Source of the DNA: a virus | Strand: one strand, 5' to 3' | Virus record (IMG/VR): IMGVR_UViG_3300037189_013673 | Location: 6,513 to 70,512 of that record | Length of the DNA stretch: 64,000 nt | Shown here: piece after piece, positions 1 to 64,000 of the stretch | How positions within the stretch are numbered: position 1 is the stretch's first letter | Layout: every line of letters begins with the position of its first letter | Translations under genes and position numbers: made by a program | Notes under the pieces: generated by a model | Told to the model about the DNA's origin: nothing | Databases searched by the model: none | The model's input: only the letters and a program-made list of their open reading frames with translations

Positions 1-367
1 GTTTGTCAAAGGTTATATAAGAAAAGAAACTTATGAAAAAGGTTTAGCCTCTAAAGCTAAAGCCATAAGATTAGCTACTTTATCTGTTTTAGGTAGAGAG
101 AAAAAATTTGATACTTATGTTGATGGTATCAAAACAGAATCATTTATCTTTAAAGAATTAAACGAAAAATTTAGAAATGTCTACATAGATATTAGATACT
201 CTTGCTACTATATGATGTATGAAGTAAGCCAATTATTAGGTGATGATTTCGATTGTTGGAAAACAGACTGCATTTATTATAGAGATACTCCTCAAAATAG
301 AAAATTAGTACATGACTATTTTGATAAAAAGAATATTACTTATAAGCAATTGGTTTTTAAACAATAA
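1..367 (+). CDS. 5'-truncated ORF, possible family-B DNA polymerase-like C-terminus
   Basis: Open frame from nt 2 to TAA at 365-367 (absent from ORF track); contains DCWKTDCIYY resembling PolB motif C. Confidence 0.45.
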   Translation, partial: FVKGYIRKETYEKGLASKAKAIRLATLSVLGREKKFDTYVDGIKTESFIFKELNEKFRNVYIDIRYSCYYMMYEVSQLLGDDFDCWKTDCIYYRDTPQNRKLVHDYFDKKNITYKQLVFKQ

Positions 368-429
368 ATTATTATAAGTATATTTTCTTATTTTTTTTAA
401 TAATTATTTTTTTTATAATAATTATTTAT

Positions 430-437
430 TATATTTG
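430..437 (+). promoter_or_regulatory. Bacteroidota sigma-A -7 element TATATTTG
   Basis: Matches TAnnTTTG just upstream of ORF 464. Confidence 0.7.
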
Positions 438-463
438 TACTATCATTTAAACTTAAACCAAGA

Positions 464-760
464 ATGAATTTAAAAACAACAGAATTTTCTGAAGAAGAAA
501 ATAAAAAACAATTTAAACTTACCAACTTTAATGAAATGGGTATAGATATTCATATACTCAATGAATCTAATAATTTTCATAAAATACCATCTGGAAATTT
601 TTACAAGTTCGGTGTTTTCAAAGACGGCAAATATTATTGGTATTGGTATGGAAAACCAGTTGCTGATAGTAGAGAAAAGATGTATGAGATTTACACTGCT
701 TTATTAAAAGTAAGAGGCCTAGGTGATATAGTTTTCATTTACAAAGTTAAAAAAGTATGA
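464..760 (+). CDS. Hypothetical protein
   Basis: ORF after promoter and A-rich leader; ATGA overlap with next ORF. Confidence 0.75.
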   Translation: MNLKTTEFSEEENKKQFKLTNFNEMGIDIHILNESNNFHKIPSGNFYKFGVFKDGKYYWYWYGKPVADSREKMYEIYTALLKVRGLGDIVFIYKVKKV

Positions 761-1191
761 TTAGAATACATAAAGAAGAAGCAGATAGACTAGTTTTGTC
801 TGTACTAACTGAATTATCTAAAGTTGAAGACAAAGATTTTGCAAAACAGTCTTTAGATTTAATGGATGATAGTTTAGATAACGCTTTATTTACCGGTGTT
901 ATTTTAAATAAATCAATACCAAGTCTTTTTAGTAAAGAAGAAGAAGATTTAAGAAACTCTTTAGTTACTATAATAGGTTCTTTTTTTTATAGTGTAAAAG
1001 AAGATGGTACTGATATATCAGGTCATGAACTATCTAAGAATTTAATTAAATTTATGTCTAAAGAAGATGTTTCTAGAAAAGGTTATAAAGAAAGCATTAG
1101 AATGAAGTTTGCTTTATCTCAATTTGCAATTGCTTTTTTAGAATACGAAAAGCTTGAAAAAAAATATCCTGCAGTAATGAAATTCATGTAA
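757..1191 (+). CDS. Hypothetical protein
   Basis: 144-aa ORF coupled to previous gene. Confidence 0.75.
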   Translation: MIRIHKEEADRLVLSVLTELSKVEDKDFAKQSLDLMDDSLDNALFTGVILNKSIPSLFSKEEEDLRNSLVTIIGSFFYSVKEDGTDISGHELSKNLIKFMSKEDVSRKGYKESIRMKFALSQFAIAFLEYEKLEKKYPAVMKFM

Positions 1192-1224
1192 ATAATAAAC
1201 CAATAAACTTTAAACAACAATAAT

Positions 1225-1488
1225 ATGAACATTTTAGAAGAAGCAAATCAAATTGTAAATCAACGTTCTGAAGAAAAAGAACGTACGTATGGTCCATTCA
1301 GTGAAGGAATGAACAGAGCCGCTTTAATTTTATCAGGAATGGTAGGATATGAAGTTGATGCTATTTATATGTATAAAGCCATGATAGCTTTAAAATTATC
1401 TAGAGAATCTTATAACCATAAAGAAGACAATTTACTTGATTGTGTAGCTTATATTGGAGCAATGAATAATCATATTAACGATTTTTAA
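1225..1488 (+). CDS. DUF6378-like helical protein (putative nucleotide pyrophosphohydrolase fold)
   Basis: ILEEA..IV....E..YG ... M..LK..R ... DN..D...Y pattern; lies in nucleotide-modification cluster. Confidence 0.65.
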   Translation: MNILEEANQIVNQRSEEKERTYGPFSEGMNRAALILSGMVGYEVDAIYMYKAMIALKLSRESYNHKEDNLLDCVAYIGAMNNHINDF

Positions 1489-1490
1489 TT

Positions 1491-2411
1491 ATGAAAACAG
1501 GTATAATAGGAATTTTAAATAATCCAGCTACTTCTAAAAACTCACACTCGGCTGGTATGGTTCACATAGTATCTAAACTTTATGATGCTAAAGTATTAAC
1601 TGAAAAAGATAATTGGCTTGAATACGAAAAACTAATTATATATCACGGTGTTAATTTTAAACCTGGGGTTTTTAATGTCATAGGTGGTATAAACGATGGT
1701 GTTTTATTAAGAGCTAAAAAACTAAACGATTACATAAATAGTAAAACAGAACAAGATTGGCTTGAATCTGTATTTTCATTAGATGGTTTTCAATTAAATG
1801 GTTTTTCTATAAAAAGAAAACTAAACTTATATGATGATGCAAAAGATATAAGTATAATACCTCTTGCTAATAGAGAAAATTTAGTAATAGGTGATTCTCA
1901 TTCTTTATCTGTTTGGCCTAACGAAGAATATACTATTTCAAGAAATGATGGTAAAACTCTTCATGGCTTTTTAAAGCAAAATAGAGATTTATCTGATTAC
2001 AAGAAAATTATATTTTATTTTGGAAATATAGATTTAAGATTCCATTTAGCTAGACAAGAAAATCCTATTGAAGCAACTAGAGATTTATTTAAAAGATATG
2101 TTGATTATGCTTCTAAATACGACTGTACTTTAGTTCAATTACTTCCTGTAGAAGATGAATCAAGAATACTTCCAAAATCTGGTCAATATAAAGGTCAAAA
2201 CTTTTATGGTTCTATTGAGCTTAGAAAACAATTAAGACTTGAAGCTAATAAAATTATAGTTGAGTCTGGATTACCTACCATTGATTGGCCTTTAGAATAT
2301 TTAGATAATAATGGTAATTTATCTTTCGAAGTCATGGAGCCAAAGCAATCTGTTCACTTAAAACCTGAATTTTACTTAAGAAACTTTAAGAGACAATTAA
2401 CTTTATTTTAA
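1491..2411 (+). CDS. Hypothetical protein with SGNH-like C-terminal domain, DNA-modification cluster
   Basis: LVIGDSHS, FYFGNIDLRFHL and SVHL motifs. Confidence 0.55.
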   Translation: MKTGIIGILNNPATSKNSHSAGMVHIVSKLYDAKVLTEKDNWLEYEKLIIYHGVNFKPGVFNVIGGINDGVLLRAKKLNDYINSKTEQDWLESVFSLDGFQLNGFSIKRKLNLYDDAKDISIIPLANRENLVIGDSHSLSVWPNEEYTISRNDGKTLHGFLKQNRDLSDYKKIIFYFGNIDLRFHLARQENPIEATRDLFKRYVDYASKYDCTLVQLLPVEDESRILPKSGQYKGQNFYGSIELRKQLRLEANKIIVESGLPTIDWPLEYLDNNGNLSFEVMEPKQSVHLKPEFYLRNFKRQLTLF

Positions 2412-3454
2412 TGGAATATTCATTTGAAATTAAAGGTGATTTATTACAAGCTTTAGATGAATATCATTTTAAAAGCATGTTAATGGAAAAATATGTTATT
2501 GAGAAAAATCATTTTGAAGGTGATATTGAAAAAGCAGTTAATGATGATTTAATTTATCATATACCTATCTATGATATGGGTCAAAGAAAATATGCTGCCT
2601 TTTGTTCTTTTACAGAAGCTGTTTGGAATAAAGATAAAGATGTCAAAGGTAACGGAGTACATTTTGCTAATCATGAAATTAAAAATGAATTTGATTGGTT
2701 GATGTTATTTTACTTATTTAGATTATCTGGCTCAGGTATTAATTATAAACCTAAAACAGATAGTTTATTTACTTCATTTATAGGTACTCATGGTTTTGGT
2801 AATTTTTGGATTGTAGATTCTATTTTAAAAAATAAATTTACTTATCAAGAATGGTTAAATGATTTAAAAAATACTAGTAAACCATTTACAGATAATAAAG
2901 GATATTTATTGCCTCAATTTTCATTTGAAGGTTTAGAATCAAATCATTTAAAAAAATTTATTCTAGAATACTCAGTTGATTTGGTAACTCATTTATATAA
3001 TTTTATGTTAACTGGTCAAAAACAAATTTATCAAATAACAGATGAAGGCAATAAATGGCTAAATGATAAAGGATTTAAAAGACAAAACTTTGTTTTAACT
3101 GCTTTCGCTGCTGATTTAGCAGAGTATTTTCCTAATTACGTAGATAGATTTGGTCTTGTTTACGCAGGCACTAATGCTACTAAATGTATTAAAGCAATAT
3201 TTCCTAAAATAAATAAAAAAACTTCTGAGTTTGAATATATCAATGATGTCTTACAATTTCAATCTAAACGTTATAAATTAACTCCTATTGATTGCGAAGA
3301 CTCAAGAAACTGTGATTTAATTAGATATTTTCAAGAATATCAATCAAGTCACCATATACTTAAAAACAAAGGTATTAAAATGAAAAATAATTCAGTATTA
3401 AAACGAACAATGGGATTAGATAACTATTATCAATTCTCTAACAACTTAAAATAA
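2411..3454 (+). CDS. Amino acid:DNA transferase / aGPT-pyrophosphorylase-like protein
   Basis: AAD.AEYFP, YAGTNA..CI and IDCEDS.NCD.IRY resemble conserved blocks of the HhH-fold aGPT-Pplase family; next to PLP enzyme and TS homolog. Confidence 0.6.
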   Translation: MEYSFEIKGDLLQALDEYHFKSMLMEKYVIEKNHFEGDIEKAVNDDLIYHIPIYDMGQRKYAAFCSFTEAVWNKDKDVKGNGVHFANHEIKNEFDWLMLFYLFRLSGSGINYKPKTDSLFTSFIGTHGFGNFWIVDSILKNKFTYQEWLNDLKNTSKPFTDNKGYLLPQFSFEGLESNHLKKFILEYSVDLVTHLYNFMLTGQKQIYQITDEGNKWLNDKGFKRQNFVLTAFAADLAEYFPNYVDRFGLVYAGTNATKCIKAIFPKINKKTSEFEYINDVLQFQSKRYKLTPIDCEDSRNCDLIRYFQEYQSSHHILKNKGIKMKNNSVLKRTMGLDNYYQFSNNLK

Positions 3455-4347
3455 TGGCACACGATAAACACATTATAGATGGCATCAATAAAGATGTCAA
3501 TATGTTATACCCTGATAAACATGCTTATCTTGAGCTAACTAAAGATTTTAAATCATTACTACCTAATATTATAATAAAAGAGCATGAAGGAGTAAAAGTA
3601 GTTAGAGAAGATTTAACTTTAGTTGGTGGTACAAAAACTAGAGCTGGAGAATTTTTAGTTTCTCAAGTTAAAAAAAATACTTTAGTTTACGTAGTTCCTA
3701 GAGTTGGTCATGCAGGTATTGCTATAATGGAATTGGCTAGACTTTATAATAAAGAAGTTATATTTTTTATGCCTGCTTGTAAAGAGATTTCAGACCATCA
3801 ATCTTTTATTATTAATATGAAACCTAAAGATGTCATATTTGAAAGAATTGCTGCGATGCCTAATTTGAATTTATTAGCTAAAAAATACGCAGAGCAAAAT
3901 GGTTATCAATTCTTACCTTTTGGTTTAAATCATTATAATACTATTGCTGGTTTTGTAAGAATATGTGAGAACTTATTAAAAAACTATGATGAACCAGAAG
4001 AAATGTGGTCTGTAGTATCAACAGGAGTACTTACTAGAGGTTTACAGATAGGTTTTGAAAATACAAAAATGAATGGTATCTGTGTTGCTAGAAATATGAA
4101 ACAAGGAGAATTAGGTAGAACTAAAATAATATCAGAACCATTACCATTTTTACAAGACGAGAAAAAAAGTAATTTACCTGAATTTAATACCGTGCCTAGT
4201 TACGATGGCAAAGGTTGGAAATATGTGCCTAAAAATACTGGTAGAAATGTTTGGTTTTGGAATGTTGCAGGTAATATTTCTGCTCCTGAAAACTTTGATA
4301 AATCTAAAATAAATTCTTATAGAGATTGGAGTAAAAATCAAATTTAA
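3454..4347 (+). CDS. PLP-dependent enzyme (fold type II, cysteine synthase/ACC deaminase-like)
   Basis: VVREDL..GGTKTR (PLP lysine), VSTGVL loop, SYDGKGW, WFWNV. Confidence 0.8.
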   Translation: MAHDKHIIDGINKDVNMLYPDKHAYLELTKDFKSLLPNIIIKEHEGVKVVREDLTLVGGTKTRAGEFLVSQVKKNTLVYVVPRVGHAGIAIMELARLYNKEVIFFMPACKEISDHQSFIINMKPKDVIFERIAAMPNLNLLAKKYAEQNGYQFLPFGLNHYNTIAGFVRICENLLKNYDEPEEMWSVVSTGVLTRGLQIGFENTKMNGICVARNMKQGELGRTKIISEPLPFLQDEKKSNLPEFNTVPSYDGKGWKYVPKNTGRNVWFWNVAGNISAPENFDKSKINSYRDWSKNQI

Positions 4348-4388
4348 AAATTTAACTTTTCTTTAACATGTTGAACCAATATTCTTTC

Positions 4389-4396
4389 TATATTTG
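4389..4396 (+). promoter_or_regulatory. Bacteroidota -7 promoter element TATATTTG
   Basis: TAnnTTTG about 40 nt upstream of ORF 4436. Confidence 0.65.
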
Positions 4397-4435
4397 TACC
4401 AATAAACTTTAACAATAACTTAAAACAAAAAAAAG

Positions 4436-5038
4436 ATGAACATTAAACACAAATTAGCTAGTTCTAAAGACAAAAAATGTACTATTTTAGCATCTGATAT
4501 TGCTAAAAAATTTAAAACTTCTGATGATGTAATAAAATTACATTATTTAGATTACGGTTTTTTTGTAACTTACCATAAATCAAGAAATGGTAAAACTTAC
4601 TACTGTGATTCAATATTCCCTAATGCTGTACCTATGCCAAGTATAGGTCAACCTGTTGCTTTAAATGTTCTTTTAATACAATTAATTGATTTATTTGTAT
4701 TACAGCCTGAAAGCGAAAAAGAAATGGTTTTAGATATGAAATTAACTAATGAGTTTGAGCCTATTAGAATCTGGGCTAACAAGAAAGGTATTTTTGAGAA
4801 AGGCAATCCAACTACTCAATTTGCTAAACTTATTGAAGAAGCAGGCGAATTAGCTAAATCTTTATTAAAACAAGATGAAGAAGAATTTATTGATGCTATA
4901 GGTGATTGTGTAGTAGTTCTTACAAATCTAGCTAAATTAAAAGGTTATAATATAGAGGATTGTATTAACTCTGCATATTCTGTTATAGCAAAAAGAACTG
5001 GTAAAATGGAAAACGGAACTTTTGTAAAAGATATATAA
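4436..5038 (+). CDS. MazG-like NTP pyrophosphohydrolase with about 100-aa N-terminal extension
   Basis: KLIEEAGEL...DAIGDCVVVL...KRTGKM..GTFVKD. Confidence 0.85.
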   Translation: MNIKHKLASSKDKKCTILASDIAKKFKTSDDVIKLHYLDYGFFVTYHKSRNGKTYYCDSIFPNAVPMPSIGQPVALNVLLIQLIDLFVLQPESEKEMVLDMKLTNEFEPIRIWANKKGIFEKGNPTTQFAKLIEEAGELAKSLLKQDEEEFIDAIGDCVVVLTNLAKLKGYNIEDCINSAYSVIAKRTGKMENGTFVKDI

Positions 5039-5706
5039 TGGAATTTATTAATGCACAAGAAGCTTTTGAGTTTTATTATAATCTTATTTTAGAACATGGA
5101 AAACCTCTCAATAATACTAAGTTTATTCAAAACGAAGGGTTTTATATTTTAAACCCTATTGATAATAAAATAAACACTGAATTTAGAAATTGGAAAAATT
5201 CTTATGCTCAATTAGAATGGGATTGGTATTTATCTGCTAATAGAGATGTTTCTGAGATAAAAAAACAAGCTAAAATCTGGGACAAAATGCATAATGGTGA
5301 TAATTTAGTTAACTCTAATTATGGTTACCAATGGTCTAGAAATAATCAATTACAATTTATAATTGATGAATTAACTCAAAACCCTAATTCAAGAAGAGCT
5401 GTAATTACTATTTATGACGGTAAAGACCATGAATTGCATTCTCTTGATACTCCATGCACTTTAAATATAGTTTTTAATATAACAGATGATAAATTAAATA
5501 TGAGCGTTCTAATGCGCTCTAATGATTTATGGTTTGGATTCTGTAATGACCAATATTGTTTTAGTAAATTACAAGAATTAATTGCTTTAAAACTTAACTT
5601 AGAAATAGGCTGGTATTATCATTTTGCTAATAATTTACATTTATATGATAAACATTTTGATAGCTTGATTAATCATAAAAATATGTTTATATTTACTAAA
5701 AAATAA
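5038..5706 (+). CDS. Thymidylate-synthase-family enzyme, dCMP hydroxymethylase type (T4 gp42-like)
   Basis: NSNYG, SRRA, PCT catalytic Cys, MRSNDLWFGFCND with Asp at the position of E. coli ThyA Asn177, HLY. Confidence 0.8.
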   Translation: MEFINAQEAFEFYYNLILEHGKPLNNTKFIQNEGFYILNPIDNKINTEFRNWKNSYAQLEWDWYLSANRDVSEIKKQAKIWDKMHNGDNLVNSNYGYQWSRNNQLQFIIDELTQNPNSRRAVITIYDGKDHELHSLDTPCTLNIVFNITDDKLNMSVLMRSNDLWFGFCNDQYCFSKLQELIALKLNLEIGWYYHFANNLHLYDKHFDSLINHKNMFIFTKK

Positions 5707-5710
5707 ATAA

Positions 5711-6007
5711 ATGGAAGCTTTACTTATCACTACCGATAATAAAAAAAGAAAATTAAACGTAACTACTTTTATAGAAGCTAAGTTATTGGTCTGTAATTAT
5801 AATTCTGATGCTACAGTTCAAGTCGTAGAACTTATAGATGGAAATGTTTTAATGTTTGATGAAGAAGGTAAATTGAAAGATTTATCTTTTAATGAAATAG
5901 CAACTAATTTAGCTCATGTAGGTCTTGGTATATATCCTAGTGATTTTATAGTCGGAGATGTCTTAATGCTAGAACACGACGAATTTATTAATTTGCCTTA
6001 TGAATAA
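5711..6007 (+). CDS. DUF3846-like phage protein
   Basis: DEEGKLK.L..N..AT ... D.IVGDV pattern. Confidence 0.7.
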   Translation: MEALLITTDNKKRKLNVTTFIEAKLLVCNYNSDATVQVVELIDGNVLMFDEEGKLKDLSFNEIATNLAHVGLGIYPSDFIVGDVLMLEHDEFINLPYE

Positions 6008-6039
6008 AAAAAAGGGTTAGGTAACAACTCCTAACCCTT
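6006..6039 (-). terminator. Rho-independent terminator oriented for - strand transcription
   Basis: Stem aagggttagg/cctaaccctt (6012-6039) with A-run 6006-6013 (U-tail on - strand). Confidence 0.75.
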
Positions 6040-6087
6040 AACCAAGAAACTTAAAAACAACATTATGGAATAATGATGTTATATCTA
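6006..6087 (-). ncRNA. Candidate small RNA 1 (about 80 nt)
   Basis: - strand TATATTTG at 6095-6088 pointing to the terminator at 6006-6039; no ORF between. Confidence 0.5.
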
Positions 6088-6169
6088 CAAATATAGAAAT
6101 TAAAATACTTTACTTTTTTACTAATCAAATAAATATCAAAAACTTAAATTTAATTTATAATTTTCAATT

Positions 6170-6457
6170 ATGAAGACTCGTTTTTATAAATACTTTTTTC
6201 AAGGAATAGAAAAACCTGTTGTAATGGAAGCTGAAGATAGATTTATGGCTTACGAGATGTTAAAACAATTAAGTTTCAAATCTCAAACTAAAATAGATAT
6301 GACTAAGTTAGAAGATATGCGTATTGAAACTCCTCTTGTTGGTATAACTACTAAAAAACGTAATGGTATTGATTTTACTTGGGTAACTAAAAAACATACA
6401 AGTGATGGCTGGTTAGAAACTGAAGAGTACCAAAAAATACAAAAACTTAAAAAATAA
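6170..6457 (+). CDS. Hypothetical protein
   Basis: 95-aa ORF in + strand block. Confidence 0.7.
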   Translation: MKTRFYKYFFQGIEKPVVMEAEDRFMAYEMLKQLSFKSQTKIDMTKLEDMRIETPLVGITTKKRNGIDFTWVTKKHTSDGWLETEEYQKIQKLKK

Positions 6458-6461
6458 AAAA

Positions 6462-6635
6462 ATGGAAATTAGATTTGATAAACCTATAGAAGTTTCTGCT
6501 AAACAATATTCTAGAATCATGACTCAACTCAAAGGTGTTTGTGCCGGTAAAGTTGAAAATGGAAAATATTTTATAAAAATTTGGCTAATGTCTTGGTCTA
6601 AAGAAGTAAAAATGATTTTAGAAGCAGAAGCATAA
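6462..6635 (+). CDS. Hypothetical 57-aa protein (not in ORF track)
   Basis: MEIRFDKPIEV...EAEA*; A-rich leader; TAATG coupling to next ORF. Confidence 0.65.
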   Translation: MEIRFDKPIEVSAKQYSRIMTQLKGVCAGKVENGKYFIKIWLMSWSKEVKMILEAEA

Positions 6636-6793
6636 TGGCTAAATTACAAAAAATAGAAGCTTTAAAAATTGAATTAGATAAATTATCGGTTAGATATTGT
6701 ATAGAAAAAGATGAATCTTTAAAGCCATTGATAGATAAATTACAATCTGATTTAGATTATTTTAATTACGGAATTAAAAAAACAAAAAAATGA
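6635..6793 (+). CDS. Hypothetical 52-aa protein (not in ORF track)
   Basis: MAKLQKIEALK...; coupled at both ends (TAATG, ATGA). Confidence 0.65.
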   Translation: MAKLQKIEALKIELDKLSVRYCIEKDESLKPLIDKLQSDLDYFNYGIKKTKK

Positions 6794-7575
6794 TAAATAT
6801 TTCTCAATCTTTTTTAAAAGAATACGCAAAATACAAAATGGGAGAAGTTTGTGGTTTGCAAGTAAAAGCAAAATATATTGATAAAGTAGTATTTCCTTCT
6901 TCCGATGCTATGGAATATGGTAACTTTTTTGAATATAAAGCTACTGGCTCTCTACCTAGAGATGGCCATGAACCTGTTGCTAAAATAGTATATGCAGGTA
7001 CTAAAAAAGAATCTATAGCTGAACAATATAAAAAAGCTATTGAAAGTGCTGAATTATTTAAAAAAATAATTAAACATTATAATATAGATATTGTAGATAC
7101 AGGTAGAGTAGTAACTCAAGACGGTATGACTGGTATTATGGATATAGTTGCTAATTGGAACGATAGAGTAGTTATAATAGATACCAAATATTCTGGTTTA
7201 TTAGATGATAGATGGAATGCTTTAGGTTGGGATTTAGATTCACTTCCTGAGAAACACAATACTATGATTCAATCTGTTCATTATAGAATTTTATTAGCTA
7301 AAGAATTAAATTGTGAACCAGAAGATATTGATTTTTATTTTTTTGTATTTTCTTCTAAAGAAGTAAATGATGTAAAACTTATCAAAGTAACTTCTGATGA
7401 AAATACTTTTTCTAATCATTTAACTACTATTGAATGGATGAAAGAAGAATTAAAAAAGCCAGTAGATAAACTATTTAGAGCAAGACCTGAATTGAATAGA
7501 TGTTTTAAATGTCCTATTAAAGATACTTGTTCTTTTAAAATAGAAATACCTTTAATAAATGAAGTTAGCTATTAA
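6790..7575 (+). CDS. PD-(D/E)XK exonuclease (Cas4/RecB-like), likely RecT partner
   Basis: G.MD...IIDTKY, Q..HY, C-terminal CFKCPIKDTC plus an N-terminal Cys. Confidence 0.75.
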   Translation: MINISQSFLKEYAKYKMGEVCGLQVKAKYIDKVVFPSSDAMEYGNFFEYKATGSLPRDGHEPVAKIVYAGTKKESIAEQYKKAIESAELFKKIIKHYNIDIVDTGRVVTQDGMTGIMDIVANWNDRVVIIDTKYSGLLDDRWNALGWDLDSLPEKHNTMIQSVHYRILLAKELNCEPEDIDFYFFVFSSKEVNDVKLIKVTSDENTFSNHLTTIEWMKEELKKPVDKLFRARPELNRCFKCPIKDTCSFKIEIPLINEVSY

Positions 7576-7581
7576 TTTTAG

Positions 7582-7806
7582 ATGAAAAATTTCAATGAAC
7601 ATATTATTAGTATATATGCTGAAATTAAATTGTTAACTGATTATAAAAACAATTTAAAAAAGTATATTTATTCTCAAAATATCTCTGGAAAGATTAGATT
7701 CATTGACTTTCAAAGAACTATAAGTGAAATAGAAAGAGTTGCTATAGAAATAGTAGAATTAGAAAAAACCAAGAATAAATTAATTAAAATCAACGAAAAA
7801 TTATGA
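7582..7806 (+). CDS. Hypothetical protein
   Basis: 74-aa ORF overlapping recT start. Confidence 0.6.
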   Translation: MKNFNEHIISIYAEIKLLTDYKNNLKKYIYSQNISGKIRFIDFQRTISEIERVAIEIVELEKTKNKLIKINEKL

Positions 7807-8615
7807 CGAATATTTCAACAGATGTAGTTGGTAGCTTTACTACTACAATAGAAAAATATGAAAAGAAAAATTTGCCTGAACTTTTAGAAGGCTCAGGTAT
7901 GACTGCTTCTCAATTTAAACAAATAGTTATTAATGAATTAAAGAGGTCACCTAAATTACAAGAAGTATTTTTAAAAAATCCATCTTCTTTATTTGCTAGT
8001 ATTTTAAGTTGCTGTGAATTACAATTAAACCCTAGCCAAATGCTTGGTGAATTTTATTTTCTTCCATTCAAAGATGTCATTACTCCTATATTAGGTTATA
8101 AAGGTTTAGTAACTCTTTTAATGCGCTCTGATAAAGTAAAAAAGATATGGAGTGAAATAGTATATGAAGATGATGATTTTGAATATGAGCTAGGTTTAAA
8201 CCCTAAACTTGTACATATACCTAATCATGATGGTATAAGAAACTCTAAAACTTTTAAATACGTTTACTCTTGTGCTAAATTAGATGATGAAGTTGTTTTT
8301 AAAGTAATGTCAAAATCAGAAATACAAGCCATTGCTAATATGTCTAAATTTCCAAATGATTTATATTTTAATGATAAAAAAGACCCTGAGAATTGGATGC
8401 AAAAAAAAACATGTTTAAAGCAATTAGCTAAATTAATGCCTAAATCAGATGATAGACTTAAGAAAGCGATAGCATTAGATGATAATGTTGAAGGTGGTGG
8501 CTATTTAGTACTTGATGATACAGATACTGTTAGAGTAGTTCAAGGTACTGTAATTGGTAAAAAAAATACTTTATTTGAAAGGTTAAAAAATAACCAAAAT
8601 GATGTCTTAGAATAA
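7803..8615 (+). CDS. recT: RecT-family ssDNA annealing recombinase
   Basis: L.LNP..GEFY.LPF, ILGYKGLV.L..RS, VYEDD.F.Y..G, M.KKT.LKQL.K..P. Confidence 0.9.
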   Translation: MTNISTDVVGSFTTTIEKYEKKNLPELLEGSGMTASQFKQIVINELKRSPKLQEVFLKNPSSLFASILSCCELQLNPSQMLGEFYFLPFKDVITPILGYKGLVTLLMRSDKVKKIWSEIVYEDDDFEYELGLNPKLVHIPNHDGIRNSKTFKYVYSCAKLDDEVVFKVMSKSEIQAIANMSKFPNDLYFNDKKDPENWMQKKTCLKQLAKLMPKSDDRLKKAIALDDNVEGGGYLVLDDTDTVRVVQGTVIGKKNTLFERLKNNQNDVLE

Positions 8616-8633
8616 AAAAATTACATATATTTG

Positions 8634-8724
8634 TAGTTGTAAAAATTTAATAAGTAATCCATAACTTATTGTTTTAGTTAAAGTGAAAAGAAAAACCCGA
8701 TTCGCCAAGCGTTTCGGGTTTTTT
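8634..8724 (+). ncRNA. Candidate small RNA 2 (about 90 nt)
   Basis: TATATTTG at 8626-8633 followed by ORF-less sequence and terminator 8691-8724. Confidence 0.45.
8691..8724. terminator. Bidirectional intrinsic terminator between convergent gene blocks
   Basis: aaaaacccga...tcgggttttt inverted repeat with A/T runs on both sides. Confidence 0.85.
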
Positions 8725-8726
8725 GA

Positions 8727-10268
8727 TTATATACCACCATCTACTATAATCCAATTATTTGGTGCGCCAGTTAATATGTTTTTACCAGCTTGTCCAGCTA
8801 TTGTGTATTTTATACTTCCAAAGTTTACGTTTGTAAGGTTTGGCTGAACAGGTAATAAACTCCAGCCATTGTATATAGCATTTAAGTTTGTCGTAGAGTA
8901 ATTTAAGTTTGTTTTATTTAACATAAAGTTTAAAAAACTTGAAACATTAGATATATTCCAACTTCCTATGTTTTGATTAAAAGCTGTTGCTGAATTAAAC
9001 ATTGATGTCATATCAATAACATTAATAACATTCCAAGAATTTAATGGTTGATTAAATATAGATGCTCCTCTAAACATAAATCCCATATTTGTAGCACTGC
9101 TAACATTCCATGAATTTAATGGTTGATTGAAAGCAGTGTTAAAATTAAAAACACTTCCAAAATCAGTTACGTTGCTAACATTCCATGAATTTAATGGTTG
9201 ATTAAATGAAGTAGCTGTTGCAAACATTCCAAAAATACTTAAAGCACTAATTAAATTCCAAGAATTTAATGGTTGATTAAAATTAGTAGCGTTAGAAAAC
9301 ATAGAGGCAAAAGTTTGAACATTACTTACATTCCAAGAATTAATATTGTAATTAAATGGTGTACTTTGAAACATACTATTCATATTAATAACTGAAGAAA
9401 CATTCCAGTTACTTAAATTATCATTAAAGTTACTATTTGAAAATAAATCATCCATAAAAGTAACATTACTTACATTCCATTGATTAATATTATTAATAGT
9501 AGTTAATGAATTACAACTGTTAAACATAGATGTTAATATAGTCGTTCCTGTTAAATTTAAAACACCTACAACAGAAGATAAGTTTAAATTTTGACAAAAA
9601 GCAAAATAATTACCAGTATTTCCAAGTTTTAAAGTTCCCCAGTTAGAAATTGAAAGTATTTTATTCCTATCTCCAGTAAAATTAAATACAAAACCTGTTA
9701 TTGTACCTGTTATAGTAATAGTATAAGTACCTGCTACTGCATAAGTATGAAGTGTCTGAGCTTGATTCCAAACTGTGATTGTGTTTTGAGTGCCATCTCC
9801 CCAGTTTACTACAAAGTTATAAGTTCCTGAAGAATCTAAAGGTAATTGTACTTGGTTAGCAGCGCTTGAACCTACTGTTGTATTACTAGTATTCCAAGTA
9901 GAAATGAATGCTGTTGAAACCACTTCTAAAGCTCCATATATATAATAACTACTAGAAACATAAATAGTATCGCCGCTATATTGAAATAAACCTTGATTTA
10001 AGCTATTTAAAGCGCTAACTACTGATTGAATATTATTACTACTCAAAGAAACAGAATAATAGACAGGTGTAGTGTTTGATGTATTAGAAATATAAATAGT
10101 AACTAAATAACTTCCGCTATAATTTTCAGTAGTTAAATTCCAACTATACATTCTATCGGAGTTACTTGCTGAATTTATATTTGGTATAGCTTTTAATATC
10201 TCAATAGATTGTGAAAAGCTTGTGTTATTTTTAATTCTTAAAACTATTTGTGTTTCTACTTTTCTCAT
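8727..10268 (-). CDS. PKD + DUF285/BspA-type repeat protein, putative receptor-binding spike
   Basis: VNWGDG...HTY..AGTYTITI (PKD); tandem 25-aa FNQPLNSWNVSNV..M..MF repeats. Confidence 0.85.
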   Translation of the reverse strand: MRKVETQIVLRIKNNTSFSQSIEILKAIPNINSASNSDRMYSWNLTTENYSGSYLVTIYISNTSNTTPVYYSVSLSSNNIQSVVSALNSLNQGLFQYSGDTIYVSSSYYIYGALEVVSTAFISTWNTSNTTVGSSAANQVQLPLDSSGTYNFVVNWGDGTQNTITVWNQAQTLHTYAVAGTYTITITGTITGFVFNFTGDRNKILSISNWGTLKLGNTGNYFAFCQNLNLSSVVGVLNLTGTTILTSMFNSCNSLTTINNINQWNVSNVTFMDDLFSNSNFNDNLSNWNVSSVINMNSMFQSTPFNYNINSWNVSNVQTFASMFSNATNFNQPLNSWNLISALSIFGMFATATSFNQPLNSWNVSNVTDFGSVFNFNTAFNQPLNSWNVSSATNMGFMFRGASIFNQPLNSWNVINVIDMTSMFNSATAFNQNIGSWNISNVSSFLNFMLNKTNLNYSTTNLNAIYNGWSLLPVQPNLTNVNFGSIKYTIAGQAGKNILTGAPNNWIIVDGGI

Positions 10269-10738
10269 AATTTTTTATTTTTTAAAAGTAAATAAACCGT
10301 GAATCCAATTATTGCTACACTAGTCCATCTTAAAACTTGAGGAGAAATATAACTTTTATTTTTAGCTAAATTTACAAAATGCTCACAATTAAAGTTTATA
10401 AAATCATATTTGTAATCTTTAAGTATTTTAACTAATTCATCAATGTCATTAACGTTTAGATTTGTTTTTTCTACACTTACAATATCTCTACCTTTAATCC
10501 ATTTATCTAATTTTTCTTTAGTTGTATTGCCACCTTTTGAATTAACTTTATCAGGGTGATTATGAATTATATAAATATCATCTTCATCTTTTTGTATAAT
10601 TCCATAATGATAAATAATTGGTAAAATATTAGCTTTAGTTTTTATTAAATCTCCAGTTTCTAATTTACTAATTATATAACTTCTATTATCAATTTTTAAT
10701 TTATTTAGTTTATTATTAAAGTTCCTTGTTGTAATCAT
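10265..10738 (-). CDS. LRAT / H-box-NC (permuted NlpC/P60) protein with C-terminal TM
   Basis: GDLI, HYGI, IIH, Y....NCEHFV motifs. Confidence 0.8.
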   Translation of the reverse strand: MITTRNFNNKLNKLKIDNRSYIISKLETGDLIKTKANILPIIYHYGIIQKDEDDIYIIHNHPDKVNSKGGNTTKEKLDKWIKGRDIVSVEKTNLNVNDIDELVKILKDYKYDFINFNCEHFVNLAKNKSYISPQVLRWTSVAIIGFTVYLLLKNKKL

Positions 10739-11165
10739 CTAAAACGTTAAAAAATTCATCTTGAAAAAAATGTGTTGGTGTTACAAAATCTTTATTAGCT
10801 ATCTGAGTTGTAAAAATAACCATCTGTATAACTTCGTTTGGTAAAATAGAAAAACCTAAACCAGTTCTACCATCTAGTACTACATTATCTTCTAAAGGTT
10901 CATAATATGATGCTGTTATAATTTGATAAGGGTCAATTAAAACGTTTTGAGTAAAAGCTTTAATATTACCATTAACATCATAATGATTATATTGATAAGG
11001 TTGAAATAATTGCTCTAATGAACTAGTATTTATATAAGTTTTATTTATTTTATATGAATATCCAGATTGAGAATTGACAATAGTATTGTACTTAGTGTCA
11101 TCTACACTTATTACAGATACTACTCCGGTAGAATAAATATTTATTGTCGGATTGTAAACTCCCAT
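10716..11165 (-). CDS. Divergent paralog of the 233-aa capsid-like proteins (putative minor capsid/vertex protein)
   Basis: Shares TY, Q, DxNGN, IDPYQ and [IL]DGxTxL in order with ORFs 29405/30130. Confidence 0.6.
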   Translation of the reverse strand: MGVYNPTINIYSTGVVSVISVDDTKYNTIVNSQSGYSYKINKTYINTSSLEQLFQPYQYNHYDVNGNIKAFTQNVLIDPYQIITASYYEPLEDNVVLDGRTGLGFSILPNEVIQMVIFTTQIANKDFVTPTHFFQDEFFNVLDDYNKEL

Positions 11166-11166
11166 T

Positions 11167-11511
11167 TTATACTTTTTGTTCTTCTGCTAAAACTTTACCG
11201 TCTTTAGACATAGCTCTTAATAAACCTGTTTTTTTATTAGGTATTACTTTTATGCCATAATCTTGGAAAATAATAGCACTTAATTTATTTAATTCCGTTT
11301 TACTTTCTTTATTATCTATAGCTGCTCGCATGCCTTCTAAAGCTACAACAGCATTTTCTTTGTCTTTTAATTTTTTATCATCTGCAATTTTTGGTTCAGG
11401 ATATTTTGGCTCTGAAGAAATTGAATTGCTTTTATTTTTAGGCATTAAAAGATAAACAAGAACAAAAGCTCCTGCTAAAGTTATAAGTAATGTTTTTGTC
11501 GTTTTATTCAT
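11167..11511 (-). CDS. Small protein with N-terminal TM helix
   Basis: LLITLAGAFVLVYLLM. Confidence 0.75.
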   Translation of the reverse strand: MNKTTKTLLITLAGAFVLVYLLMPKNKSNSISSEPKYPEPKIADDKKLKDKENAVVALEGMRAAIDNKESKTELNKLSAIIFQDYGIKVIPNKKTGLLRAMSKDGKVLAEEQKV

Positions 11512-11513
11512 GA

Positions 11514-11876
11514 CTATTTTTTAAATTTTGCTAATAATATTACTGAAGCTAATAAAAGTACTGAACCACCTAAAATGATGTATGCAGTATATCTTTTAGA
11601 TTTTATACTTCCTTCTACTTGTTGTAAGTTTTTTTGAGCCAAATAATCATAAACTATTTTTTGCTTTGCAACTTCTCCTTGAACAACTTGTAAATGCTGT
11701 TGTAATTCTTTTTGTTGTGCTAAATCTAATTTAGCTAATTGTTCTTCTAAATCTCTTTGTTTTGAAGCGGTTTCTTTAGCAAAAACACCAGATATAATAG
11801 TTGATACTATCATTCCACCAGCTTGAATTGCTCCCCCTGTTAAACCACTACCTGCATTTGCTACTTCTCCTGCCAT
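11514..11876 (-). CDS. Gly/Ala-rich coiled-coil protein with C-terminal TM
   Basis: Gln-rich coil; YIILGGSVLLLASVILLAKFKK. Confidence 0.75.
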   Translation of the reverse strand: MAGEVANAGSGLTGGAIQAGGMIVSTIISGVFAKETASKQRDLEEQLAKLDLAQQKELQQHLQVVQGEVAKQKIVYDYLAQKNLQQVEGSIKSKRYTAYIILGGSVLLLASVILLAKFKK

Positions 11877-11878
11877 AA

Positions 11879-12214
11879 TTAATCTTTTGAAAACATTAAA
11901 TATAAACCATAAAAAGAACCCATTCCTATTCCAAGTCCAGCTACATAAATACCTGTATCTTTTAATCTAGCAGTGCTTTCTTTTTGTAATGATTCTCTAT
12001 AAGCAAGTAATGAACTTGCTAAAATACCTGTCCTTGCTGTTTCTTGCTCAATACGCAATTTTTCCATTGCTAATTTTTCATTAGAAGCTAATTGAGCCAA
12101 AGCTATTCTTTTTCCTTGTTCTAATTGTTTTTCAGCTTGTTTCTTAGCTGCTTGATTTCCTATAACACTCATTCCAATAGAAATAACTGTACCACCTACT
12201 GCTACCCACGTCAT
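11879..12214 (-). CDS. Small membrane/ejection-like protein
   Basis: MTWVAVGG hydrophobic N-terminus, coil, hydrophobic C-terminus. Confidence 0.7.
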   Translation of the reverse strand: MTWVAVGGTVISIGMSVIGNQAAKKQAEKQLEQGKRIALAQLASNEKLAMEKLRIEQETARTGILASSLLAYRESLQKESTARLKDTGIYVAGLGIGMGSFYGLYLMFSKD

Positions 12215-12216
12215 AA

Positions 12217-12699
12217 TTAATTTTTTAAAAGTTTATAATTTTCATATTCTTCATAAGAGGAAACTACAAACATATCCTCTAATTTATCAAGTTCTTTTAT
12301 ATTATTTGGATTAGGATGAACAGTTACGAAAACAGTATCTTCTAAAATAACAAGTACTCTTTTAGTTCCTGCTTTAGCATTTCCGTAATAAGGAGCTTCT
12401 ATTTCTTTAATCCCATCTTCGGTAAACATTCTTATTTTACCTTTCATTAAAAAGAAAGTGTGATATAGTATATGTATTTTACCTATAACAAACATTCCTT
12501 TAGGCATAAATATTTCTCTTGCATAAATACCTTCTGAAAATGAATGAGTTAAAGGCAACTCGTCTGAATCGCCTTTTATAATATCTGGAGAATCGCTATT
12601 TAATAACAAGCTTTCGATGTATTTAACTTGCTCACGAAAATTTGAACCATCTGGCTCAAATATTATTTGTTGATTATTTGCTAATTCTATATTTGACAT
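12217..12699 (-). CDS. Phage cupin-fold protein
   Basis: H.F..GIYAREI.MPKG...GKIH...H; GTKRV...LEDTVFVTVH. Confidence 0.75.
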   Translation of the reverse strand: MSNIELANNQQIIFEPDGSNFREQVKYIESLLLNSDSPDIIKGDSDELPLTHSFSEGIYAREIFMPKGMFVIGKIHILYHTFFLMKGKIRMFTEDGIKEIEAPYYGNAKAGTKRVLVILEDTVFVTVHPNPNNIKELDKLEDMFVVSSYEEYENYKLLKN

Positions 12700-12755
12700 T
12701 TTATAAAAAAATTAGATAAATATAGCAATATTACAAAAATTATTCTTACTAGTAA

Positions 12756-13631
12756 TTATTTTAAAGCATTAATTATTAGTTTTTTATCAAATATTTCATT
12801 AAGGTCATTATATGGAAGTGTTGCTATATCTTCAAAAAGTAAATGTTTAGCAAAATATGGGTGGTCTCTATCTACTATTTTAGTTGCTGGATTTGCCATT
12901 ATGTTATTATGCATATCATAACCAAATACTTTTGGATTGGTTCCTACCCAAGTAACTACAGAAGGTAAGTTTAAAGCCGCAGCTATGTGCATACTACTAC
13001 TATCAATTAACAATCTTTTAGTTGATAATGTTAATAAAATGGCTATACTTCTAAAATTATCTAATGCTCCTACAGTATCTCCGTAAACTAATTGGTCTTG
13101 TCTTTTTATATGCAATATTGAATAATCATTTTTAAAATATTCTATTATATCTACCATTATAGTTGAAGGAATATCTCTTGTCCAGCTATACATTAATGGT
13201 TGCCCAATTCCTCCTCCATGTGGTTGAATTGCCATAATTGGTTTATCTAACTTATAAAATGGTTCGAAATATTGTTTTTCTGCTTTAGAAATAAATAATT
13301 CAGGCATTTCTCCATCATATTTGACATTATACATATCACACCAAATTTCAAGTAAGTGCTTGCTTTCAGTAATATAATCAGAAGTATGATAAGGGTCAGA
13401 TACAAAAACTTTAGCATCTTTAGATTCAATATGGTTTATGTAAATACCATTTTGTTTACCTGATTCAATTACTCTATTTACGTTTGGATTTGCTATAAAG
13501 ACATCAGGATAACCTGTAATTACAATAATATTTGCTTTTCTATATTGCTTTTTAATTGCTTTAAGAACAGCAGTTGCCATTACGTTTTTTCCAAGTCCAC
13601 CATCTATCGAAAATATTATTGTGTTTGCCAT
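12756..13631 (-). CDS. Glycosyltransferase (GT9/heptosyltransferase-like)
   Basis: GGLGKNV...A.L; IDSS..H.AAALNLPSVV.W..T.P..FGY. Confidence 0.8.
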   Translation of the reverse strand: MANTIIFSIDGGLGKNVMATAVLKAIKKQYRKANIIVITGYPDVFIANPNVNRVIESGKQNGIYINHIESKDAKVFVSDPYHTSDYITESKHLLEIWCDMYNVKYDGEMPELFISKAEKQYFEPFYKLDKPIMAIQPHGGGIGQPLMYSWTRDIPSTIMVDIIEYFKNDYSILHIKRQDQLVYGDTVGALDNFRSIAILLTLSTKRLLIDSSSMHIAAALNLPSVVTWVGTNPKVFGYDMHNNIMANPATKIVDRDHPYFAKHLLFEDIATLPYNDLNEIFDKKLIINALK

Positions 13632-13632
13632 T

Positions 13633-13857
13633 TTAATCTTTTTTATTTTGTTTATTAGTTACTCCATAATCTGAAAAAGTGTACCACATTCTTTCATGTA
13701 AAAAATATATAATTGGTTTTATGCAAATTTCACTTAATCCTATACTACCAGCTACCCAAAAGTTGCCAGTAAAGAAATAAGATATTAAGCAAGTCTGCAT
13801 AGTTCCCAAGCATCTATAACTTATTGCTTTTGCTATATGTCTTTTAAAGTTTACCAT
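13633..13857 (-). CDS. DUF2061 small membrane protein
   Basis: RH.AKAISYR..GT ... YFLHER.W. Confidence 0.8.
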   Translation of the reverse strand: MVNFKRHIAKAISYRCLGTMQTCLISYFFTGNFWVAGSIGLSEICIKPIIYFLHERMWYTFSDYGVTNKQNKKD

Positions 13858-14248
13858 CTTTTCTTAATTGCTCTCTTACTTTTGTTGCTGAAACTTCTGC
13901 TATTTCTTTTGGTGGTATATGCTCAATAATATCATACCCAACTCCTCTACCAAATTCAACAGAGCAAATATCTGGAATTATTATTACTTTAACTTTACCT
14001 GTATTTACTAATAAAGCTAATTGTTCTTCAATATTTTCTTTTATATCCTCTGCTTTAAAAGGATTCTTTTCATTTATTTTTACATCTCTAATTGCTATAC
14101 AAACTTTTTTACCTTCATTTAATGCTCTATTAAATAATGCTTTATGTGATGAATGTAAAGGTTGCCAACGACCAATAAATAAAGCATATTGCTCTTTTTT
14201 TGCTGGTAAAGTTGATTCAACATGAATATTTTTATCCCAATTTTCCAT
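13844..14248 (-). CDS. HxGH-class nucleotidyltransferase (cytidylyltransferase-like)
   Basis: FIGRWQPLHSSH and VSATKVR. Confidence 0.8.
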   Translation of the reverse strand: MENWDKNIHVESTLPAKKEQYALFIGRWQPLHSSHKALFNRALNEGKKVCIAIRDVKINEKNPFKAEDIKENIEEQLALLVNTGKVKVIIIPDICSVEFGRGVGYDIIEHIPPKEIAEVSATKVREQLRKDGKL

Positions 14249-14554
14249 TTAACTTATTGTTGCTATATTATTATAAAATTCAACCTTGTTTGCTTGTAAA
14301 ACTATATGATGCTTATATCCTCCTAAATCTTCGTAAAATTCACTTTCAGTTTTGCATGGTATTTTAATTTGAACTTCGCTTGTTTGATATTCAATGCCAT
14401 CTACAATTACTCTCCATTTTGTAGTTCCATCAAAATCATTAAAGTTAAATCTAATTTGAATATATTGAGTTTGATTTTCTTTTTTAAGAATAATTTTTTT
14501 GCCTTCTAAAATAAAACTTTGTAATATTTCTTTAGTAGTTTGCTTAATCATCAT
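14249..14554 (-). CDS. Hypothetical protein
   Basis: 101-aa ORF within cassette. Confidence 0.65.
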   Translation of the reverse strand: MMIKQTTKEILQSFILEGKKIILKKENQTQYIQIRFNFNDFDGTTKWRVIVDGIEYQTSEVQIKIPCKTESEFYEDLGGYKHHIVLQANKVEFYNNIATIS

Positions 14555-15014
14555 TTTTATTTTTTAAGTTTATTTTATCAAGCAATTCGTTTACAGAAGT
14601 CAATTCATCAACATCAGTTGTATCTATATCAATAAAATTGCTTTCTGGATATTCATAGTTTTCAACATGAAAATTTTCTCTACCTCTAATATTTGTAGTA
14701 TGAACAAATATTTCAGTTACATCAGCTTCAAACTTAAATTTTTCTCTAATATCTAAATATGGAGATACAACTGCGATAATAACATCAAATTCTTCGGTTG
14801 TGTCCAAGTATTTTGCAATATTATAGGCAGTAGTAATATTATATCTTCTACCAGCTTCTGAATAGTCTTTATTTGTAATTATTTTGCGCAAAATATCGCC
14901 ATCAACTACAAATGCTTTTCTTTCAGGTCTTGATATTTCAAGCACTTTTTTTAAGTGATTTGCTAAAGTGGTTTTACCAGAATGAGGTTGACCGATAAAA
15001 TTGTAGATTGCCAT
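14544..15014 (-). CDS. cysC: Adenylylsulfate (APS) kinase
   Basis: GQPHSGKTTLA P-loop, DGD.LR, DYS..GR..N, VSPY..R, YE.P. Confidence 0.8.
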   Translation of the reverse strand: MAIYNFIGQPHSGKTTLANHLKKVLEISRPERKAFVVDGDILRKIITNKDYSEAGRRYNITTAYNIAKYLDTTEEFDVIIAVVSPYLDIREKFKFEADVTEIFVHTTNIRGRENFHVENYEYPESNFIDIDTTDVDELTSVNELLDKINLKNKNDD

Positions 15015-15042
15015 GATGTTTTAGTTTAAGTTTTTGGTTTAA

Positions 15043-15050
15043 CAAATATA
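15043..15050 (-). promoter_or_regulatory. Bacteroidota -7 promoter element
   Basis: caaatata on + = TATATTTG on -, upstream of cysC. Confidence 0.6.
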
Positions 15051-15060
15051 ATAAAAATTA

Positions 15061-15882
15061 TTATACATAACCAAAATAGTCATAAAACCATTTATAAGTA
15101 TTTTTTATATCTCTTGAGTTTTCAAATCCTAAAACATCTTCAAAATCATCTTCTAACTTTTCAAACTTTGGTCTTAATTGGTGGTCGCCATAAATACCAT
15201 GAAAAACATCATTTTCTTGTGTATGTTGTGTTATATTTACAAAATCATGCTTATCATAATAAGGTAAATCAAAATACTCATACAAGCGCTTAATTTCAAT
15301 TTCTGGATTAGCCATTAAATCTTCATATCTAATAAAAAGTATATTTTTGTCAATCTTCTGGTCTATTACATCTTTTAAACCTTCTATAGAAGTTCCGACA
15401 GGTGTTCCATTTGCCCAAATATCAAGTCTTTTTCTTAAAGTAGTTCCTTGAAGTTGCATTGGGTTTTGAACATGATTTTCTTTATGTGGATTTTTTCTAA
15501 AGTTTTTCTCCATAGAAGCATAAATAGAACGTAAATCTCTAACCATACATACCATTTTAGGTGTATTGTAAAACATATTAGTAAAACGATAGTTAGTAAT
15601 CCATGCTCTGCTTTTATCTAAAACATAAGGTTTTTGTGTAATAGCATTAAAGTAACCATCTATTGATGCTCTACAAAAATGCAAAAAAGCAATATCCATT
15701 AATTTGGCATCTTGCGTTTTAAAGTTTGGAGATTGTTGAAAACTTGCTCTTGCCCCAAGTATTAAATCTAAAAATCCACTTGTAGGTGTGCAATAAAATT
15801 GAGGATTTTGTGCTATAATATTACTCAACAAAGTTGAACCAGCACGAGGTAATGATGAATTAAAGAAATAACTTCTTTCCAT
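15061..15882 (-). CDS. Sulfotransferase
   Basis: SLPRAGSTLL PAPS-binding loop, DKSR.W, VRDLRSI.AS, RYEDL..NP. Confidence 0.85.
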   Translation of the reverse strand: MERSYFFNSSLPRAGSTLLSNIIAQNPQFYCTPTSGFLDLILGARASFQQSPNFKTQDAKLMDIAFLHFCRASIDGYFNAITQKPYVLDKSRAWITNYRFTNMFYNTPKMVCMVRDLRSIYASMEKNFRKNPHKENHVQNPMQLQGTTLRKRLDIWANGTPVGTSIEGLKDVIDQKIDKNILFIRYEDLMANPEIEIKRLYEYFDLPYYDKHDFVNITQHTQENDVFHGIYGDHQLRPKFEKLEDDFEDVLGFENSRDIKNTYKWFYDYFGYV

Positions 15883-15910
15883 AGTGTTTATTTTAAGTTA
15901 GTTTTGGTTT

Positions 15911-16273
15911 TTATGATTTTGGCGCATCCGTATTGGATTCTGGTGGAGTTGCTATTTTTTGTTTTGGTATAGGCATATTTTCTTTTGCAGTTTGTAATTC
16001 TGCAATCAAGCTATCTACCAAAGTTTTTAATTCAGCATCATCTATATCTGTAAAAGAATCTTTACATTGCCATCTTACTTCGTTGTAACCAAATATATTG
16101 ATTGCGTGAAAATCAGTAACTAAAGTTAGATTGTCTGCTGGTTTTTTAGAAAATATTTGATTAATAACTGCTTGAACAGTTTTTAATGTATCAGTTCTAA
16201 CCTTTAAAGATAAATCTTTTGAATTGATTTGAGTTTCGCCATATCCAAAGATATGAATTGTAAAATTTTCCAT
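15911..16273 (-). CDS. Hypothetical protein
   Basis: 120-aa ORF downstream of fibre gene. Confidence 0.7.
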   Translation of the reverse strand: MENFTIHIFGYGETQINSKDLSLKVRTDTLKTVQAVINQIFSKKPADNLTLVTDFHAINIFGYNEVRWQCKDSFTDIDDAELKTLVDSLIAELQTAKENMPIPKQKIATPPESNTDAPKS

Positions 16274-16300
16274 TTTATTTTTTTTATTTTAATTTATTTT

Positions 16301-18358
16301 TTAAGGCACAATAGTAAGTATGTTTAAATTACTCCAAACCGAACCTCTTGGTAAACCAGATGAACTTGTAGGTATATCCATAATAGATAAGTTATTTACA
16401 AATGTAGCAAATTCTCTGTTAGCAGTTATGGTAGTTCCAATAATATTGACATTAGAAAAAGAATTAGTATAATTTTGTTTACCTCCTAATATACTACTAT
16501 AATATGAATTATTACAATTTCTATAACCACCAACTATTATGCTATACAAACCACTATAAATTGTATTTTTATATCCTCCTCCTAAAAATGCTTTTCTACT
16601 TCCAGACATTAAATTATTATACCCTCCTCCTAAAAATGAATAATTACTACCATTACATATTCGGTTGTTTTGACCACTTCCAATAAAAGTATTTGTATTA
16701 TCGTTGACAATATGATTGTCATAACCTCCTACAATTACGTTGTGGATACGAATACCAATACCTTCAATTCTATTAGAACAACCTCCACCTATAAAATTAT
16801 TTTGTGAACAAGAACCACAAGAAGTACTCGTAATATAATTATCATTTCCACCTACAATTATATTATAAAAACTATTATATAACGTGCAAATTTTATTATT
16901 ATTTCCACCACCTATAAAAGAACAATTACCATTTATAAAATTAGTATATCCTCCAACAATTACATTTCCAATACCATAATTAATATTATCACTTCCCCCA
17001 CCAATAAAACTTCTACTACCAGTTTTCATTGTATTACCAGCACCTCCAACAATTACATTTGTACAACCACTATAATTTTGACACATTTTATTTAAACTTC
17101 CTCCACCTATAAATGAGTAAGTATTACCATTACCAATGATGCAATTACTTTCTCCACCAACTATTGTAGAAGATTGATTATATCCACAAATTGTATTAAA
17201 ACTACCTCCTACAATTATAGAACCAAAAGATTGTCCAAATTCTTGTATTTTGTTATTTCCACCACCACCTATAAAACCATAACCATTTGAAACAACATTA
17301 TTACTTCCACCACCTATAAAACCATAAAGACCAGAATTTATATTACATATACCACCAACAATTATACTGAAATTATTACTTGTAATATTGTTACAACCTC
17401 CAACAATTATATTGTAAGCGTTATTAATAAGATTACAACAACCACCTCCAATAAAACTAAAATTTCCATCACTTATTATATTGTAATTACCATTAACTAT
17501 ACTTACTCCAGTGCCATTTCTAATACAATTCCTATCACCATTACCTATAAATGCTAAATGAATTTCACCCCCAAGAATTGTAGTTATTTTATTTTGAACG
17601 CCACCAGATATTACACTCTCTGAAACATATCCACAAATTTTATTACTATCACCTCCACCTATTATACTATATCCTACATCGCCAGTAGTACAAATGTAAT
17701 TTGAAAGTCCCCCACCAATTACAGAATTTCTATCAAAAGATTTATTATTAATACCTCCAGAAATTAAACTACCATTTAAAGATGCACAATTATTTTTGCC
17801 ACCACCAACTATTGAATATGCACCAGATGCGATATTACCACCACCTCCTCCAACTGTTGAATAATCGTTAGAAGCCACATTATAATATCCTCCTCCAATT
17901 GTACTCGCAAATGAAGATGAAATATTTCCAGAGCCACCACCAATTACACTAAATGAATAAGTAGAATAATTAAATCTACCTCCAGAAACTACTGAATTAC
18001 AACCATACGCATGATTATTATACCCAGAACCTACAAAGCCATAAAGACCAGTACGATTTTGATGACCTCCACCAATAAATGAGTTATAACCAGAAATATT
18101 ACCTATTCCACCACCTATTGTAGAATAACTACCACAAGCATTATTACAAGCACCTAAAACTGGTTGTATTCCATTACCATTTGCATTAAATTTAAAAGGA
18201 CTTGAACCTCCTCCACCACCTATATATGAAGATAATGGAGTAGTTTGACCTCTTACATCTTTAAGAATAAGTATTCCATCTGAATTTTTAAAAATAGCTA
18301 AGCTATTACCTTCTGGAGTAAATATATTTTGAGCACTTGATACTGTTAAATTTCCCAT
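16301..18358 (-). CDS. Gly/Asn-rich beta-solenoid fibre/spike protein
   Basis: Dozens of S(F/I)IGGGxxN repeats; C-terminal IPTSSSGLP.G.VW motif. Confidence 0.8.
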   Translation of the reverse strand: MGNLTVSSAQNIFTPEGNSLAIFKNSDGILILKDVRGQTTPLSSYIGGGGGSSPFKFNANGNGIQPVLGACNNACGSYSTIGGGIGNISGYNSFIGGGHQNRTGLYGFVGSGYNNHAYGCNSVVSGGRFNYSTYSFSVIGGGSGNISSSFASTIGGGYYNVASNDYSTVGGGGGNIASGAYSIVGGGKNNCASLNGSLISGGINNKSFDRNSVIGGGLSNYICTTGDVGYSIIGGGDSNKICGYVSESVISGGVQNKITTILGGEIHLAFIGNGDRNCIRNGTGVSIVNGNYNIISDGNFSFIGGGCCNLINNAYNIIVGGCNNITSNNFSIIVGGICNINSGLYGFIGGGSNNVVSNGYGFIGGGGNNKIQEFGQSFGSIIVGGSFNTICGYNQSSTIVGGESNCIIGNGNTYSFIGGGSLNKMCQNYSGCTNVIVGGAGNTMKTGSRSFIGGGSDNINYGIGNVIVGGYTNFINGNCSFIGGGNNNKICTLYNSFYNIIVGGNDNYITSTSCGSCSQNNFIGGGCSNRIEGIGIRIHNVIVGGYDNHIVNDNTNTFIGSGQNNRICNGSNYSFLGGGYNNLMSGSRKAFLGGGYKNTIYSGLYSIIVGGYRNCNNSYYSSILGGKQNYTNSFSNVNIIGTTITANREFATFVNNLSIMDIPTSSSGLPRGSVWSNLNILTIVP

Positions 18359-18362
18359 TTTT

Positions 18363-18977
18363 TTATGAAATTTTATTCATTGTTACTATTAAAGAAGGAG
18401 TCGCAGGATGTGGTACTGTTAAATTAGCTGCTTCATAAATTAATTGAACTTGTAAATCAGTTACTGAATATACTAATTCTACATATTCTCCTGCATTTAA
18501 AACTATAAAAAGATTCCAAGAAGCAATAAGTTTTGATTGATTAACACTACCTGATATTGTTACCTTACCATTTGTATTACTAACATCTACGCCTTGTTTT
18601 CTTAACCAAATATCAATTATATCTGTACCTGAACCAACTACTCTATCTATTTGCGCTGAAAATTGTAAATTATAAAGACCAGCTGTGTTTACTGTTATTT
18701 GAGAATTAGAAACTATAGATACTCCATTTGAAATATCTGTATTATTTAACGTCATTACTTTTGGAGTATTTATAACAGTAGCAGCTTGATTAGATGTGCT
18801 ATAAAAACTTCCGTATTTAAAATTAGTACTAAAATTAATATAATCAGATAATGGAGCAAATTGAGCTCTAGCATCTTTTACTTTCATTATATCATCTCTG
18901 CTATCAATGAATAGTGCTAAACCATTTCCTTCTGGAGTATATACCAGTTCAGGTGTTGATACAGTTAAATTTGGCAT
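18363..18977 (-). CDS. Spike-like protein with C1q/BclA-like head
   Basis: YGSFYST..Q, ITV..AGLYNLQFSAQ, LNAGEYVEL; N-terminus shared with ORF 16301. Confidence 0.75.
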   Translation of the reverse strand: MPNLTVSTPELVYTPEGNGLALFIDSRDDIMKVKDARAQFAPLSDYINFSTNFKYGSFYSTSNQAATVINTPKVMTLNNTDISNGVSIVSNSQITVNTAGLYNLQFSAQIDRVVGSGTDIIDIWLRKQGVDVSNTNGKVTISGSVNQSKLIASWNLFIVLNAGEYVELVYSVTDLQVQLIYEAANLTVPHPATPSLIVTMNKIS

Positions 18978-18989
18978 ATTTTAATTTTA

Positions 18990-19268
18990 TTAATTAAATA
19001 ATTTATTCATTATTATAGACCATAAAGCACTAACTACTATTGCTCCACCTATTAGCTTTGCTTTAAATGATTTATGTTCTTCAATAAACTTAGTATGTTC
19101 TTCTACAATTTTAACTAAACCTTTTTGACCATAAGCTTCATTGCCTACTATAGTTTGATTTAATTGATTTAATGTGTTATTCATAGATAACATAGTGTCT
19201 TTAATCCATTGTATATCTTCTGAACTTACTTCAGTAGGTTTTGATTTTGCTCTAGTAATTGGTGGCAT
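18990..19268 (-). CDS. Coiled-coil protein with C-terminal TM
   Basis: G.KGLV coil then LIGGAIVVSALWSII. Confidence 0.65.
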   Translation of the reverse strand: MPPITRAKSKPTEVSSEDIQWIKDTMLSMNNTLNQLNQTIVGNEAYGQKGLVKIVEEHTKFIEEHKSFKAKLIGGAIVVSALWSIIMNKLFN

Positions 19269-19279
19269 ATTTTATTGCT

Positions 19280-19675
19280 TTATAATCCTAATTCTTCTAA
19301 ATGCTTTCCAAGTGATGTGGTTTTACCACATTTATACTTGTTATAGAAAGCTAATCCTATATTTTCTTTAACAATCATAATAAAAGAACAAACGTTATCA
19401 ATTTCATCTTCTGTGTCTCTTGCATAGATTTGAATTGATTTTTTCATAAATGGATTTGCTAACTGTTGATAGCCAAGTAAATCCATTTTAGCATCCATTA
19501 TTTGTAAAAAAGTAACTTTTTCTTTTTCTTGAAAGTTAACACAGATAGTATAAAATACATATCCATTTTCATCATCTGTTACTTTAATTTGAACTTCTTT
19601 TTCAGGAACGTTATATACTTTAGCATATTTTTTAATTCCTTTTAACATGATTTTTTTAACTATCGACTCTACCAT
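19280..19675 (-). CDS. Hypothetical protein
   Basis: 131-aa ORF with A-rich leader. Confidence 0.7.
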   Translation of the reverse strand: MVESIVKKIMLKGIKKYAKVYNVPEKEVQIKVTDDENGYVFYTICVNFQEKEKVTFLQIMDAKMDLLGYQQLANPFMKKSIQIYARDTEDEIDNVCSFIMIVKENIGLAFYNKYKCGKTTSLGKHLEELGL

Positions 19676-19711
19676 TTTGTTGTTTTTTTTAAGTTTCTAT
19701 TTGTAAAATTA

Positions 19712-20278
19712 CTATTTTATTCCTAATAAAGCTGCTAATTTTGGATTTTTTACTTTAAACTTATCAAACGGTTTATCTAAATTATATTCTTTTAAAAAAT
19801 CAGCAGAGTATTGAAATATTTGATTATTAAAATCAATACTACTATTTATACCAATAAATTTAACTTTAACATTACCATTTACTTCTATATTTATTGGGTT
19901 TCTAGCTAATATATCTTTAACTAAAGGTAAAACTGATGTTTTAGCTTTTTGCAAATCAATAGTGCCATTTATTTTTAATGGAAAAGAACTATTAGGCAGT
20001 ATTACAAAAGAATTATTAGATATTGAATTAGCAAATTGAACTCCTTTAAAACCAAATTTTAAATCATAACTTTTAACTATAACTTCAAAAGAAGATTTAT
20101 TAGTTAAATCAATTTGTAATGAAACATCTATTTTGTTATTAGGTATATCTACATTTTCGTATTTAAAACTTTTAATTTTATAATCATAATTTAAAGCTTG
20201 ACTTATTTGATATTTAAAATACCTATATAAACCAAAACCAGCCAATCCTATACCACCAAATAATAATACTTTTTTCAT
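19712..20278 (-). CDS. Membrane-anchored LEA_2/WHy-like beta-sandwich protein
   Basis: N-terminal TM; L.I.LTNKSSF.V.VKSY...F.G..FA...F.I.PNS pattern. Confidence 0.65.
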   Translation of the reverse strand: MKKVLLFGGIGLAGFGLYRYFKYQISQALNYDYKIKSFKYENVDIPNNKIDVSLQIDLTNKSSFEVIVKSYDLKFGFKGVQFANSISNNSFVILPNSSFPLKINGTIDLQKAKTSVLPLVKDILARNPINIEVNGNVKVKFIGINSSIDFNNQIFQYSADFLKEYNLDKPFDKFKVKNPKLAALLGIK

Positions 20279-20279
20279 T

Positions 20280-20477
20280 TTATTTTTTCTTATATGAAAT
20301 TCCTACTTTTAAAAGTACTAATAATAAAACAGCACTAGCAACTAATATAGTATATCTTAAAATAGTTTTATTACCAGTTTCTTTTTCTTTATCAATAAGT
20401 TTCATTTGTGTCTCTTCTTTGTTCAACAAATCTTGTATTCTGCTCATTTCTGAACTATCATATATTAATCCAGCCAT
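20280..20477 (-). CDS. Small C-terminal TM protein
   Basis: YTILVASAVLLLVLLK. Confidence 0.7.
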   Translation of the reverse strand: MAGLIYDSSEMSRIQDLLNKEETQMKLIDKEKETGNKTILRYTILVASAVLLLVLLKVGISYKKK

Positions 20478-20480
20478 CTT

Positions 20481-20837
20481 TTAATTTTTTTGTGTTGCTA
20501 TTAATAAAACTCCAAATGCTAAAACAAGTATTCCACCACCTACTATAATTCTTTTTCTTGCTTGTGCTTTGCTATCTGGCTCAATCCTATCTTTATCTAC
20601 TGCACTATATTTATTTACATAATAATCAACCATTAAACCTTTAGTGCCTATATTTTTCTCATCACATTTTAAAACTACCATTAATGCTTTTTTACTTGCT
20701 AAAAATGGTGTTATTTCATTTAATTGTGATTCATTAAATTCTCTTGCATAAAAGTCTTTTTTAACTAATAGCTTTTCAACTTGGTTTTGCAATTCCATGC
20801 AATCGGTTGTTTTTGGAAAATCTGTTGCTAATGACAT
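20481..20837 (-). CDS. C-terminal TM protein with one Cys-pair helical unit
   Basis: DCMEL...LKC; IIVGGGILVLAFGVLL. Confidence 0.75.
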   Translation of the reverse strand: MSLATDFPKTTDCMELQNQVEKLLVKKDFYAREFNESQLNEITPFLASKKALMVVLKCDEKNIGTKGLMVDYYVNKYSAVDKDRIEPDSKAQARKRIIVGGGILVLAFGVLLIATQKN

Positions 20838-20840
20838 AAT

Positions 20841-22037
20841 TTATTTTTTTAAAACCATATAAAAACCAGTAAGTAATACTAATGCACCAATTCCAATGTA
20901 AGCATATTGCTCTGTTACATTTTTCTTTAACACATTACTTTCTTGCTGACTTGCCATATCGGTAAGCACGATTGCATTATCTTTTAACTTTTCACTTTCT
21001 AATCTACCTTTGCAACCTTTATTAATAAAATCATTTTCTAAATTTGCAGTTTGAGCTTTAAATTTATTAAGTATAGTTTCGCTTGAACTTGTCCATTGTT
21101 CACCTAATTCAAGTTTCTTTTTTAATCTATAAAGTATTTCTTCTTTATAAGATTTTATATTTTCATCTAATTTAACGCAATCTCTAACATCTTTGTAATT
21201 AACTCCAGTTCTAACTATTTGTTTTGAAGCACAAGTAGTTTTATCAAAAATTTGTTGCTTAAACTCTAAATCTCTTTTAGCGCCAAACATATCACTTCTT
21301 GCCGGAGAACCTAATCTATTTGAATCTGGGTCTGCTTTATATCTATCGTATTGCTCTTTTAAAGTAGAAATATCTTCTTTTAAAGTTTCACAATCTACAT
21401 TTGCTACATCACAACTATCGTATGCTTTTTTTAAAATTGCTACTTTTTCTTTTTTTGATGGTAATGTTTTAGTAACTAAATCTTTAGTTCCTCCCCATTT
21501 GAATTTAAAATCTTTATCATTTAAAGCAGTAAGGTCTGCTTCAACATCTATTACTACTTTATTTTCTGTTAAATAAGCTATACCATTATTAACACAATCA
21601 GATTTAAACTCTTGTGTTTTAAGACAATTGCCACCACCAACACATTCCATCGCGTCCATTTCTTGACCACAAATAGAATTTCTATATTCTTCTAAAGCAT
21701 CTAAATATATTTTTTGAACTTTATCTTTTTGAGCTTGTAATTCAGCAACTCTTTTTTTACTTGCTTCATTTAATTGGTAGCCACCACTATAAATAATACC
21801 TTGTTCTGGATTAGTTATAGCGTTTATTTGTCTTTGAATTTCAAATGTTGCATAGTAATTTGTAGCTATTTTTAAAAACAAAACTTCGCAATGAAAATCT
21901 TGTTGTACTTTAGATACAATTTTAGGTTTTGTAATACCTAATCTAATCAATGGGTCATATTTGGTATCTTTAAGTAAAGCTAAAGCAATACCACCGGTAC
22001 CTAATGCTATAAAAGATGCTCCAAGTAATTTACTCAT
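20841..22037 (-). CDS. Membrane protein with N- and C-terminal TM and repeated Cys-bounded helical units
   Basis: DC..L...I ... C units; YIGIGALVLLTGFYMVLKK. Confidence 0.75.
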   Translation of the reverse strand: MSKLLGASFIALGTGGIALALLKDTKYDPLIRLGITKPKIVSKVQQDFHCEVLFLKIATNYYATFEIQRQINAITNPEQGIIYSGGYQLNEASKKRVAELQAQKDKVQKIYLDALEEYRNSICGQEMDAMECVGGGNCLKTQEFKSDCVNNGIAYLTENKVVIDVEADLTALNDKDFKFKWGGTKDLVTKTLPSKKEKVAILKKAYDSCDVANVDCETLKEDISTLKEQYDRYKADPDSNRLGSPARSDMFGAKRDLEFKQQIFDKTTCASKQIVRTGVNYKDVRDCVKLDENIKSYKEEILYRLKKKLELGEQWTSSSETILNKFKAQTANLENDFINKGCKGRLESEKLKDNAIVLTDMASQQESNVLKKNVTEQYAYIGIGALVLLTGFYMVLKK

Positions 22038-22040
22038 TTT

Positions 22041-22478
22041 TTATTTTTCTTTAAAAATTCCCATAAAAATAATTAATGCTCCAACTCCTACTAAAGCATA
22101 TAAAACATAATTTGTTTTTGGTTTTGGTGTTGTAGTTTTTGCTGATTCAATATTTTTTAAATCTTTAATTAAATTATCAACTGGTTTTTGGGTTGTATTT
22201 TTAGGTGGTTTAGGAGTAACAATGTCTTTAACTACATCTTTTACATTATTTTGTGAATCTTTTATATCTTGCGCAAGTTGTTGAGCCAATTCTCTTGGAG
22301 TTGGTTGATTAATTGGCACTGGTATATCTTGATTAACCATAGTTTGTCCATACTCATTTACAATCAAATTTGGATTTGTTCCATAAACAATTGGTGTACC
22401 CATAGGTACATCTACTATATTGCTATTGCCTTGAAATACTGGGTCAACGTAAATTGTTTCTTTTGTTGGTGCTTTCAT
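22041..22478 (-). CDS. Pro/Thr-rich protein with C-terminal TM
   Basis: YVLYALVGVGALIIFMGIFKEK. Confidence 0.75.
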   Translation of the reverse strand: MKAPTKETIYVDPVFQGNSNIVDVPMGTPIVYGTNPNLIVNEYGQTMVNQDIPVPINQPTPRELAQQLAQDIKDSQNNVKDVVKDIVTPKPPKNTTQKPVDNLIKDLKNIESAKTTTPKPKTNYVLYALVGVGALIIFMGIFKEK

Positions 22479-22502
22479 ATTTTTTTTATTTTAAAATTTT
22501 AA

Positions 22503-23039
22503 TTATGACATTACAAAACCAGCACCTTCAATAATTGGTTTTATTTTATTTTTTGTAACAAAATCAGCAATTCCTAATTCTTCTTGTAACCAGCCAACTA
22601 AATCTAAATCTGGGTTTTTACCAAAAATAACTGGGTTATCTAATCCAATAGGGCTTTGAGATGGAGTACCACCGTTAATCGAAGAATAAGTTCTTTGACC
22701 AAAAGCATTATAAATCATTTTAAAATCTTCTGAATTTATTTTGCTAAATATTGATTTTATGACAGATAAATCAGTTCCCCAGTAATAATTAAATGCTTTA
22801 AATAATTGCTCTGCGTAATTTTGTGCAGTTGCTTGTGAAATTTTAGTTTTAGTAATATCAACTTGTTGTTCATGATAGTTAGCACCAATTACTTTTTGAC
22901 CAGATACTAAGTTTTTTAATCTTTTAACAACTGCTAATCCAACTACTATAATAACAATTGCACCACCTACATATAGTAATGGTTTTCTATTATTTCCTAT
23001 GAATGTGCCAGTTTTACTTAAAGTGTTTTTTAAATCCAT
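22503..23039 (-). CDS. Membrane protein with annexin-repeat-like domain
   Basis: TM then AEQLFKAFNYYWGTDLSVIKSIF...IYNAFG...DLVGWLQEEL. Confidence 0.55.
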   Translation of the reverse strand: MDLKNTLSKTGTFIGNNRKPLLYVGGAIVIIVVGLAVVKRLKNLVSGQKVIGANYHEQQVDITKTKISQATAQNYAEQLFKAFNYYWGTDLSVIKSIFSKINSEDFKMIYNAFGQRTYSSINGGTPSQSPIGLDNPVIFGKNPDLDLVGWLQEELGIADFVTKNKIKPIIEGAGFVMS

Positions 23040-23045
23040 TTTTTT

Positions 23046-23366
23046 TTATTTTTTAATTACTTTACCTCCACCTTGAACATTATATTTAATGTTTTTATGT
23101 GTAAATTGATATTGATTATTTAAAACTGCTCTTGCCCAATCTCTTAAATAAGCTGCTTCAAAAGTTTGCAATGCACTTCTTAATCCACTATATTTACCAG
23201 CATTTATAATAGTATCTATGTCACTTTCTTTTTGATTAGCAACATCTGGAGAAATATTTTGTTTAGAGTTTGCCAAATCTTTAGCTTCTTGTACTTTTTT
23301 AAAAATAATATATCCTCCAATTAATAATATGGAAAAACCTAATAATTCAAATTTATATTTTTTCAT
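23046..23366 (-). CDS. Small N-terminal TM protein
   Basis: LLGFSILLIGGYIIFKK. Confidence 0.75.
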   Translation of the reverse strand: MKKYKFELLGFSILLIGGYIIFKKVQEAKDLANSKQNISPDVANQKESDIDTIINAGKYSGLRSALQTFEAAYLRDWARAVLNNQYQFTHKNIKYNVQGGGKVIKK

Positions 23367-23370
23367 GATT

Positions 23371-23832
23371 TTATAATTTTACTGCTATACCATTATTTTC
23401 TTTATAACCTAATAATGTAATTTGTTTTCTTTTTTCCAAAATCATTCTTTGGTTTCTATCACAATTTTTATAATTTTCCATTTCTCCTTTATCAGCACCA
23501 GTAGTAGGTTTAGACGCAAAACTACATGATTCATAAGGATGAGTAGGCGTTTCTTGTAAAGTATCAAATTGACTTTTTAATGTAGTAATTTGAGTTGCTA
23601 AACCTTGTGCTTGAATTTGCTTATTAGTTTCTTCTTGTGTTGATGCTGTCTTAATTTGCGCAGTATCTAAAACTTTATCTGGAGTTGCTCCAGTTACAGT
23701 TCCAGTATTTGAAAGACTACTTGCTAATGTATCAGATAAAGGAATTTTCTTTTTGCTTTTAAAGTAAAAATATGCACCACCACCAACTATTGCTAATGCT
23801 AAAGTACCGAATATTATATTTTTCGCATTCAT
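23371..23832 (-). CDS. N-terminal TM protein, paralog of ORF 23844
   Basis: Near-identical MNAKNIIFGTLALAIVGG..YFYFK and TGATPDKVLDTA. Confidence 0.8.
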   Translation of the reverse strand: MNAKNIIFGTLALAIVGGGAYFYFKSKKKIPLSDTLASSLSNTGTVTGATPDKVLDTAQIKTASTQEETNKQIQAQGLATQITTLKSQFDTLQETPTHPYESCSFASKPTTGADKGEMENYKNCDRNQRMILEKRKQITLLGYKENNGIAVKL

Positions 23833-23843
23833 TTTATTTATTT

Positions 23844-24437
23844 TTAAATAGTAATTTTTGAAATTTCACAATTTGATTCCATATATCCTAATAAAGCTAA
23901 TTCTTTATTTAAAGACGTAATTAATTTTTCTATATTACTGATTTTTCCACTCTTTTGTGATTCTACATCTGCTATATTCCAACAAAAAGTACTTGTATAA
24001 GCATACTTACTACAAAAATCTGAATTACTCATATTCTTAAAAAGATTCTTTTGCGTTTTTGCTTCACAAATTTTATTTGCCAATTCTTTTGCTTTAGTAA
24101 TTTGCTTTGCTTTAGCTTCTAATTCTGCTTGTGTTGGCTCATTTGACAATGGTTTGTTATATACTGGCGCAGTATCTAAAACTTTATCTGGAGTTGCTCC
24201 AGTTCCAGTTCCACTACCAGTTCCAGTTCCACTACCAGTTCCAGTTCCACTACCAGTTCCAGTTCCACTACCAGTTCCAGTTCCAGTTCCACTACCAGTT
24301 CCACTACCAGTGTTTGTTAAACTACTTACTAATTTATCAGCTAAAGGACTTTTCTTTTTATTTTTAAAATAGAAATATGCACTACCACCAACTATTGCTA
24401 ATGCTAAAGTACCAAATATTATATTTTTTGCGTTCAT
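23844..24437 (-). CDS. N-terminal TM protein with (GT/GS)n linker, paralog of ORF 23371
   Basis: Same N-terminus; Gly-Thr/Ser repeat; Cys-containing C-terminal domain. Confidence 0.8.
   Translation of the reverse strand: MNAKNIIFGTLALAIVGGSAYFYFKNKKKSPLADKLVSSLTNTGSGTGSGTGTGTGSGTGTGSGTGTGSGTGTGSGTGTGATPDKVLDTAPVYNKPLSNEPTQAELEAKAKQITKAKELANKICEAKTQKNLFKNMSNSDFCSKYAYTSTFCWNIADVESQKSGKISNIEKLITSLNKELALLGYMESNCEISKITI
24199..24311. repeat. 6-bp-unit tandem repeat (ccagtt/ccacta) encoding a Gly-Thr/Gly-Ser linker
   Basis: Directly visible. Confidence 0.9.
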
Positions 24438-24438
24438 T

Positions 24439-24849
24439 TTATACTTTTTTAATTATTTGACTTCCAGAAGCACCTCTTGGATTTGAATCAATTCTATAAC
24501 CTAATTTATTTACCGCGTCTTCAATATCTTTAATTTGAATTTTAAGTGAAATTAAATTTTTATTAGAAGCAAGAACATTACCCATATTAAATATTCGTTT
24601 CCAAATACTATCATATAAAGGCATTAATGCTTTAGCTTTTTTCTCATTAATTAAATCAATATTCATAGCTTCTGCTTGAGCTGCTCCAGATTCTTGTACT
24701 GCTGTTTCAAAATTTTTCTTTAAAATTTCTTCCGCTTTAGCACTTTCTTCCGCTTTAGCTTTATCATCAGCAACTTTCTTTTTTCTTAAAAATAAAAAAG
24801 CACCAATAATAATTGCTGAACCTAATATTAAATATAAATTTTTCTTCAT
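24439..24849 (-). CDS. N-terminal TM protein, distant paralog of ORFs 23371/23844
   Basis: TM; KA..L helix; C-terminal LGY motif. Confidence 0.7.
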   Translation of the reverse strand: MKKNLYLILGSAIIIGAFLFLRKKKVADDKAKAEESAKAEEILKKNFETAVQESGAAQAEAMNIDLINEKKAKALMPLYDSIWKRIFNMGNVLASNKNLISLKIQIKDIEDAVNKLGYRIDSNPRGASGSQIIKKV

Positions 24850-24854
24850 CAGAT

Positions 24855-25121
24855 TTATAAAACAGTAGGTGTAATTGTTTTAACTGCGTTTTGACTTTTA
24901 TTTTTAATTTCTGCTAATAATCCTTTTAAAGAATCAATAACTTGTGATGCTCCAGATAATGTATTTCCAGTATTTGCTGGAGCTGGCGATTGAGTATTAT
25001 CTTCTACTACCATCGGTGGAGTAGTATTCATCTTATTAGACTTGTTTTTAGACATATACATATATCCTCCAATTAATAATAATGCTCCTCCTAAAACGTA
25101 AAGTGTTGTGTGTTTTTTCAT
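24855..25121 (-). CDS. Small N-terminal TM protein
   Basis: LYVLGGALLLIGGYMYM. Confidence 0.75.
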   Translation of the reverse strand: MKKHTTLYVLGGALLLIGGYMYMSKNKSNKMNTTPPMVVEDNTQSPAPANTGNTLSGASQVIDSLKGLLAEIKNKSQNAVKTITPTVL

Positions 25122-25122
25122 T

Positions 25123-25461
25123 TTATAAATCTTTTAATGTGATTGTTTTAACTCCTTTTGCTTTAAATAAAGCATTTTCTGTAACAGTACCAAATATTCC
25201 ATCAATACCATCTTTATTATCACCAAAAGCGCCTAGGTTTGCTTTATACTTAGTTTTAAGTATTCTTTGCAACTCACTTACTTCTGGTTCTTGCATACCT
25301 TTTTTAAGTTCTAATGAATAATCAAGAAAACTTTCGCCACCTTGACTATCTAAAACTGGTTTATTCAAACTTTTTAACCATTTGCTTGTTCCATATACTA
25401 AAGCAAAAAGCAATATTGCTCCTATAAAGTATGTGCTTGTGTGTTTTGGGTTTAATTTCAT
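25123..25461 (-). CDS. Membrane-anchored peptidoglycan-binding (PG_binding_1-like) protein
   Basis: LKKG....V..LQ..L ... IDGIFG..TE.AL. Confidence 0.8.
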   Translation of the reverse strand: MKLNPKHTSTYFIGAILLFALVYGTSKWLKSLNKPVLDSQGGESFLDYSLELKKGMQEPEVSELQRILKTKYKANLGAFGDNKDGIDGIFGTVTENALFKAKGVKTITLKDL

Positions 25462-25539
25462 AATTATCTAATTTTTTCAAGATAGGCAATACACTTCTTT
25501 TGTGTTCCAAAGTCCTTATGTAATTGACTTAAATTCAAT

Positions 25540-25650
25540 TTACTTGCTGTTTTTATAAATCATATAAAAACTTGCTAAAACACCTACAATACCAAGTGTC
25601 ATTACAATTTTATGTTTTTCCCAAGCGTTTTTAATCTTTTCTTTTGTCAT
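25540..25650 (-). CDS. 36-aa TM microprotein (not in ORF track)
   Basis: MTKEKIKNAWEKHKIVMTLGIVGVLASFYMIYKNSK*. Confidence 0.6.
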   Translation of the reverse strand: MTKEKIKNAWEKHKIVMTLGIVGVLASFYMIYKNSK

Positions 25651-25720
25651 TTTTTAAATTTTTAAATTAATCCCAATATTCTATTTTTTTAAATATTCCA
25701 TTTTCTTTTTTGCCATAATT

Positions 25721-26506
25721 TTATCGTATTACCATTTTATTTTTCTCAAAATTTCTTATAAAATTGTCTATTCTTTGGAATCTTTTTCCATTTGCTTCAC
25801 TTGGAGCATCCATAAAAACTTTATAGAATGCTTCATATCCTTCAATTCTAGGATAGCCTAATCCTAAATAGATTAGTAAACCATTAATATCTGCTTCAGA
25901 TTCATCATGAATATCATCATTTACATAATAATGACTAAATTCATGACATAAAATAGCAAATCTCATTGGTATAGTATATTCATCAATGTATTTTTTAGCA
26001 ACTTGTATTCTACCTGTGCTTTGATTAATTCTAGCAGGAGTAGTCAATGCTCTACCATCTTTATTTGTAATGACATCTAGATACTCAATTATAAACTCTC
26101 CATTATCGGATTGATATGATTTACCTGTTTCTAAATACGACGCGTTAAAACAAAACCTTTGAGCAAAATCAACAAATTCAGAAATACTTTTATTAGAAAT
26201 ATCTACAACATCCATTCTTTTTTCTAATGGTTGTTTTTGACAAGATATAACTGTAATATTTTTTTCTTGTTCTTTAGGTAAATTACCTATTCTATCATCA
26301 TAAACTGAAAGAATTATAGAATCAGAAGTTAGAGGCATTCTTATATAAAAAATCTCTTCATTTCTAACTGCTTTAGTTCTATTAGTAAATATGATTTTAT
26401 TTTTAGTTTCATCACAAATCTTAATCCTTACAGTTGTAGGTGTTTTTACTACTATTTTTAAGCACAAACACATTTCATCATATCTAGTTTGTATTCTAAA
26501 ATTCAT
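25721..26506 (-). CDS. Zincin-like metallopeptidase
   Basis: AILCHEFSHYY (HExxH) followed by E.EAD. Confidence 0.7.
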   Translation of the reverse strand: MNFRIQTRYDEMCLCLKIVVKTPTTVRIKICDETKNKIIFTNRTKAVRNEEIFYIRMPLTSDSIILSVYDDRIGNLPKEQEKNITVISCQKQPLEKRMDVVDISNKSISEFVDFAQRFCFNASYLETGKSYQSDNGEFIIEYLDVITNKDGRALTTPARINQSTGRIQVAKKYIDEYTIPMRFAILCHEFSHYYVNDDIHDESEADINGLLIYLGLGYPRIEGYEAFYKVFMDAPSEANGKRFQRIDNFIRNFEKNKMVIR

Positions 26507-26507
26507 G

Positions 26508-26855
26508 TTATTTCTTTTTAGTGTAAAACTTATATGCTATAACTCCTGATATTAATAAGACACTTGATACTAAAATCCATTTATTTAGTCCAAGAAAATT
26601 ATTTTTATTTATAGGATTATCATTTGCATTTTTATTAATACCTAATATTTTCTCGAACTTACCAGTATTTTTTATGCCTAAAGAATCTTCTAAACGAGTA
26701 GTATCTAATATATCATTTTCTCCAGTAACGTTAAGTAAATGTTCTTTAGGTGGAATAGTACCTTTCATCGTTTCTCTTTCCAACCAATCTTTAAAAGTTA
26801 ATGTAGTTCCACTTTCTTTCCAAAGTTGATTTTTACTTTTAGCAAAATTACTCAT
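26508..26855 (-). CDS. C-terminal TM protein
   Basis: FLGLNKWILVSSVLLISGVIAYKF. Confidence 0.75.
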   Translation of the reverse strand: MSNFAKSKNQLWKESGTTLTFKDWLERETMKGTIPPKEHLLNVTGENDILDTTRLEDSLGIKNTGKFEKILGINKNANDNPINKNNFLGLNKWILVSSVLLISGVIAYKFYTKKK

Positions 26856-26858
26856 AAG

Positions 26859-27020
26859 TTATATTTTAATTTCTGGTAGTTTTTTTGAATCAATTTTTAA
26901 ATCTTCTTTCGTCATTGATTCAACATGTTTTTTAGGTAAATAATACCCTTTGTATAAATATACCAATGCTCCAACTCCGATTGAAAAAATTGCAATACCT
27001 AATATTTTTTTTGGTTTCAT
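26859..27020 (-). CDS. Small N-terminal TM protein (start probably 27020 rather than 27050)
   Basis: MKPKKILGIAIFSIGVGALVYLY; upstream ORF ends at 27026. Confidence 0.65.
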   Translation of the reverse strand: MKPKKILGIAIFSIGVGALVYLYKGYYLPKKHVESMTKEDLKIDSKKLPEIKI

Positions 27021-27025
27021 GATAA

Positions 27026-27178
27026 TTATTTTTCTTGACTTTCTTTCCAAGCTTTACCAGCAATCCAAACAGTAGCAAAAAGAATAAATGACCAAGCACC
27101 TACCTCTAATAAATAATTTTTGGTTGCACTCTTATATTTAGTAGGTTGGTCACCTTCATTATAAATAAAATTTTCCAT
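27026..27178 (-). CDS. 50-aa TM microprotein (not in ORF track)
   Basis: MENFIYNEGD...WSFILFATVWIAGKAWKESQEK*. Confidence 0.65.
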   Translation of the reverse strand: MENFIYNEGDQPTKYKSATKNYLLEVGAWSFILFATVWIAGKAWKESQEK

Positions 27179-27210
27179 TTTTAATTTTTTATAAAATTAA
27201 GAATAATTTT

Positions 27211-27318
27211 TTAATTACTTTGACTTTTTTTCCAGCCTTTTCCAGCTACATAAACAACTCCGTAAAGAACAGCTAATGATACAACTACTCCTAGTATTTT
27301 TCCTAAATTATTTTTCAT
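27211..27318 (-). CDS. 35-aa TM microprotein, paralog of ORF 27026 (not in ORF track)
   Basis: MKNNLGKILGVVVSLAVLYGVVYVAGKGWKKSQSN*. Confidence 0.65.
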   Translation of the reverse strand: MKNNLGKILGVVVSLAVLYGVVYVAGKGWKKSQSN

Positions 27319-27353
27319 TTTGATTTATTTTTAAAAGTTAAACGTTTGTTTAA

Positions 27354-27482
27354 TTACGAAGCGTCAGCAGGTAAAAGTCCAGCTTTTTCTTTGTTTTCAT
27401 GTTTCATATTAAATAAGTAATAAGCAATACCTGCTAATACTAAAACTCCTAAAACCATTTTTGTTTTTTTCGTCAACATCAT
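27354..27482 (-). CDS. 42-aa TM microprotein (not in ORF track)
   Basis: MMLTKKTKMVLGVLVLAGIAYYLFNMKHENKKKAGLLPADAS*. Confidence 0.65.
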   Translation of the reverse strand: MMLTKKTKMVLGVLVLAGIAYYLFNMKHENKEKAGLLPADAS

Positions 27483-27497
27483 TTTTTCTATTTTTTT

Positions 27498-27722
27498 TTA
27501 TGTTTTTCTTACTATAATACCAGTACCTACGCCTACTACTATAGCTCCTATTAATCCACTAATGTAGATATTTTGTTTTTTATAATAACCAATCATAAGA
27601 CCTAAAACAAGACCAGTTACTGCTCCGTTTATAGATGCTTTTGTAGTAAGCATCAAAATATCTCTTTTATCTTTGCTTACTATATCTTTAACTTCTTGTA
27701 AGTAATCTGTATTCTTGTCCAT
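27498..27722 (-). CDS. Small 2-TM glycine-zipper protein
   Basis: GAVTGLVLGLMIG and GLIGAIVVGVGTG. Confidence 0.75.
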   Translation of the reverse strand: MDKNTDYLQEVKDIVSKDKRDILMLTTKASINGAVTGLVLGLMIGYYKKQNIYISGLIGAIVVGVGTGIIVRKT

Positions 27723-27723
27723 A

Positions 27724-28272
27724 TTATTTTCTATTTCTTGTTACTAAAAATATAGTTAATCCTAAAATTAAAACACCACCAATTCCTAAAGCAATATATA
27801 AAGTTTTACTTCCACCTGGCTTTGCTTGTGCATTATTATAACCAGCTTGTGCATTTATAATTGCTTGTTTAGTTTTTTCTTGTTCAATAGCTAATGCGCT
27901 TGCATTGCCATCTCTTATAGCATCTGCTTGTGCTTGTGCTGCTTTTAACGCGTTTTGACTGCCGATAATTCCAGTTATACCACCAAATAAAGTAGTTCCT
28001 ATATTTGTATAGTCTCCACCAGTTAAATTAGAATAACCATCCATATTTAAGTTACCACCTAATTTAGAATTATTTTTTAAGTAAAAGTCAATAAAACTTC
28101 TTCTAAATGATTCTGAAGTATTTATACCTTGAAAAACTCCTTTTGTTAACTCTTCGCTATTTGATGGATTAGCATTTATTAAAACGCCATTATTATTAAG
28201 CATATCTGCAATTTCTTTTGGAAATAAACCAACAGAATATGCTACTAAACTAATTAGTTTTTGCTCGTTCAT
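27724..28272 (-). CDS. Putative virion membrane protein with C-terminal TM
   Basis: LNMDGYSNLTGG motif; LYIALGIGGVLILGLTIFL; related to ORF 28272. Confidence 0.75.
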   Translation of the reverse strand: MNEQKLISLVAYSVGLFPKEIADMLNNNGVLINANPSNSEELTKGVFQGINTSESFRRSFIDFYLKNNSKLGGNLNMDGYSNLTGGDYTNIGTTLFGGITGIIGSQNALKAAQAQADAIRDGNASALAIEQEKTKQAIINAQAGYNNAQAKPGGSKTLYIALGIGGVLILGLTIFLVTRNRK

Positions 28273-28895
28273 TACGCTTTCTTTTTATTTGCTTTATTAA
28301 CTAAATAAACTATCAATCCAATTACAGAAACTCCAACAATACCTAATATAACATATAAAGTAGTGTTAGAACCCGATGCTGGTACTTGTGGTGTGTTATT
28401 CATAGGATTACCACCTGCTTCAACTACTTTTACACTTGCAGCGGCTAATTCTCTTTTAGTTTTATTATCATCTAATTGTAAATATCCATTAAATCCTGTT
28501 TGCAATAGATTTAAACCTGTAGTTAACCATTGTCCACTACCTTTAGTTTTTGTATCTTTACTAGGAGTTGTAGGTGGAGTAGTTGTAGGTGGAGTAGTTG
28601 TTGAAGAAGCCCAATCTATTTTCATTGGGTCATAAAAAATTCCTCCAGCATTTGAATAACCATCCATACTTGCATAAAGACTTGTAACAACATCTTTATC
28701 TAATAACAACTTCATGAAAGCATTATAAAATGATTTTGAAGTTTTAGCTAGATTTGTAACCTGTACAGCTATACTCATATCTGAATCAGTAGAGTTTACA
28801 ACGATACCATGCTTTAATAATAAAGCAACTATTTCATTTCTTTTTAAACTTATGACTTGCAATAAACCTTGCGCACCAAATGTTGTATTTGCCAT
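28272..28895 (-). CDS. Putative virion membrane protein with C-terminal TM
   Basis: ASMDGYSNAGG motif; LYVILGIVGVSVIGLIVYL. Confidence 0.75.
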   Translation of the reverse strand: MANTTFGAQGLLQVISLKRNEIVALLLKHGIVVNSTDSDMSIAVQVTNLAKTSKSFYNAFMKLLLDKDVVTSLYASMDGYSNAGGIFYDPMKIDWASSTTTPPTTTPPTTPSKDTKTKGSGQWLTTGLNLLQTGFNGYLQLDDNKTKRELAAASVKVVEAGGNPMNNTPQVPASGSNTTLYVILGIVGVSVIGLIVYLVNKANKKKA

Positions 28896-28901
28896 TTTTT
28901 T

Positions 28902-29312
28902 TTATTTTTTTAAAATTAATGCACTAACTATAAACAACGTAGCAACTACTAATATGACATTAGTTTGATTTGCTATTAAATGCGTATTGTTTTGTGGTTG
29001 ATTAGTTGAATTACTTGCTAAATTATCTTCACCACTTGCATTCATATAATTATTGTGTTGTTCTTTAGCTTTACAGCTACTACATCCACAAGTACTTGAG
29101 CTAGGTGATAAACTTACATTGTACTCTACTATAATATCTTTATCTGGATGAATATCCATTACTTTTTTTAAAGCTGGTTCTCCTATAGTACTTACTAATT
29201 CTGATAAGCTTCGACCTAAATCTCTTCTATCTGTAATTTCATATCCGAAAGACTCTATTAATTGTTGAGTACCTCTAGGATTATTATCTGCAACGTATTG
29301 ATATACTGACAT
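28902..29312 (-). CDS. Putative virion protein with CGCxxC motif and C-terminal TM
   Basis: HPDKD, CGCSSC, YMNASG. Confidence 0.75.
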   Translation of the reverse strand: MSVYQYVADNNPRGTQQLIESFGYEITDRRDLGRSLSELVSTIGEPALKKVMDIHPDKDIIVEYNVSLSPSSSTCGCSSCKAKEQHNNYMNASGEDNLASNSTNQPQNNTHLIANQTNVILVVATLFIVSALILKK

Positions 29313-29326
29313 AATTGTTTTTTTAT

Positions 29327-29360
29327 AAAAAAAGGCAAGATGAAAAATTCATACTTGCCT
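29327..29360 (-). terminator. Intrinsic terminator directly downstream of the capsid-like gene pair
   Basis: aggcaag...cttgcct stem with A-run at 29327-29333. Confidence 0.75.
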
Positions 29361-29404
29361 CTTTCAAATTATACAAAATTTGGTTTTACCTTATAAAGAT
29401 AAAA

Positions 29405-30106
29405 TTACGCTTTGATTTGGATTGTTTGTCCATTAGTAACATTTGGTGAACCAAATTGTTTACTTACAGCTGAACCTCCTAATGCACGAGCAAGATTTAC
29501 GTTATCTGCTGGGTAGAAGTAGAATTTAGTTGTAGAAGTAGCACTTACGTTTTGTATTACTAATTTAGTGAAACCATCAATTCTAAACGGAGTCTTCAAA
29601 GCAACTACGTTAGTTTGTTGCTGATAAGGGTCAATGATTGGAATTAACGATTTTTGTGCTGTGTTACCATTAGCATCTCTAGTGTTAACAGCTACAGAAG
29701 ATAAAATCTGAGCAGCAACAGTAGATTGCATATATGTTAAACCAACTGAGAAAACGTTGTTTTGGAATTGCCAAAGCATTTCTCTATATGTTACACCTGC
29801 TATACCAGATGAAATAGTAATTGAACCAATTACTAAGTTTCCTGAAGTATTAAAGTTAGTGTTGTTGATATATTGGTATGAACCTAATATATCAAAGTTT
29901 GATACATCTGCTCCTGAAGTAGAAGTCACTACTACGATGTATGGTTGTGATTGTTGAACTGATTGCATTCCGCCCATGTTACCATCAGCACCAAAGAAAT
30001 CATCTCCTGTGAATGATAAATCTTGGTCAATAAATCCGTCTGCATTTGAGAAAGATTCATTTGCACGATTCTGTGCGTCCGCTAAATATTTTCTTACGTT
30101 TGACAT
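29405..30106 (-). CDS. Putative major capsid protein, copy B (beta-rich, single jelly-roll candidate)
   Basis: No TM, alternating beta pattern, high-expression codons (TTC, AAC, TAC, CGT), own terminator, near packaging ATPase; fold is inference. Confidence 0.6.
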   Translation of the reverse strand: MSNVRKYLADAQNRANESFSNADGFIDQDLSFTGDDFFGADGNMGGMQSVQQSQPYIVVVTSTSGADVSNFDILGSYQYINNTNFNTSGNLVIGSITISSGIAGVTYREMLWQFQNNVFSVGLTYMQSTVAAQILSSVAVNTRDANGNTAQKSLIPIIDPYQQQTNVVALKTPFRIDGFTKLVIQNVSATSTTKFYFYPADNVNLARALGGSAVSKQFGSPNVTNGQTIQIKA

Positions 30107-30129
30107 TATATTAATTTTTTATTTTAAAC

Positions 30130-30831
30130 TTACGCTTTAATTTTTATTGTTTGACCATTGGTCACATTTGGAGAACCAAATTGTTTACTAACCGCAGAAC
30201 CACCTAATGCGCGAGCAAGATTGATATTATCAGCAGGGTAGAAATAGAATTTACTTGTTGAACTTGCAGTAACAGTTTGGATTATTAATTTTGTAAAACC
30301 ATCTATTCTGTAAGGTGTTTTCAAAGCAACTACGTTAGTTTGTTGCTGATAAGGGTCGATAATTGGAATTAAAGCTTTAGTTGCAATATTACCATTAGCA
30401 TCTCTAGTATTAACCGAAACGGTTGATAAGATTTGAGCTGCAGCTGTAGATTGTAAATACGTTAAACCAACTGAGAACACATTGTTTTGGAATTGCCATA
30501 ACATTTCAGAATAAGAAACGTTTGAAATACCAGAACTAATTGTTATTGAACCAATTACTAAACTACCTGCGGCATTAAAACCTGAATTGTTTAAGTATTG
30601 GTAAGAACCTAAAATATCGAAATTAGAAACGTCTGCTCCTGAAGTAGATGTAACTGTAACAATATAAGGTTGTGATTGCTGAATTGACTGACCGCCCATG
30701 CCATTTCCATTTGCTCCAAAGAAGTCATCTCCGGTGAATGAGAAATTTTGGTCTATAAAACCATCTGCATTCGAAAATGAATTTTTTACACGGCTTTTAG
30801 CGTCAGATAAATATCTTCTTACATTTGACAT
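30130..30831 (-). CDS. Putative major capsid protein, copy A
   Basis: Same length as, and highly similar end to end to, ORF 29405. Confidence 0.6.
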   Translation of the reverse strand: MSNVRRYLSDAKSRVKNSFSNADGFIDQNFSFTGDDFFGANGNGMGGQSIQQSQPYIVTVTSTSGADVSNFDILGSYQYLNNSGFNAAGSLVIGSITISSGISNVSYSEMLWQFQNNVFSVGLTYLQSTAAAQILSTVSVNTRDANGNIATKALIPIIDPYQQQTNVVALKTPYRIDGFTKLIIQTVTASSTSKFYFYPADNINLARALGGSAVSKQFGSPNVTNGQTIKIKA

Positions 30832-30865
30832 TTTTTCTTGTTATTAATTTTTAAATAATTTTTTT

Positions 30866-30994
30866 CTATTTAACTAAATCCAAAGGTACCTCTGTTTTTG
30901 ACTTCAAATACTTTCTTTCAATTGCATTTACCAAAAACATTGCTACCATTACATAAGCTACTGTTTTTCCAAAAGTGATTAATTCGTTTTTCAT
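30866..30994 (-). CDS. 42-aa TM microprotein upstream of capsid genes (not in ORF track)
   Basis: MKNELITFGKTVAYVMVAMFLVNAIERKYLKSKTEVPLDLVK*. Confidence 0.6.
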   Translation of the reverse strand: MKNELITFGKTVAYVMVAMFLVNAIERKYLKSKTEVPLDLVK

Positions 30995-31080
30995 TACACA
31001 ATGATATTTTTAATGACATTATATGTTTAAAATAAAACATATTATTATAGATAATTATATACACATATAATAATCTTTTT

Positions 31081-31088
31081 CAAAAGTA
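31081..31088 (-). promoter_or_regulatory. Candidate -7 promoter (TACTTTTG) for the capsid operon
   Basis: TAnnTTTG in AT-rich intergenic gap. Confidence 0.45.
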
Positions 31089-31160
31089 ATTCAAAAAAAT
31101 ATTAATTAAATTTATTTTTAAAAAAATAAACAGAACTAAGATTTGTAATTATATTTCTTT

Positions 31161-31580
31161 TTATTTATTTAATACTAAATAAGTTGTAGAACATATTCCT
31201 AATATAGATAAAACTTTATAAATAAAAGAAGTTGCTTTTTGACCTTTTAATTCTTTTTGTAAAGATTTTGATATTTCTTCTTGTGATTTAAACATTTCAT
31301 CTTTTTTAGATATAATTAAATTTAGGTCATATTCTTTTTCTTCAAGCTTATTAATTATGCTATCTTTTAGCTTTACTTTATATTCTGTAAGCATAAGATT
31401 GCTTTTAACTAAAACCAACTCTGATTTGCACTCATCTCCTGATACTAAATCAATAGCTATCCTTCTTGCAATAGTTGTATCTATACAAACTAAATTACTT
31501 TTTTGAATATCTGTCTGTGAAATACTTCTCCCACATACCAGAATCATAATGCTTAAAATTATCAATCTGACTTTTTTCAT
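31161..31580 (-). CDS. Exported coiled-coil protein, spanin-like lysis accessory
   Basis: Signal peptide, coil, C-terminal hydrophobic segment; overlaps ORF 31495; follows endolysin. Confidence 0.5.
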   Translation of the reverse strand: MKKVRLIILSIMILVCGRSISQTDIQKSNLVCIDTTIARRIAIDLVSGDECKSELVLVKSNLMLTEYKVKLKDSIINKLEEKEYDLNLIISKKDEMFKSQEEISKSLQKELKGQKATSFIYKVLSILGICSTTYLVLNK

Positions 31581-31854
31581 TTTTTTTTAATTTATCAATT
31601 TTATCATTATTAGCACTTATGCTATTATCTAATCCATCTATTTTAGAATTAAGCTGGTCTATTTTTTTATCCAATCCCTTATTCTTTTTGTAAAGTGAAT
31701 CTACTACAGATTTACTTTTAGCTATCTCTTTTTTTATGTAATTTATTTTATCAATTTGATTTCCAGAACTCATTAATGAAAATATTTGAGTTAAAAAAAC
31801 TAAAATTAATAAAATAAAAATTAAACTTAATCTATTGTGAAATACCCTATCCAT
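31495..31854 (-). CDS. N-terminal TM coiled-coil protein, i-spanin-like
   Basis: TM plus heptad coil directly after endolysin. Confidence 0.5.
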   Translation of the reverse strand: MDRVFHNRLSLIFILLILVFLTQIFSLMSSGNQIDKINYIKKEIAKSKSVVDSLYKKNKGLDKKIDQLNSKIDGLDNSISANNDKIDKLKKNEKSQIDNFKHYDSGMWEKYFTDRYSKK

Positions 31855-31864
31855 TTTTTAATTA

Positions 31865-32326
31865 TTAAATTATTACATATCCATTAGCATCTTTTGGCTT
31901 ATTAATAAGCACTCTCCAATTGTTAAAACCAATCTTATCAAAATGTGGCATATCTTTAAAACTTGTCCAACTTCCACCCCAAGTCCAACCATGTTTTGCA
32001 AATATCTTAACGCACTCATCCCAATCTGCTATTCCATCATTATCCCAATCTTTGTGCGTATCCCAAGTTGCAGTTTTACCATCTATAATCAAAACTATAT
32101 CAACTGCCATTCCATAATTGTGTATAGATTGACCACCTCTTGCATTTGTCACTTTAGGTCTTTGATTATATAATGCGTCTTGCTCTGCAAATGTTCTTAA
32201 ACCTTGTGAAACTCTAACTTGTGAACGACCAGATAATACTTGGTTACATTCATCAATTATAGTTTTCATTTCTTCTCTTACTTTTGGATGTAATTTTGCA
32301 ATCCTATCTAATGTACTTTTATCCAT
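31865..32326 (-). CDS. Endolysin, M15C L-Ala-D-Glu peptidase
   Basis: GLRT..EQ..LY, VTNARGGQS.HNYG.AVD, WGG.W..F.D.PHF. Confidence 0.92.
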   Translation of the reverse strand: MDKSTLDRIAKLHPKVREEMKTIIDECNQVLSGRSQVRVSQGLRTFAEQDALYNQRPKVTNARGGQSIHNYGMAVDIVLIIDGKTATWDTHKDWDNDGIADWDECVKIFAKHGWTWGGSWTSFKDMPHFDKIGFNNWRVLINKPKDANGYVII

Positions 32327-32555
32327 TTGATTCTGATTTTAATAATTCATCATTACTATTTGTAAAATAGTTTTTTATTAAATAAACTCCACCTGAAAGT
32401 AAACCTACTTTACCCATATTTAAAAAATCTGTTATTGCTGGAAATACTCCACTAACAACACTTGTACTTAATAAACCTACAATAGTAGTTCCAATAGTCA
32501 TAAAAGCGCCTTTTGATAAGTCTTTTATATTTAATTTTTTGTATTTGCTTTTCAT
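32319..32555 (-). CDS. Putative holin
   Basis: 78 aa with two hydrophobic segments, overlapping endolysin start. Confidence 0.6.
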   Translation of the reverse strand: MKSKYKKLNIKDLSKGAFMTIGTTIVGLLSTSVVSGVFPAITDFLNMGKVGLLSGGVYLIKNYFTNSNDELLKSESNG

Positions 32556-33376
32556 TAATCTAAATAGTATTTAATAATTCTCTCTTTATGTTGCTTAACA
32601 GCAGTTTCTGGCGTATGAACTTTTGTACCTTTACCTAAATCTCTTTTTTGCAACATTGGAGAAATTAATTTTTTATAATTTTCAGAAATATATTGTTCAA
32701 CAATACCTTCGAATTTTTTTCTATCTACTCCTTTAATTTTTTCGTCTTCAATATCTACATAACAGAAAAACCTTGGATTATCATAATTATGATATTCATT
32801 ATTCACATAATTTTCTACTAATTTTAGCAACTCGTATTTGTCTTCAAACTTATTTCTATGCTTATCTACTGAATCTGTATTTTTATGAAACCTAATCCAA
32901 CTTAAGTTTTGCCATATCTTAGGTGAAACTCTACCTACTGACTGAAAATGCAAAATAATATCAGTATCGGTATGTCTATTAGTGCAAATAGCACCAACAA
33001 GGTCATTAGGCAAATAATCAGAAATATATCTATTAATATCTTCGATAAGTAATAAACCGCCTCTATAATCATTTAAAATTTTAAATAAAGTTTCTTGAAT
33101 TTCACTAATTGTCATTCTAACTCCATTTTCATGGAATGGTCTAATTCTTCTAGCTTCAATCCTTGGATGCGATGAAAATCTCATAATATCAGATAGTTTT
33201 AATGCTTTTATATCTTCAAACTCATCATTGACATCTAATATTAATGCTCTACGTGCTGGTATTCCTTTAGCTGGATTACCAAGTATGTATTGTTTTATCA
33301 TTTTATTAGTAGTATAAGTCTTTCCGCATCCTTTCCTTCCTACTGCTACTCCTAATTTTGGTTCTCTTTCTTCCAT
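32555..33376 (-). CDS. FtsK/HerA-superfamily (A32/P9-like) genome packaging ATPase
   Basis: N-terminal Walker A GRKGCGKT, Walker B LLLIED, NRH Arg finger, hhhFQS sensor; 273 aa with no nuclease domain. Confidence 0.75.
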   Translation of the reverse strand: MEEREPKLGVAVGRKGCGKTYTTNKMIKQYILGNPAKGIPARRALILDVNDEFEDIKALKLSDIMRFSSHPRIEARRIRPFHENGVRMTISEIQETLFKILNDYRGGLLLIEDINRYISDYLPNDLVGAICTNRHTDTDIILHFQSVGRVSPKIWQNLSWIRFHKNTDSVDKHRNKFEDKYELLKLVENYVNNEYHNYDNPRFFCYVDIEDEKIKGVDRKKFEGIVEQYISENYKKLISPMLQKRDLGKGTKVHTPETAVKQHKERIIKYYLD

Positions 33377-33379
33377 TTT

Positions 33380-33490
33380 TTATAAGTTGTTAAAAAGTTT
33401 ATGTGCAAAATAAATCATATACGCTACAAGTAAAGATATAATGATAAAAATATCATTGTTGTTATTTTTATTATTTGTAGTCTTAATCAT
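33380..33490 (-). CDS. 36-aa TM microprotein (not in ORF track)
   Basis: Fills the gap between ORFs; IFIIISLLVAYMIYF. Confidence 0.45.
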   Translation of the reverse strand: MIKTTNNKNNNNDIFIIISLLVAYMIYFAHKLFNNL

Positions 33491-33493
33491 AAT

Positions 33494-34540
33494 CTATTTT
33501 GTACCTCTTGGTTTTCTCGGTGTTTTTGCTTTTGAAACCCCTAATGTTGTTCTTTTTCTTTTTACAGAAGTACTTGGTGAATCTGAATTTTCATTTGCTA
33601 TTTTTTCAATTTCATTTAAAATAGAAGCTTCTCCAAATGTAGGCATCCCTGCTATATCTTCAGATTGATGTTTAAATCCACCTTCTTCTTTTAAGTTTTG
33701 AAATACTCCACCTTCTTCTGGTTCAAAAAATTCTATTTGTTGTTCTAGATTACTTTTAGGTGTAGATTTTTTCTCTCTAACAACTTTCATAACCGGTTGT
33801 GGTTCTTCTTCATAATAAGAAACTTGCTCTTCTTTAACAGGAGCACTAGGTGCTGGTGTTGGTCTTGATATTTGACCTGCTCTTATAGCGGCAGTATTTT
33901 CTTTTAAAGAATCTAAAATACTATTAGCAGTCTTTTTTAACATAAATGCTTGAGCTCCACGTGTAAATATATCTGTACCAAAGTAATACAATAATAATTG
34001 CTCATCGGTCATTCCTACTCCACGCTTCTTAAATACTCTTATTAAAGGTGGTCTTACTTTATCTCTAAATTCATCATCAACTTCAAAAGCACCTTTGATA
34101 CTTGAATTAAATTCTTCAGCAAAATCTTTAACTCCTACTACTCCATTTTCTACCGGAATATTAATATTAGGGTCAATTTCACCTTCTGCAATTAATCTAT
34201 CTAGTTTTGATTCACTAATTTGTGGTACTTTACCTAAATATTCACAACCTTTTGAATATAAGTCTAATGTCATTTCTGCCATCATCTCAGCTCCCATGGT
34301 TTTTTCTTTACCATCTAGTTCGCTATAAGACTCATTAAAAACTCTAGGTTCTTCTTTTTCTACTTCTTGTTTGTCATCAAAATCATTAAAATTAGGTGCT
34401 TGAAAAGTAGGTTCTTCTAATTCAGCAACTACTTCTGCATCAGAATAAATTTTATGATTAGTATAACTCCTTTTTTTTACTGGTGCATCTAATGGAGAAA
34501 AATCATCCATAATTTCTGGTGTTTCAAATTCTTGGCTCAT
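33494..34540 (-). CDS. Acidic hypothetical protein with basic C-terminal tail
   Basis: 348-aa ORF immediately upstream of the ATPase region. Confidence 0.8.
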   Translation of the reverse strand: MSQEFETPEIMDDFSPLDAPVKKRSYTNHKIYSDAEVVAELEEPTFQAPNFNDFDDKQEVEKEEPRVFNESYSELDGKEKTMGAEMMAEMTLDLYSKGCEYLGKVPQISESKLDRLIAEGEIDPNINIPVENGVVGVKDFAEEFNSSIKGAFEVDDEFRDKVRPPLIRVFKKRGVGMTDEQLLLYYFGTDIFTRGAQAFMLKKTANSILDSLKENTAAIRAGQISRPTPAPSAPVKEEQVSYYEEEPQPVMKVVREKKSTPKSNLEQQIEFFEPEEGGVFQNLKEEGGFKHQSEDIAGMPTFGEASILNEIEKIANENSDSPSTSVKRKRTTLGVSKAKTPRKPRGTK

Positions 34541-34541
34541 G

Positions 34542-34982
34542 TTATTTTAAATTTATTAGTTCTTTGTTAATTCCGTTTATTTTTTCAATTATTTTTATAT
34601 CTGATTTATGATTAGGGTTTAATTCTTTAACTTCTTTTCTATAAGAAGAAACTAGATTTACTGGTTTTTTCAAAAGAAAAGAAACATCTGAAATATCTAT
34701 TAATAAATTATCTGTAAAAATCATTGCTGTTATTCCAATTGCATATCTACGATTATTTTTTCTAGTACGAGAATAAAAATCTGATATTGTAATGTCAAAA
34801 ATATCACATACTATTTTAATAATAGAATTGCATATTTCTTTTTGTTCATTTGATATTACATTAAATTTTTGTCTTGAAATTTTTAGAATATCTATAGTTT
34901 CATCAACCCCTAGATAATCTATAGTTTTACTCATTTCTAAAAAAACGTTGGAGATATTGTTGTTTGTTTTTTCTTGGTTCAT
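34542..34982 (-). CDS. HTH protein resembling DnaA C-terminal domain
   Basis: IIKIVCDIFDITISDFYSRTRK...R pattern. Confidence 0.5.
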   Translation of the reverse strand: MNQEKTNNNISNVFLEMSKTIDYLGVDETIDILKISRQKFNVISNEQKEICNSIIKIVCDIFDITISDFYSRTRKNNRRYAIGITAMIFTDNLLIDISDVSFLLKKPVNLVSSYRKEVKELNPNHKSDIKIIEKINGINKELINLK

Positions 34983-34996
34983 TTTTTTTAGTTTTT

Positions 34997-35004
34997 CAAA
35001 TATA
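34997..35004 (-). promoter_or_regulatory. Bacteroidota -7 promoter element
   Basis: TATATTTG on - strand upstream of ORF 34542-34982. Confidence 0.55.
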
Positions 35005-35013
35005 CATATTTTT

Positions 35014-35460
35014 TTATAATCCCCAAACTAACATTAAAGCATCTCTTTGCTCTTGATTAGTTCTTTTATCAAATCCAGTTATCTGTTGAAAAAATTCAGA
35101 ATTAGTTTTAGACCTTGTTGGTTTTATTTGCTTATAATCTAATCCTAGATATTCACACATTTCACAAATCTTTTTTGCTGTTTCATGATTAGCACCTATT
35201 CTTTCACCTATTTTTGAATTATAAGCATTAGATAAAGAATTATTTTGATGTCTATTACCTCCGTTTAAAAATCCACATTCTATATAGACTTCAGTAGGTA
35301 TATTGTCTTCTTTAGAGTTTTCTCTAATGTTTTTTAATTTTTCATATAATTCAAAAAAAGTTAAATTATATAAATTAAATACTTTACCACATCTAATAGC
35401 ACAACCTGATTTAATAGTATCTGGGTCAATACCTACAAATACTTTTTTCTTAGATTCCAT
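35014..35460 (-). CDS. RuvC-like (RNase H fold) resolvase
   Basis: FVGIDPD...SG, VYIE, C-terminal EQRDA. Confidence 0.7.
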   Translation of the reverse strand: MESKKKVFVGIDPDTIKSGCAIRCGKVFNLYNLTFFELYEKLKNIRENSKEDNIPTEVYIECGFLNGGNRHQNNSLSNAYNSKIGERIGANHETAKKICEMCEYLGLDYKQIKPTRSKTNSEFFQQITGFDKRTNQEQRDALMLVWGL

Positions 35461-36094
35461 ATTTATTTGTAAAAGCTTTATGTTTTAATATCTCTTTCCC
35501 GATTTGTTTTGCAAAATCATTATCTGTAGTATAATGTAATCCTAAATGGATTCTACTTATAGCTACATCTTCGGCCATGGATTTACAGAATTGAAATTCG
35601 TTTGGAAATTTATTAGCAATTACATTTAACACGACATAAGCTTCTAATGCATGTCCTGAAGGATATGATGGAGTATCTGCTGAAAAACTATTAAAAGGAA
35701 ACATTGCTAATTTGTAATATTGAGCAATCTGTTTAGGTCTTGGTCTTTGATAAAAGTATTTTAATTTTATCAATAATGGTTTGATGTCATCAATAATATC
35801 CAAAGTAAGATGCTCAACATCAATGCCTTTCTGTTTAAAAGCAGATATTATTGCTTGACTTAAAGACCTATCATAAGATTTGAATCTGGTTAAATACAAA
35901 GAGTTTTCTTGTTCTAATAACATTTCTGTCATATCAACCAATTCATTTAATTCGTCTTTAACCAGTTCAGAATCATTTTCAGGAAATACTTCTCCTTTAA
36001 GTTTTATAAATAAATCATCTACAATAGAAACTTGTTCAAGAAATTTCTTTTGTTCGATTGTAGGGTTTCCGTATGTTATGTTGTTTAAGTCCAA
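35450..36094 (-). CDS. PAP2/haloperoxidase-superfamily phosphatase
   Basis: K....RPRP, PSYPSGH, SR..LGLHY..D. Confidence 0.85.
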   Translation of the reverse strand: MDLNNITYGNPTIEQKKFLEQVSIVDDLFIKLKGEVFPENDSELVKDELNELVDMTEMLLEQENSLYLTRFKSYDRSLSQAIISAFKQKGIDVEHLTLDIIDDIKPLLIKLKYFYQRPRPKQIAQYYKLAMFPFNSFSADTPSYPSGHALEAYVVLNVIANKFPNEFQFCKSMAEDVAISRIHLGLHYTTDNDFAKQIGKEILKHKAFTNKYGI

Positions 36095-36100
36095 TGGTTT

Positions 36101-36406
36101 TTATTTTGTTGCTGTTCCTAAAGCTTTACTTTCAGCAGCTTTATTTGCTTCATCTTGTATACAAGTAGTCATAAAATTTGTTTTAGCTGTTGCAGCGGCT
36201 TCTGCTGAAGCAAATTTTGCAGTTGCAGATTTACTTGACCAAGCACCTTCGCAAAGTGTAGTAGCTAATTTAGTTTGAGCATCTGAAGCCGCGATTAAGT
36301 TAGCTTTTTCTTCTGCAATTTTTGTTTTGTTTTGGTTATATCTTTTGTATAATAAATAACCACCGGCTATTGCTACGCCTAATAATAATAGATTTTTAGT
36401 TTTCAT
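36101..36406 (-). CDS. N-terminal TM, Ala-rich protein
   Basis: LLLLGVAIAGGYLLYKR. Confidence 0.75.
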   Translation of the reverse strand: MKTKNLLLLGVAIAGGYLLYKRYNQNKTKIAEEKANLIAASDAQTKLATTLCEGAWSSKSATAKFASAEAAATAKTNFMTTCIQDEANKAAESKALGTATK

Positions 36407-36426
36407 TTTTTTTAATTTAATTAATT

Positions 36427-36636
36427 TTATTTTGGTAATATTATGTTAATATCTGGTGGTTGTGGTAAAGAATCTAATGGTTCAACTTTATTTTGAGTTG
36501 TATCACTAAAAATTATTTTTCCACTTACTGGCTTTTCATAAGGATTTTCTTTTCTAGGTCTACCATTTTTACTTGTAAAATATAAATATGCTAATCCAAT
36601 TCCAGCTAATGTCAATATGATAGTTCCTGTTTTCAT
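36427..36636 (-). CDS. Small N-terminal TM protein
   Basis: IILTLAGIGLAYLYF. Confidence 0.7.
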   Translation of the reverse strand: MKTGTIILTLAGIGLAYLYFTSKNGRPRKENPYEKPVSGKIIFSDTTQNKVEPLDSLPQPPDINIILPK

Positions 36637-36637
36637 A

Positions 36638-36880
36638 TTAAATTACTTCTTTTTGCATATTGACTAACGAACTTGAAATTTCACGTTTAGGACTAACAAT
36701 TGGTGTTGGTTTTGGTGCCGTTGTAACTTCTGGAGTGGTTGTTGTAGCTGGTGTACTTGCAAGTGCTTCTGCTCTTGCTTTTATCATAGCTTTTCTATTT
36801 TGGTCATAAAAATAATAACCTAATGCTCCTACGATTAATATACCTACTAATACTCTTTTGTCTTTTAAATAATTTTTCAT
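36638..36880 (-). CDS. Small N-terminal TM, Pro/Thr-rich protein
   Basis: VLVGILIVGALGYYFY. Confidence 0.7.
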   Translation of the reverse strand: MKNYLKDKRVLVGILIVGALGYYFYDQNRKAMIKARAEALASTPATTTTPEVTTAPKPTPIVSPKREISSSLVNMQKEVI

Positions 36881-36890
36881 TTTATATTTT

Positions 36891-37043
36891 TTAAATATTA
36901 TTAATTTGATTTTGTGCTTCTTCTGAACTTACTGTTTTTGCATCTATTACTGATAAATGTAATTTACTATATATTAAATAAGTTACATAACCTAAAGCTA
37001 ATACGCTAGCTCCTATTATTGTATATCTTAATGGTTTATTCAT
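36891..37043 (-). CDS. 50-aa TM microprotein (not in ORF track)
   Basis: MNKPLRYTIIGASVLALGYVTYLIYSK... Confidence 0.6.
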   Translation of the reverse strand: MNKPLRYTIIGASVLALGYVTYLIYSKLHLSVIDAKTVSSEEAQNQINNI

Positions 37044-37047
37044 AATT

Positions 37048-37602
37048 TTATTTTTTAATTCTACCAAAAGGCAATAATTTACGAACTCTATTTATATTTC
37101 CTTGAATGTTGCTTAAATATTTTGTAGGAGTTGATAAAGGGTCATAACCTGCTTTTATAATACCTTTGATTTGTTGTTCAGGAGAAGTTGTTGTATCTCT
37201 AGCGGTTTTATATCTATCTCCTAATAAGACATCAATATGTCCTTTAATACCAGCATCTGCTGTAGGCCATTTTGCCCATTTAACTCCATTTCCTCCTGTC
37301 CAAGAATCAGGATGAACATTAGGATTATATTTCACTCCAGCAAAGTTATTTCCATTAACTGCTTGATTACTTCTACCATATCCACTTTCATACATGGATT
37401 GAGCAATTACTCCATTATAGAATAAATTAGTTCCTTTAATATACTTTTCAAATATTAATCCGTATTTACCAATAAAATATCTAACTTTAGTATCTGCATC
37501 AACATAAGCATCAAATGTTGCTTTTGGTAAACCATCCAAATAAGTTACCAAATCTGGAGTTTTCATTGCTTTAAATTCTGCTTGTGTTTTTACTGTTGCC
37601 AT
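37048..37602 (-). CDS. GH73-like glucosaminidase/muramidase
   Basis: IAQS..ESGYG.S ... NNFAGVK ... AGY...Y. Confidence 0.8.
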   Translation of the reverse strand: MATVKTQAEFKAMKTPDLVTYLDGLPKATFDAYVDADTKVRYFIGKYGLIFEKYIKGTNLFYNGVIAQSMYESGYGRSNQAVNGNNFAGVKYNPNVHPDSWTGGNGVKWAKWPTADAGIKGHIDVLLGDRYKTARDTTTSPEQQIKGIIKAGYDPLSTPTKYLSNIQGNINRVRKLLPFGRIKK

Positions 37603-37604
37603 AA

Positions 37605-37937
37605 TTACATTTTTTTGTATTTGTTACCTAATGCTTTTTTCAAGTTAGCATCATGTTCATCTACTTTTCCAGCTAAATTATCAAACTCTTCTCCAGTTAC
37701 TTGGTCATCTAATTTTTTGATAGCTTTTCTATAATAGTATATTCCATAAAAACCTACTCCAATTATAATAACGCTTATTAAAATGTCTTTCCAGTTCATT
37801 TTACCACTAGTCATACTATCTATTGCTCCACCTTCAGCCATTTGCGGTGCAGGTGCTGGAGTTGGCGCTGCTACTGGTGCAACTACTGGTGCTGCCGCAA
37901 CTTCTGGTGTTGCTGTTCCTGGTGCATTCGTATCCAT
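37605..37937 (-). CDS. TM protein with Pro/Ala-rich N-terminus ending in MAEGG
   Basis: Low-complexity leader, MAEGG, TM helix. Confidence 0.75.
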   Translation of the reverse strand: MDTNAPGTATPEVAAAPVVAPVAAPTPAPAPQMAEGGAIDSMTSGKMNWKDILISVIIIGVGFYGIYYYRKAIKKLDDQVTGEEFDNLAGKVDEHDANLKKALGNKYKKM

Positions 37938-38351
37938 TTATTTCTTTTTTAAATTAATTAATAATAGTGCTAATCCTAAAACACCAGCTAAACCAGCATA
38001 AACGATTTTATGTTGATTAAAATTTTCCTTTACATTGTTAATAGTTGTCTTGGCTTTATTAGAAACTGGCCTTGTAAAAGATAATAAAATATCTTCTAAT
38101 GGTTGAGCTGTATCTAATAATTTTATTTTTTTATCTTGTAAATCTTTAGCTTCAAAAATTTGTGTTTGAAAACCTTGATAGCTTATTTTAAATTTAGAAT
38201 TTGGTTCAATTGAATCATTTTCTAATTCAAAATCACCTTTAGCATTTGCTATGGTTCCCATTTTATTAGCTAATTTACCAGTTGTTATAGTGATATTAGC
38301 TAATTGTAATGGTTCATTATTTGAATCTACTATGTTTCCATTTATTTTCAT
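37938..38351 (-). CDS. Carboxypeptidase-regulatory-like domain protein with C-terminal TM
   Basis: G.IVDSNNEPL..ANI ... G.F.L ... ISY.GF. Confidence 0.75.
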   Translation of the reverse strand: MKINGNIVDSNNEPLQLANITITTGKLANKMGTIANAKGDFELENDSIEPNSKFKISYQGFQTQIFEAKDLQDKKIKLLDTAQPLEDILLSFTRPVSNKAKTTINNVKENFNQHKIVYAGLAGVLGLALLLINLKKK

Positions 38352-38539
38352 ACAGAACCACCTTTAATTCTTTGAATAGTATACCAGTTTACAATAGCTC
38401 CTAAAGTAAATGAAATAATTCCAACTACTACAAAAACTGTTGATAAATGTTGATGTATCTGAGAATTTACTTCTTGTTTTACTTTAGCGTCTTCTTTACT
38501 AATTTCTTCTTGCATAATAATATTTATATATAAAAGCAC
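38348..38539 (-). CDS. Small TM protein
   Basis: VFVVVGIISFTLGAIVNWY; start uncertain. Confidence 0.65.
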   Translation of the reverse strand: MLLYINIIMQEEISKEDAKVKQEVNSQIHQHLSTVFVVVGIISFTLGAIVNWYTIQRIKGGSV

Positions 38540-39185
38540 CTATTACAATAATTGTTACTGCAGTAATGCCTATTTTTGCTTGTTTTGATATTGCATAAGG
38601 TTTATTTAAAATATAAAATTGATTTAATCTATTTAACCAACCTTTTAAATTTCTAGGCTGGTTTAAATCTTTATATTTAGTTGCTCTAAAATTATTTAAT
38701 TTCTCAAATAAATCTGGAGTTTTACCTTCATCATCTAATTTATTTACAAAATTAACCATATCGGTCATACTTGTAAGGTCTTTATTATAATTGGTTTTAA
38801 AAAACTTTCTTAAAAATGGTAATGTTCCACTATAACCATCAATATTTCCTAAACCACTTCCCCAAGTCATTTCTACAAATGTATTGGCTATTGCTTGATT
38901 ATTAATTCTATCACCTTGAATAGAATCCCAAAATCCAACTTTATAAACTTTATTCCAAATGCTATCCGGCATATTTAAAAATCCACTGCAATTAGCAACA
39001 TAACCGCCTTTTGAAGCTAAGTTTTTAAATGTAATCCATTGAATACCTTTATTAGTATGATATGGGTTTCCATCTTTGCCGTTTCCACAATTAGAAGGGT
39101 TTTTACTAGCAGTATCTGTTTTAGCGCTTGATAATCCACCTTCTGATTTTTTTATGAACGGAATTAAATTCTTATAATCTGCCAT
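38499..39185 (-). CDS. GH108-like lysozyme with C-terminal TM anchor
   Basis: EGG, TNKGI, Y...FWD, KGWLNRL; IGITAVTIIVIGAFIY. Confidence 0.8.
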   Translation of the reverse strand: MADYKNLIPFIKKSEGGLSSAKTDTASKNPSNCGNGKDGNPYHTNKGIQWITFKNLASKGGYVANCSGFLNMPDSIWNKVYKVGFWDSIQGDRINNQAIANTFVEMTWGSGLGNIDGYSGTLPFLRKFFKTNYNKDLTSMTDMVNFVNKLDDEGKTPDLFEKLNNFRATKYKDLNQPRNLKGWLNRLNQFYILNKPYAISKQAKIGITAVTIIVIGAFIYKYYYARRN

Positions 39186-39479
39186 TTACCAAAGTATTTT
39201 ATCTGCATAATATCCAGGGCTTGATAAAACATGCCTATCTTTTTTATGTCTTTCTTTATATAGCTTTCTTCTTTTATTAGCATATCCTTTATCATAATAA
39301 CCTTTCTTTTCTTTTTCAAGATAAGTAGGGTAATCATTCATTCCTCTTGCACCGATTGAAGCTACTTTTTTACCATTTTTAAAAACATCAATTTTTTTAA
39401 GGATATTAGAGGATGGTTTTATAACCACCCCTAATTCCTTTGCCTTTCTAAAGCTATATGGTAAAATCTTATAAGCCAT
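39186..39479 (-). CDS. Small basic protein (DUF5754-like)
   Basis: S...KK.DV, GA.GM.DY, R..Y..RH, SPG.Y...ILW. Confidence 0.65.
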   Translation of the reverse strand: MAYKILPYSFRKAKELGVVIKPSSNILKKIDVFKNGKKVASIGARGMNDYPTYLEKEKKGYYDKGYANKRRKLYKERHKKDRHVLSSPGYYADKILW

Positions 39480-39488
39480 AAAATTTAA

Positions 39489-39734
39489 TTATCTAGAAAG
39501 CTTACCACCATAAGGACAAGGATTATCTCCATATCCACCGGTATATATTGTTGTACTACCGTCAGAGTTTTTTCTTTTACATACAGAAGTATTTCCAGAT
39601 AAATTAGAATAACCACTCATATTTGAAGAATCACTTGATGAGCTTTTCTTTTTATTAGCTGCGATTAATGATAAAGTTATCGGTATTGCCAAAACAACTA
39701 ATGCTCCGTAAATTAAAAAATTTTTGTTTTTCAT
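39489..39734 (-). CDS. Small N-terminal TM protein with NMSGYSNLSG motif and Cys pair
   Basis: Motif shared with ORFs 27724/28272. Confidence 0.7.
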   Translation of the reverse strand: MKNKNFLIYGALVVLAIPITLSLIAANKKKSSSSDSSNMSGYSNLSGNTSVCKRKNSDGSTTIYTGGYGDNPCPYGGKLSR

Positions 39735-39758
39735 TTTGATTTTTTTTAAATGTCATTA

Positions 39759-40166
39759 CTACCTATTATTTTTAAAGTAGTTGATAGCCCCTAAACTTCC
39801 TACAAGAAGAACACCTCCTATTATTAATCCTAAAACGCCAAAACTTTCTTTTTCTTCAGGTTTTACAATTTCAACTTTAGGTTCTTCTGCTAGTTTTTTC
39901 GCAGCTTCAGCTTCTTTAGCTTTAGCATCATTTTCTTTTTTATTAACAAGAGTTTCTAGTTGTTCAATAATACTTGATTCAAGCCCATCGATGTAATCTT
40001 TAGATTCTTTTAAAGTACTTTGAGATTCTTCTGTTGGATTTTCTTCATGTTCAACAAAAGCATCGTCGTAACTATCTTTTAAAGTATCTAGTTTATCAAT
40101 CTTGTTACCTAAACTAGCTGGTATTTTTCCTTCTAATTTCTCTAATAATAAATCTATTTTTTCCAT
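39759..40166 (-). CDS. Acidic helical protein with C-terminal TM
   Basis: FGVLGLIIGGVLLVGSLG; TACATTTG promoter-like element at 40199-40206. Confidence 0.75.
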   Translation of the reverse strand: MEKIDLLLEKLEGKIPASLGNKIDKLDTLKDSYDDAFVEHEENPTEESQSTLKESKDYIDGLESSIIEQLETLVNKKENDAKAKEAEAAKKLAEEPKVEIVKPEEKESFGVLGLIIGGVLLVGSLGAINYFKNNR

Positions 40167-40249
40167 AATGTTTATATTTTTAAGTTTAATTAATTTTACA
40201 AATGTAATTAATTATTATTTACAATAACTATTTAATTATTTGATTTTTT

Positions 40250-42391
40250 TTATACTAATTTGTTTTTAGTAAATTTTGTAATATTATTATTTTTAATCCA
40301 TTCTTCAAAAAGTTCTTTATTCATAGTAGGTTCATCATATACTAAAATATATCCTTCAGATTTCCAAAAATTTAAAAAATCTACTATTTTATTCTTAAGT
40401 CCACAAGTAAGAGAATATGAATCACTAGGTGGTAAAACTCCTAAATCTAATCCTAATTGTGTTCTAACATATCTATTATTTTCTAGTTTAAATAACTTCG
40501 GATGGTGTTGTTCCATTGAATTTGCAATCTGTGCATGATATTCAATTTTATTAATAAATTCAAAAGAACAACTTTCAATATTTTTATTGTCTCTAGAATA
40601 AAGACTCCATAACACATATTTTACAGGTTTATCTAAATGTCCTCCATTGACCATTTTTTGATTTGTTTTTTTTATTTCAGCTGTTGCTCTTCTTAAAGCG
40701 TCATGCCAACTTTCACCTGGTTTACGTATTTTTTTAGCTAATTGCATTGCTCCACCTCTTTTATCATCGGTTTTATTTTTAGTAGTTTTAGTAGTTTTCT
40801 TTTCAACTTTACCACCTGGCATAAACGAAGTCATATCTACTTCTGATATATTAATTCTTTTTGGTACTGCTCCACTTCCTAATTTGTTTAAATTCATTAC
40901 CATTAAAGTATCTCCTGAATGGTCTAAAACTTGAACTATTTCTCCATTTTTAAGAGTTACTTGTTTATCATCTAAATCTGAAACTTTATTATTTGAAACG
41001 ATTGATTTTTTACCAAATAATCCACCAAATGCTTTTTTATCATAAGTAGCTTTCATTTTTCCAGCTATCTTATTTCCAACTTCTTTAGCTTCTTTTTTAT
41101 CATAACGTTTACCATAAGTTCTCTGGTACTTTGGTTCAACTTGCTTTCCTTCAAAATTTTTAGCTATAGCTTTTGATTTTCTAGCAAAGGTTATGTGTTC
41201 ACCACCTAAATTCATTTTATTTCTTAACATCTTAAAATCTTCAGTATCTAATTTACCATTTTTATTCATGTCAATTTTAGATTGATTACCTTTTAAAGCT
41301 CCGCCTCTTTTATAAACTGAATCCATAAAACCACCGTTATGATAACTTAACTTTTCTTCTTTCATTTTAATTTGATTTTGTAATTTTTCAATTTTTTCTT
41401 CAACTTCATTCATTTCACCACCATATCTATTAGCATCAGCATCAGACCAATCTTTACCTTTTTGGCCTGCTTCATAGTCCATTTCTTGAAATAAGTTTCT
41501 TAAGTCTCTTTGATAGCCTTTAAGTTCATATTTTAATTCACTTAAATCACTTTCCATATCTTCTCTTCTTTGACCTCTTATTCCTCTAGGTAAATTTGAT
41601 TTTATTCTATCTTTAATGAACATTACTCCATTTGATTGTAAAGTTTTTAAACCAAACATTCTTTTATCTGTAGTATAAATTATACCATCTTCTACTTTTG
41701 AAATATAATAATCTTTATTTCTATAATTAAAAGTAGCTCCTTTTACAGCTCCACCTCTTTCGTAAACATTATTCATAAAGCCACCATTTTCGTATTCAAA
41801 ATAAGTTTTATTTGCTATTTTAATTTCATTTCTTTTAATAAAATCAAAAACTTCATTTTTAGTATTATCAAAAAACATAGTAACTAAATTACCTTTTATT
41901 GAACCTAAAGGTTGACGATAAGACCAATATACAAAGTTTAAATTATTTGCTTTACTATCATTTCTAAGTAAATTTTTAACATCATCAAAATCTTGGTCTT
42001 TTGATAAAATCATTTCAACTTCATCATTATTTCTTAATCCACCACCATCTTCATATTTATCATTTACTTTAATACCAAATTTTTTCATTACTTGTTTTAA
42101 TTCTTGATAGTTATAATTTCTATCACCATAATTCCACCAAGTAGCATTATCACTTTTTGATGGATTTTGAATAGTACCTGAAGTTATATTAACATAAAAT
42201 TTATCATTTGTTTTTTCACTATCATAACCTTCTCCAATAGTTAAAAATCTTTTTGGATTATTTTTTGATTGTATTTTTAAAACATCAACTTCTTTAAACT
42301 TATCAACACCTATTAGTTTTTTAGTTTTATCTAGTTTAATGTCATTATCTTCTAAATCTTTTGATTTTGATAATTCTATTATGTTTTTCAT
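40250..42391 (-). CDS. Multi-domain protein punctuated by [YFM]xxGG motifs (candidate polyprotein)
   Basis: YEDGG, YENGG, YERGG, YHNGG, YKRGG, MNLGG, FMPGG, MVNGG; EF-hand-like DMNKNGKLDTED. Confidence 0.75.
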   Translation of the reverse strand: MKNIIELSKSKDLEDNDIKLDKTKKLIGVDKFKEVDVLKIQSKNNPKRFLTIGEGYDSEKTNDKFYVNITSGTIQNPSKSDNATWWNYGDRNYNYQELKQVMKKFGIKVNDKYEDGGGLRNNDEVEMILSKDQDFDDVKNLLRNDSKANNLNFVYWSYRQPLGSIKGNLVTMFFDNTKNEVFDFIKRNEIKIANKTYFEYENGGFMNNVYERGGAVKGATFNYRNKDYYISKVEDGIIYTTDKRMFGLKTLQSNGVMFIKDRIKSNLPRGIRGQRREDMESDLSELKYELKGYQRDLRNLFQEMDYEAGQKGKDWSDADANRYGGEMNEVEEKIEKLQNQIKMKEEKLSYHNGGFMDSVYKRGGALKGNQSKIDMNKNGKLDTEDFKMLRNKMNLGGEHITFARKSKAIAKNFEGKQVEPKYQRTYGKRYDKKEAKEVGNKIAGKMKATYDKKAFGGLFGKKSIVSNNKVSDLDDKQVTLKNGEIVQVLDHSGDTLMVMNLNKLGSGAVPKRINISEVDMTSFMPGGKVEKKTTKTTKNKTDDKRGGAMQLAKKIRKPGESWHDALRRATAEIKKTNQKMVNGGHLDKPVKYVLWSLYSRDNKNIESCSFEFINKIEYHAQIANSMEQHHPKLFKLENNRYVRTQLGLDLGVLPPSDSYSLTCGLKNKIVDFLNFWKSEGYILVYDEPTMNKELFEEWIKNNNITKFTKNKLV

Positions 42392-42397
42392 TTTATT

Positions 42398-43885
42398 TTA
42401 TTTAGGTTCCATTTTAGTTCTCATTCCTGTAGCTAAGTTAACAAATACTATTTTACCATTAGCATCTTTTACTTTTTGGTATTTTCCAAAAGATTTTACA
42501 ATAGTATCTCCTTCATCTAAACCATGTTGATATAAATTACCACCTTCATGGTATTTCATCATCCCACCTCTTTTGTAAACAGGTACATAAGCAGGAATAC
42601 CTTCATTAGCAAACATTTTAGCTGGATTCATTGTAGCATCTTTAATCAATTGTTGATTTGCAATCATTGCTCCAGATTCAGCGTAAACGCCATCCATTAA
42701 ACCACCATTATGATATTTAATAATATATTTATAAAGAGGTTCTTTTGAATTTACATTAATATAAACATCATTTTTATAATTTTTAATTTGATTTAAAACT
42801 TTTATTACTTCTTGTTTATTTTTTGGAAACCCAGGTACTTTATATTTACCAGCTTTTAAAAGCCATGAAGGTAAATTATCAGCAGATATATACATATCAA
42901 TATCATCAAGCATTTCTTGAATATCTTTGTTATTATATTCTATTTTTCCATTATAAGTTTCTACAATTATTTTTTTATTGCCAATTGTTGCACCTCTTTC
43001 GTAAACACCATCCATAAAGCCACCGTTTTCAAACAATTCTCCACTTGATAAAGCGTTAGTTTCTCCAACTAATCCAGTATAGTGTGTTCCTGTTTCTCCT
43101 GTGAAATTATTTGAAAAAACTCCACCTAAAGCAAATCTTTTTTCATCTTCATTCATATATTCAAAAGCGGCTGCATTATGCTTTTCAGCTATTTCTCTTG
43201 CGCTTTTTCTATTATATTTATAATCCATATCTTTAATTCTCATTTTATTATCATCAGATAAATCAATATCTTCTTCCATTCCATTAGAGTTACCTAGCAT
43301 CATACCATCTTCTGCATAAGCACCACTCATAAAATCTCCACCATTTTCTAGTTTTGGAAAACCTTTTGGGTAATTAGGTGCTAATCTATCTGTTCTATTA
43401 TCTCTATACTCGTAATAAACATTACCATTTTTAGAAACTCTTCTTCCTTTAGGTTTTGCTCTTCTTACAGAATCTCTAGGTAAATCAGTTCCACGTAAAC
43501 CTTCAAGTTCTTTATGGTTTTTAATAAAAGTTTTTAATTTTTCAATTTCACTTTTCATTATTTTAGTAGCGCTTTCACCATCTGCTTTCATTTGTTTTCT
43601 AGCTCTTACTAAAGCATCGTTCCAGCTTTCATCTGCTTTACGAATATCTTTAGCTAATCCCATTGCAGTTCTTTTAGGTGCTTTAGAAGTGGTTTTTAAA
43701 GCCTCTGGTGTTTTTTCTTTTAACTTAGAAATAATAGTATCTAGAGAAGTACTTATTTTAGCATTTAAGTCTTTATCTTTACTAGTAAAATTGTTTGTTT
43801 TATCTTTTATTTGAGATAAAATTCCTTTTTGAGCATCACTTAATTTAGTTTGGTCAATTTGATTAAATTTTTGTTTATTAGTCAT
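42398..43885 (-). CDS. Multi-domain protein punctuated by [YFL]xxGG motifs (candidate polyprotein)
   Basis: LENGG, FALGG, FENGG, YHNGG, YKRGG, YHEGG; shares AMxLAKxIRKxxESWxDALxRA with ORF 40250. Confidence 0.75.
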   Translation of the reverse strand: MTNKQKFNQIDQTKLSDAQKGILSQIKDKTNNFTSKDKDLNAKISTSLDTIISKLKEKTPEALKTTSKAPKRTAMGLAKDIRKADESWNDALVRARKQMKADGESATKIMKSEIEKLKTFIKNHKELEGLRGTDLPRDSVRRAKPKGRRVSKNGNVYYEYRDNRTDRLAPNYPKGFPKLENGGDFMSGAYAEDGMMLGNSNGMEEDIDLSDDNKMRIKDMDYKYNRKSAREIAEKHNAAAFEYMNEDEKRFALGGVFSNNFTGETGTHYTGLVGETNALSSGELFENGGFMDGVYERGATIGNKKIIVETYNGKIEYNNKDIQEMLDDIDMYISADNLPSWLLKAGKYKVPGFPKNKQEVIKVLNQIKNYKNDVYINVNSKEPLYKYIIKYHNGGLMDGVYAESGAMIANQQLIKDATMNPAKMFANEGIPAYVPVYKRGGMMKYHEGGNLYQHGLDEGDTIVKSFGKYQKVKDANGKIVFVNLATGMRTKMEPK

Positions 43886-43904
43886 AATTATAATTTTTTA
43901 GTTT

Positions 43905-44558
43905 TTAAAATGCATCATCTATATTATCTAAAAATGAAAATGCATCTTCTTCTTTTTTAGGTTCAGGTTTTACTATTGTTTTTCTTTCTACTTTTGGTTT
44001 TTCTATTATTATTTCTTCATTAATTATTTCTGGTTCATTATTTGATAATAAATTTACTTCTCTATTTTCTGAAGTACTAAATTCAGAATCTCCGCTTTTA
44101 TAATAAAAAGTAGTTTTTGATTTACTATCGAATACATAAATCAAATCAGAAAGTCCCATATCTTTATCTTCTTGAGATAATGGAAAAGTAAATCTATCGC
44201 CTCTTCTAAGATTTGATAACCTTGTAATTCTTTGTTTTCCATTAATAACAACAGTATTTGGTTCAACTACATTTATATCTTCAATTACTGGTTTTAAAAT
44301 TTCAACTTCTTTTTGTTTTTTAGTTCTTGTTTTAACCGCTTTGTTTGAGTCTAAATCATTTATATCAATTCCTATTAAAGATTCTTTTTCTAATTCATTT
44401 AGTATGCTTGCAATAAGAATCTGTTGTTCTTTTGGTATCTCGATAACTGGCAAAGCATCAAACGAATTTTCTAAATCTTTAATCATAAAAGGTCTCTCGT
44501 TTTTATCTGAATATGCTATTTTTATAAGCATATTTGATATTTCTTTTAAACTGCTCAT
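43905..44558 (-). CDS. Hypothetical protein
   Basis: 217-aa ORF. Confidence 0.75.
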   Translation of the reverse strand: MSSLKEISNMLIKIAYSDKNERPFMIKDLENSFDALPVIEIPKEQQILIASILNELEKESLIGIDINDLDSNKAVKTRTKKQKEVEILKPVIEDINVVEPNTVVINGKQRITRLSNLRRGDRFTFPLSQEDKDMGLSDLIYVFDSKSKTTFYYKSGDSEFSTSENREVNLLSNNEPEIINEEIIIEKPKVERKTIVKPEPKKEEDAFSFLDNIDDAF

Positions 44559-44884
44559 ACTAATATTATTTTACCATTAGCGTCTAAATCTATTTCTATT
44601 AAATTAGATTCAAATTCCAATCTTTGTTTTAAATTATCAAACTGCTCTACGCAATTCATTTTTGACCCATTTGGCTTTATACATTTAATATTAACTTCTG
44701 AGCTTATTCCATTATCTGGCTCTAAAGCATAAGAAGTATATTTTACATAAATATCGTTAGGAGTTAATAAATTATATAATAATTTTAAATCCTTTTTTTG
44801 TCTTTTATCATAAAAAGCATAACCACTTATGTAATCATGCATAGTCTGAATTTGTTCTTTAGTAATTTTTACATTATTTTTCAT
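44555..44884 (-). CDS. Hypothetical protein
   Basis: 109-aa ORF coupled to neighbours. Confidence 0.75.
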   Translation of the reverse strand: MKNNVKITKEQIQTMHDYISGYAFYDKRQKKDLKLLYNLLTPNDIYVKYTSYALEPDNGISSEVNIKCIKPNGSKMNCVEQFDNLKQRLEFESNLIEIDLDANGKIILV

Positions 44885-44885
44885 A

Positions 44886-46568
44886 TTATATACTATCTAA
44901 TGAATCATTTAATAAATTAACTTTTTGTTGAAAACTTTCTTCTTTTTTATTTTTTTGCTCCTTTGTATCTGAGTATTTACCTGAACCTACTAATTTATAT
45001 TTTTCAACTAGCATAGAAATTACATAAGTTCTAATTAAATCTTTAATTTTTTTAGTAGTATTAGGTATTTCAAATAATTTTTTAAAAGTAACATCATCAA
45101 TAAATCTTTTATAAATGCTTTTTATAAATTCTTGCATTGGTAGCATTTCAATAGCTAAAAAATCCATATAATAATAAAAAGTAAAAAATATTTCATGAAT
45201 ATTTTTAAAAATATCAGCATAGTCCATATCGCTATCTGCTTTACTTCTACTAGCAGTAGGTAAAGCAAATTGAAAATTATTATTAATTACTTTAGTATTA
45301 ATAAAGTCTTTTTCTTTATTTACTTCAGACCAGTTTTTATAACGTTGCATTATTTCATTCATATAATCTCTATGTTCATAATTTACATCAGTAAATGAAC
45401 TACTAGTATCACCTGTAGCATTTGCTTGAATACCTTCATTTTCTACAATAATTTTATGAAAAGCAAAAAACGAACTTGCCGTGTTTGATTTCGACAATAA
45501 AGCAAATATTCTATTAAAAGATAATTTTGTAGACTCTTCATAATCTTTAACAGGTATTGACACTGTAATTTGAGTATTTTTATCAGTACCTAGACGTAAA
45601 GCACTTAATCTTGATTGAATACCAAATTCTTCTAACGCAGCACAGATTAAATACGGAGGCCATAACATTATAGCTCTTGTAGAATCATTTACTGAAAGAA
45701 AATTAATAGGCATAAAAATATCTACATTTTTTACAGAATCATCTTTTTTATTGTAAATTAAATATGATTTTTTGTTACTAGAAGCATATTTTAATCTAAT
45801 ATCACCTTTGCCATTAAATACTTTATTTTGATTGTTTAAATAATAAGTTAATATTATGCCGTCTTCATTTGGTTTTAATAAACATTCATTTGAAAAATAA
45901 TTAAAAACTTTAGTTGCTCCTCTTTGTCTTTTTTGACAATCATAATCTTTTCCATTAATAGAATATTTAAAAAAAGTAAAATCTCCAATAATTCTTTTAT
46001 TGACATTATCAGGATTTATAACTCCAGGTTCTAATTTTACAAATTCAAATGGGTTTTTTAAAACTCCTTTTTTAATATCTTCTTTTAAAGCTTCTGAATA
46101 AAATTCAATAGGTCTATATAAACCTAAACTAGCTAATCCAAAATCAAAAACTCCTCTTTCATCTTCTGTAATTATTATTTTATCATTAGTGAATAAACCA
46201 CCTAAGTTAATAAGCGTTTTAATATTTTCTACTAAAACTTTACTTATTTCTTTTATTTTAGTAAAAGTAGAATCGTCTTGATTAATAAAATCTACATAAC
46301 TTTTAAAATTTCTAAATTCAACACCACTAACATTAGATAAAGCTGAAGATTCAACACTTGATTTAGTAGATTTTTTTCTGGTTATTTCTATTAAATCAAA
46401 AGCATCTTCTAAATTTTTATATTGTTTAAACACAAAACCATTTGTACTCATAGAATCATAGTTTCTCGTAGTGTTTTTTATAGTTGATAATGACCATTTT
46501 TGGACAAAATCAATAAATGGTAATTGTCCAGACTGTTTAATAACTTCAAATAAGTTGCTTAAATCCAT
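44886..46568 (-). CDS. Hypothetical protein, probable MoxR partner (VWA-like by position)
   Basis: Directly downstream of the AAA ATPase; no canonical DxSxS MIDAS motif seen. Confidence 0.5.
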   Translation of the reverse strand: MDLSNLFEVIKQSGQLPFIDFVQKWSLSTIKNTTRNYDSMSTNGFVFKQYKNLEDAFDLIEITRKKSTKSSVESSALSNVSGVEFRNFKSYVDFINQDDSTFTKIKEISKVLVENIKTLINLGGLFTNDKIIITEDERGVFDFGLASLGLYRPIEFYSEALKEDIKKGVLKNPFEFVKLEPGVINPDNVNKRIIGDFTFFKYSINGKDYDCQKRQRGATKVFNYFSNECLLKPNEDGIILTYYLNNQNKVFNGKGDIRLKYASSNKKSYLIYNKKDDSVKNVDIFMPINFLSVNDSTRAIMLWPPYLICAALEEFGIQSRLSALRLGTDKNTQITVSIPVKDYEESTKLSFNRIFALLSKSNTASSFFAFHKIIVENEGIQANATGDTSSSFTDVNYEHRDYMNEIMQRYKNWSEVNKEKDFINTKVINNNFQFALPTASRSKADSDMDYADIFKNIHEIFFTFYYYMDFLAIEMLPMQEFIKSIYKRFIDDVTFKKLFEIPNTTKKIKDLIRTYVISMLVEKYKLVGSGKYSDTKEQKNKKEESFQQKVNLLNDSLDSI

Positions 46569-46570
46569 GT

Positions 46571-47914
46571 TTAAAACATTTTATTGATTTCGTCTAATTC
46601 TAAATCAGTATTTATTTTATCTAAAGGTAATTTATTTTTTTCTTTAACTATTTGTAACCATGATTTATAATCTGTTTTTGTTTTTAAAATATCTGCTTGT
46701 TCATTAGTAAATAATGTAAAAAATTCATCTAAAGAGTTTTCTACTGTTTTAACTGTTGAGCTTTGAACTGCATTTAAAACTGAATCAATAGGAGCTGGAG
46801 TAAATGAAATATCAGCAACAGTTTCAATAGTTTTACTATTTCCACCTGCTTGTTTAATACTTCTAAAGACATTATAAGTTTTTTGAACAGATAACATTAA
46901 ACGAACAGAAACGAATGCTTTAGCTGTAAAACCTTCTTCTTGAATTGTTTTTCTTAGTTTACTTAAATATATAAATATAAAAGCCCATTTTTTATTAAGA
47001 ATAGTTTCCCACTCAAATTTCTCATCTACAAATACTTTATATGTAGAGCCAGCAAATCTATCTTGTAAAGATAAATCCTGCTTAAAGTTAGCTTCATATT
47101 CAGCGTCTTTAGTATTTAGTAAACTATTACCTGTTGCCATGATAAAACAATCACCTCTTTCTATAATATCTCCTTTAGCATTTTGAATAGTAGCAGGTTC
47201 TCCATTGCTATTGTATTCACCAACTTTAGCTAAAGCGGCATTTAAAATACCTGCAGTATTAGGGTCTATTTTAGGTAACTCATCTAATAATAAAATACAA
47301 CCTTTTCCCATAGGACTTCCATCTGGGTTTAAATTTCCAAATGCTCTAACTACTTTTCCTTCTTGATAACCATCAATTGTTTGACCGCCTATTAATTCTA
47401 AAGCAGAAGTAAATTGATTACAGTTTACGGTGATAATATTCCAGCCTAATAAATCTTTTAAATCTCCAGCTAAAAATGTTTTTCCTGTTCCTGCACCACC
47501 ATATAAATAAACATTATTTCTTGCTAAAATATCACTTAATATTTTTTGAACAAGAGGTCTTTGAACAGAAGGCGTAAGAGTTGTTGTAACTACTTTAGTT
47601 AAAGTTCCTTGTTTAATTGTTAAAGTTACTTTAGTAGGTTGATTATTTAATAAACTTTTAATGGTATCATCTAAATCATCAAATTTAATTTTATCTGTTT
47701 CAATTTCTTCTCTAACTATTCTTTTAACTTCATCTTCATCTAAATTAGATGCTTTTTGATTTCCAGATAATAAAGCAGATAGTTGAATCATTTTTTGAGC
47801 AACTACGTCGCCTTCAAATTCATCTTCCATTTTCTTTTTAGCAAGTTGTTGTAACATTGGATTATCTGTCTCAGATGCAATATCCATTAATTCTTTTTTA
47901 GTTATATTTTCCAT
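46571..47914 (-). CDS. MoxR/CbbQ/CobS-like AAA+ ATPase
   Basis: YLYGGAGTGKT, ILLLDE, ATGN, QD.SLQDRF. Confidence 0.85.
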   Translation of the reverse strand: MENITKKELMDIASETDNPMLQQLAKKKMEDEFEGDVVAQKMIQLSALLSGNQKASNLDEDEVKRIVREEIETDKIKFDDLDDTIKSLLNNQPTKVTLTIKQGTLTKVVTTTLTPSVQRPLVQKILSDILARNNVYLYGGAGTGKTFLAGDLKDLLGWNIITVNCNQFTSALELIGGQTIDGYQEGKVVRAFGNLNPDGSPMGKGCILLLDELPKIDPNTAGILNAALAKVGEYNSNGEPATIQNAKGDIIERGDCFIMATGNSLLNTKDAEYEANFKQDLSLQDRFAGSTYKVFVDEKFEWETILNKKWAFIFIYLSKLRKTIQEEGFTAKAFVSVRLMLSVQKTYNVFRSIKQAGGNSKTIETVADISFTPAPIDSVLNAVQSSTVKTVENSLDEFFTLFTNEQADILKTKTDYKSWLQIVKEKNKLPLDKINTDLELDEINKMF

Positions 47915-48585
47915 TATTTAAAAATTTCGTTTAATAAATCATTTATTTTTTGTTCGTTATCTGTTCCGAATAGATTTCTATTACCTATTGCGGCTTTTGC
48001 TAATTGTTTATTTTTGAATACACTTTTTATACTATCTTTAGGCGTTGATAAAGCTTCTTCTATGACATTAAATCCCATATCATTTTGTATCTGCTGAGAA
48101 GATTTTCCTTTTGAAAATTCATCTTTTATTTTTTTTAATAATTCATCTAAATCAAGTCCTTCATCATCAGCTTTATTACCAAAATCTCCTTTTTCTCCAT
48201 CTTTACCTTCTCCATCTTCTCCATCTTTACCTTCACCATCTTTACCATTTTGGTCTTTACCATCTTGGTCTTTACCATCTTGGTCTTTACCATCTTTGTC
48301 TTTACCATCTTTGTCTTTACCATCTTGGTCTTTACCATCTTGGTCTTTACCGTCTTGGTCTTTATTATCTTGGTCTTTATTATCCTTATCTTGTTCTTCT
48401 TCAAAAGGATTTTCTACATTTTCAGGTACTTCTTGAGGCTCTTGAGGTTCTTCTGGCTCGTCTTTCGGCGGCGGCGGATTTTCACCTTGAGGCGGAGTTG
48501 GAGGTGGTACTCTTAAGATTGTAATATTATCTTCTTCAGTGTCATACTCTATAAATGAACTTGGTAGATTTTTTTTATTTTCCAT
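47914..48585 (-). CDS. Low-complexity Pro/acidic protein with (DQDGK)n repeat
   Basis: 223-aa ORF. Confidence 0.75.
   Translation of the reverse strand: MENKKNLPSSFIEYDTEEDNITILRVPPPTPPQGENPPPPKDEPEEPQEPQEVPENVENPFEEEQDKDNKDQDNKDQDGKDQDGKDQDGKDKDGKDKDGKDQDGKDQDGKDQNGKDGEGKDGEDGEGKDGEKGDFGNKADDEGLDLDELLKKIKDEFSKGKSSQQIQNDMGFNVIEEALSTPKDSIKSVFKNKQLAKAAIGNRNLFGTDNEQKINDLLNEIFK
48190..48392. repeat. 15-bp tandem repeat (tggtctttaccatct and variants) encoding DQDGK/DKDGK
   Basis: Directly visible. Confidence 0.9.
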
Positions 48586-48596
48586 TTTTATATTTT

Positions 48597-49106
48597 TTAT
48601 TCTTGAGTACTTAATGAAATATCTGCGTTTTGTTTATTTTTCAAAACACGTAAAGCTTCTTCTTTTGTTAATTTTTTGACAATAACTTTAGTACCTGCTA
48701 CTTCAGTAACAATACCATAATCATCTTTAACTCTAATAATATCGCCTACAACAGGTGGTATTTTTACCTTTTTTGGAGGTGGTTGATTAGGTTGTGGATT
48801 ATTAACTTGAGGAGGCGTTTCTTTAAGTTCTTTATAAATCATATCTTCAAAAAATAAAATAGCATCTTCAAAGTTTTCTTTGATTGTTTTATTTTTTGTA
48901 AAAAATTCTTCATAAATAGTATAAACTCCATTTACTTCTTTAAATACTTTGTAAGGATTAGTGTTTACTTGACCTACGTAAGCATTTGGGTTGAACTTTA
49001 CCTCTATGTTCATACCTGTAGTTGTATTAGTTAACCTATAAATTACTTCATCAGGGCTAATTACTTCTGTGCTTTCTGTTAATTTACCTTCTTTATATAC
49101 GAACAT
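48597..49106 (-). CDS. Hypothetical protein with Pro-rich linker and possible KOW/SH3-like end
   Basis: VGDIIRV...YGIVTEV. Confidence 0.7.
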   Translation of the reverse strand: MFVYKEGKLTESTEVISPDEVIYRLTNTTTGMNIEVKFNPNAYVGQVNTNPYKVFKEVNGVYTIYEEFFTKNKTIKENFEDAILFFEDMIYKELKETPPQVNNPQPNQPPPKKVKIPPVVGDIIRVKDDYGIVTEVAGTKVIVKKLTKEEALRVLKNKQNADISLSTQE

Positions 49107-52100
49107 ATCCTCCTTTATTAAATCTTATATCATTGAAAAAATTAAAATAGAAACTTCTTCTAACTGTAGCACTTTTTATTTGCGTAGGACTAAAAGTTAA
49201 ATATTCTATATCTTTTATAAATTTACTTCTATCACTTATGACTTGACCATTTGTATCAAATACAGGTATATCTCCATATTGAATTAAAGCATCGTAACCA
49301 AAATCTTTTATAGTTTCTAATAATGACACATCATTACGGACATAAACCCATATAGGATGTTTAGCTTTCATATCGTTTTGAATTAAACTTAAAACATTAT
49401 TACTTGGTTGTATTTTAATACCATAAGCTATAGTCATATAGTCAATAAGGTCTTTATAAGTTACTTCTAAGTCCAAAGGTAATAAATCTATTGGATTTTT
49501 TATATTTAAAAACACTTTATAAATAAATGGTTCATAATCTGCTGATGGTTTTGGCATATTTGGAGCATCGCCAGCATAAAACTTAGCATAATCTTCATTA
49601 TTAGCAAAATAAGATGCAGGAAATGCTGTAGGTGGCTCAAATGAACCATAAGGTCTCACGACTCCTTGACCCATATTAGAAAATTGACCAAAATTAGGTA
49701 TATATTTTCTAACTCCATGGTAAAATATTTTAGGTTCTTTAGTTTCTTCATCAATCATCTTAGAACAATCAAGATAATTATTAGTTTCATAAGCTTTTTC
49801 CCAGTCACCAAACCATTTTTTAAATTGAGGTGTTCTGACATTAAGATAAGCATTCATAGGTAATTTACTTTTCTCTCCATTAGGAGTTGGTAATTCACAA
49901 GCTGGTTCTAATGGTGCAACTGGGCTTTGAGTACTCTGAGACCAATAATACTTTAATAAACCTTGAGGCGTAAAAGTTTCAAATTTAAGAGATGATTTTT
50001 CATTTGGTTTTATAAATGTTTCATAAGTTATTTTTTTATTTAACCTATTGATTTCTTTTAAAATAGTTGCTTTTTCAACAGCAAATTTACTTTCTTGAAA
50101 AGAAGGCAATAATTTTTTAAAGTTTTCTAAATCTTTTCTGTCTTTTATTAAATTATCATCATCATATATATTAGTACTATCTTTAAATACTAATTTATCT
50201 AAATCAGCTGTAAATTCATTTTTAGGTTGATTTGATTTTTTTTCTGGTATTTTAGTTGATGCAGTTGACTGAGAAGTGGTTCCAAACAAATCAGCTTCTG
50301 TTATTTCTCTACCAGTTCTATTATCCCAACCAACATATTTATTTTTTGTAAACCATATATTATCAATATTATCTTTATCTCTTATTTTTCCTTTTATACC
50401 TATATTATCTTTCCAACCAAGTTCTTCTGCTTTTTCAACTACTCTTTTAGCTAATTGTATATCACCATTAATATTTATATAAGTACTAGTTAAATCTGTA
50501 ATTAAATTATTAGAAATGGCTGAACTAGAACCATACATATCTTTATATGGTTTAAAGTTTCCTGAATTAATTTCTGCCCAAAAATCATCACCTTCTTTAG
50601 TTCTGCTCCAACTAAAAGCTAAATCAATCTCATCACTATCTCTACTAAAATTACGTTCTTTTTTTCTTAATAAAGCTAATTCTTTAATTGGTTCAGGCAA
50701 ATCAGATATTTTACCGCTAAAATTAGGTATTGAATCTGGTATTAAATCAGAAGTAGTTGGTTGCGTTTTTATTACAGGTTGATTTATATTTATAAATGAA
50801 GCTTTATTTTTCTTCATATCTTCAACTAATAACATCATATCAACTTCTGTTATTTCTACAGCAGGGCTATCATTAAAAGTATTTCTTGAAGTTTTACGTA
50901 ATATTGAATTATATTGAAACGTTATCCAATCTGTAACAGCGTAACCATCTGTATTTATTATTTGAGAACCATTAGTATCTGTTAAACCTAATTCAAAAGC
51001 TAATTCTTGTACTTTTATAAATAAATCTTTTTTTCCACCTATCCAAATTTTAGTGTTATCTAAACTATCTACAATGCTTCCAGAAACAGTTGGTTGCGTT
51101 TTAATTGAAGTAGTTCCAAAAACATCTGCTTCAAAAATTTCTTTTTCTGGTTCGTTTTCAAAATATGATATAGCATTAAAACCATAAATTCTTTTACCTA
51201 TATTTTTAATAGAAACTGTAAAAGTTAATCCATTTGCATTAACATAATTATTAGTACCATCTTCATTTTTAAAACCTTGAGCAAAAGCTAAATCTTGTAT
51301 TCTTCTTGATAAATCAGGATTGTTTTCTACCCATATTTTAGTATTATCTAAATTAAATGGTTGATTAGAAACTACTGGTTTTGAAACTGTTTTGCTTAAA
51401 TTAGGAGTGCTTGTTCCAAATATATCTTCAATGAATATTTCTTTAAGATTTGGTCTACTATCAAAAGTAGTTCTTAATTCTCCGTAATTTATAGATTTAT
51501 CTTTATAAAAATATAATGCTGTGGCTTTATCAACAGATGTTGTTTTAACACCAGATGATGGGTATTTCCAACCTAATTCAAATGCTCTTTCTTGAACTGC
51601 TTTAGATAATTTAGGGTCATCTCCAATCCAAATTTTAGTATCACTTAAATCTGTTAATATGTTATTAGAAGCGCTTTTAATAGTTGCTTTAGGAGCATTA
51701 CCAAATATTTCAGCTTCTGTTATTTCTCTTTTAGGACTATTATCAAAAGTAGAAGTAGAATTACCGTAAGAAATACTTTTCTTTGTAAAATATAAATAAT
51801 TAAAAGAACTATAATCTAAGTTTTTACCATGATTATTTTGCCATTCCCAACCATCATCAAAAGCTTTTTGTTGTACTCTTATTGATAAATCTTTATCCAT
51901 AAGAACTTTTAATTTAGTATTTGTAAAATCAAAAGCTTTAGCAAAACTACTAGTTACATTTACACTAGTATTAGGATTAACTACTACTGTTCTATTTCCA
52001 CTAAAAAAATCAGACCAATCATAATTTATTGCTTGATAATGATTTTCTTTATCTATTTGTTTATATAAATCAGTTGGTTTACCAGTAATTGGATTAAAAT

Positions 52101-53490
52101 AAGTATTTGTATTTCTAGCATCTTTAAATTTTAATTTAGTAACACTACCTTTGTTATTTATTCTAAAATAAAGCCAACAAGGTTCTTTTTTATCAATAAA
52201 TATTTCTCTAACATCTCTTAAAAAATCTTTATAGTTTGTATATACTTTTCTTTCTAAACTAGTTAAATCATAAGAAGTATCAGTGATAATTATACTTTCA
52301 ACTTTAGGCAAACCTGGATTACCACCTAAATCAAAATGTTTAGTTACATTTATAGAATCGCCTTCTAAATTAGCATCATAAGGAGTTAAACCACCTTTAG
52401 CATAAATACCTGTATCTCCACCAACTCTTCCATCTGCTTCAACATCTAACATATCATTATAGTTGTTTAAATCTCTTGCAGGTGTGTTTCCATTTTTGGC
52501 ATCTCTAACTAAACTTTCTTTATGAACTTTACCACCATGACTCATTTTTAATTCATGAGAATCAATTTTAGCGGCTTTTCCACCCATTACTGCAGAGTAA
52601 ACTCTAGCCATTGCCCATTGTTCTTTAGAAGTAACATTTTCTCTAACACTTTCATGGTTAGTTTTAAAAGCTCCAATTCCTTTATTATATATTTCTTGTA
52701 AACCTTTTATAGAAATACCTGTATCTTTAGAAATATCTTCTAAATCATGTGATTTATCAACTGGATATTTATATTTTTTATTATATTTATCTTTATATGA
52801 TACATAACCACCATCGTGAAACTTTTCACTTTCATCAGTATAAAAAGTAGGGCTTTCAACTAAATGGTCTTTTACAATATTAAAATGGTCTAAATAAGTT
52901 CCTGCATGAATGCTTTCGTCTTTCATGCCTAATTCAACTTGTTTATCTAATTCTTCTAATGTAACATTATGCATTTTAGCAATATCTTCTAATGACATTC
53001 CTTTTGATAAATGACCACTTAGTTCAAATTTATTATCATCTTCATCATATTCACAGCCGCATTTATTTATTTCTTCAGCAATTTCTTTATCAGACATCAT
53101 TTTGCCACCGTAATTGTAAGTTCCACCATTACAAAGCATTTTACTTGAAACTTCTGCTCCATCTTCTGCAAAAGCAACTCCACCTGCATCATGATTAATT
53201 TTAGATAAAATTTCTCTATTAGTCATCATTTTACCTTGAAATTGTCTTTTTGATTGGTCTGCTAAAGCCGGTGCGGTAATAATAACTTCTCCTGTTTGTA
53301 CTTCTATTGGTTGTCCTGAAGTTTTATCAACTCCTTTTATTCCACCTTCTTTATGTGTTTTACCTACAAACCAACCACCTACTTTGCCATCATCATATAT
53401 AATTGTTTGACCATTTCTTTTACCTACTAATACTCCACCTTGTGGTGAATTTTTAGCTTGTTTTTCTGTTAAGTCTATTTTTTTTGCCAT
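49093..53490 (-). CDS. 1465-aa polyvalent protein: N-terminal small domains, five internal repeats, C-terminal ADP-ribosyltransferase-like (ART-PolyVal) domain
   Basis: VRTPQFKKWFGDWE...SK..DE...EP...YHG, YFA....A..YA, FLNIKNP, GYDA, EY..FSPTQIKSA. Confidence 0.8.
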   Translation of the reverse strand: MAKKIDLTEKQAKNSPQGGVLVGKRNGQTIIYDDGKVGGWFVGKTHKEGGIKGVDKTSGQPIEVQTGEVIITAPALADQSKRQFQGKMMTNREILSKINHDAGGVAFAEDGAEVSSKMLCNGGTYNYGGKMMSDKEIAEEINKCGCEYDEDDNKFELSGHLSKGMSLEDIAKMHNVTLEELDKQVELGMKDESIHAGTYLDHFNIVKDHLVESPTFYTDESEKFHDGGYVSYKDKYNKKYKYPVDKSHDLEDISKDTGISIKGLQEIYNKGIGAFKTNHESVRENVTSKEQWAMARVYSAVMGGKAAKIDSHELKMSHGGKVHKESLVRDAKNGNTPARDLNNYNDMLDVEADGRVGGDTGIYAKGGLTPYDANLEGDSINVTKHFDLGGNPGLPKVESIIITDTSYDLTSLERKVYTNYKDFLRDVREIFIDKKEPCWLYFRINNKGSVTKLKFKDARNTNTYFNPITGKPTDLYKQIDKENHYQAINYDWSDFFSGNRTVVVNPNTSVNVTSSFAKAFDFTNTKLKVLMDKDLSIRVQQKAFDDGWEWQNNHGKNLDYSSFNYLYFTKKSISYGNSTSTFDNSPKREITEAEIFGNAPKATIKSASNNILTDLSDTKIWIGDDPKLSKAVQERAFELGWKYPSSGVKTTSVDKATALYFYKDKSINYGELRTTFDSRPNLKEIFIEDIFGTSTPNLSKTVSKPVVSNQPFNLDNTKIWVENNPDLSRRIQDLAFAQGFKNEDGTNNYVNANGLTFTVSIKNIGKRIYGFNAISYFENEPEKEIFEADVFGTTSIKTQPTVSGSIVDSLDNTKIWIGGKKDLFIKVQELAFELGLTDTNGSQIINTDGYAVTDWITFQYNSILRKTSRNTFNDSPAVEITEVDMMLLVEDMKKNKASFININQPVIKTQPTTSDLIPDSIPNFSGKISDLPEPIKELALLRKKERNFSRDSDEIDLAFSWSRTKEGDDFWAEINSGNFKPYKDMYGSSSAISNNLITDLTSTYININGDIQLAKRVVEKAEELGWKDNIGIKGKIRDKDNIDNIWFTKNKYVGWDNRTGREITEADLFGTTSQSTASTKIPEKKSNQPKNEFTADLDKLVFKDSTNIYDDDNLIKDRKDLENFKKLLPSFQESKFAVEKATILKEINRLNKKITYETFIKPNEKSSLKFETFTPQGLLKYYWSQSTQSPVAPLEPACELPTPNGEKSKLPMNAYLNVRTPQFKKWFGDWEKAYETNNYLDCSKMIDEETKEPKIFYHGVRKYIPNFGQFSNMGQGVVRPYGSFEPPTAFPASYFANNEDYAKFYAGDAPNMPKPSADYEPFIYKVFLNIKNPIDLLPLDLEVTYKDLIDYMTIAYGIKIQPSNNVLSLIQNDMKAKHPIWVYVRNDVSLLETIKDFGYDALIQYGDIPVFDTNGQVISDRSKFIKDIEYLTFSPTQIKSATVRRSFYFNFFNDIRFNKGGYVRI

Positions 53491-53510
53491 TTTCTGTGTA
53501 GTATAAAAAG

Positions 53511-53518
53511 CAAATATA
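53511..53518 (-). promoter_or_regulatory. Bacteroidota -7 promoter element at head of the late block
   Basis: TATATTTG on - strand about 20 nt upstream of ATG 53490. Confidence 0.65.
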
Positions 53519-53652
53519 TGTATTTTTTAAATATGATTATCAATATATTATAAATAATAACAATTTAAAAGTTGTTTTAATTAAAAATTATTTAGATAAA
53601 ATTGTGTTTCTATTATTTTTTGTATTATATATAATAATAATTATAAAATAAA

Positions 53653-53660
53653 TATATTTG
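53653..53660 (+). promoter_or_regulatory. Bacteroidota -7 promoter element
   Basis: TATATTTG upstream of ORF 53692. Confidence 0.65.
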
Positions 53661-53691
53661 TACGTTAATATATTAATTTAAAACAAAAAAC

Positions 53692-53811
53692 ATGTCAGAT
53701 TATTTAAACATCAAAAGTCCAAATTGGCTAGGTGGAGTTAATGTTCATAACACAATTACAATTGCGTTATTAGTATTAGTAGCTTACAAAGTTGGAGCGT
53801 TCAAAAAGTAA
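53692..53811 (+). CDS. 39-aa TM microprotein in its own transcription unit (not in ORF track)
   Basis: MSDYLNIKSPNWLGGVNVHNTITIALLVLVAYKVGAFKK*; promoter, A-rich leader and terminator. Confidence 0.7.
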   Translation: MSDYLNIKSPNWLGGVNVHNTITIALLVLVAYKVGAFKK

Positions 53812-53833
53812 TAGTTTACTTTTTAGAAAAGAC

Positions 53834-53860
53834 AAAGCCACCTAATTGGTGGCTTTTTTT
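53834..53860. terminator. Intrinsic terminator, probably bidirectional
   Basis: aaagccacc-taatt-ggtggcttttttt. Confidence 0.85.
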
Positions 53861-53879
53861 ATACTTTGTTATCAAATTT

Positions 53880-54356
53880 TTATTTTTCTAATAATTCAAT
53901 TCTAATAATTAGAATATTTAGATAAGCGTTCATTACTTCTAATTGTTGTTTTAAAAGTAAATGGTTTCCATCTGACAAGGTTTCTACTTTATCTGAATTT
54001 AAAAACATAGCTAACTTTGTTACTTTGTCAAGCAGTTCTTGTTGTTCTGCTTTTAATCTGTCTAAAAATGTAGTTTCTTTAATTAAAGAGTTTCCTTCTT
54101 CAAATGCTTCCGAAGGCGAAAAAGATTTGTAGCCATCTTTGTAAATTACATAATATCCACCTACTTGTGGTTTATGTTTATGCAAATAATCTCCTTCAAC
54201 TTTAAAAGGTGCATAACCTTCTTCTTCTGGAGTAATAATTGCACTACCATCGCTTTCTCGATTTTCTCCTTCTCCATCTCTAACAATTGATTTAATTTTT
54301 AAAGCCCAAACTTCTTTATGACTTTTGTACTTTGGCATTTCTATTGATACTGACAT
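53880..54356 (-). CDS. Conserved phage protein (crAss001_48-related C-terminus)
   Basis: GYYV.Y.DGYKSFSP..AFEEG; FLDRL..E..EL..K..KL..F ... LL..Q...M..Y..IL..RI. Confidence 0.7.
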   Translation of the reverse strand: MSVSIEMPKYKSHKEVWALKIKSIVRDGEGENRESDGSAIITPEEEGYAPFKVEGDYLHKHKPQVGGYYVIYKDGYKSFSPSEAFEEGNSLIKETTFLDRLKAEQQELLDKVTKLAMFLNSDKVETLSDGNHLLLKQQLEVMNAYLNILIIRIELLEK

Positions 54357-54399
54357 AATATTTGTAGCACTTATCCTTGCAATCGGGTTCTTAGTTGTT

Positions 54400-55686
54400 T
54401 TATTTTGCTAATTTATCTATGATAGTTTTAAATTGTCTTGCTATGTCTTTCCATTTTAATTTTGAAACTTTATTGTAGGCATTTTCTATTTTTACTTTAA
54501 CCATATCTTGAAGTTCTTGTTCATCATTTTTTAAATTATAAGCAATTTCCATTAAAGTTTTTACTTCTCCACCTGAACAAACATATCTAACTTTTTCATA
54601 ATCTTTAACGAATACCATTGGTGTAGAGTAAAGAAAGTTTAATGTATTTTCACCGTTATTAGTTATTTCTGTTATAGAAGTGTGTTTAGGGCAAATTACA
54701 AGAGTTTTAGTTGCCATTGCTTCAGTTATTGTTAAACCCCAGCCTTCGGCTGTAGTAGTAGTTATAAAGCAATCAAAAGAATTATAAATTTTATTTAATC
54801 TACTAATATCAAATCCTTTATTTTCATTATAGTCTTTTGGTGTAAGTACATCTATTCCAAATCTAAGTCCAAGTCTTTCGCATAGTCTTTGAATATTAAT
54901 ACCTGCAGTATCTAAAGGATTACAATGTAAATATAAAATAGAATGTACAGGTTCTTTAGCGGTATTTTTAAAATACGCAAATCCTAAAATAAGAGTTGCT
55001 AAATCTTTTCTAGCTGAATTTCTGTTTACTGTACCAAAAATATAAGCATCTTTATTTTCTTCTCCATAAATACTAGCTTTTATTTTGGTTTTTTCATCTT
55101 CTTCAAGAGGAAAAAAATCAGAAGTGTTACAACCATGAGGTATTACTTTTACTTTTTTAAATATTGTAGGAGAAACCATTCTTTTAATGACATCTTTAGC
55201 ATATTCAGTGTAAGTTATAACTTCATCAAATAAATTTAAAACTTGTAAATCACTAACTCTAGGTTCAGAATCAATAGGAAAATAAACCATTGATTTAAAA
55301 GAAGGCTTGTTATTTTTTTTCTTTTCTACTTTTACATTTTTAAAATGTTCTGCAAAATCATTAAATACTTCAATATCATTTAAACAGAAAACTACATCCC
55401 AATCATTATTATATAATAATCTTAAAAATTGTAATCTACAATAAAAATCTCCTTTAGGGTCTTTTTCTTCTACTGTTGTAGCCGCAGGTATAACTAAAAC
55501 GTTTTCTTTATAATGATAAGGTTTTTCAGCTGTATCATTAATTGCAAATATTACTGTTTTAAGTTTTGAATCATTTGACCATTCATCTACTAATTCTTTT
55601 GATACTTTAGCAAATCCAGTATCACAGCCAAAATCAGCATACATTAATAAGTTTTTTTCTTTAATCTCGTTTTTTATAACTTTCAT
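54400..55686 (-). CDS. GT-B glycosyltransferase (GT4-like)
   Basis: TGFAKV, IPHG, NRN..RKD, EGWGLT.TEAMA. Confidence 0.88.
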   Translation of the reverse strand: MKVIKNEIKEKNLLMYADFGCDTGFAKVSKELVDEWSNDSKLKTVIFAINDTAEKPYHYKENVLVIPAATTVEEKDPKGDFYCRLQFLRLLYNNDWDVVFCLNDIEVFNDFAEHFKNVKVEKKKNNKPSFKSMVYFPIDSEPRVSDLQVLNLFDEVITYTEYAKDVIKRMVSPTIFKKVKVIPHGCNTSDFFPLEEDEKTKIKASIYGEENKDAYIFGTVNRNSARKDLATLILGFAYFKNTAKEPVHSILYLHCNPLDTAGINIQRLCERLGLRFGIDVLTPKDYNENKGFDISRLNKIYNSFDCFITTTTAEGWGLTITEAMATKTLVICPKHTSITEITNNGENTLNFLYSTPMVFVKDYEKVRYVCSGGEVKTLMEIAYNLKNDEQELQDMVKVKIENAYNKVSKLKWKDIARQFKTIIDKLAK

Positions 55687-55724
55687 TATTTTTTGTTTTA
55701 AGTTTCTGGTGTAAATATAATAAA

Positions 55725-56390
55725 TTAATCAATTCCTTCTTCTCTTTTATCTGATAAACTCATTACGTGATAAGTTGGTTGATTTTCAGATTTTAAATTT
55801 TTTCCATGTATTGACATTTGCTCTATTAAAGACCAATCATGACCATAATGTTCATTGTGTTTAGGCATTTGCTTTAAAAAGTCAGTTTTTATAATTAATT
55901 CTGAATGACCAATATGACCATATTGCAATTGTGCGTTTCTAATTTGGTTGTTTGGTACAACTAAACTATTAAAATATACAAAGTCTAATTCTGTATTTTC
56001 TATTGCTGATAAATAGTTTTCAAAATGATTTGGTAATATTACATCATCATTAGCAAAAAATATAAAATATTTACCTTCTGCATTTTCAATGTTGTTATTT
56101 GTAATTACATAACCATGTCCACCTTTATTTTTTGGGTTGTTAGCTATATATAAATCATTTCCTCTATTACTGCAATCTGCTCTTAAATCGTTGAAATATC
56201 CACTTTTCAAAAAATCTTCCATAATAGGACAACCATCTCCAATAACTAATGCTTCCCAATCATTTGCAGTTTGATTAGCAATACACTCAATTGCTCTTAT
56301 AGTACCTTTTCTTCTACCAAAACAAGGCATTGATAATGTTAGTCTTTTCATTCTTTTATAATTTTTAAACAATATTCCCAATCTTGACAA
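55725..56390 (-). CDS. GT2-like glycosyltransferase
   Basis: MPCFGR, VIGDGC, FFANDD.ILPNH, HDW; true start probably the internal MKRL. Confidence 0.8.
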   Translation of the reverse strand: MSRLGILFKNYKRMKRLTLSMPCFGRRKGTIRAIECIANQTANDWEALVIGDGCPIMEDFLKSGYFNDLRADCSNRGNDLYIANNPKNKGGHGYVITNNNIENAEGKYFIFFANDDVILPNHFENYLSAIENTELDFVYFNSLVVPNNQIRNAQLQYGHIGHSELIIKTDFLKQMPKHNEHYGHDWSLIEQMSIHGKNLKSENQPTYHVMSLSDKREEGID

Positions 56391-57043
56391 ATGCTATTTA
56401 CTTCTTTACCATCAAATTTTAATTTCTGATAATCGTTTTCTTTAATATATTTAGCTGGATTGCCAACATAAGTTCCAAAGCATTGAATGTTTGATTTCTT
56501 TGTTACAATAGTTCCCATACCAAGCATTGCAAATCTGCCAATTTCAGAAAACTGATGCAATATTGCTCCAAGGCCTAAATTTGCAAATTGTCCAATTATA
56601 GAATGTCCTCCTACTAATACATTACAACTTATGGTTACATTACTTTCAACCATTACATCATGTCCTAAATGTGAACCTCTTAACATTATACAATTATTAG
56701 TTAATTGTGTTTTTCTTTCGCATCCAGCATTAATTGTTACATATTCTCTTATGATATTATCATCTCCTATGCAAACACCTTTATTTGGCTTTCCAAAATA
56801 TGCTTTATGCTCTGGCTCACTTCCTATAACTGCAAAAGATTCAATAGTGTTATTGTTGCCAATAATTGTTTTTCCAGTTATTACGCAATAAGCACCAATC
56901 TTATTTCCTTTGCCTAAAATAACATCTTTGCCAATTATTGCAGTTGGATGAATGTTGTTATCTTTATAAATAGTATAAATATCTAAACTTCCGTTAATTA
57001 TATTGTTTTGATTTTTGTTTTGTTCTGGCGTTGTGTCTTTCAT
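56348..57043 (-). CDS. LpxA-like hexapeptide-repeat acyltransferase
   Basis: IHPTAII, IG..N.IREYVTI..G, H.GHD, GNPAK. Confidence 0.85.
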   Translation of the reverse strand: MKDTTPEQNKNQNNIINGSLDIYTIYKDNNIHPTAIIGKDVILGKGNKIGAYCVITGKTIIGNNNTIESFAVIGSEPEHKAYFGKPNKGVCIGDDNIIREYVTINAGCERKTQLTNNCIMLRGSHLGHDVMVESNVTISCNVLVGGHSIIGQFANLGLGAILHQFSEIGRFAMLGMGTIVTKKSNIQCFGTYVGNPAKYIKENDYQKLKFDGKEVNSICQDWEYCLKIIKE

Positions 57044-57045
57044 GA

Positions 57046-57144
57046 TTAAAATAAGTTTTTAAATAATTTGTAAATTGAAAATATAATAAAAAAAACGCAT
57101 AGCCACGCTAACACTTCAATAAGTGCTTTATCAAATTTTTTCAT
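57046..57144 (-). CDS. 32-aa TM microprotein (not in ORF track)
   Basis: MKKFDKALIEVLAWLCVFFIIFSIYKLFKNLF*. Confidence 0.45.
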   Translation of the reverse strand: MKKFDKALIEVLAWLCVFFIIFSIYKLFKNLF

Positions 57145-57226
57145 AATTTTATTCTTTTATATATCCGACTAAAATAAATTTTCCATAACACCATTTGTAA
57201 TATGGTACTTGATTTTCTTTCATAAC

Positions 57227-57961
57227 TTATTTTTTTAATAGTTGATTGATTTTAAATTTAGTTTCTTTTGGAAAATCATTTGATAATACCCAATCTAAAT
57301 ATTTTTTATCTTCTAAAATAGGTTTATTAATTAATTTACCAAATGACCAACATACAACTCCATTTTCATCTATATAAGTTTTACCTGAAACATCATATCT
57401 TTTTTTACTTCCTTGGCAAAAATCATCTATTTCTTTTGCGGTGATTTCATCTTTACCATCTATTTGATGAAATAATATTTGTAAAGTAGCTCTAGTATCA
57501 TTTAAAGCATCATGAGAACCTTCTAAATCTTTTCCGGTATATCTTTTATAAACATCAGCAAGTTTATTCGGTCTTAATAATCTTTCGTATTTTAATACAT
57601 CTATTAAATTATATTCCCAATCTAAAAAAATAACAGATAATCTAGCATATTCTTCACATAGTAAAGGAATATCAAAGTTATTAGAATTATAACCTGCAAT
57701 ATCACAGTTTTTAAAAACCTCGTATATTGTTTTAGCTATATCACTAAAAAATGGAGCTTTTTTTACCATATTATCAGTAATACCATGAACATCACTTGCT
57801 TCTTTTGGTATAGGTATTATAGGATTTACTAAAAACTTATTTTCTTCAGTAGTTCCATCCATATTTAATTTGACGTATGCTAATTGAACTATTCTTGAGT
57901 TTATTATATCTGTTCCTGTTGTTTCTAAATCGAAAAATACGATTGGTCTTATTAGTTTCAT
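57227..57961 (-). CDS. DEDDh 3'-5' exonuclease (DnaQ-like)
   Basis: FFDLETTG, HGI, GYNS..FD, HDALND. Confidence 0.9.
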   Translation of the reverse strand: MKLIRPIVFFDLETTGTDIINSRIVQLAYVKLNMDGTTEENKFLVNPIIPIPKEASDVHGITDNMVKKAPFFSDIAKTIYEVFKNCDIAGYNSNNFDIPLLCEEYARLSVIFLDWEYNLIDVLKYERLLRPNKLADVYKRYTGKDLEGSHDALNDTRATLQILFHQIDGKDEITAKEIDDFCQGSKKRYDVSGKTYIDENGVVCWSFGKLINKPILEDKKYLDWVLSNDFPKETKFKINQLLKK

Positions 57962-57974
57962 GGTTTTTGTTTTT

Positions 57975-58601
57975 TTATTGATTAAATGCTGTAAAATAAG
58001 TTTCTTGATGAGGTTCTCCGCCCCATTTATTTATATAGTTCTGTCTATATTCCATAAATCTACTATTTAAACTAGGGTCTTTTGCAATAGTCATAGAGTT
58101 TCTATAGATTTCTGGATTAAGTATTTCTGAGTAATACATTTTTATATTTAATAAAGTCATTCTTCTCATATAATCATTATCATTATAATAATTAGGAAAA
58201 TTATCTTGGTCAAATAATCCTACTTTATTAAAAGTTTCTAGTTTTAATATAAAGCTTGACCAATTGCAAAATGAATTATAAAATCCATAACCTTGATTGG
58301 TTTCTAAAAATAATTTTATTGTTTGTTCTGTTTTACCTAAATAAACATCATCATTTAAAATTAATACATCTGTAGCTTTAACTCTACTAGCATAATCCAT
58401 TATTACATTCCAGCTTCCACTTACATTTAAGTTTGATTCTGGTCTATAAATAGCAAATTTATTTTCTCTAGTTAATATTTCTTGACCTCCATTGTCAATT
58501 ATAAAAATTTCTGTATTTTGAAAATCTTCAAAATATCTCATTAGTGCATCATTAAGTAAATCTGCACGGTTAATTGTTGGTATTCCAATTAAAAGTTTCA
58601 T
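57975..58601 (-). CDS. GT2-like glycosyltransferase
   Basis: IPT.NR.DLL, IIDNG, ILNDD, VG.FD..F..YY.D.DY. Confidence 0.85.
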   Translation of the reverse strand: MKLLIGIPTINRADLLNDALMRYFEDFQNTEIFIIDNGGQEILTRENKFAIYRPESNLNVSGSWNVIMDYASRVKATDVLILNDDVYLGKTEQTIKLFLETNQGYGFYNSFCNWSSFILKLETFNKVGLFDQDNFPNYYNDNDYMRRMTLLNIKMYYSEILNPEIYRNSMTIAKDPSLNSRFMEYRQNYINKWGGEPHQETYFTAFNQ

Positions 58602-58607
58602 TGTTTT

Positions 58608-58739
58608 TTAGTTTTCTTGTTCGTATGCTTTTTTACATTCTTTAGAGCAATAAGTATTACTACATTCTTCTCCACAAAATTGACATTCATTTTCTAGTCT
58701 TTCAGGTGGGCTTTCTGTTTTCCAATCGTCGTAATTCAT
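58608..58739 (-). CDS. 43-aa Cys-rich (zinc-finger-like) microprotein (not in ORF track)
   Basis: CQFCGEEC...YCSKEC. Confidence 0.6.
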   Translation of the reverse strand: MNYDDWKTESPPERLENECQFCGEECSNTYCSKECKKAYEQEN

Positions 58740-58741
58740 TT

Positions 58742-58933
58742 TTAAATTCTATTTAGTGATATGTTTTTACAAAATCTAATATCTTGATTGCTTAAAGTCC
58801 AAATTTCACCATTATTCATAGCACATACAAAAAGTAAGTTATGTTCTTGAGAATAATCTATAATACAAAAAGCGTAACCTTCCATATCATCAGATATTCT
58901 ATAAATAGGTAACATTGGATTTAACTGTAACAT
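58742..58933 (-). CDS. Conserved small phage protein
   Basis: LQLNP..P ... G.A...IDYSQEH.L ... GEIW...N..IR. Confidence 0.7.
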   Translation of the reverse strand: MLQLNPMLPIYRISDDMEGYAFCIIDYSQEHNLLFVCAMNNGEIWTLSNQDIRFCKNISLNRI

Positions 58934-58936
58934 TTT

Positions 58937-59239
58937 TTAATAAATTTCTCCAGTCTCCATATCAACAGTAAGTTGAATAGATTTTTTTTGTGTTATTTGT
59001 AATTTTTCTATAATTGCAGAAGTATAATATTTATCTTGATGTTTTTTTGATTTTATAAAATAATCAATTTTAACTATATCTCCTTTTTCTAAATTTATTT
59101 GTCTACAAAGAACAATAATAGATTGATAAGCAATAAAAGAAATAGGAAAATAAGATTCTTCTTTTTTATGCATAATGACTATTTGAGCAACATTATCTGC
59201 TACATCAATTATATCCATTATTTTCCCTTTTGCTACCAT
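58937..59239 (-). CDS. Putative OB-fold ssDNA-binding protein
   Basis: G.I..I, GD.VKI.Y.I.S....KYYTS pattern; acidic tail. Confidence 0.5.
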   Translation of the reverse strand: MVAKGKIMDIIDVADNVAQIVIMHKKEESYFPISFIAYQSIIVLCRQINLEKGDIVKIDYFIKSKKHQDKYYTSAIIEKLQITQKKSIQLTVDMETGEIY

Positions 59240-59273
59240 AAATTATTATTATAAACAAAAATAATTATTATTC

Positions 59274-60098
59274 TTAATACTTTAACATTTCTATATTAAT
59301 TTTTTGTAATAAAGTTATTAAATCTACTTTTGTTAACCATCTATTAACTACAAACTCTCTAGCATTCTTTTTAATGACATCTTCTTTTTCAAATTTAAAA
59401 TCTGCAACAGTTTTAAAAGAATGATGCTTAATTACGCTTTCTAAAGCTTTTTGTTTTTTTTGCCTTTCATATTCTTTTTTTCCAAATTCCATAGCTTCGG
59501 CTATTAGTTCTTTAGATAACTCTACTAGCTTATTATGTTTTATAAAATTGTATATGCTATCTCCTGCATCTTTATAATACAATCCTTTTCCACAATCTTC
59601 GTAAGCAATAGATAATAACTTTTTAAAATTTACTATTCTCTCTTCATTAGATATTGGTATAACTTCTGTTTCTTGTACTTTTTCTATTTGTGTTTTTACT
59701 TTAAAGACAACTTCCATTTTATGCTCTTGATAAGCTTTAAGTACTTTACTAATATAAATTGGAGATAGTTTACCGTAAGGTTCTGCATCTGTTTTAAGAT
59801 TACCTAAAGTTATAAGATTAATACATTCTTTTAAATCATAAGCGTTAAAAGAAGGAAAATGTTCTTTAATAAAATTAGCTAATGTGTTTAATTCTACAGC
59901 TTGCGGAGTTTCTACACCTACATAATTTGACCATCTTACTATTAAAGAATTAATAAGCATTAAATCTTCTTTAGTAGAATAGTCTTTTAATCTTTTACTA
60001 GTCGTATGTGCATTATATAAATTTATTTCCTTAGAAGTAGTGTTTGGTAATACTTTAGTTATTGAAACCGAGTTCTGTTGCTTTGATAACTTGTTCAT
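59274..60098 (-). CDS. Hypothetical replication-associated protein
   Basis: Overlaps the replication initiator gene. Confidence 0.6.
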   Translation of the reverse strand: MNKLSKQQNSVSITKVLPNTTSKEINLYNAHTTSKRLKDYSTKEDLMLINSLIVRWSNYVGVETPQAVELNTLANFIKEHFPSFNAYDLKECINLITLGNLKTDAEPYGKLSPIYISKVLKAYQEHKMEVVFKVKTQIEKVQETEVIPISNEERIVNFKKLLSIAYEDCGKGLYYKDAGDSIYNFIKHNKLVELSKELIAEAMEFGKKEYERQKKQKALESVIKHHSFKTVADFKFEKEDVIKKNAREFVVNRWLTKVDLITLLQKINIEMLKY

Positions 60099-60699
60099 AA
60101 TTGTCTTCTTGTTTTGTTTTTTCTACTACTAGTTTTTCGTTAAGATATGATTCGAATTTATTACCAAATAATGTATTAGGGGTTAAATAATCTTCCATTT
60201 TAGTTCCTTTCCATTTTATAGTTTTTACTTCAATAACTTTAATAAAATCATCAAATTCGTAACCATCTTTTAATCTAGCATTAATATTTGATATTGCTAT
60301 TTTAGAATTTGCTTTGTAACTTTTACCTGTGCATTTATTTAAGTGGTCAATTACTAATTCTATTATCTCTGTGTTATCTATAGGTTTTGGTTTTTCTTTT
60401 TTAATCTGTTTTGGCTTTTCAATTATTATTTCATTTTCTAAAATTTCTTCTTGTAATAATTTAACAAGTATTAAACTATTTCTTTTTCTAATAAAATAAT
60501 GTGTTTTTACAAAACTTGGAAATATTTTTAAACCATAATCTACTATTCTATAATAACTGCTTTTAGGAATTTTTGGTGGAAGAAGTAATTTAATTTCTTG
60601 AGTTTGTTCTCCTGAAAATTCAATTAAAATTCTCATCCAAGATTGATAATGATTTGAACTTTTGCTTCGCAAATGTTTTATGAATAGCAAAATTTCCAT
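60055..60699 (-). CDS. Phage replication initiator-like protein (conserved phage C-terminal domain)
   Basis: ID.LN..TGKSY, I.ARL..GY..DDF..VI, YL.P.TLFG.KFESYLN. Confidence 0.8.
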   Translation of the reverse strand: MEILLFIKHLRSKSSNHYQSWMRILIEFSGEQTQEIKLLLPPKIPKSSYYRIVDYGLKIFPSFVKTHYFIRKRNSLILVKLLQEEILENEIIIEKPKQIKKEKPKPIDNTEIIELVIDHLNKCTGKSYKANSKIAISNINARLKDGYEFDDFIKVIEVKTIKWKGTKMEDYLTPNTLFGNKFESYLNEKLVVEKTKQEDNYEQVIKATELGFNN

Positions 60700-60704
60700 A
60701 ATTA

Positions 60705-60935
60705 TTAATCTTCAATAAGTTCATCATAAGATACATTAAGTGCATTTTTAATTTGACGTATCGTGTCTACATTGTAATTAAGTCTTTTGCCATTTATTAA
60801 CTCATTTAAAATATAAATACTAGGCGCTTTACCATTATTGGTTTTTATTATTAATTCTCTAAAATCTTTTTGAGTCATTCCTCTTTGAATTAAAATCTTA
60901 TGTAACTTAGTTACTTGTATTTCTATCTTTTCCAT
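60705..60935 (-). CDS. XRE-family HTH regulator
   Basis: L..IL..RGMTQ ... L..LING ... I..AL.VS..ELI. Confidence 0.75.
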   Translation of the reverse strand: MEKIEIQVTKLHKILIQRGMTQKDFRELIIKTNNGKAPSIYILNELINGKRLNYNVDTIRQIKNALNVSYDELIED

Positions 60936-61145
60936 TTATATTTTTAAAATTTGAACTGCTTTATCAAAATTTTTTGTTGTAGCAAGTTCGTTATAAGTTT
61001 CAATAAAATTTTTATTGCCATCTGTAAATAAATAATTATTAATCTTTACTACAATAGCATCATAGTTTATTGATTTGTTTTTTACAGAAATTTCATTAGC
61101 TAGATTATGTACTGCTTCAAAAGTTACTGATTTAATTGTTTTCAT
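60936..61145 (-). CDS. Hypothetical protein
   Basis: 69-aa ORF. Confidence 0.6.
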   Translation of the reverse strand: MKTIKSVTFEAVHNLANEISVKNKSINYDAIVVKINNYLFTDGNKNFIETYNELATTKNFDKAVQILKI

Positions 61146-61599
61146 AAGGATTGTTTTTTAAAATGTAAGTTGTATAATCTAAAGAGCCCCATAATTCTTT
61201 ATTTTTAATAGACTTTATTTCCATGCCTCTTTTTTTTAATTGATAAATTATAGCACCTAATCTATCTATTCCATAAACCATTATTGCTGTACAATAAGTT
61301 ATTTTGCCTTCAGAAATTAAATGAGCTCTTACTAAATCAGTATCATTTGTATAAAATTCTAAATTAAAAACTTCATTTTCAATTTTTTCTCTTTTTTTCC
61401 TACGTGTCCTTTTTATAAAATTAAATTTATTTTTAATTTCAGAAAAATACTTTCCTATTTTTTCATGCTTTTCTAAAGACGGAGTTTTAGTACTTAAGTC
61501 TGTTAGATTTTGAACTGTTTCAAATTTTTGTTTTTTGATAATTTGCTTTTCTGGTTTACTTCCAAAAATAGCTTTAAAAAATTTCTTGATTAGTGACAT
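61132..61599 (-). CDS. Protein with C-terminal winged-HTH
   Basis: HL...G.IT...A...YGI.RL.A.IY.L...G..I. Confidence 0.65.
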   Translation of the reverse strand: MSLIKKFFKAIFGSKPEKQIIKKQKFETVQNLTDLSTKTPSLEKHEKIGKYFSEIKNKFNFIKRTRRKKREKIENEVFNLEFYTNDTDLVRAHLISEGKITYCTAIMVYGIDRLGAIIYQLKKRGMEIKSIKNKELWGSLDYTTYILKNNPYENN

Positions 61600-61676
61600 T
61601 GTTTTTAAGTTTTAAGGTTAAGTTATACAAATCTATTAAATTATTTTTATAATACAAATATATCTTTTAAAATATT

Positions 61677-61841
61677 TTATATTTTTTTTATTTTGGTTTC
61701 ATTTAAAGCTTCTTCTACCATTTTTCTACAATTATCAGGGACTATAAATACAAGTACAGCCTCTAATGTTAATCTACAAGTTAAATACTTTTCTTTAAGC
61801 ATTTGGTTTTCTTCTTTTAGTTTTTCTAATTCTTCGTACAT
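61677..61841 (-). CDS. 54-aa hypothetical protein (not in ORF track)
   Basis: MYEELEKLKEENQMLK...; fits strand and gap. Confidence 0.55.
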   Translation of the reverse strand: MYEELEKLKEENQMLKEKYLTCRLTLEAVLVFIVPDNCRKMVEEALNETKIKKI

Positions 61842-61849
61842 AGCTTTTA

Positions 61850-62218
61850 TTATTTATCGTATTCAATATAATCTAGACCCATAAAAATTCTACATGCATC
61901 ATCAAATAATTGTATTTGAACTTCTTTTCCTGTTTCACTATCAATACAGTTTACTAATTGATATTCATAACCGCTAGTTGATTTACCTTTTGTTATTTTA
62001 CCTGTACGGTAAAAACGTTTAGGTTCATCTGTTGCGTATACTATAATATCAGTTGTATCTCCGTCATTAAATATAACAGTTACAGTTGCATACTTAGCTT
62101 CGCTAATTTTATTATTTACATTTATTACATAAGAAGTATATTTTTCTACAAATGTTTTTTGTGCACTACAAAGTATACTTATTAATGCAATAGAAATAAT
62201 GAATAATTTTTTTTTCAT
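61850..62218 (-). CDS. Exported protein with signal peptide
   Basis: MKKKLFIISIALISILCSAQ. Confidence 0.75.
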   Translation of the reverse strand: MKKKLFIISIALISILCSAQKTFVEKYTSYVINVNNKISEAKYATVTVIFNDGDTTDIIVYATDEPKRFYRTGKITKGKSTSGYEYQLVNCIDSETGKEVQIQLFDDACRIFMGLDYIEYDK

Positions 62219-62246
62219 TTTTATTTTTTTTAAGTTATTAAATAAA

Positions 62247-62290
62247 AATGCTCCTAAACAAATAAATCATTTAGGAGCATTCTTTTTTTT
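62247..62290. terminator. Intrinsic terminator hairpin
   Basis: aatgctcctaaa...tttaggagcatt flanked by A- and T-runs. Confidence 0.75.
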
Positions 62291-62291
62291 A

Positions 62292-63158
62292 TTAGTATAC
62301 TTTAGGAATAGATTCTAAAATGATTTTGTATGCGTTTAAGTTCTTTCTATAACCTGAACCAACCATAATGTTTTCTAAAGATTTTACAGCTTTAACATCA
62401 TCATGATTTGTTTTAAAAGTAACTGCGTTGAATAAACCCCAAAGAGTGTTTCCATGAGATTGTAATTCAGAATCTAATATGTTATTAAATCTAGTTAGCT
62501 CATTTATTTTTCTTGTAGAAAATTCATCTGTCTTTTTTTGAAAATCTTCTTCTTGAAAACCAAATAAATCAGCTATTACTTTTTTAGTAACTTTATTATC
62601 TAATTTTACATCAGCCATTCTTTTGTAATTTTCCATTAAATGGCTTTCTGATTGTAACATTGTTTTTATTTGTTCTCTAGCCACTCTAACTCTTTCATTA
62701 GCTGATGCACTATGTCTAAACTTATTTACGTCTTTTAACGCAACGTGGAATGTGTTTTTACATACAACAACAGTATTAGTTAATCCATATCCAATAGAAG
62801 AAGAACCGTCATGAGAATTTAAACTAGTTAAATATCTTTTAATAGTATCATTCGCAACTACTTCATCTTTTAATTGTGCTTGATAGTATATTTTTTTACC
62901 ACCAGATAATTCACCACCTGTAAATTTTTCAGTAACATCAATAGATGCTTCGATAAGATGCTCTGCTAAAGTAGAGTTTTGCATTAACTCATATTGCTTA
63001 CCTACTGTACCTAACCATTTATTGTTGTCATTTCTAAAAAGACCGAAAGACTCTGTTAAGTAACCATCACCACAAACTAAAGGTTTTTTGTTTACACTCC
63101 AATTAGTGTTAGTTTGTTCTAATAAATCAAAAGTTTGATTAAAAATTTTTGTTTCCAT
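62292..63158 (-). CDS. DUF932-family protein
   Basis: LG.VG..Y...QN, G.L.GG, NSHDGS, VVC.NT, TLWGLFNAVT. Confidence 0.85.
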   Translation of the reverse strand: METKIFNQTFDLLEQTNTNWSVNKKPLVCGDGYLTESFGLFRNDNNKWLGTVGKQYELMQNSTLAEHLIEASIDVTEKFTGGELSGGKKIYYQAQLKDEVVANDTIKRYLTSLNSHDGSSSIGYGLTNTVVVCKNTFHVALKDVNKFRHSASANERVRVAREQIKTMLQSESHLMENYKRMADVKLDNKVTKKVIADLFGFQEEDFQKKTDEFSTRKINELTRFNNILDSELQSHGNTLWGLFNAVTFKTNHDDVKAVKSLENIMVGSGYRKNLNAYKIILESIPKVY

Positions 63159-63192
63159 AATTGTTTTTTGTTTATTGTTAAAGTTTCTTGAG

Positions 63193-63200
63193 CAAATATA
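63193..63200 (-). promoter_or_regulatory. Bacteroidota -7 promoter element
   Basis: TATATTTG on - strand upstream of ORF 63158. Confidence 0.6.
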
Positions 63201-63364
63201 ATAAATATTATTTAAGATATAAAATATTATTTAAAATATTTTATATTTTTAATATTAAATTAACTATTAAAGCAATTATAAATATTAAAGCTAATGCAGA
63301 TAATACAATGTTTGCTTTTTTCAAAAGTGCTATTAATTCTTCTTTATCTTTTGGTTTCATAATC

Positions 63365-63952
63365 TTATTTGTTTTTAAATTGTTCAAACCATTTATTAAA
63401 TACCCCTATAAGAATATTGTTTCTACCCATAGTATAAGCATCTTTAACTATTACTTCAACTTCTTCCTCACTATAACTTCTTTCTTGTTGCCATTTAGCA
63501 CTTACTTTCATTGCAGTAATAATAGAAGATGGGTTATATGTTTTTTCATCTTCAAAATGTTTTTTCACAAATTCTATACAAAAATCTTCAAGTGTTTCTT
63601 GTTTAAGTTTAGAATTATGCCATCTTAAATTTGATGGTATATCAAGTTGTTGTTCTAACTCAAACATTTCTTTTTCTAAATCTTGTTTAGGTTCATAATA
63701 AGTTGGAAGTCTAACAATAGTTGGTTCTTCTTTTGGAATGATGATTTTGTATTCCATATAAGTAAACCATTTGGCTTCAATCTCAACCTCCTCACAACTT
63801 GGATTCTTCACAAACCATTCTAAAAACTCATCATCAATAGCTTGTACACCATCTTTAATTAAGTCTTGGTCTGTTGTCATTATTACTAATTTACATTCAG
63901 ACAAATCAGTTAAATAATTAGGAAATTTATTTAAAATAAGTCCACTTTCCAA
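63365..63952 (-). CDS. Bacteroidota-phage-type hypothetical protein (start may lie beyond window)
   Basis: TTDQDLIKDGVQAIDDEFLEWFVKNPSCE, YKIIIPKEE, AKWQQERSYSEEEV blocks. Confidence 0.7.
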   Translation of the reverse strand: MESGLILNKFPNYLTDLSECKLVIMTTDQDLIKDGVQAIDDEFLEWFVKNPSCEEVEIEAKWFTYMEYKIIIPKEEPTIVRLPTYYEPKQDLEKEMFELEQQLDIPSNLRWHNSKLKQETLEDFCIEFVKKHFEDEKTYNPSSIITAMKVSAKWQQERSYSEEEVEVIVKDAYTMGRNNILIGVFNKWFEQFKNK

Positions 63953-64000
63953 CTGCCATTTACCATCGTGTGGTCTTACATCTTTAATTTCTTCATTAGA

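What the first reader, a model, noticed from the sequence alone, without database searches (positions are those of the whole stretch)
25721..30831. Recurring [YFL]x[NSG]xxG motif across capsid and membrane proteins next to a zincin protease: candidate maturation code
Seen: FSNADG, (L/F)SFTG and FFGA(D/N)G in the N-terminal ~45 aa of both capsid-like proteins; YMNASG (28902), YASMDG-YSNAGG (28272), LNMDG-YSNLTG (27724), LLNVTG (26508) and NMSG-YSNLSG (39489). It is often doubled and usually sits at an apparent domain or linker boundary of otherwise dissimilar proteins. The block ends with an HExxH metallopeptidase (25721-26506). Known: adenovirus, poxvirus and ASFV mature by cleaving several structural precursors at short Gly-containing motifs; PRD1-type phages do not. 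Inference: a virus-encoded protease removes propeptides at this motif, or it is a shared docking signal.
Basis: partly seen in the sequence, partly recalled or inferred. Interest (0 to 1): 0.85.

Follow-up and report, generated by a model that had tools for sequence, protein, structure and literature searches.

The report
Shared peptide motif in phage virion proteins
A short peptide motif really does recur in the flexible parts of the capsid-like protein and several unrelated membrane proteins of a new kind of tailless phage, next to a conserved zinc protease, so it is probably a shared cutting or docking signal used when the virus particle is built.

Summary
Every listed instance is in the sequence. 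A sharper form, [ED]-x-[FY]-x-[NGS]-[AVMFL]-x-G, is strongly enriched and conserved.

- It occurs 76 times against 10.7±2.8 in the disordered N-arms of 121 members of the capsid-like family.
- It is in 50 of 52 members of the 28902 family.
- It recurs in at least four further unrelated membrane-anchored families of related viruses, always outside transmembrane segments.

The genome is 70.5 kb and has no match among known phages. It carries a predicted jelly-roll capsid-like protein, many small membrane proteins, and no tail, portal or HK97 capsid hits among the proteins scanned.

ORF 25721-26506 is a confident two-domain model, a beta-sandwich plus an M48-like zincin. HEFSH and ESEAD are invariant in 34 homologues. 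It lies 3-8 kb downstream of the capsid-like gene in every related locus that reaches far enough.

Best reading (0.4): the motif is the processing site of this zincin. Close rival (0.35): a docking or incorporation signal that is not cut. No cleavage evidence exists. This is a new variant of a known kind.

The parts
30130..30831 (-). Capsid-like protein, copy 1 (233 aa). N-terminal helix 2-17, a disordered arm of about residues 20-50 carrying FSNADG (30760-30777), FSFTG (30730-30744) and FFGANG (30706-30723), then a beta-sandwich core.
   Evidence: AF2 model pLDDT 87.1, with the core above 95 and residues 20-40 below 50. Family of 488 clusters. Motif statistics.
29405..30106 (-). Capsid-like protein, copy 2. 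It is a tandem paralogue, 83% identical to copy 1. FSNADG at 30035-30052, FFGADG at 29981-29998.
   Evidence: Each related locus holds one gene of this full-length type; L001/L071 and L067 hold further divergent paralogues.
28902..29312 (-). C-terminally anchored membrane protein (136 aa). It has an N-domain, a CxC..C cluster, YMNASG (29031-29048), a spacer and a TM segment.
   Evidence: Motif present in 50 of 52 distinct family members, 55 hits against 5.2 expected.
28272..28895 (-). C-terminally anchored membrane protein (207 aa) with a doubled motif, YASMDG-YSNAGG (28641-28676), between the N-domain and a Thr/Pro-rich linker.
27724..28272 (-). Paralogue of 28272 (182 aa). LNMDG-YSNLTG (28018-28050) sits at the junction of two parts that are separate genes in many relatives.
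26508..26855 (-). C-terminally anchored membrane protein (115 aa) with LLNVTG (26721-26738). Its stop lies 1 nt before the zincin start.
   Evidence: Motif in 21 of 50 family members. It is the gene immediately upstream of the zincin in 28 of 51 distinct loci, with a gap of -4 to +3 nt in 23 of those.
25721..26506 (-). Two-domain protein (261 aa). N-terminal beta-sandwich (about 1-93) plus a C-terminal zincin-like domain with HEFSH (25931-25945) and DESEAD (25889-25906).
   Evidence: AF2 pLDDT 91.8, pTM 0.90. H188, E189, H192, E202, E204 and D206 are invariant in 34 homologues. Weak Foldseek matches to the M48 peptidases BepA and 3c37. 917 homologues, none named.
39489..39734 (-). Small protein (81 aa) with an N-terminal TM segment, NMSG-YSNLSG (39594-39623), then a Cys-containing tail.
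   Evidence: The same architecture (N-terminal TM, motif, Cys-rich tail) is seen in an unrelated family of relatives, 26 of 26 with the motif.
10716..11165 (-). Third, divergent paralogue of the capsid-like family (149 aa), without an N-arm or motif. Possibly a vertex protein.
   Evidence: hmmsearch with the family profile, E 5.8e-13.
32555..33376 (-). P-loop ATPase (273 aa), a candidate genome-packaging ATPase.
   Evidence: Only weak hits: AAA_22 at E 0.0014, DUF87/HerA at E 0.017, phrog_2666 at E 4.3e-4. It is 59-88% identical in relatives.

Best explanation
The element is a genuine short linear motif, consensus [ED]-x-[FY]-x-[N/G/S]-[A/V/M/F/L]-x-G. It is placed in disordered segments of the capsid-like protein's N-terminal arm (two conserved copies) and in linkers of several unrelated membrane-anchored virion protein families of a new lineage of tailless, membrane-rich phages. 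One common virus-encoded reader recognises it.

The most likely reader is the conserved M48-like zincin of ORF 25721-26506, brought to the viral membrane patch together with its translationally coupled tail-anchored neighbour, ORF 26508. It would cut at the motif during particle assembly. Cutting would detach the basic N-terminal helix and acidic arm from the capsid core, and free soluble domains from their membrane anchors.

Shown: the motif, its enrichment, its conservation and its linker position. Also shown: the zincin's intact catalytic signature and its fixed place in the module.

Inferred: that the zincin reads the motif, that cleavage happens, and where. A cut before the hydrophobic fourth residue would suit a gluzincin S1' pocket; that point rests on recalled enzymology only.
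For: Motif is real and shared.
- 76 against 10.7±2.8 in 121 arms.
- 35 of 45 distinct arms of zincin-bearing relatives have at least one strict copy and 28 have at least two. Of the other 10, 9 carry the G-variant FIGVDG/FFGADG and the most distant one (L067) has no clear copy.
- Family enrichments: 28902 family 50 of 52; capsid-like family 53 of 63; an N-TM/Cys-rich family 26 of 26; another C-anchored family 18 of 23.
- None in the 33494 family (0 against 8 expected). Zincin 6 against 6.1, ATPase 13 against 10.5.
- The N-domains of the 28902 and 28272 families are unrelated (hhalign probability 0.1%).
- An acidic residue two positions before the aromatic is shared by four families.
- Identical hexapeptides such as FFGADG and FLGADG occur in both the capsid arm and the 28902 family.

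Zincin.
- Confident model, invariant HEFSH and ESEAD, weak fold matches to M48 peptidases, and language-model look-alikes carrying Peptidase_M48, which is a lead only.
- The capsid-like gene lies 3-8 kb upstream in 60 of 61 zincin-seeded loci; the exception has only 2.9 kb of flank.
- The zincin is present in 8 of 9 capsid-seeded loci; the exception ends 2.2 kb after the capsid gene.
- Gene order is conserved and the coupling to ORF 26508 is tight.

Gene fission. In relatives the 27724-type protein is split into two genes at about the motif's position. 0 of 13 N-halves end with a motif, while 31 of 56 fused forms carry it at the junction.
Against: - No data on protein termini exist, so cleavage is unshown.
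- Tandem copies suit avidity binding better than cutting: four at a 16-residue period in L018, three in L029, and up to four in distant capsid arms.
- 5 of 25 C-half ORFs begin with M-x(2-3)-YNNxxG, where almost nothing could be cut off.
- 25 of 56 fused forms lack a strict motif.
- The zincin has no Pfam hit above threshold; SprT-like scores E 0.013.
- All Foldseek matches have E above 1e-3.
- Its beta-sandwich resembles carbohydrate-binding modules, which would also fit an entry enzyme.
- Co-occurrence could be tested only within one clade. The distant capsid-family members that also carry the motif have no genomic context here.
- Membrane topology of the carriers is unknown, so the enzyme and all the motifs may not share a compartment.
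Confidence: 0.4

Rival explanations
1. Docking or incorporation signal that is not cut. The motif would be a peptide that inserts into one common receptor, most simply a groove on the capsid-like protein's core or an assembly factor. Capsid arms would then lace neighbouring capsomers, and membrane proteins would be tethered to, or sorted into, the particle by the same contact. The zincin would have another job.
For: - Copy number is variable and often tandem, from 1 to 4, with a regular 16-residue period in L018.
- The motif is kept at the extreme N-terminus of 5 of 25 C-half ORFs while the flanking sequence diverges.
- A family member with a minimal 31-residue arm still keeps YSNFSG (P0117).
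- N, G and S interchange at position 3 within one genome, so one tolerant reader serves all carriers.
- Recalled: N-terminal arms of jelly-roll capsid proteins commonly interlock under the shell, and PRD1-type phages mature without cleavage.
Against: - The conserved residues are small ones (N/G/S, A, G), which is more typical of protease sites than of docking peptides. This is an inference.
- In genomes where the 27724-type protein is split, neither half keeps the motif in most cases: 0 of 13 N-halves and 20 of 25 C-halves lack it. That is odd for an incorporation signal.
- A conserved protease in the same operon is left unexplained.
- No receptor has been identified.
Confidence: 0.35
2. Targeting and cutting combined, as with the capsid-targeting peptides of phage T4. 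The motif would first bring proteins into the assembling particle and then be cleaved. This overlaps the two readings above and is counted separately only as the share not already included in them.
For: It reconciles the tandem and N-terminal copies with the conserved zincin. The precedent is recalled: T4 gp21 removes short N-terminal targeting peptides from internal proteins.
Against: It needs both unproven steps.
Confidence: 0.1
3. Self-cleavage at the conserved asparagine, as in nodavirus, tetravirus and picornavirus capsid maturation, or another asparagine chemistry such as an isopeptide bond or a modification.
For: Asn followed by Ala or a hydrophobic residue is the commonest form. The weak fold matches of the capsid-like core are to picornavirus-type capsid proteins. 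Cleavage at Asn-Ala in nodaviruses is recalled.
Against: - Asn is replaced by Gly or Ser in many instances, including whole clades.
- The motif sits in disordered, repeated segments and in unrelated membrane proteins, where a fixed catalytic environment is unlikely.
- N-x-S/T sequons are not obeyed: NADG, NAGG and NANG all occur.
Confidence: 0.05
4. No common function. The pattern would be a by-product of the composition of N/A/D/G/F-rich linkers, or of shared ancestry.
For: The two capsid ORFs, and the 27724/28272 pair, are paralogues.
Against: - Shuffling residues within each arm removes the signal: 76 against 10.7±2.8.
- Position-specific preferences appear in arms but not in cores.
- The same 8-residue pattern occurs in families without detectable homology.
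- Caveat: the shuffles ignore relatedness of the sequences.
Confidence: 0.05

Closest known systems
Adenovirus protease (adenain) and its consensus sites in several structural precursors. The site patterns are recalled, not from a call.
   Same: A short Gly-containing motif with a hydrophobic residue a few positions upstream recurs in several otherwise unrelated virion proteins. A protease gene belongs to the morphogenetic module of a jelly-roll-capsid virus. Passages in PMC4405056 and PMC6260650 describe that module for polintons, adenoviruses and giant viruses.
   Different: Adenain is a cysteine protease of eukaryotic viruses; here the candidate is a zincin in a phage. Those passages list only capsid proteins, ATPase and polymerase as shared with tectiviruses, not the protease. 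Cleavage is unproven here.
Phage T4 prohead protease gp21 with its capsid-targeting sequences, and the HK97 delta domain (recalled).
   Same: A phage-encoded protease trims the N-terminal part of the major capsid protein and many other head proteins at a short consensus. Short N-terminal peptides both target and are removed.
   Different: Those are serine or herpesvirus-type proteases in tailed phages with HK97-fold capsids and no membrane. No homology to them was found among the proteins scanned.
M48-type zincins (HtpX, BepA, Ste24).
   Same: HExxH helix followed by a helix with a conserved Glu. Foldseek probability 0.99 to BepA (6sar, 6ait) and 0.97 to 3c37. Language-model neighbours carry Peptidase_M48 in 15-25% of members. 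Recalled: these enzymes act at membranes.
   Different: E-values are 9e-3 to 2.6e-2 and TM-scores about 0.33. There is no Pfam M48 hit. There is no TM segment. An N-terminal beta-sandwich is added. So this is at most a distant relative.
PRD1-type and sphaerolipovirus-type membrane-containing tailless phages.
   Same: Predicted jelly-roll capsid-like protein with an N-terminal arm, a small P-loop ATPase nearby, many small membrane proteins, and a smaller jelly-roll paralogue.
   Different: The genome is 70.5 kb (relatives' contigs 35-102 kb), against 10-30 kb as recalled. There is one type of single-domain capsid-like protein. No sequence or strong fold match was found. No maturation cleavage is known in those viruses (recalled).

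Membership tests
Gluzincin metallopeptidase (clan MA, M48-like) | HExxH zinc-binding and catalytic motif on a helix | tested here: met
   HEFSH lies in helix 179-195. H188, E189 and H192 are invariant in 34 homologues of 55-89% identity.
Gluzincin metallopeptidase (clan MA, M48-like) | Third zinc ligand Glu on the following helix (ExxAD-like signature, recalled) | tested here: inconclusive
   E202, E204, A205 and D206 are invariant and lie at the start of helix 202-215. Which residue binds zinc cannot be told from sequence.
Gluzincin metallopeptidase (clan MA, M48-like) | Zincin fold or family-profile match | tested here: inconclusive
   Foldseek gives BepA at E 9e-3 with probability 0.99, and 3c37 at E 2.6e-2 with probability 0.97, but no match at E 1e-3 or better. 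Pfam gives only SprT-like at E 0.013, below its cut-off. NCBIfam gives SprT at E 0.018. A PDB profile search found nothing.
Gluzincin metallopeptidase (clan MA, M48-like) | Peptidase activity | not testable with these tools
   Needs an enzyme assay.
Virion maturation protease with a cleavage-site code (adenovirus, T4 type) | Protease gene conserved inside the structural gene module | tested here: met
   60 of 61 zincin loci hold the capsid-like gene 3-8 kb upstream. Gene order is conserved.
Virion maturation protease with a cleavage-site code (adenovirus, T4 type) | One short consensus present in several structural proteins | tested here: met
Virion maturation protease with a cleavage-site code (adenovirus, T4 type) | Precursors are actually cleaved at that consensus by that protease | not testable with these tools
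   No proteomic data are available.
Virion maturation protease with a cleavage-site code (adenovirus, T4 type) | Homology to adenain (Cys) or to prohead serine proteases | tested here: not met
   The candidate is an HExxH protein with no such hits. It could only be an analogue, not a member.
Tailless membrane-containing jelly-roll phages (PRD1-like or sphaerolipovirus-like) | Jelly-roll major capsid protein | tested here: inconclusive
   The model is confident and all-beta. The best matches are picornavirus-type capsid proteins and C1q-like domains at E 5e-4 to 1e-2 with TM-scores of 0.2-0.3. The capsid role is inferred from conservation, duplication and position.
Tailless membrane-containing jelly-roll phages (PRD1-like or sphaerolipovirus-like) | FtsK/HerA-type packaging ATPase | tested here: inconclusive
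   Walker A is visible in the sequence. Only sub-threshold hits were found. PDB and NCBIfam gave nothing.
Tailless membrane-containing jelly-roll phages (PRD1-like or sphaerolipovirus-like) | No tailed-phage hallmark genes | tested here: inconclusive
   Pfam was run on 30 proteins and PHROGs on 20. No portal, HK97 capsid or tail protein was found. The 'terminase' (E 4.3e-4) and 'major head protein' (E 0.004) rows are weak. About 80 smaller ORFs were not scanned.

The most novel reading that the evidence does not exclude
A new lineage of large (about 35-100 kb) tailless, membrane-rich phages of Bacteroidota-like hosts builds its shell from a single-jelly-roll protein and uses a zincin-driven targeting-and-cleavage code. 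One 8-residue motif would mark the capsid arm and many membrane-anchored proteins for incorporation and then for cutting. That would be the first maturation-protease system in a prokaryotic jelly-roll virus. It would have arisen independently of the cysteine proteases of adenoviruses, polintons and giant viruses, and of the serine proteases of tailed phages.
Probability: 0.3. Interest if true: 0.85.

Novelty: new variant of a known kind. Interest (0 to 1): 0.7.

Why it matters
According to the review passages read, a maturation protease belongs to the morphogenetic module of eukaryotic jelly-roll viruses but is not among the genes they share with tectiviruses. If this zincin cuts at the motif, proteolytic maturation with a site code has arisen a third time, with a third catalytic type, in a bacterial membrane-containing virus.

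If instead the motif is a docking peptide, it gives a simple, testable rule for how an internal membrane and its proteins are coupled to a capsid shell. Either way the motif is a sequence handle for finding virion proteins in this otherwise unannotated lineage. Nearly all the proteins involved are 'hypothetical'; 917 zincin homologues carry no informative name.

Tried and rejected
**N-glycosylation sequon (N-x-S/T).** Rejected. NADG, NAGG, NANG and the Gly or Ser replacements do not fit.

**EF-hand-like calcium loop and signal-peptidase A-x-G site.** Considered from memory and dropped. There is no Asp at loop position 1. The motif lies too far from the TM segments, and it occurs in a protein with no TM segment at all.

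**Tyrosine sulfation by the phage sulfotransferase.** Dropped because Phe is as common as Tyr.

**Clade-specific switch of N to G across all carriers.** Not seen. The two forms coexist within single genomes.

**Complex prediction of zincin plus capsid arm 1-60 plus zinc.** No verdict. The score was 0.28 against a mark of 0.32, and the controls were not run. This counts neither for nor against binding.

**Context for distant capsid-family members.**
- Alignment-based locus searches failed for lack of a conserved stretch.
- Single distant proteins found nothing in viral contigs or metagenome contigs.
- A degenerate DNA pattern for a conserved heptapeptide returned only the near clade plus chance matches; 18 of 54 loci held no capsid-family ORF.
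- So whether the motif and the zincin co-occur across the whole family of 488 clusters is untested.

**Searches that found nothing useful.**
- Known phage records: no match by DNA or protein.
- PDB by sequence profile: nothing for the capsid-like protein, the zincin or the ATPase.
- Language-model atlas for the capsid core: scores of 0.76, uninformative.
- Promoter and terminator scan of 25000-31400: at or below the shuffle level.
- Literature: three searches listed no paper on this lineage or motif. That covers only those term sets, and supplements were not opened.

Full report
**What is there.** The window is bases 6513-70512 of a single 70,512-bp contig. It has about 27% G+C and no tRNA, and its genes are packed mostly on the minus strand. 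Neither its DNA nor its capsid-like or zincin proteins match any of 50,697 phage records.

The block 25721-30831 reads, in transcription order:
- two tandem 233-aa paralogues, 83% identical;
- three C-terminally anchored membrane proteins (28902, 28272, 27724);
- small membrane ORFs;
- another C-anchored protein (26508);
- one nucleotide later, a 261-aa HEFSH protein.

A tighter form is enriched: 6 against 1.07±0.98, with 0 of 200. That form was chosen post hoc and includes paralogues. A strict form counted outside TM segments gives 9 hits in 1,698 aa of the block against 14 in 20,257 aa elsewhere.

The real test is in relatives.
- The capsid-like protein belongs to a family of 488 clusters at 50% identity.
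- I took the window protein plus the 120 representatives of 205-275 aa among the best 150. Their N-arms differ greatly in sequence and length, yet carry [FYWLM]xNxxG 76 times against 10.7±2.8 after shuffling each arm. 58 of 121 arms have it, and 17 have two or more. The cores show 40 against 21.0±4.6.
- Around each Gly of the arms, Phe/Tyr is enriched at -5, Asn at -3 and Ala at -2. The cores show none of this.
- These shuffles ignore relatedness, so they overstate significance. But the copies sit at different places and in different numbers in different arms.

**Related genomes.** Ten IMG/VR loci were seeded with the capsid-like protein and 62 with the zincin. They share the order: capsid-like gene, 28902 family, 28272/27724 family, 27498 family, and so on to the 26508 family and the zincin.
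- Of 45 distinct arms, 35 have at least one strict copy and 28 have at least two.
- Of the other 10, 9 have the Gly variant (FIGVDG, FFGADG); the most distant, L067, has no clear copy.

I clustered 2,191 distinct ORFs and counted the motif per family against shuffles:
- 28902 family: 50 of 52 members (55 hits against 5.2).
- Capsid-like family: 53 of 63 (97 against 21.4).
- 28272/27724 family: 45 of 94 (68 against 27.3).
- 26508 family: 21 of 50 (21 against 6.2).
- A family with an N-terminal TM segment, the motif and a Cys-rich tail: 26 of 26, with six tandem genes in L003.
- Another C-anchored family: 18 of 23.
- A further family: 8 of 10.
- Not enriched: zincin 6 against 6.1, ATPase 13 against 10.5, 33494 family 0 against 8.

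Some other families scored only because Gly-rich TM helices or fibre repeats match the pattern. I discount those.

The N-domains of the 28902 and 28272 families are not detectably related (hhalign probability 0.1%). An acidic residue two positions before the aromatic is shared by four families. This gives the consensus [ED]-x-[FY]-x-[NGS]-[AVMFL]-x-G. Asn, Gly and Ser interchange at the third motif position within single genomes, and identical hexapeptides occur in the capsid arm and in the 28902 family.

**The proteins.**
- *Capsid-like protein.* It models confidently (pLDDT 87.1; core above 95) as an all-beta sandwich preceded by a basic helix (2-17) and a disordered arm (residues 20-40 below 50) that holds the motifs. 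Structural matches are weak: picornavirus-type capsid proteins and C1q-like domains, at E 5e-4 to 1e-2 and TM-scores of 0.2-0.3. 'Capsid' is therefore an inference from fold type, conservation, duplication and position.
- *Third paralogue.* A 149-aa paralogue without an arm lies at 10716-11165 (E 5.8e-13).
- *Zincin.* It models at pLDDT 91.8 and pTM 0.90 as a beta-sandwich (about 1-93) plus a helical domain. HEFSH and the following E-S-E-A-D are invariant in 34 homologues. Foldseek finds carbohydrate-binding-type sandwiches for the first domain and the M48 peptidases BepA and 3c37 for the second (probability 0.97-0.99, but E 9e-3 to 2.6e-2). Pfam and NCBIfam give only sub-threshold SprT-like hits. 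Atlas neighbours carry Peptidase_M48 in a minority of members, which is a lead only.
- *Synteny.* The capsid-like gene is 3-8 kb upstream of the zincin in 60 of 61 zincin-seeded loci; the exception has too little flank. The zincin is present in 8 of 9 capsid-seeded loci (L001-L009); the exception, L002, ends 2.2 kb after the capsid gene. The 26508-family gene abuts the zincin in 28 of 51 distinct loci, with gaps of -4 to +3 nt in 23.

**Surroundings.** Pfam finds:
- three cell-wall hydrolases (M15, glucosaminidase, GH108);
- a PAP2 phosphatase and a sulfotransferase;
- RecT and a PD-(D/E)XK nuclease;
- a MoxR-like ATPase;
- a DUF285 repeat protein;
- a 1,465-aa polyvalent protein with an ART-PolyVal domain.

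No portal, HK97 capsid or tail protein appeared among the 30 proteins scanned by Pfam and the 20 scanned by PHROGs. Zincin relatives lie in MAGs labelled mostly Bacteroidota, including Sediminibacterium, Lishizhenia and Flavobacteriaceae. Some other labels in that list may be binning errors.

**How it may work.** Two readings remain close.

For cleavage by the zincin:
- a conserved, apparently active protease sits in the same operon, probably brought to the membrane by its coupled neighbour;
- the conserved positions of the motif are small residues, with a hydrophobic residue where a gluzincin would want P1' (recalled enzymology);
- the motif lies exactly between separable parts: helix and arm against core, soluble domain against anchor, anchor against Cys-rich tail;
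- there is a natural experiment. In many relatives the 27724-type protein is two genes split at about the motif, and then 0 of 13 N-halves and only 5 of 25 C-halves keep it, while 31 of 56 fused forms have it at the junction.

For docking without cleavage:
- copies are often tandem, up to four at a 16-residue period;
- five C-halves begin with the motif, with nothing to remove;
- a minimal 31-residue arm keeps it;
- tailless membrane phages studied so far are not known to mature by cleavage (recalled).

A T4-like combination, targeting and then trimming, would fit both sets. I put zincin cleavage at 0.40, docking only at 0.35, a combined mechanism beyond those at 0.10, asparagine chemistry at 0.05 and no common function at 0.05.

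**Comparison with what is known.** The system would work like adenovirus or T4 maturation, but it is not a member of those protease families. Review passages state that the maturation protease is shared among polintons, virophages, adenoviruses and giant viruses, while tectiviruses share only capsid proteins, ATPase and polymerase (PMC4405056 and PMC6260650; passages read). Three literature searches listed nothing on this lineage or motif.

**Limits.**
- There are no data on protein ends.
- Membrane topology is unknown.
- Co-occurrence was tested only within one clade.
- Supplements of papers were not seen.

Noticed in passing
whole window (genome 70,512 bp); relatives L001-L071: The genome looks like a new lineage of large tailless, membrane-rich phages. 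It has a single-domain jelly-roll-like capsid candidate, a small P-loop ATPase, dozens of small TM proteins, no match in 50,697 phage records, and relatives on contigs of 35-102 kb.
   Followed up: partly
29405-30831: The capsid-like gene is tandemly duplicated in this genome (83% identity). Each related locus holds only one gene of this full-length type; L001/L071 and L067 have further divergent paralogues.
   Followed up: partly
P0007 and P0099 (family members): Two family members of 397 and 411 aa contain two complete tandem copies of the capsid-like domain. These are natural single-to-double jelly-roll fusions within one family, which bears on how double jelly-roll capsid proteins arose.
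   Followed up: partly
10716-11165: A 149-aa divergent paralogue of the capsid-like protein has no N-arm. It sits in a separate gene block next to a DUF285-repeat protein (8727-10268) and may be a vertex protein.
   Followed up: no
27724-28272 and L001, L003, L004, L006-L008, L013, L017, L020-L022, L025, L031: Gene fission or fusion. The 182-aa window protein corresponds to two adjacent genes in many relatives, a soluble part of about 70 aa and a TM-anchored part of about 100 aa.
   Followed up: yes
L003:14343-16324: Six tandem paralogues of a small protein built as N-terminal TM segment, 'NSEG-FFNAGG'-type motif, then a Cys-rich tail. Window ORF 39489 has the same architecture.
   Followed up: partly
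49093-53490: A 1,465-aa polyvalent-type protein with DUF5824 and an ADP-ribosyltransferase (ART-PolyVal) domain. It carries two motif-like strings (YVNANG, YINING) of unknown relevance.
   Followed up: no
23371-24437: Two adjacent paralogues share an identical N-terminal TM segment. One carries a long (T/S)G dipeptide repeat (TGSGTGSGTG...).
   Followed up: no
35450-36094, 15061-15882, 54400-55686: The phage encodes a PAP2-type phosphatase, a sulfotransferase and a glycosyltransferase. These may modify lipid or envelope components of the particle or the host.
   Followed up: no
L081:2322-3969: A very distant zincin homologue (26% identity) in a Flavobacteriaceae-labelled MAG is followed by a 287-aa protein whose N-terminus holds MFGADG. 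This is a single case and could be chance.
   Followed up: no

Follow-up and report, generated by a model that had tools for sequence, protein, structure and literature searches.

Two genes of equal length, each encoding a protein of 233 aa, lie directly next to each other in the virus genome studied here. This raises two questions: which role the two proteins have, and why one genome carries both. The window, i. e. the whole stretch of 64,000 nucleotides that was analyzed, comprises bases 6513-70512 of a virus record of 70,512 bp. It has a GC content of about 27%, and the record is classed as linear, with a completeness rating of 98%. No terminal repeats were found in this record itself; linear genomes with inverted terminal repeats exist among its relatives. 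The complete genomes of the relatives span 72.5 to 102 kb. A related contig of 132 kb, which has inverted terminal repeats, was binned with a Sediminibacterium MAG, and the host of the virus probably belongs to the Bacteroidota.

The sequencing runs that contain parts of the stretch are labelled as riverine, lake-water, freshwater and drinking-water metagenomes. The virus is an uncultured freshwater virus, and its group is abundant in lakes and rivers (1424 protein clusters). In 50,697 GenBank phage records no match to one of the two proteins (copy A, see below) was obtained with tblastn, and a search of the literature found no description of this virus group.

The tandem genes and the DNA next to them

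Both genes are on the minus strand and arranged head to tail. The features at this locus are the following:

30130..30831, minus strand: copy A, the upstream gene, an ORF of 233 aa for a putative major capsid protein
30107..30129, minus strand: A/T-rich spacer of 23 nt between the two copies, read from the sequence
29405..30106, minus strand: copy B, the downstream gene, an ORF of 233 aa, paralog of copy A
29322..29364 (approximate), minus strand: hairpin resembling an intrinsic terminator, with a run of seven T, directly after copy B, found by folding
30866..30994, minus strand: ORF of 42 aa for a single-pass membrane protein, just upstream of copy A, found with tblastn

Aligned with BLASTP, the two proteins are identical at 193 of 233 positions (83%) and score positive at 217 of 233, without any gap (E 4e-147). 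The description of the pair in the initial annotation, two intact and closely related ORFs of 233 aa in tandem, is therefore correct. The DNA of the copies is 78% identical, and the longest identical run measures 38 nt. Copy B is identical to a protein already present in the databases (P0012), which is known from 2 contigs.

With only 23 nt, the spacer is too short to hold a promoter of its own, so both copies are probably on one transcript. Transcription of the pair would then end at the hairpin after copy B. A terminator had been proposed for this position, and the 92-nt tail downstream of copy B (29313..29404) indeed folds into a strong hairpin with a T-run (-23.9 kcal/mol, z -5.4); none of 200 shuffled sequences was as stable. 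A simple terminator scan did not list this hairpin. Upstream, copy A is preceded by a gap of 329 nt, within which the ORF for the 42-aa membrane protein is located. In more than 25 loci, tblastn located this ORF in the corresponding position ahead of the capsid-like gene (E 1e-16 to 1e-3). In an RNA library, contigs of 151 nt map to both copies. This is a weak hint of expression, as carry-over of DNA is a possible source.

The window is a metagenome assembly, and a pair of like genes could in principle be an artefact of the assembly, or one of the copies could be a decaying pseudogene. Apart from the origin of the window, nothing positive speaks for either. A collapsed or expanded repeat is implausible because the copies differ at 22% of their bases. 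Furthermore, both reading frames are intact with a dN/dS of 0.089, copy B exists as an identical protein on 2 contigs as mentioned above, and tandem pairs are also present on independent metagenome contigs (L016, L018). The locus itself was recovered more than once. A contig of 1442 nt from run X3, which is a different sample from run X1 of the same study (X1 had been flagged as a possible source), spans 29863..31200 and hence extends across both copies, and a contig from run X2, which belongs to another study, bridges the spacer. We consider an artefact or a pseudogene extremely improbable.

For this comparison, contigs from the read runs X2, X3, X4 and X20 were aligned with the stretch, no single one of which covers it completely. 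Coverage holes in X3, X4 and X20 carry no meaning, and depth cannot be used to rank the copies. Two short contigs, from X2 and X4, join position 30129 to position 31112 with 4 letters between them. They hint at a variant with one copy and are too short and too shallow to count.

Predicted fold and gene context of the 233-aa protein

The family of the 233-aa protein consists of 1424 homologous clusters at 90% identity or 488 clusters at 50% identity, all of them unannotated, and nearly all members are 220-260 aa long. Sequence comparison gave little indication of its nature. Against PDB sequences, phmmer with the 233-aa protein found nothing below E 0.2, and the family profile found nothing below E 1. 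Pfam, NCBIfam and PHROGs yielded for both copies only one marginal match, of copy B to a major-head-protein PHROG (E 0.004). In the ESM Atlas there was one unnamed cluster at 0.76, which is below lead level.

Copy A was modelled with AlphaFold2 from an alignment of 93 rows (pLDDT 87.7, pTM 0.79). In the model a helix (residues 2-18) is followed by a disordered stretch (about 19-50) and a beta sandwich (52-217). The protein would thus have an N-terminal arm of about 50 aa, in which a basic helix precedes a flexible Gly/Asp-rich linker, and a jelly-roll core of about 180 aa. A jelly roll had been suspected from the sequence and the model agrees: the 233-aa protein is predicted to be a jelly-roll beta-sandwich.

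The likeness of this predicted fold to known structures is generic. Among the matches listed, the best was the non-viral AlgX (Z 6.0). The viral matches listed include coat proteins of comoviruses and picornaviruses (in the range of Z 4.6-5.9), PR772 6q5u chain O (124 aa, Z 5.6) and PM2 2w0c chain L (Z 5.0), both of which we take to be vertex proteins, the phiCjT23 capsid chain J (Z 4.9), and capsid jelly rolls of giant viruses (Z 5.2). On viral jelly rolls, 103-130 residues of the model superpose at Z 5-6. However, C1q/TNF-like domains, cement proteins and the knobs of tail fibres and needles match at the same Z as the coat proteins. Foldseek with the same model gave nothing but weak and mixed jelly-roll rows in both the PDB and BFVD, of which 0 and 5, respectively, were at E up to 1e-3. 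A specific likeness to P23-77 VP16/VP17 or SH1 VP4/VP7, as considered in the initial annotation, was detected neither by sequence nor among the best 50 matches of each of three PDB fold searches. Capsid chains of SPV1 were likewise not among these 50.

Around the pair, three further features have to be considered:

32555..33376, minus strand: P-loop ATPase of 273 aa with the Walker A motif GRKGCGKT, a putative packaging NTPase of the B204/A32 type according to its model
31161..32555, minus strand: lysis cassette between the ATPase and the pair, assigned by Pfam, PHROGs and synteny
27498..29312, minus strand: four membrane-anchored proteins (136, 207, 182 and 74 aa), putative virion membrane proteins, assigned from translations and synteny

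The AF2 model of the ATPase has a pLDDT of 91.1. In Foldseek its best 14 rows are all STIV2 or STIV B204 (best E 1.9e-8, TM 0.67 on the target). The superposition with B204 (VIA) has a Z of 17.7 and an rmsd of 2.8 A, with 185 of 204 residues aligned. Among the matches listed, HerA follows with a Z of 15.7, and DndH and VirB4 come after B204 as well. By sequence alone, the PDB gave only matches to ClpB in the Walker-A region, so that the fold is needed to see the link to B204. PF01935 is recorded on some homologs of the ATPase. Five ORFs of the record have a Walker-A motif, and the B204-like one is the only plausible packaging motor among them; a terminase-like P-loop ORF was not found in the record. 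Judging from its model, the 273-aa protein is a putative genome-packaging NTPase of the FtsK-HerA superfamily, B204/A32 type. The pair hence lies in a block with a packaging ATPase of this type.

In the lysis cassette, an M15 peptidase endolysin (31865..32326; Pfam PF13539 E 7e-19, PHROG endolysin E 4e-27) is encoded together with a membrane protein of 78 aa and two membrane or coiled-coil proteins. Its presence varies among the relatives. The four membrane-anchored proteins follow directly downstream of the pair, and their order is kept in at least 25 loci. The complete block has the order PAP2, p146, p348, ATPase, lysis cassette where present, jelly-roll protein, four membrane proteins, p115 and p261. 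It recurs in lake and river loci and, in a reduced form, in two marine loci with a jelly-roll protein of only 37-38% identity. Within the block, the jelly-roll protein (64-87%) is conserved to the same degree as the ATPase (56-96%). The position of a packaging ATPase next to the capsid-like gene, which is a feature of the module of the PRD1-adenovirus lineage, is also kept in the relatives. Many small ORFs of the record have a single hydrophobic segment, and the block contains a PAP2 phosphatase. This suggests an internal lipid membrane; both observations are suggestive only.

We also looked for genes of tailed phages. Neither PHROGs, applied to 102 ORFs of the 70.5-kb record, nor Pfam, applied to the 76 ORFs within its 8.7-64-kb part, detected a gene for a portal, a terminase, an HK97 capsid or a tape measure protein; such searches could overlook genes that are very diverged. 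Pfam and PHROGs did not reveal a double jelly-roll or HK97 signature in any of these ORFs either; models were built for two proteins of the record. A tailed phage (Caudoviricetes) was rejected for these reasons, since neither an HK97-fold capsid nor a portal nor a large terminase was found in the ORFs scanned. The ORF at 12217..12699 has a match to a PHROG with the label short tail fibre (E 1e-30), which counts against a tailless virus; the marginal match of copy B to a major-head-protein PHROG, given above, is a further caveat. The larger ORFs without assignment look repeat-rich, basic or Gly-rich when their sequences are read, unlike shell proteins. Standard phage annotation has a blind spot here, as it recognizes no structural gene in these records.

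Age and distribution of the copies

The synonymous and non-synonymous differences between copy A and copy B were counted according to Nei-Gojobori. There are 96.25 synonymous differences at 158.5 sites (pS 0.61, dS 1.24) and 55.75 non-synonymous differences at 540.5 sites (dN 0.11), which results in a dN/dS of 0.089. The many synonymous differences noted before are thus real, and both copies are under purifying selection. The assumption of a recent duplication, on the other hand, does not hold with a dS of 1.24. The values indicate an old duplication in which both copies remained constrained, so that neither of them is recent or decaying. As the longest identical DNA run has only 38 nt, a recent large gene conversion did not occur in this genome.

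How general the pair is can be seen from the relatives, for which a count of copies had been proposed. In 69 related loci, a full-length copy (at least 50% identity) was present in 41. A single copy with at least 750 nt of flanking sequence on both sides was found in 28 of these 41 loci; they represent 24 distinct gene sequences, because some contigs are in two collections. Ten loci have a single copy with too little flank, and 3 have a tandem pair (L016, L018 and L040). The other 28 of the 69 loci contain only fragments, diverged copies or fused forms. Two of the single-copy loci are close relatives: the copies of L017 (86%) and L019 (79%) fall within the clade of the window's copies (support 100/99). 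With 28 single-copy loci, including these two, and only 3 pairs, the pair is optional and one copy is sufficient. This does not fit a two-protein design of the Sphaerolipoviridae type, with which the pair had been compared.

The other tandem pairs have a dN/dS of 0.10-0.19. The pair of L040 is 97% identical with a dS of 0.23 and does not belong to the clade of the window's copies; it therefore goes back to an independent duplication. In L016 and L018, the dS between the two copies of one genome (0.36-0.40) is lower than that between positional counterparts of the two genomes (0.56-0.62). These silent-site distances can be explained by one old duplication with later homogenisation through gene conversion or by repeated duplication. 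The trees do not tell whether the pairs of the window, L016 and L018 share one duplication. The coat gene of the group hence exists as a single copy, in tandem pairs of different ages and, as described below, in fused two-core paralogs.

Besides the tandem genes, the window has a further member of the family:

10716..11165, minus strand: short paralog of the jelly-roll core, 149 aa, with a DPYQ motif and without the N-terminal arm, found with hhalign

The family profile matched this ORF over 100 columns with a probability of 95.9% and E 5e-9 (hhalign). Two controls from the window, a DUF285 protein (8727..10268) and a C1q-like protein (18363..18977), reached probabilities of 0.1-0.3% and are unrelated. 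A counterpart of 150-165 aa is present in all four complete records of relatives and on the 132-kb contig. PRD1/PR772 and PM2 have small single jelly-roll vertex proteins beside their main capsid protein, and the pattern of a main and a short copy is similar here. The 149-aa protein is thus a possible candidate for a vertex (penton) protein. Paralogs are more numerous in larger relatives; the 102-kb record G002 has 6 matches to the profile. As some relatives have several members of the family in one genome, the jelly roll is used for more than one job, which counts against a capsid role of the 233-aa protein.

At five loci, ORFs of 367-420 aa contain two fused cores and have a hydrophobic N-terminus. 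On the two long contigs with a fusion (L015, L071) an ordinary copy is present as well, and the fusions are therefore accessories and not replacements. A locus search with a fused protein (P0219) did not retrieve a locus. A search for homologs of 409-2000 aa found none. This carries little weight, as fused forms with 397-420 aa lie at the boundary of this length range.

Comparison with known viruses and the role of the second copy

In several respects the window resembles viruses with two jelly-roll capsid proteins (Sphaerolipoviridae, Simuloviridae, Matshushitaviridae), whose hosts are archaea and Thermus. In those viruses, too, small genes of the single jelly-roll coat type lie side by side, and an FtsK-HerA-type packaging ATPase and many small membrane proteins are encoded in the same block. 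Yet their two capsid proteins are highly diverged and both obligatory, whereas the copies here are 83% identical and most relatives have only one. As the copies are not distinct and not both required, membership in this group (Helvetiavirae type) fails. With 70.5 kb here and as much as 132 kb in a relative, the genomes are also far outside the size of both the two-jelly-roll viruses and the prokaryotic double jelly-roll viruses. According to abstracts, genomes measure about 30 kb in Sphaerolipoviridae and 16-19 kb in Simuloviridae, and less than 20 kbp is stated for prokaryotic double jelly-roll viruses in a passage of PMC8812541. Linear genomes with inverted terminal repeats, as in the window's relatives, are mentioned for Sphaerolipoviridae in the ICTV abstract.

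STIV and STIV2 provided the best superposition for the ATPase, although their B204 is only 18-19% identical to it and does not cover an extra helical part at its C-terminus (residues 218-273 of 273). However, these viruses and the PRD1-adenovirus lineage have double jelly-roll capsid proteins; the main protein here is a predicted single jelly roll. SPV1 infects archaea and has a small genome. According to the part of PMC8812541 that deals with it, SPV1 (Portogloboviridae) resembles the state before the duplication of the single jelly-roll capsid gene, and most relatives of the window likewise have one such gene. The same part describes SPV1 as having no packaging ATPase, whereas the window's group has one. 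In the group, the matching ATPase and one small jelly-roll protein as the coat candidate occur in genomes several times larger than stated there for prokaryotic double jelly-roll viruses.

From the predicted fold, the gene context and the conservation we infer a capsid role for the 233-aa protein. It could also be another protein of the virion or its surface, e. g. a turret, a decoration or a host-binding protein, the true capsid protein being encoded by an ORF that was not recognized; the duplication would then serve host-range or surface variation. This would fit the matches to C1q/TNF-like domains, tail-needle knobs, fibres and cement proteins at the Z of coat proteins, the diverged extra paralogs and membrane-anchored fused forms in the relatives, and the many ORFs of the record to which neither a fold nor a family was assigned. 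Host-binding proteins, however, are usually among the most variable genes, and the 233-aa protein is among the best conserved of its block. It adjoins the packaging ATPase even in the marine relatives at 37% identity. Moreover, the searches by Pfam and PHROGs offer no other ORF with a double jelly-roll or HK97 signature as the shell protein, and the composition of the larger unassigned ORFs, as read from their sequences, does not favor them either. We therefore regard a role outside the shell as unlikely.

The interpretation that we prefer, with about even confidence, is that of a duplicated major capsid gene in a virus of the tailless type, probably lined by a membrane, in which the pair is optional and most likely kept for output of the structural protein in greatest demand, accompanied by mild divergence. 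Such a virus would carry the particle-building genes of tailless, membrane-lined viruses, and its capsid protein would be a single jelly-roll core on an arm in which a flexible linker follows a basic helix. The coat gene would have been duplicated long ago in one sub-lineage, and both copies would have been retained under strong purifying selection. Both would probably be read from one transcript and then be built into the shell. Another lineage would have duplicated its coat gene separately, with the pair as an optional add-on. The second copy would most likely mean more coat protein together with mild specialisation. Mixed capsomers could be formed, and the pair would not be an obligatory two-protein lattice. 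What is seen here would then be a natural duplication of a coat-protein gene rather than a fixed two-protein design.

Alternatively, the copies could be specialised beyond that, either by forming hetero-capsomers or by occupying different quasi-equivalent positions, for example near the vertices and in the facets. The pair would then stand at the beginning of a two-protein design like that of sphaerolipoviruses. A precedent is given in the section of PMC8812541 on helvetiaviruses, in which two jelly-roll proteins that go back to a gene duplication make up the capsomers as homo- and heterodimers; the two-jelly-roll viruses are stated there to have arisen by duplication from a one-gene ancestor. 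In the window, the pair has been retained for long with both copies constrained. Three tandem pairs have residues in common that are specific for the upstream or the downstream copy, namely at positions 6 (R/K), 126 (L/M), 193 (S/T) and 186 (T/N or S). The 40 differences of the window pair are distributed over the N-terminal 50 residues (14), loops (14), strands (11) and a helix (1). The arm thus has 14 of them, and the net charge of the first 20 residues is +4 in copy A versus +1 in copy B. Yet the differences common to the pairs are conservative (R/K, L/M, S/T), and the basic N-terminal helix of copy A is peculiar to the window's lineage, as it is not seen in the upstream copies of L016 and L018. 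Furthermore, L017, L019 and 26 further loci manage with a single copy. The mean entropy in the whole family is 2.62 bits at the 40 differing positions versus 2.39 bits at the identical ones; this slightly higher variability is what would be expected for drift. Specialisation of the copies is possible and, in our view, rather improbable. As the coat gene exists in the group as one copy, in tandem pairs and in fused paralogs, the duplication scenario becomes testable, i. e. which effect a second coat gene has on the shell and whether mixed capsomers are formed or not.

A more far-reaching interpretation, which we put forward only tentatively, concerns the group as a whole. Its genomes of 70-132 kb would be enclosed in shells of one vertical single jelly-roll protein and a short vertex paralog, and the one-gene, tandem and fused stages would coexist in living lineages. 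The pair of the window, with the more basic arm of copy A, would be on the way to a two-protein capsomer. We know of no described virus with a shell of this kind. One gene, a tandem pair and a fused two-core gene are the stages that have long been discussed for the evolution of jelly-roll capsids.

Fused and additional jelly-roll genes in relatives and in reads

Natural fused ORFs of 367-420 aa occur among the related metagenome loci (L015 10001-11191 and L070-L073), and each of them contains two cores of the window's jelly-roll family together with a hydrophobic N-terminal segment. On both long contigs the fused ORF is accompanied by an ordinary single copy (L015 with L010; L071 with L040). 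In some relatives an extra paralog, 36-40% identical and consisting of the core without the N-terminal arm, lies between the genes for p348 and the ATPase:

L004 2925-3380, core-only paralog
L032 1619-2080, core-only paralog
L036 247-702, core-only paralog

In sequencing runs X2 and X4, short and shallow contigs from the region 30107..31112 join position 30129 to 31112 with 4 letters between them and thus skip copy A of the tandem pair. Other short, shallow contigs from these runs connect the end of a copy with the start of a copy across a 23-letter spacer. These contigs give a hint, too weak to count, that one-copy and other tandem genotypes co-occur.

Other paralogous or repeat-rich proteins

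Three further gene pairs in the window encode related or repeat-rich proteins:

23371..23832 and 23844..24437 (-), second tandem paralog pair, N-terminally anchored membrane proteins
16301..18358 and 18363..18977 (-), 685-aa Gly-rich repeat protein and 204-aa protein, C1q-like by eye
40250..42391 and 42398..43885 (-), two large basic proteins

The membrane proteins are nearly the same over their first ~45 residues, and the second contains a long (GSGT)n run. The first ~25 residues common to the 685-aa and 204-aa proteins suggest that both are fibre or spike proteins and use a shared peptide for anchoring. The basic proteins, for which a family match was not found, have in common NGGFM.GVYERGG-like repeated motifs as well as an ESW.DAL.RA motif; an internal or DNA-associated role is possible for them.

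Enzyme genes

49093..53490 (-), 1465-aa polyvalent protein
12756..15882 and 54400..58601 (-), genes for sugar and sulfate chemistry
35450..36094 (-), PAP2-family lipid phosphatase within the conserved particle-building block

Pfam assigned DUF5824 (E 1e-11) and an ART-PolyVal ADP-ribosyltransferase domain (E 6.5e-10) to the polyvalent protein. The second set comprises an APS kinase-like protein, a sulfotransferase, cytidylyltransferase-like and heptosyltransferase-like proteins, three glycosyltransferases and a hexapeptide acyltransferase; they could serve to modify the virion or the surface of the host. The PAP2 phosphatase is found inside the block in both lake and marine relatives, which would be compatible with a virus that contains a membrane and handles lipids.

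A 132-kb relative

Contig 9 (132,486 bp; loci L075-L082) of a MAG titled Sediminibacterium sp. is collinear with the window virus from ~4.7 to 123.6 kb. Its GC content is even at ~0.32, and both ends carry inverted repeats of about 55-190 nt with an 11-nt tandem unit. Rather than a prophage, it appears to be a complete linear virus genome that was binned with a Bacteroidota MAG; the binning is a weak lead to Bacteroidota as host. At this length it would rank as the largest member of the virus group seen.

Follow-up and report, generated by a model that had tools for sequence, protein, structure and literature searches.

A double-glycine heptad delimits the modules of polyvalent proteins in an uncultured family of bacterial viruses

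Three long proteins encoded in the window (the whole 64,000-nucleotide stretch analyzed here, from IMG/VR record IMGVR_UViG_3300037189_013673) carry many copies of a short motif built around a double glycine, which raises the question of what this motif is for. The virus is a member of an uncultured family of bacterial viruses of about 70 kb, at least one of which has inverted terminal repeats. A bacterial host follows from the presence of endolysin genes and of one relative in a contig of a Sediminibacterium MAG; the hosts of the family are probably to be found among the Bacteroidota. Sequence searches of Pfam, PHROG, NCBIfam and the PDB, together with Atlas look-ups, named no capsid, portal, terminase or tailed-phage hallmark, and no cultured relative was found in the phage collection, either by DNA or by four proteins.

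The proteins and their heptads

All three proteins are encoded on the minus strand. ORF 49093 (49093-53490; 1465 aa) comprises a conserved N-terminal domain, a DUF5824 domain (aa 230-309; Pfam, 1.1e-11), a central repeat region and an ART-PolyVal domain (aa 1252-1442; 6.5e-10). Its heptads lie at aa 119, 125, 224, 316, 363, 386 and 1457 (nt 53116-53136, 53098-53118, 52801-52821, 52525-52545, 52384-52404, 52315-52335 and 49102-49122), the last being 4 residues from the C-terminus. The repeats in the central 800 aa have no motif between them, and DNA-level tandem repeats were not found in this ORF. ORF 42398 (42398-43885; 495 aa) is a modular protein in which small modules come after a conserved helical N-terminal domain (aa 1-160), and has heptads at aa 179, 251, 285, 391, 437 and 445 (nt 43331-43351, 43115-43135, 43013-43033, 42695-42715, 42557-42577 and 42533-42553). 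ORF 40250 (40250-42391; 713 aa), likewise modular, has an EF-hand-like peptide at aa 364-392 and heptads at aa 113, 200, 210, 350, 360, 393, 523 and 580 (nt 42035-42055, 41774-41794, 41744-41764, 41324-41344, 41294-41314, 41195-41215, 40805-40825 and 40634-40654). Pfam and HExxH scans detected no peptidase family and no HExxH within any of the three.

These are polyvalent proteins, in which several unrelated effector domains, serving anti-restriction and host takeover, are strung together in one polypeptide. Their domain content and their homology to other polyvalent proteins, those of the P1 Dar type included, suggest that they are probably packaged in the particle and delivered along with the DNA. 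ORF 42398 has 113 homologues, many of them fused to ArdA; a close-pattern viral scan with this protein returned nothing, and an alignment-based scan did find matches. The 127 homologues of ORF 40250 occur with RadC, DUF2958, LPD11, RelA_SpoT, DUF5824 or ArdA. Overall, the domains in the homologues include ArdA, RadC, LPD11, DUF2958, RelA_SpoT, DarA_C, N6_Mtase, methylases, Zeta_toxin, NUDIX and GNAT.

The original prediction was that [YFML]xxGG is concentrated in these three ORFs, with a further MAEGG in ORF 37605. The strings are indeed present there, and their numbers lie far above those expected from 20,000 residue shuffles of each protein: 8 of the 12 GG in ORF 40250 (0.84 expected; reached in 0 of 20,000 shuffles, p ~0), 6 of 6 in ORF 42398 (0.68 expected; reached once, p 5e-5) and 7 of 14 in ORF 49093 (1.11 expected; reached once, p 5e-5), or 21 motifs together versus 2.6 expected. 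Among the other listed ORFs of at least 60 aa in the window, only ORF 16301-18358 has more than two matches; this glycine-rich protein, with 12 F[IL]GGG among 55 GG, is a different kind of thing.

The observation is stronger than originally described, and the motif is longer, with a hydrophobic residue two places past GG. Its consensus over 959 instances is [FY>LM]-[AENM]-x-G-G-x-[VLIM]: P5 is F (45%), Y (32%), L (15%) or M (7%), P4 is A, E, N or M, and V, L, I or M stands two places after GG in 81%. Information is distributed over P5, P4, P2, P1 and P2', with 2.8 bits at the -3 aromatic and 1.6 bits at the +2 aliphatic. Among 352 metagenomic homologues, Y, F, M or L occupies the -3 position in 47-63% of all GG dipeptides (956/1591, 1186/1882 and 921/1972 in the three homologue sets), as compared with 195 of 1091 GG (18%) in 371 unrelated viral ORFs. 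A single protein may have as many as 34 heptads. The median piece between heptads is 43 aa, some pieces are only 13-35 aa long, and doubled motifs are spaced 10 residues apart. Nineteen of the 352 proteins have a motif within the first 12 residues, and none ends exactly at GG.

The heptad at module borders and C-termini

The motifs were predicted to flank discrete modules, and three comparisons agree with this. First, motif density is 0.19 per 100 aa within Pfam envelopes (7 motifs) versus 0.99 outside (149 motifs), a 5-fold depletion; a motif follows within 20 residues of 21 of 29 domains and precedes 10 of 29 within 15 aa. Second, in the AlphaFold2 model of ORF 42398, 6 of 6 motifs lie in stretches with pLDDT <50, where the alignment is thin. 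Third, module content is strongly variable among close relatives, and 60% of 2415 similarity breaks between homologues fall within 5 aa of a motif versus 14% for random positions (median distance 4 versus 21 aa). This last statistic carries a bias, as BLAST segments are prone to stop where a motif is conserved. The heptad is thus a conserved delimiter of modules, and module exchange occurs at it. Among the last modules of the ORF 42398 and ORF 40250 families, only 6 of 223 have a motif within 5 aa of the end.

The heptad also occurs outside the long strings. ORF 37605 (37605-37937, minus strand) encodes a small single-pass membrane protein of 110 aa, whose hypervariable N-terminus, rich in Pro/Ala/Thr, is separated from the membrane helix by one heptad, MAEGGAI (aa 33-39, nt 37821-37841, minus strand). 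In an alignment, all 22 orthologues retain [MYF]xxGG, with both glycines invariant. In 76 of 120 homologues of ORF 49093 the heptad forms the extreme C-terminus, with at most 4 residues after GG, and 42 of these end in GG-x-[LI]; all 5 related records have the C-terminal heptad of ORF 49093. An unrelated protein, L081:5297-6157, has the complete heptad at its extreme C-terminus in 4 of 4 orthologues.

At the DNA level, the doubled linker, NGGFMxxVYxRGG in outline, had been predicted to be alike between copies, which the direct repeats confirm to within about 10 nt of the predicted positions. The linker YENGGFMNNVYERGG lies at 41750-41794 on the minus strand, with other copies at 41300-41344, 42989-43033 and 42671-42715; direct-repeat family D1 covers these doubled linkers (41752-41791 versus 42991-43030, 90% over 40 nt), and the doubled unit recurs in homologues. 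A second, 81-nt repeat, D2 (40670-40750 and 43586-43666, minus strand, 75% identity), encodes a module of about 30 aa, AMxLAKxIRKxxESWxDAL, which follows a GG in ORF 40250 and is terminal in many homologues. The further proposal that the linker DNA serves as a special recombination cassette was not supported. GGT encodes the first Gly in 18 of 21 motifs (background 48%), and synonymous sites are identical in 1682 of 1956 cases (86.0%), barely above the 1641 (83.9%) expected from codon usage. The peptide and codon bias thus account for the similarity of the linker DNA; there is no noteworthy extra constraint on the DNA, and we reject a DNA-level cassette.

A possible cutting site or packaging tag

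The best explanation for these observations is that the heptad is a short linear recognition signal that closes nearly every polyvalent-protein module in this virus family. Its most likely role is as a cutting site or as a packaging tag. We tentatively lean toward the former. In this proposal a virus-encoded endopeptidase would cut the disordered linkers at or directly after GG, releasing folded effectors (ART and DUF5824 here; ArdA, RadC and methylases in relatives) along with many short basic peptides. It would also trim other proteins at their leaders or tails, for instance the Pro/Ala-rich N-terminus of ORF 37605 and the 2-4 residues past a last GG. Since the same signal closes every module, we propose that modules would be exchangeable between proteins without loss of processing.

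Several observations are consistent with cutting. The motif is enriched, and generally so across the three homologue sets; its information resembles, in its spread over five positions, that of viral protease sites; it lies in low-pLDDT linkers outside Pfam envelopes; it is mostly missing after the last modules of the ORF 42398 and ORF 40250 families, as would be the case for separators; and it stands as an invariant lone site between the variable leader and the body of the ORF 37605 membrane protein. Processing of many proteins by one head protease at a shared motif (PMC10052503) and the proposed zincin processing of polyvalent proteins (PMC5512222) provide precedents. Other observations argue against it. 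Cutting at the C-terminal heptads of the ORF 49093 homologues would remove merely 2-4 residues, and none of these proteins ends at GG; the same applies to the L081:5297-6157 family. Cutting at motifs 10 residues apart, or around the shortest pieces, would yield tiny peptides. The repeats in the central 800 aa of ORF 49093, for their part, are not separated by any motif.

Gluzincins of the thermolysin type are recognized by an HExxH motif and, further downstream, a Glu ligand located on an ExxxD helix. In a scan of all ORFs, HExxH occurs only in ORF 25721-26506 (minus strand; 261 aa), which has an N-terminal beta-sandwich and a C-terminal helical domain. H188, E189 and H192 (HExxH) as well as E202 and D206 (ExxxD) are invariant in 60 sequences of this family, which counts 565 representative clusters, and in the predicted structure (pLDDT 96) these residues are located on helices 179-195 and 202-215. 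Each of the 5 related records carries the gene in its conserved morphogenesis block, which favors a role for this gluzincin-like candidate metallopeptidase in cutting. It has no match to a Pfam, PHROG or NCBIfam family, and a genome-collection scan with the protein retrieved nothing. Foldseek against the PDB gave no hit at E <= 0.001. The best peptidase matches by fold were weak and M48-like, namely 3c37 (E 0.03) and a phage protein labelled 'Peptidase M48' (E 5.6e-3). A complex prediction with zinc and the leader and motif of ORF 37605, run without controls, scored 0.00 and gives no indication on binding either way. A gluzincin is expected to prefer a hydrophobic P1' rather than GG at P2-P1, which argues against this enzyme, and the predicted sugar-binding-like sandwich suits a host-surface enzyme equally well. 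ORF 25721-26506 is the sole protease candidate found, and we infer its tie to the heptad, as we do cutting and packaging themselves.

That no GG-type cysteine peptidase is encoded also argues against cutting. Searches of this genome with PF00770 and PF02902 gave 0 matches at E <= 1, one with PF03412 (C39) also gave 0 matches, and Pfam scans of 59 of its ORFs detected no clan-CE, C39 or other peptidase of this kind; no C48, C5 or C39 enzyme was thus found. The original prediction had also offered an LRAT-like protein as a second protease. This gene, ORF 10265-10738, is of the LRAT/PLAAT-like NlpC/P60 type, with an H-box (YHYGII...IIHNH), NCEHF and a hydrophobic C-terminal tail, and matches LRAT (2.6e-4) and Peptidase_C97 (8e-5) in Pfam, both under the family cut-offs. 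An H-box, an NCEHF motif with the catalytic Cys and a C-terminal membrane helix are the signature of LRAT/PLAAT enzymes, and these are features of a lipid acyltransferase or phospholipase. The gene turned up in only 2 of the 5 related records. Of the three that lack it, two have a completeness rating of 100% and the largest numbers of motifs; we therefore reject it as the protease.

A non-cleaved docking or cargo-loading tag is a nearly equal alternative, given that whole heptads are conserved at the very C-termini of proteins; the original prediction, too, had named a packaging tag as an option. Here the aromatic and aliphatic residues would act as anchors, joined by a GG turn, that bind a putative repeated site in the particle, possibly on the shell interior, a core or membrane protein, a chaperone or an ATPase; many weak contacts would load long disordered strings into virions, and the same tag would be used by the membrane protein and by the 286-aa protein close to the end of the genome. 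The C-terminal heptads of the ORF 49093 homologues fit well, the proteins ending at the hydrophobic residue or 1-2 residues later, as do the terminal heptads of L081:5297-6157, the lack of proteins ending at GG and the few N-terminal motifs. Tandem doubling would provide avidity, and the tighter spacing of motifs after domains than before them is what a C-terminal tag on each module would produce. Encapsulin targeting peptides are likewise short, Gly-rich and C- or N-terminal (PMC8346489). On the other hand, most last modules in the ORF 42398 and ORF 40250 families have no terminal tag, 34 copies in one protein are far above known targeting systems, and an inner membrane in the particle, if present, would place cargo bound to the shell on the wrong side.

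It seems improbable that the heptad is only a passive hinge and recombination junction, providing GG flexibility and microhomology in the coding stretch and read by no protein. The clustering of similarity breaks, the repeated linker DNA and the differing module content of close relatives would suit such a junction, apart from the bias in the breakpoint statistic. Flexibility, however, requires neither the -3 aromatic nor the +2 aliphatic, synonymous sites are hardly more alike than codon bias predicts, and the motif is also invariant where there is nothing to join, namely in a membrane protein of a single module and at C-termini. Least probable of all, and by our estimate very much so, is that the motif belongs to the module fold, for example as a terminal strand clasping the N- and C-ends of a domain, or is a modification or ligation site: hydrophobic residues flank GG and every kind of module carries it, but ArdA, RadC, NUDIX, GNAT and methylases fold without it elsewhere, the ORF 42398 model shows it unstructured (in a thinly aligned region), and no modifying enzyme was found.

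Returning to the cutting site, its fullest version would have a universal heptad closing dozens of effector domains and mini-peptides, a dedicated zincin cutting the strings in the particle or the host, and new anti-defence modules plugging in by recombination; this scenario as a whole we regard as doubtful.

Comparison with known systems

Polyvalent proteins are regarded as the earliest weapons that a phage or plasmid delivers to a cell. Iyer et al. 2017 (PMC5512222) predict that they reach the host together with the DNA, for which P1 Dar is the precedent, and propose processing by peptidases, an embedded zincin-like or other peptidase being a common but not obligatory theme. The proteins described here and their homologues are similar strings of ART-PolyVal, LPD domains, ArdA, RadC, DarA_C, methylases, Zeta or AAA kinases, NUDIX and GNAT; the three ORFs differ in that none has an embedded peptidase, the sole HExxH gene standing alone at 25721-26506. 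The words 'glycine' and 'linker' are absent from the main text of that paper, so a shared module-end heptad is not described there, and no description was found in the other literature searched. A universal module-end signal would offer a handle on processing or packaging and a rule for recruiting new modules. It would help to parse hundreds of unannotated modules, the inter-heptad pieces being candidate anti-defence units.

In large phages, one head protease processes many internal and ejection proteins, with several cuts per propeptide (PMC10052503). The pairing of one enzyme with one short motif, as in T4 gp21, phiKZ gp175 and SPN3US gp245, resembles the proposed cutting; those motifs end in Glu, however, and are cut by serine proteases belonging to tailed phages, whereas here the candidate is a zincin and no tailed-phage hallmark was detected. 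T4 also packages an ADP-ribosyltransferase.

Encapsulin cargo (PMC8346489) shares with the heptad a short peptide of Gly and hydrophobic residues at the extreme C-terminus, sometimes the N-terminus. The encapsulin consensus sequences (SDGSLGIGSLKRS, TVGSL, GPTGLGTSAAR) are different, with 1-2 copies per cargo versus up to 34 here, and bind a pocket of the shell protein, whereas a shell partner of the heptad is putative. If the heptad is a packaging tag, it would be usable for loading foreign proteins into these particles.

Processing at GG by papain-like cysteine proteases is known from adenovirus adenain, ASFV pS273R, coronavirus PLpro and ubiquitin-like precursors, the adenain/ASFV rule being (M/L/I)-X-G-G-X with the hydrophobic residue at P4. 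The heptad shares with these systems GG before the presumed cut, a hydrophobic residue upstream and sites at the module borders of particle-associated proteins, and the short tails past the terminal GG resemble those of ubiquitin-like precursors. The exact adenovirus/ASFV rule, on which the original prediction had drawn, does not apply: the hydrophobic residue sits at P5, not P4, P2' is strongly aliphatic, the genome encodes no C5, C48 or C39 peptidase, and the host is bacterial. Double-glycine leader export by C39 differs as well, both in its peptidase and in its leaders, which are of the LSxxELxxIxGG type rather than Pro/Ala/Thr-rich like those of the ORF 37605 orthologues. If the heptad is a cutting site, it would represent a new protease-substrate system in bacterial viruses and, should the zincin be the enzyme, the equivalent, in a bacterial virus, of the polyprotein processing of adenovirus and ASFV, having arisen with a different enzyme.

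A glycine-glycine heptad in three long proteins

The source is a single virus record of 70,512 bp with 27% G+C, of which the window covers bases 6513-70512, and between 8.7 and 64 kb of the window nearly all genes lie on the minus strand. These include three long ORFs, 49093-53490 (1465 aa), 42398-43885 (495 aa), and 40250-42391 (713 aa), all on the minus strand and named here by their first coordinate, among which lie an AAA_5 ATPase (46571-47914) and genes without assignment. A very acidic protein of 223 aa in the same block contains successive DGKDQ/DGKDK repeats (47914-48585, minus strand); two lysis-type genes, Glucosaminidase (37048-37602) and GH108 (38499-39185), lie downstream. The corresponding block of related records, which measure 60-77 kb, encodes proteins as long as 2781 aa, with 34 of 50 GG dipeptides in motifs.

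The original prediction placed a concentration of [YFML]xxGG in these three ORFs, and this is what we observe. ORFs 40250, 42398, and 49093 contain 8, 6, and 7 occurrences, covering 8 of 12, 6 of 6, and 7 of 14 GG dipeptides, against 0.84, 0.68, and 1.11 expected from 20,000 residue shuffles for each protein; the observed count was equalled in 0, 1, and 1 shuffles per 20,000, respectively. No other listed ORF of at least 60 aa in the window has more than two, except the glycine-rich ORF 16301-18358 (minus strand; 685 aa, 55 GG). Its 12 F[IL]GGG repeats are a system distinct from the heptad described here; the protein, possibly a fibre, has orthologues in four of five relatives, and the next gene has a weak BclA_C-like match.

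Y, F, M, or L occupies position -3 in 956 of 1591 GG in 113 homologues of ORF 42398 (F alone 27%, background 3.4%), in 1186 of 1882 in 127 homologues of ORF 40250, and in 921 of 1972 in the best 120 of the 737 homologues of ORF 49093 residues 1-420. For control, 80 unrelated viral loci were sampled; their 371 distinct ORFs of 200 aa or more give 195 of 1091 (18%), and no protein among them is motif-rich. [YFML]xxGG is a rule across the whole virus family and not peculiar to the present genome. A logo of 959 instances defines a heptad with F/Y/L/M at position 0 (2.8 bits), A/E/N/M at position 1 (1.3 bits), GG at positions 3-4, mainly small residues at position 5, and V/L/I/M at position 6 (1.6 bits); successive heptads lie a median of 43 residues apart.

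Heptads at module ends and elsewhere

Pfam gives 34 domain hits in 18 proteins; their envelopes (3733 aa) contain 7 motifs, compared with 149 in the remaining sequence (14,993 aa). A motif follows within 20 residues of the domain end in 21 of 29 domains (median 13) and precedes the start by at most 15 residues in 10 of 29, so that the motif does flank discrete modules, as had been proposed. DUF5824 of ORF 49093 (residues 230-309) has FHDGG at 224 and MSHGG at 316 on either side; in homologues, LPD11 (residues 569-636) is flanked by FDNGG (ending at 564) and FSKGG (starting at 640), RadC ends at residue 353 with YLERGG at 355, and ArdA starts 8 residues past FMAGG. Comparison with AlphaFold boundaries, run for ORF 42398, agrees: the AlphaFold2 model, built from 58 sequences (mean pLDDT 56.5), is folded in residues 1-160, 305-370, and 452-492, and all six motifs lie in stretches of pLDDT below 50, the variable parts being thinly aligned. 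Gain and loss of modules at motifs is likewise supported: of 2415 similarity ends between homologues, 60% are no more than 5 residues away from a motif GG, versus 14% at random positions, although this statistic is biased because BLAST segments are prone to stopping at a conserved motif.

An EF-hand-like peptide of ORF 40250, KGNQxKIDMNKNGKLDxxDFxMLR (41216-41302; aa 364-392), is found again, with 65-82% identity, in over 80 viral contigs, including contigs of 100-360 kb, as a tiny mobile module hosted by otherwise unrelated proteins. Several repeats of ~95-100 aa (TKIWI...LGW type, phrog_17589) occupy aa ~400-1200 of ORF 49093 (50000-52300); there is no heptad among them and no tandem repeat of this region in the DNA.

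The most informative result is that the motif works at places other than module junctions. ORF 37605 (37605-37937, minus strand), a membrane protein of 110 aa, has a single motif, with a hypervariable N-terminus rich in Pro, Ala, and Thr on one side and a membrane helix on the other; [MYF]xxGG is kept in 22 of 22 orthologues, with both glycines invariant. ORF 49093 terminates in FNKGGYVRI, and its orthologues in all five related records likewise have a C-terminal heptad. Among the best 120 of its 737 homologues, the last motif lies at most 4 residues from the C-terminus in 76, of which 42 end exactly in GG-x-[LI]. An unrelated basic 286-aa protein is encoded just outside the window, ~5 kb from a genome end (L081:5297-6157, plus strand, genome coordinates); 4 of 4 orthologues share the C-terminus K[LF]xxGG[KE]I, and their genes all lie 4-5 kb from a record end. 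Among the 352 pooled homologues of the three ORFs, the motif falls within the first 12 residues in 19, the start Met being the first position in some, and none ends at GG itself. Final modules in the families of ORFs 42398 and 40250, by contrast, seldom have a motif at their end (6 of 223 within 5 residues).

Candidate enzymes and other genes

No C48, C5, or C39 peptidase is encoded in the genome. The small LRAT/PLAAT-like protein (10265-10738, minus strand; H-box, NCEHF, C-terminal membrane helix), originally suggested as the motif protease, was rejected as heptad reader because its gene is absent from three of the five related records, including both complete ones with most motifs. It is found in the other two, and here adjoins a DUF285-repeat protein (8727-10268).

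Scanning for HExxH returned a single gene, ORF 25721-26506 (minus strand), whose family comprises 565 representative clusters, with H188, E189, H192, E202, and D206 invariant in 60 sequences. Its model (pLDDT 96) shows an N-terminal beta-sandwich, then a helical domain; none of its fold matches is strong, with a resemblance to sugar-binding sandwiches in the N-terminal part and M48-like matches only among peptidases (E 0.006-0.03). The gene is present in all five relatives (48-76% identity), in the genome's most conserved block. We read it as a predicted gluzincin-like metallopeptidase and infer that it may act on the heptad.

Portal, large terminase, HK97-type capsid, and tape-measure genes were not detected in the whole genome with Pfam, PHROG, and NCBIfam. 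Tandem paralogues of 233 aa each, 83% identical (29405-30106 and 30130-30831, minus strand), are candidate shell proteins; they are among the family's most conserved genes (66-67% identity in all five relatives) and adjoin a P-loop ATPase (32555-33376; 273 aa; 72% identity) as well as a core protein of 348 aa. Many small proteins with a single membrane helix are encoded at 20-32 kb, and one relative has perfect inverted terminal repeats of 123 bp. Notably for a virus of this size, there is a cluster of genes that modify sugars and sulfate (12756-15882 and 54400-58601, minus strand): a sulfotransferase, an APS kinase, a cytidylyltransferase-like protein, three glycosyltransferases, a hexapeptide transferase, and a PAP2 phosphatase (35450-36094). 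The single match in 185,579 species genomes, a 132-kb contig of a Sediminibacterium MAG, gives a weak hint of a host in the Bacteroidota.

Role of the heptad and relation to known systems

Very probably, the heptad serves as a functional recognition signal at module ends and is under selection. That this signal is a putative cutting site is a more tentative proposal, which is favored by its placement in linkers, the information flanking GG on both sides, its absence behind most last modules, the conservation of the zincin, and the phage precedent of SPN3US gp245, described as cutting nine substrates at 14 sites, several of them per propeptide (PMC10052503).

The heptad might instead be a hinge or recombination junction and nothing more, a poorer fit that we regard as unlikely. 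The linker DNA had been proposed to double as a recombination cassette, and the four doubled linkers lie at the positions originally given and are indeed similar in DNA (direct-repeat family D1), with protein-level breaks at the motif. However, synonymous identity at identical residues is 1682 of 1956 versus 1641 expected from codon usage, which leaves the cassette idea with the protein-level breakpoints as its sole basis; the one codon bias is toward GGT at the leading glycine, used by 18 of 21 motifs. A role as fold element, or some other chemistry, also fits more poorly and is very unlikely.

ORF 49093 carries DUF5824 and ART-PolyVal, and its relatives further carry DUF5661, DarA_C, N6_Mtase/Eco57I, Zeta_toxin/AAA_33, NUDIX, GNAT, and beta-clamp-like parts; relatives of ORFs 42398 and 40250 contain ArdA, RadC, DUF2958, LPD11, and RelA_SpoT. 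This domain set is the "polyvalent protein" repertoire described by Iyer et al. 2017 (PMC5512222), who predicted that such proteins accompany DNA into the host and proposed zincin-like peptidases to process them. The words "glycine" and "linker" do not occur in the main text of that paper, and the literature searched yielded no description of a shared heptad that closes modules and recurs at protein ends and within a membrane protein. Polyvalent proteins and the idea of their processing are known already.
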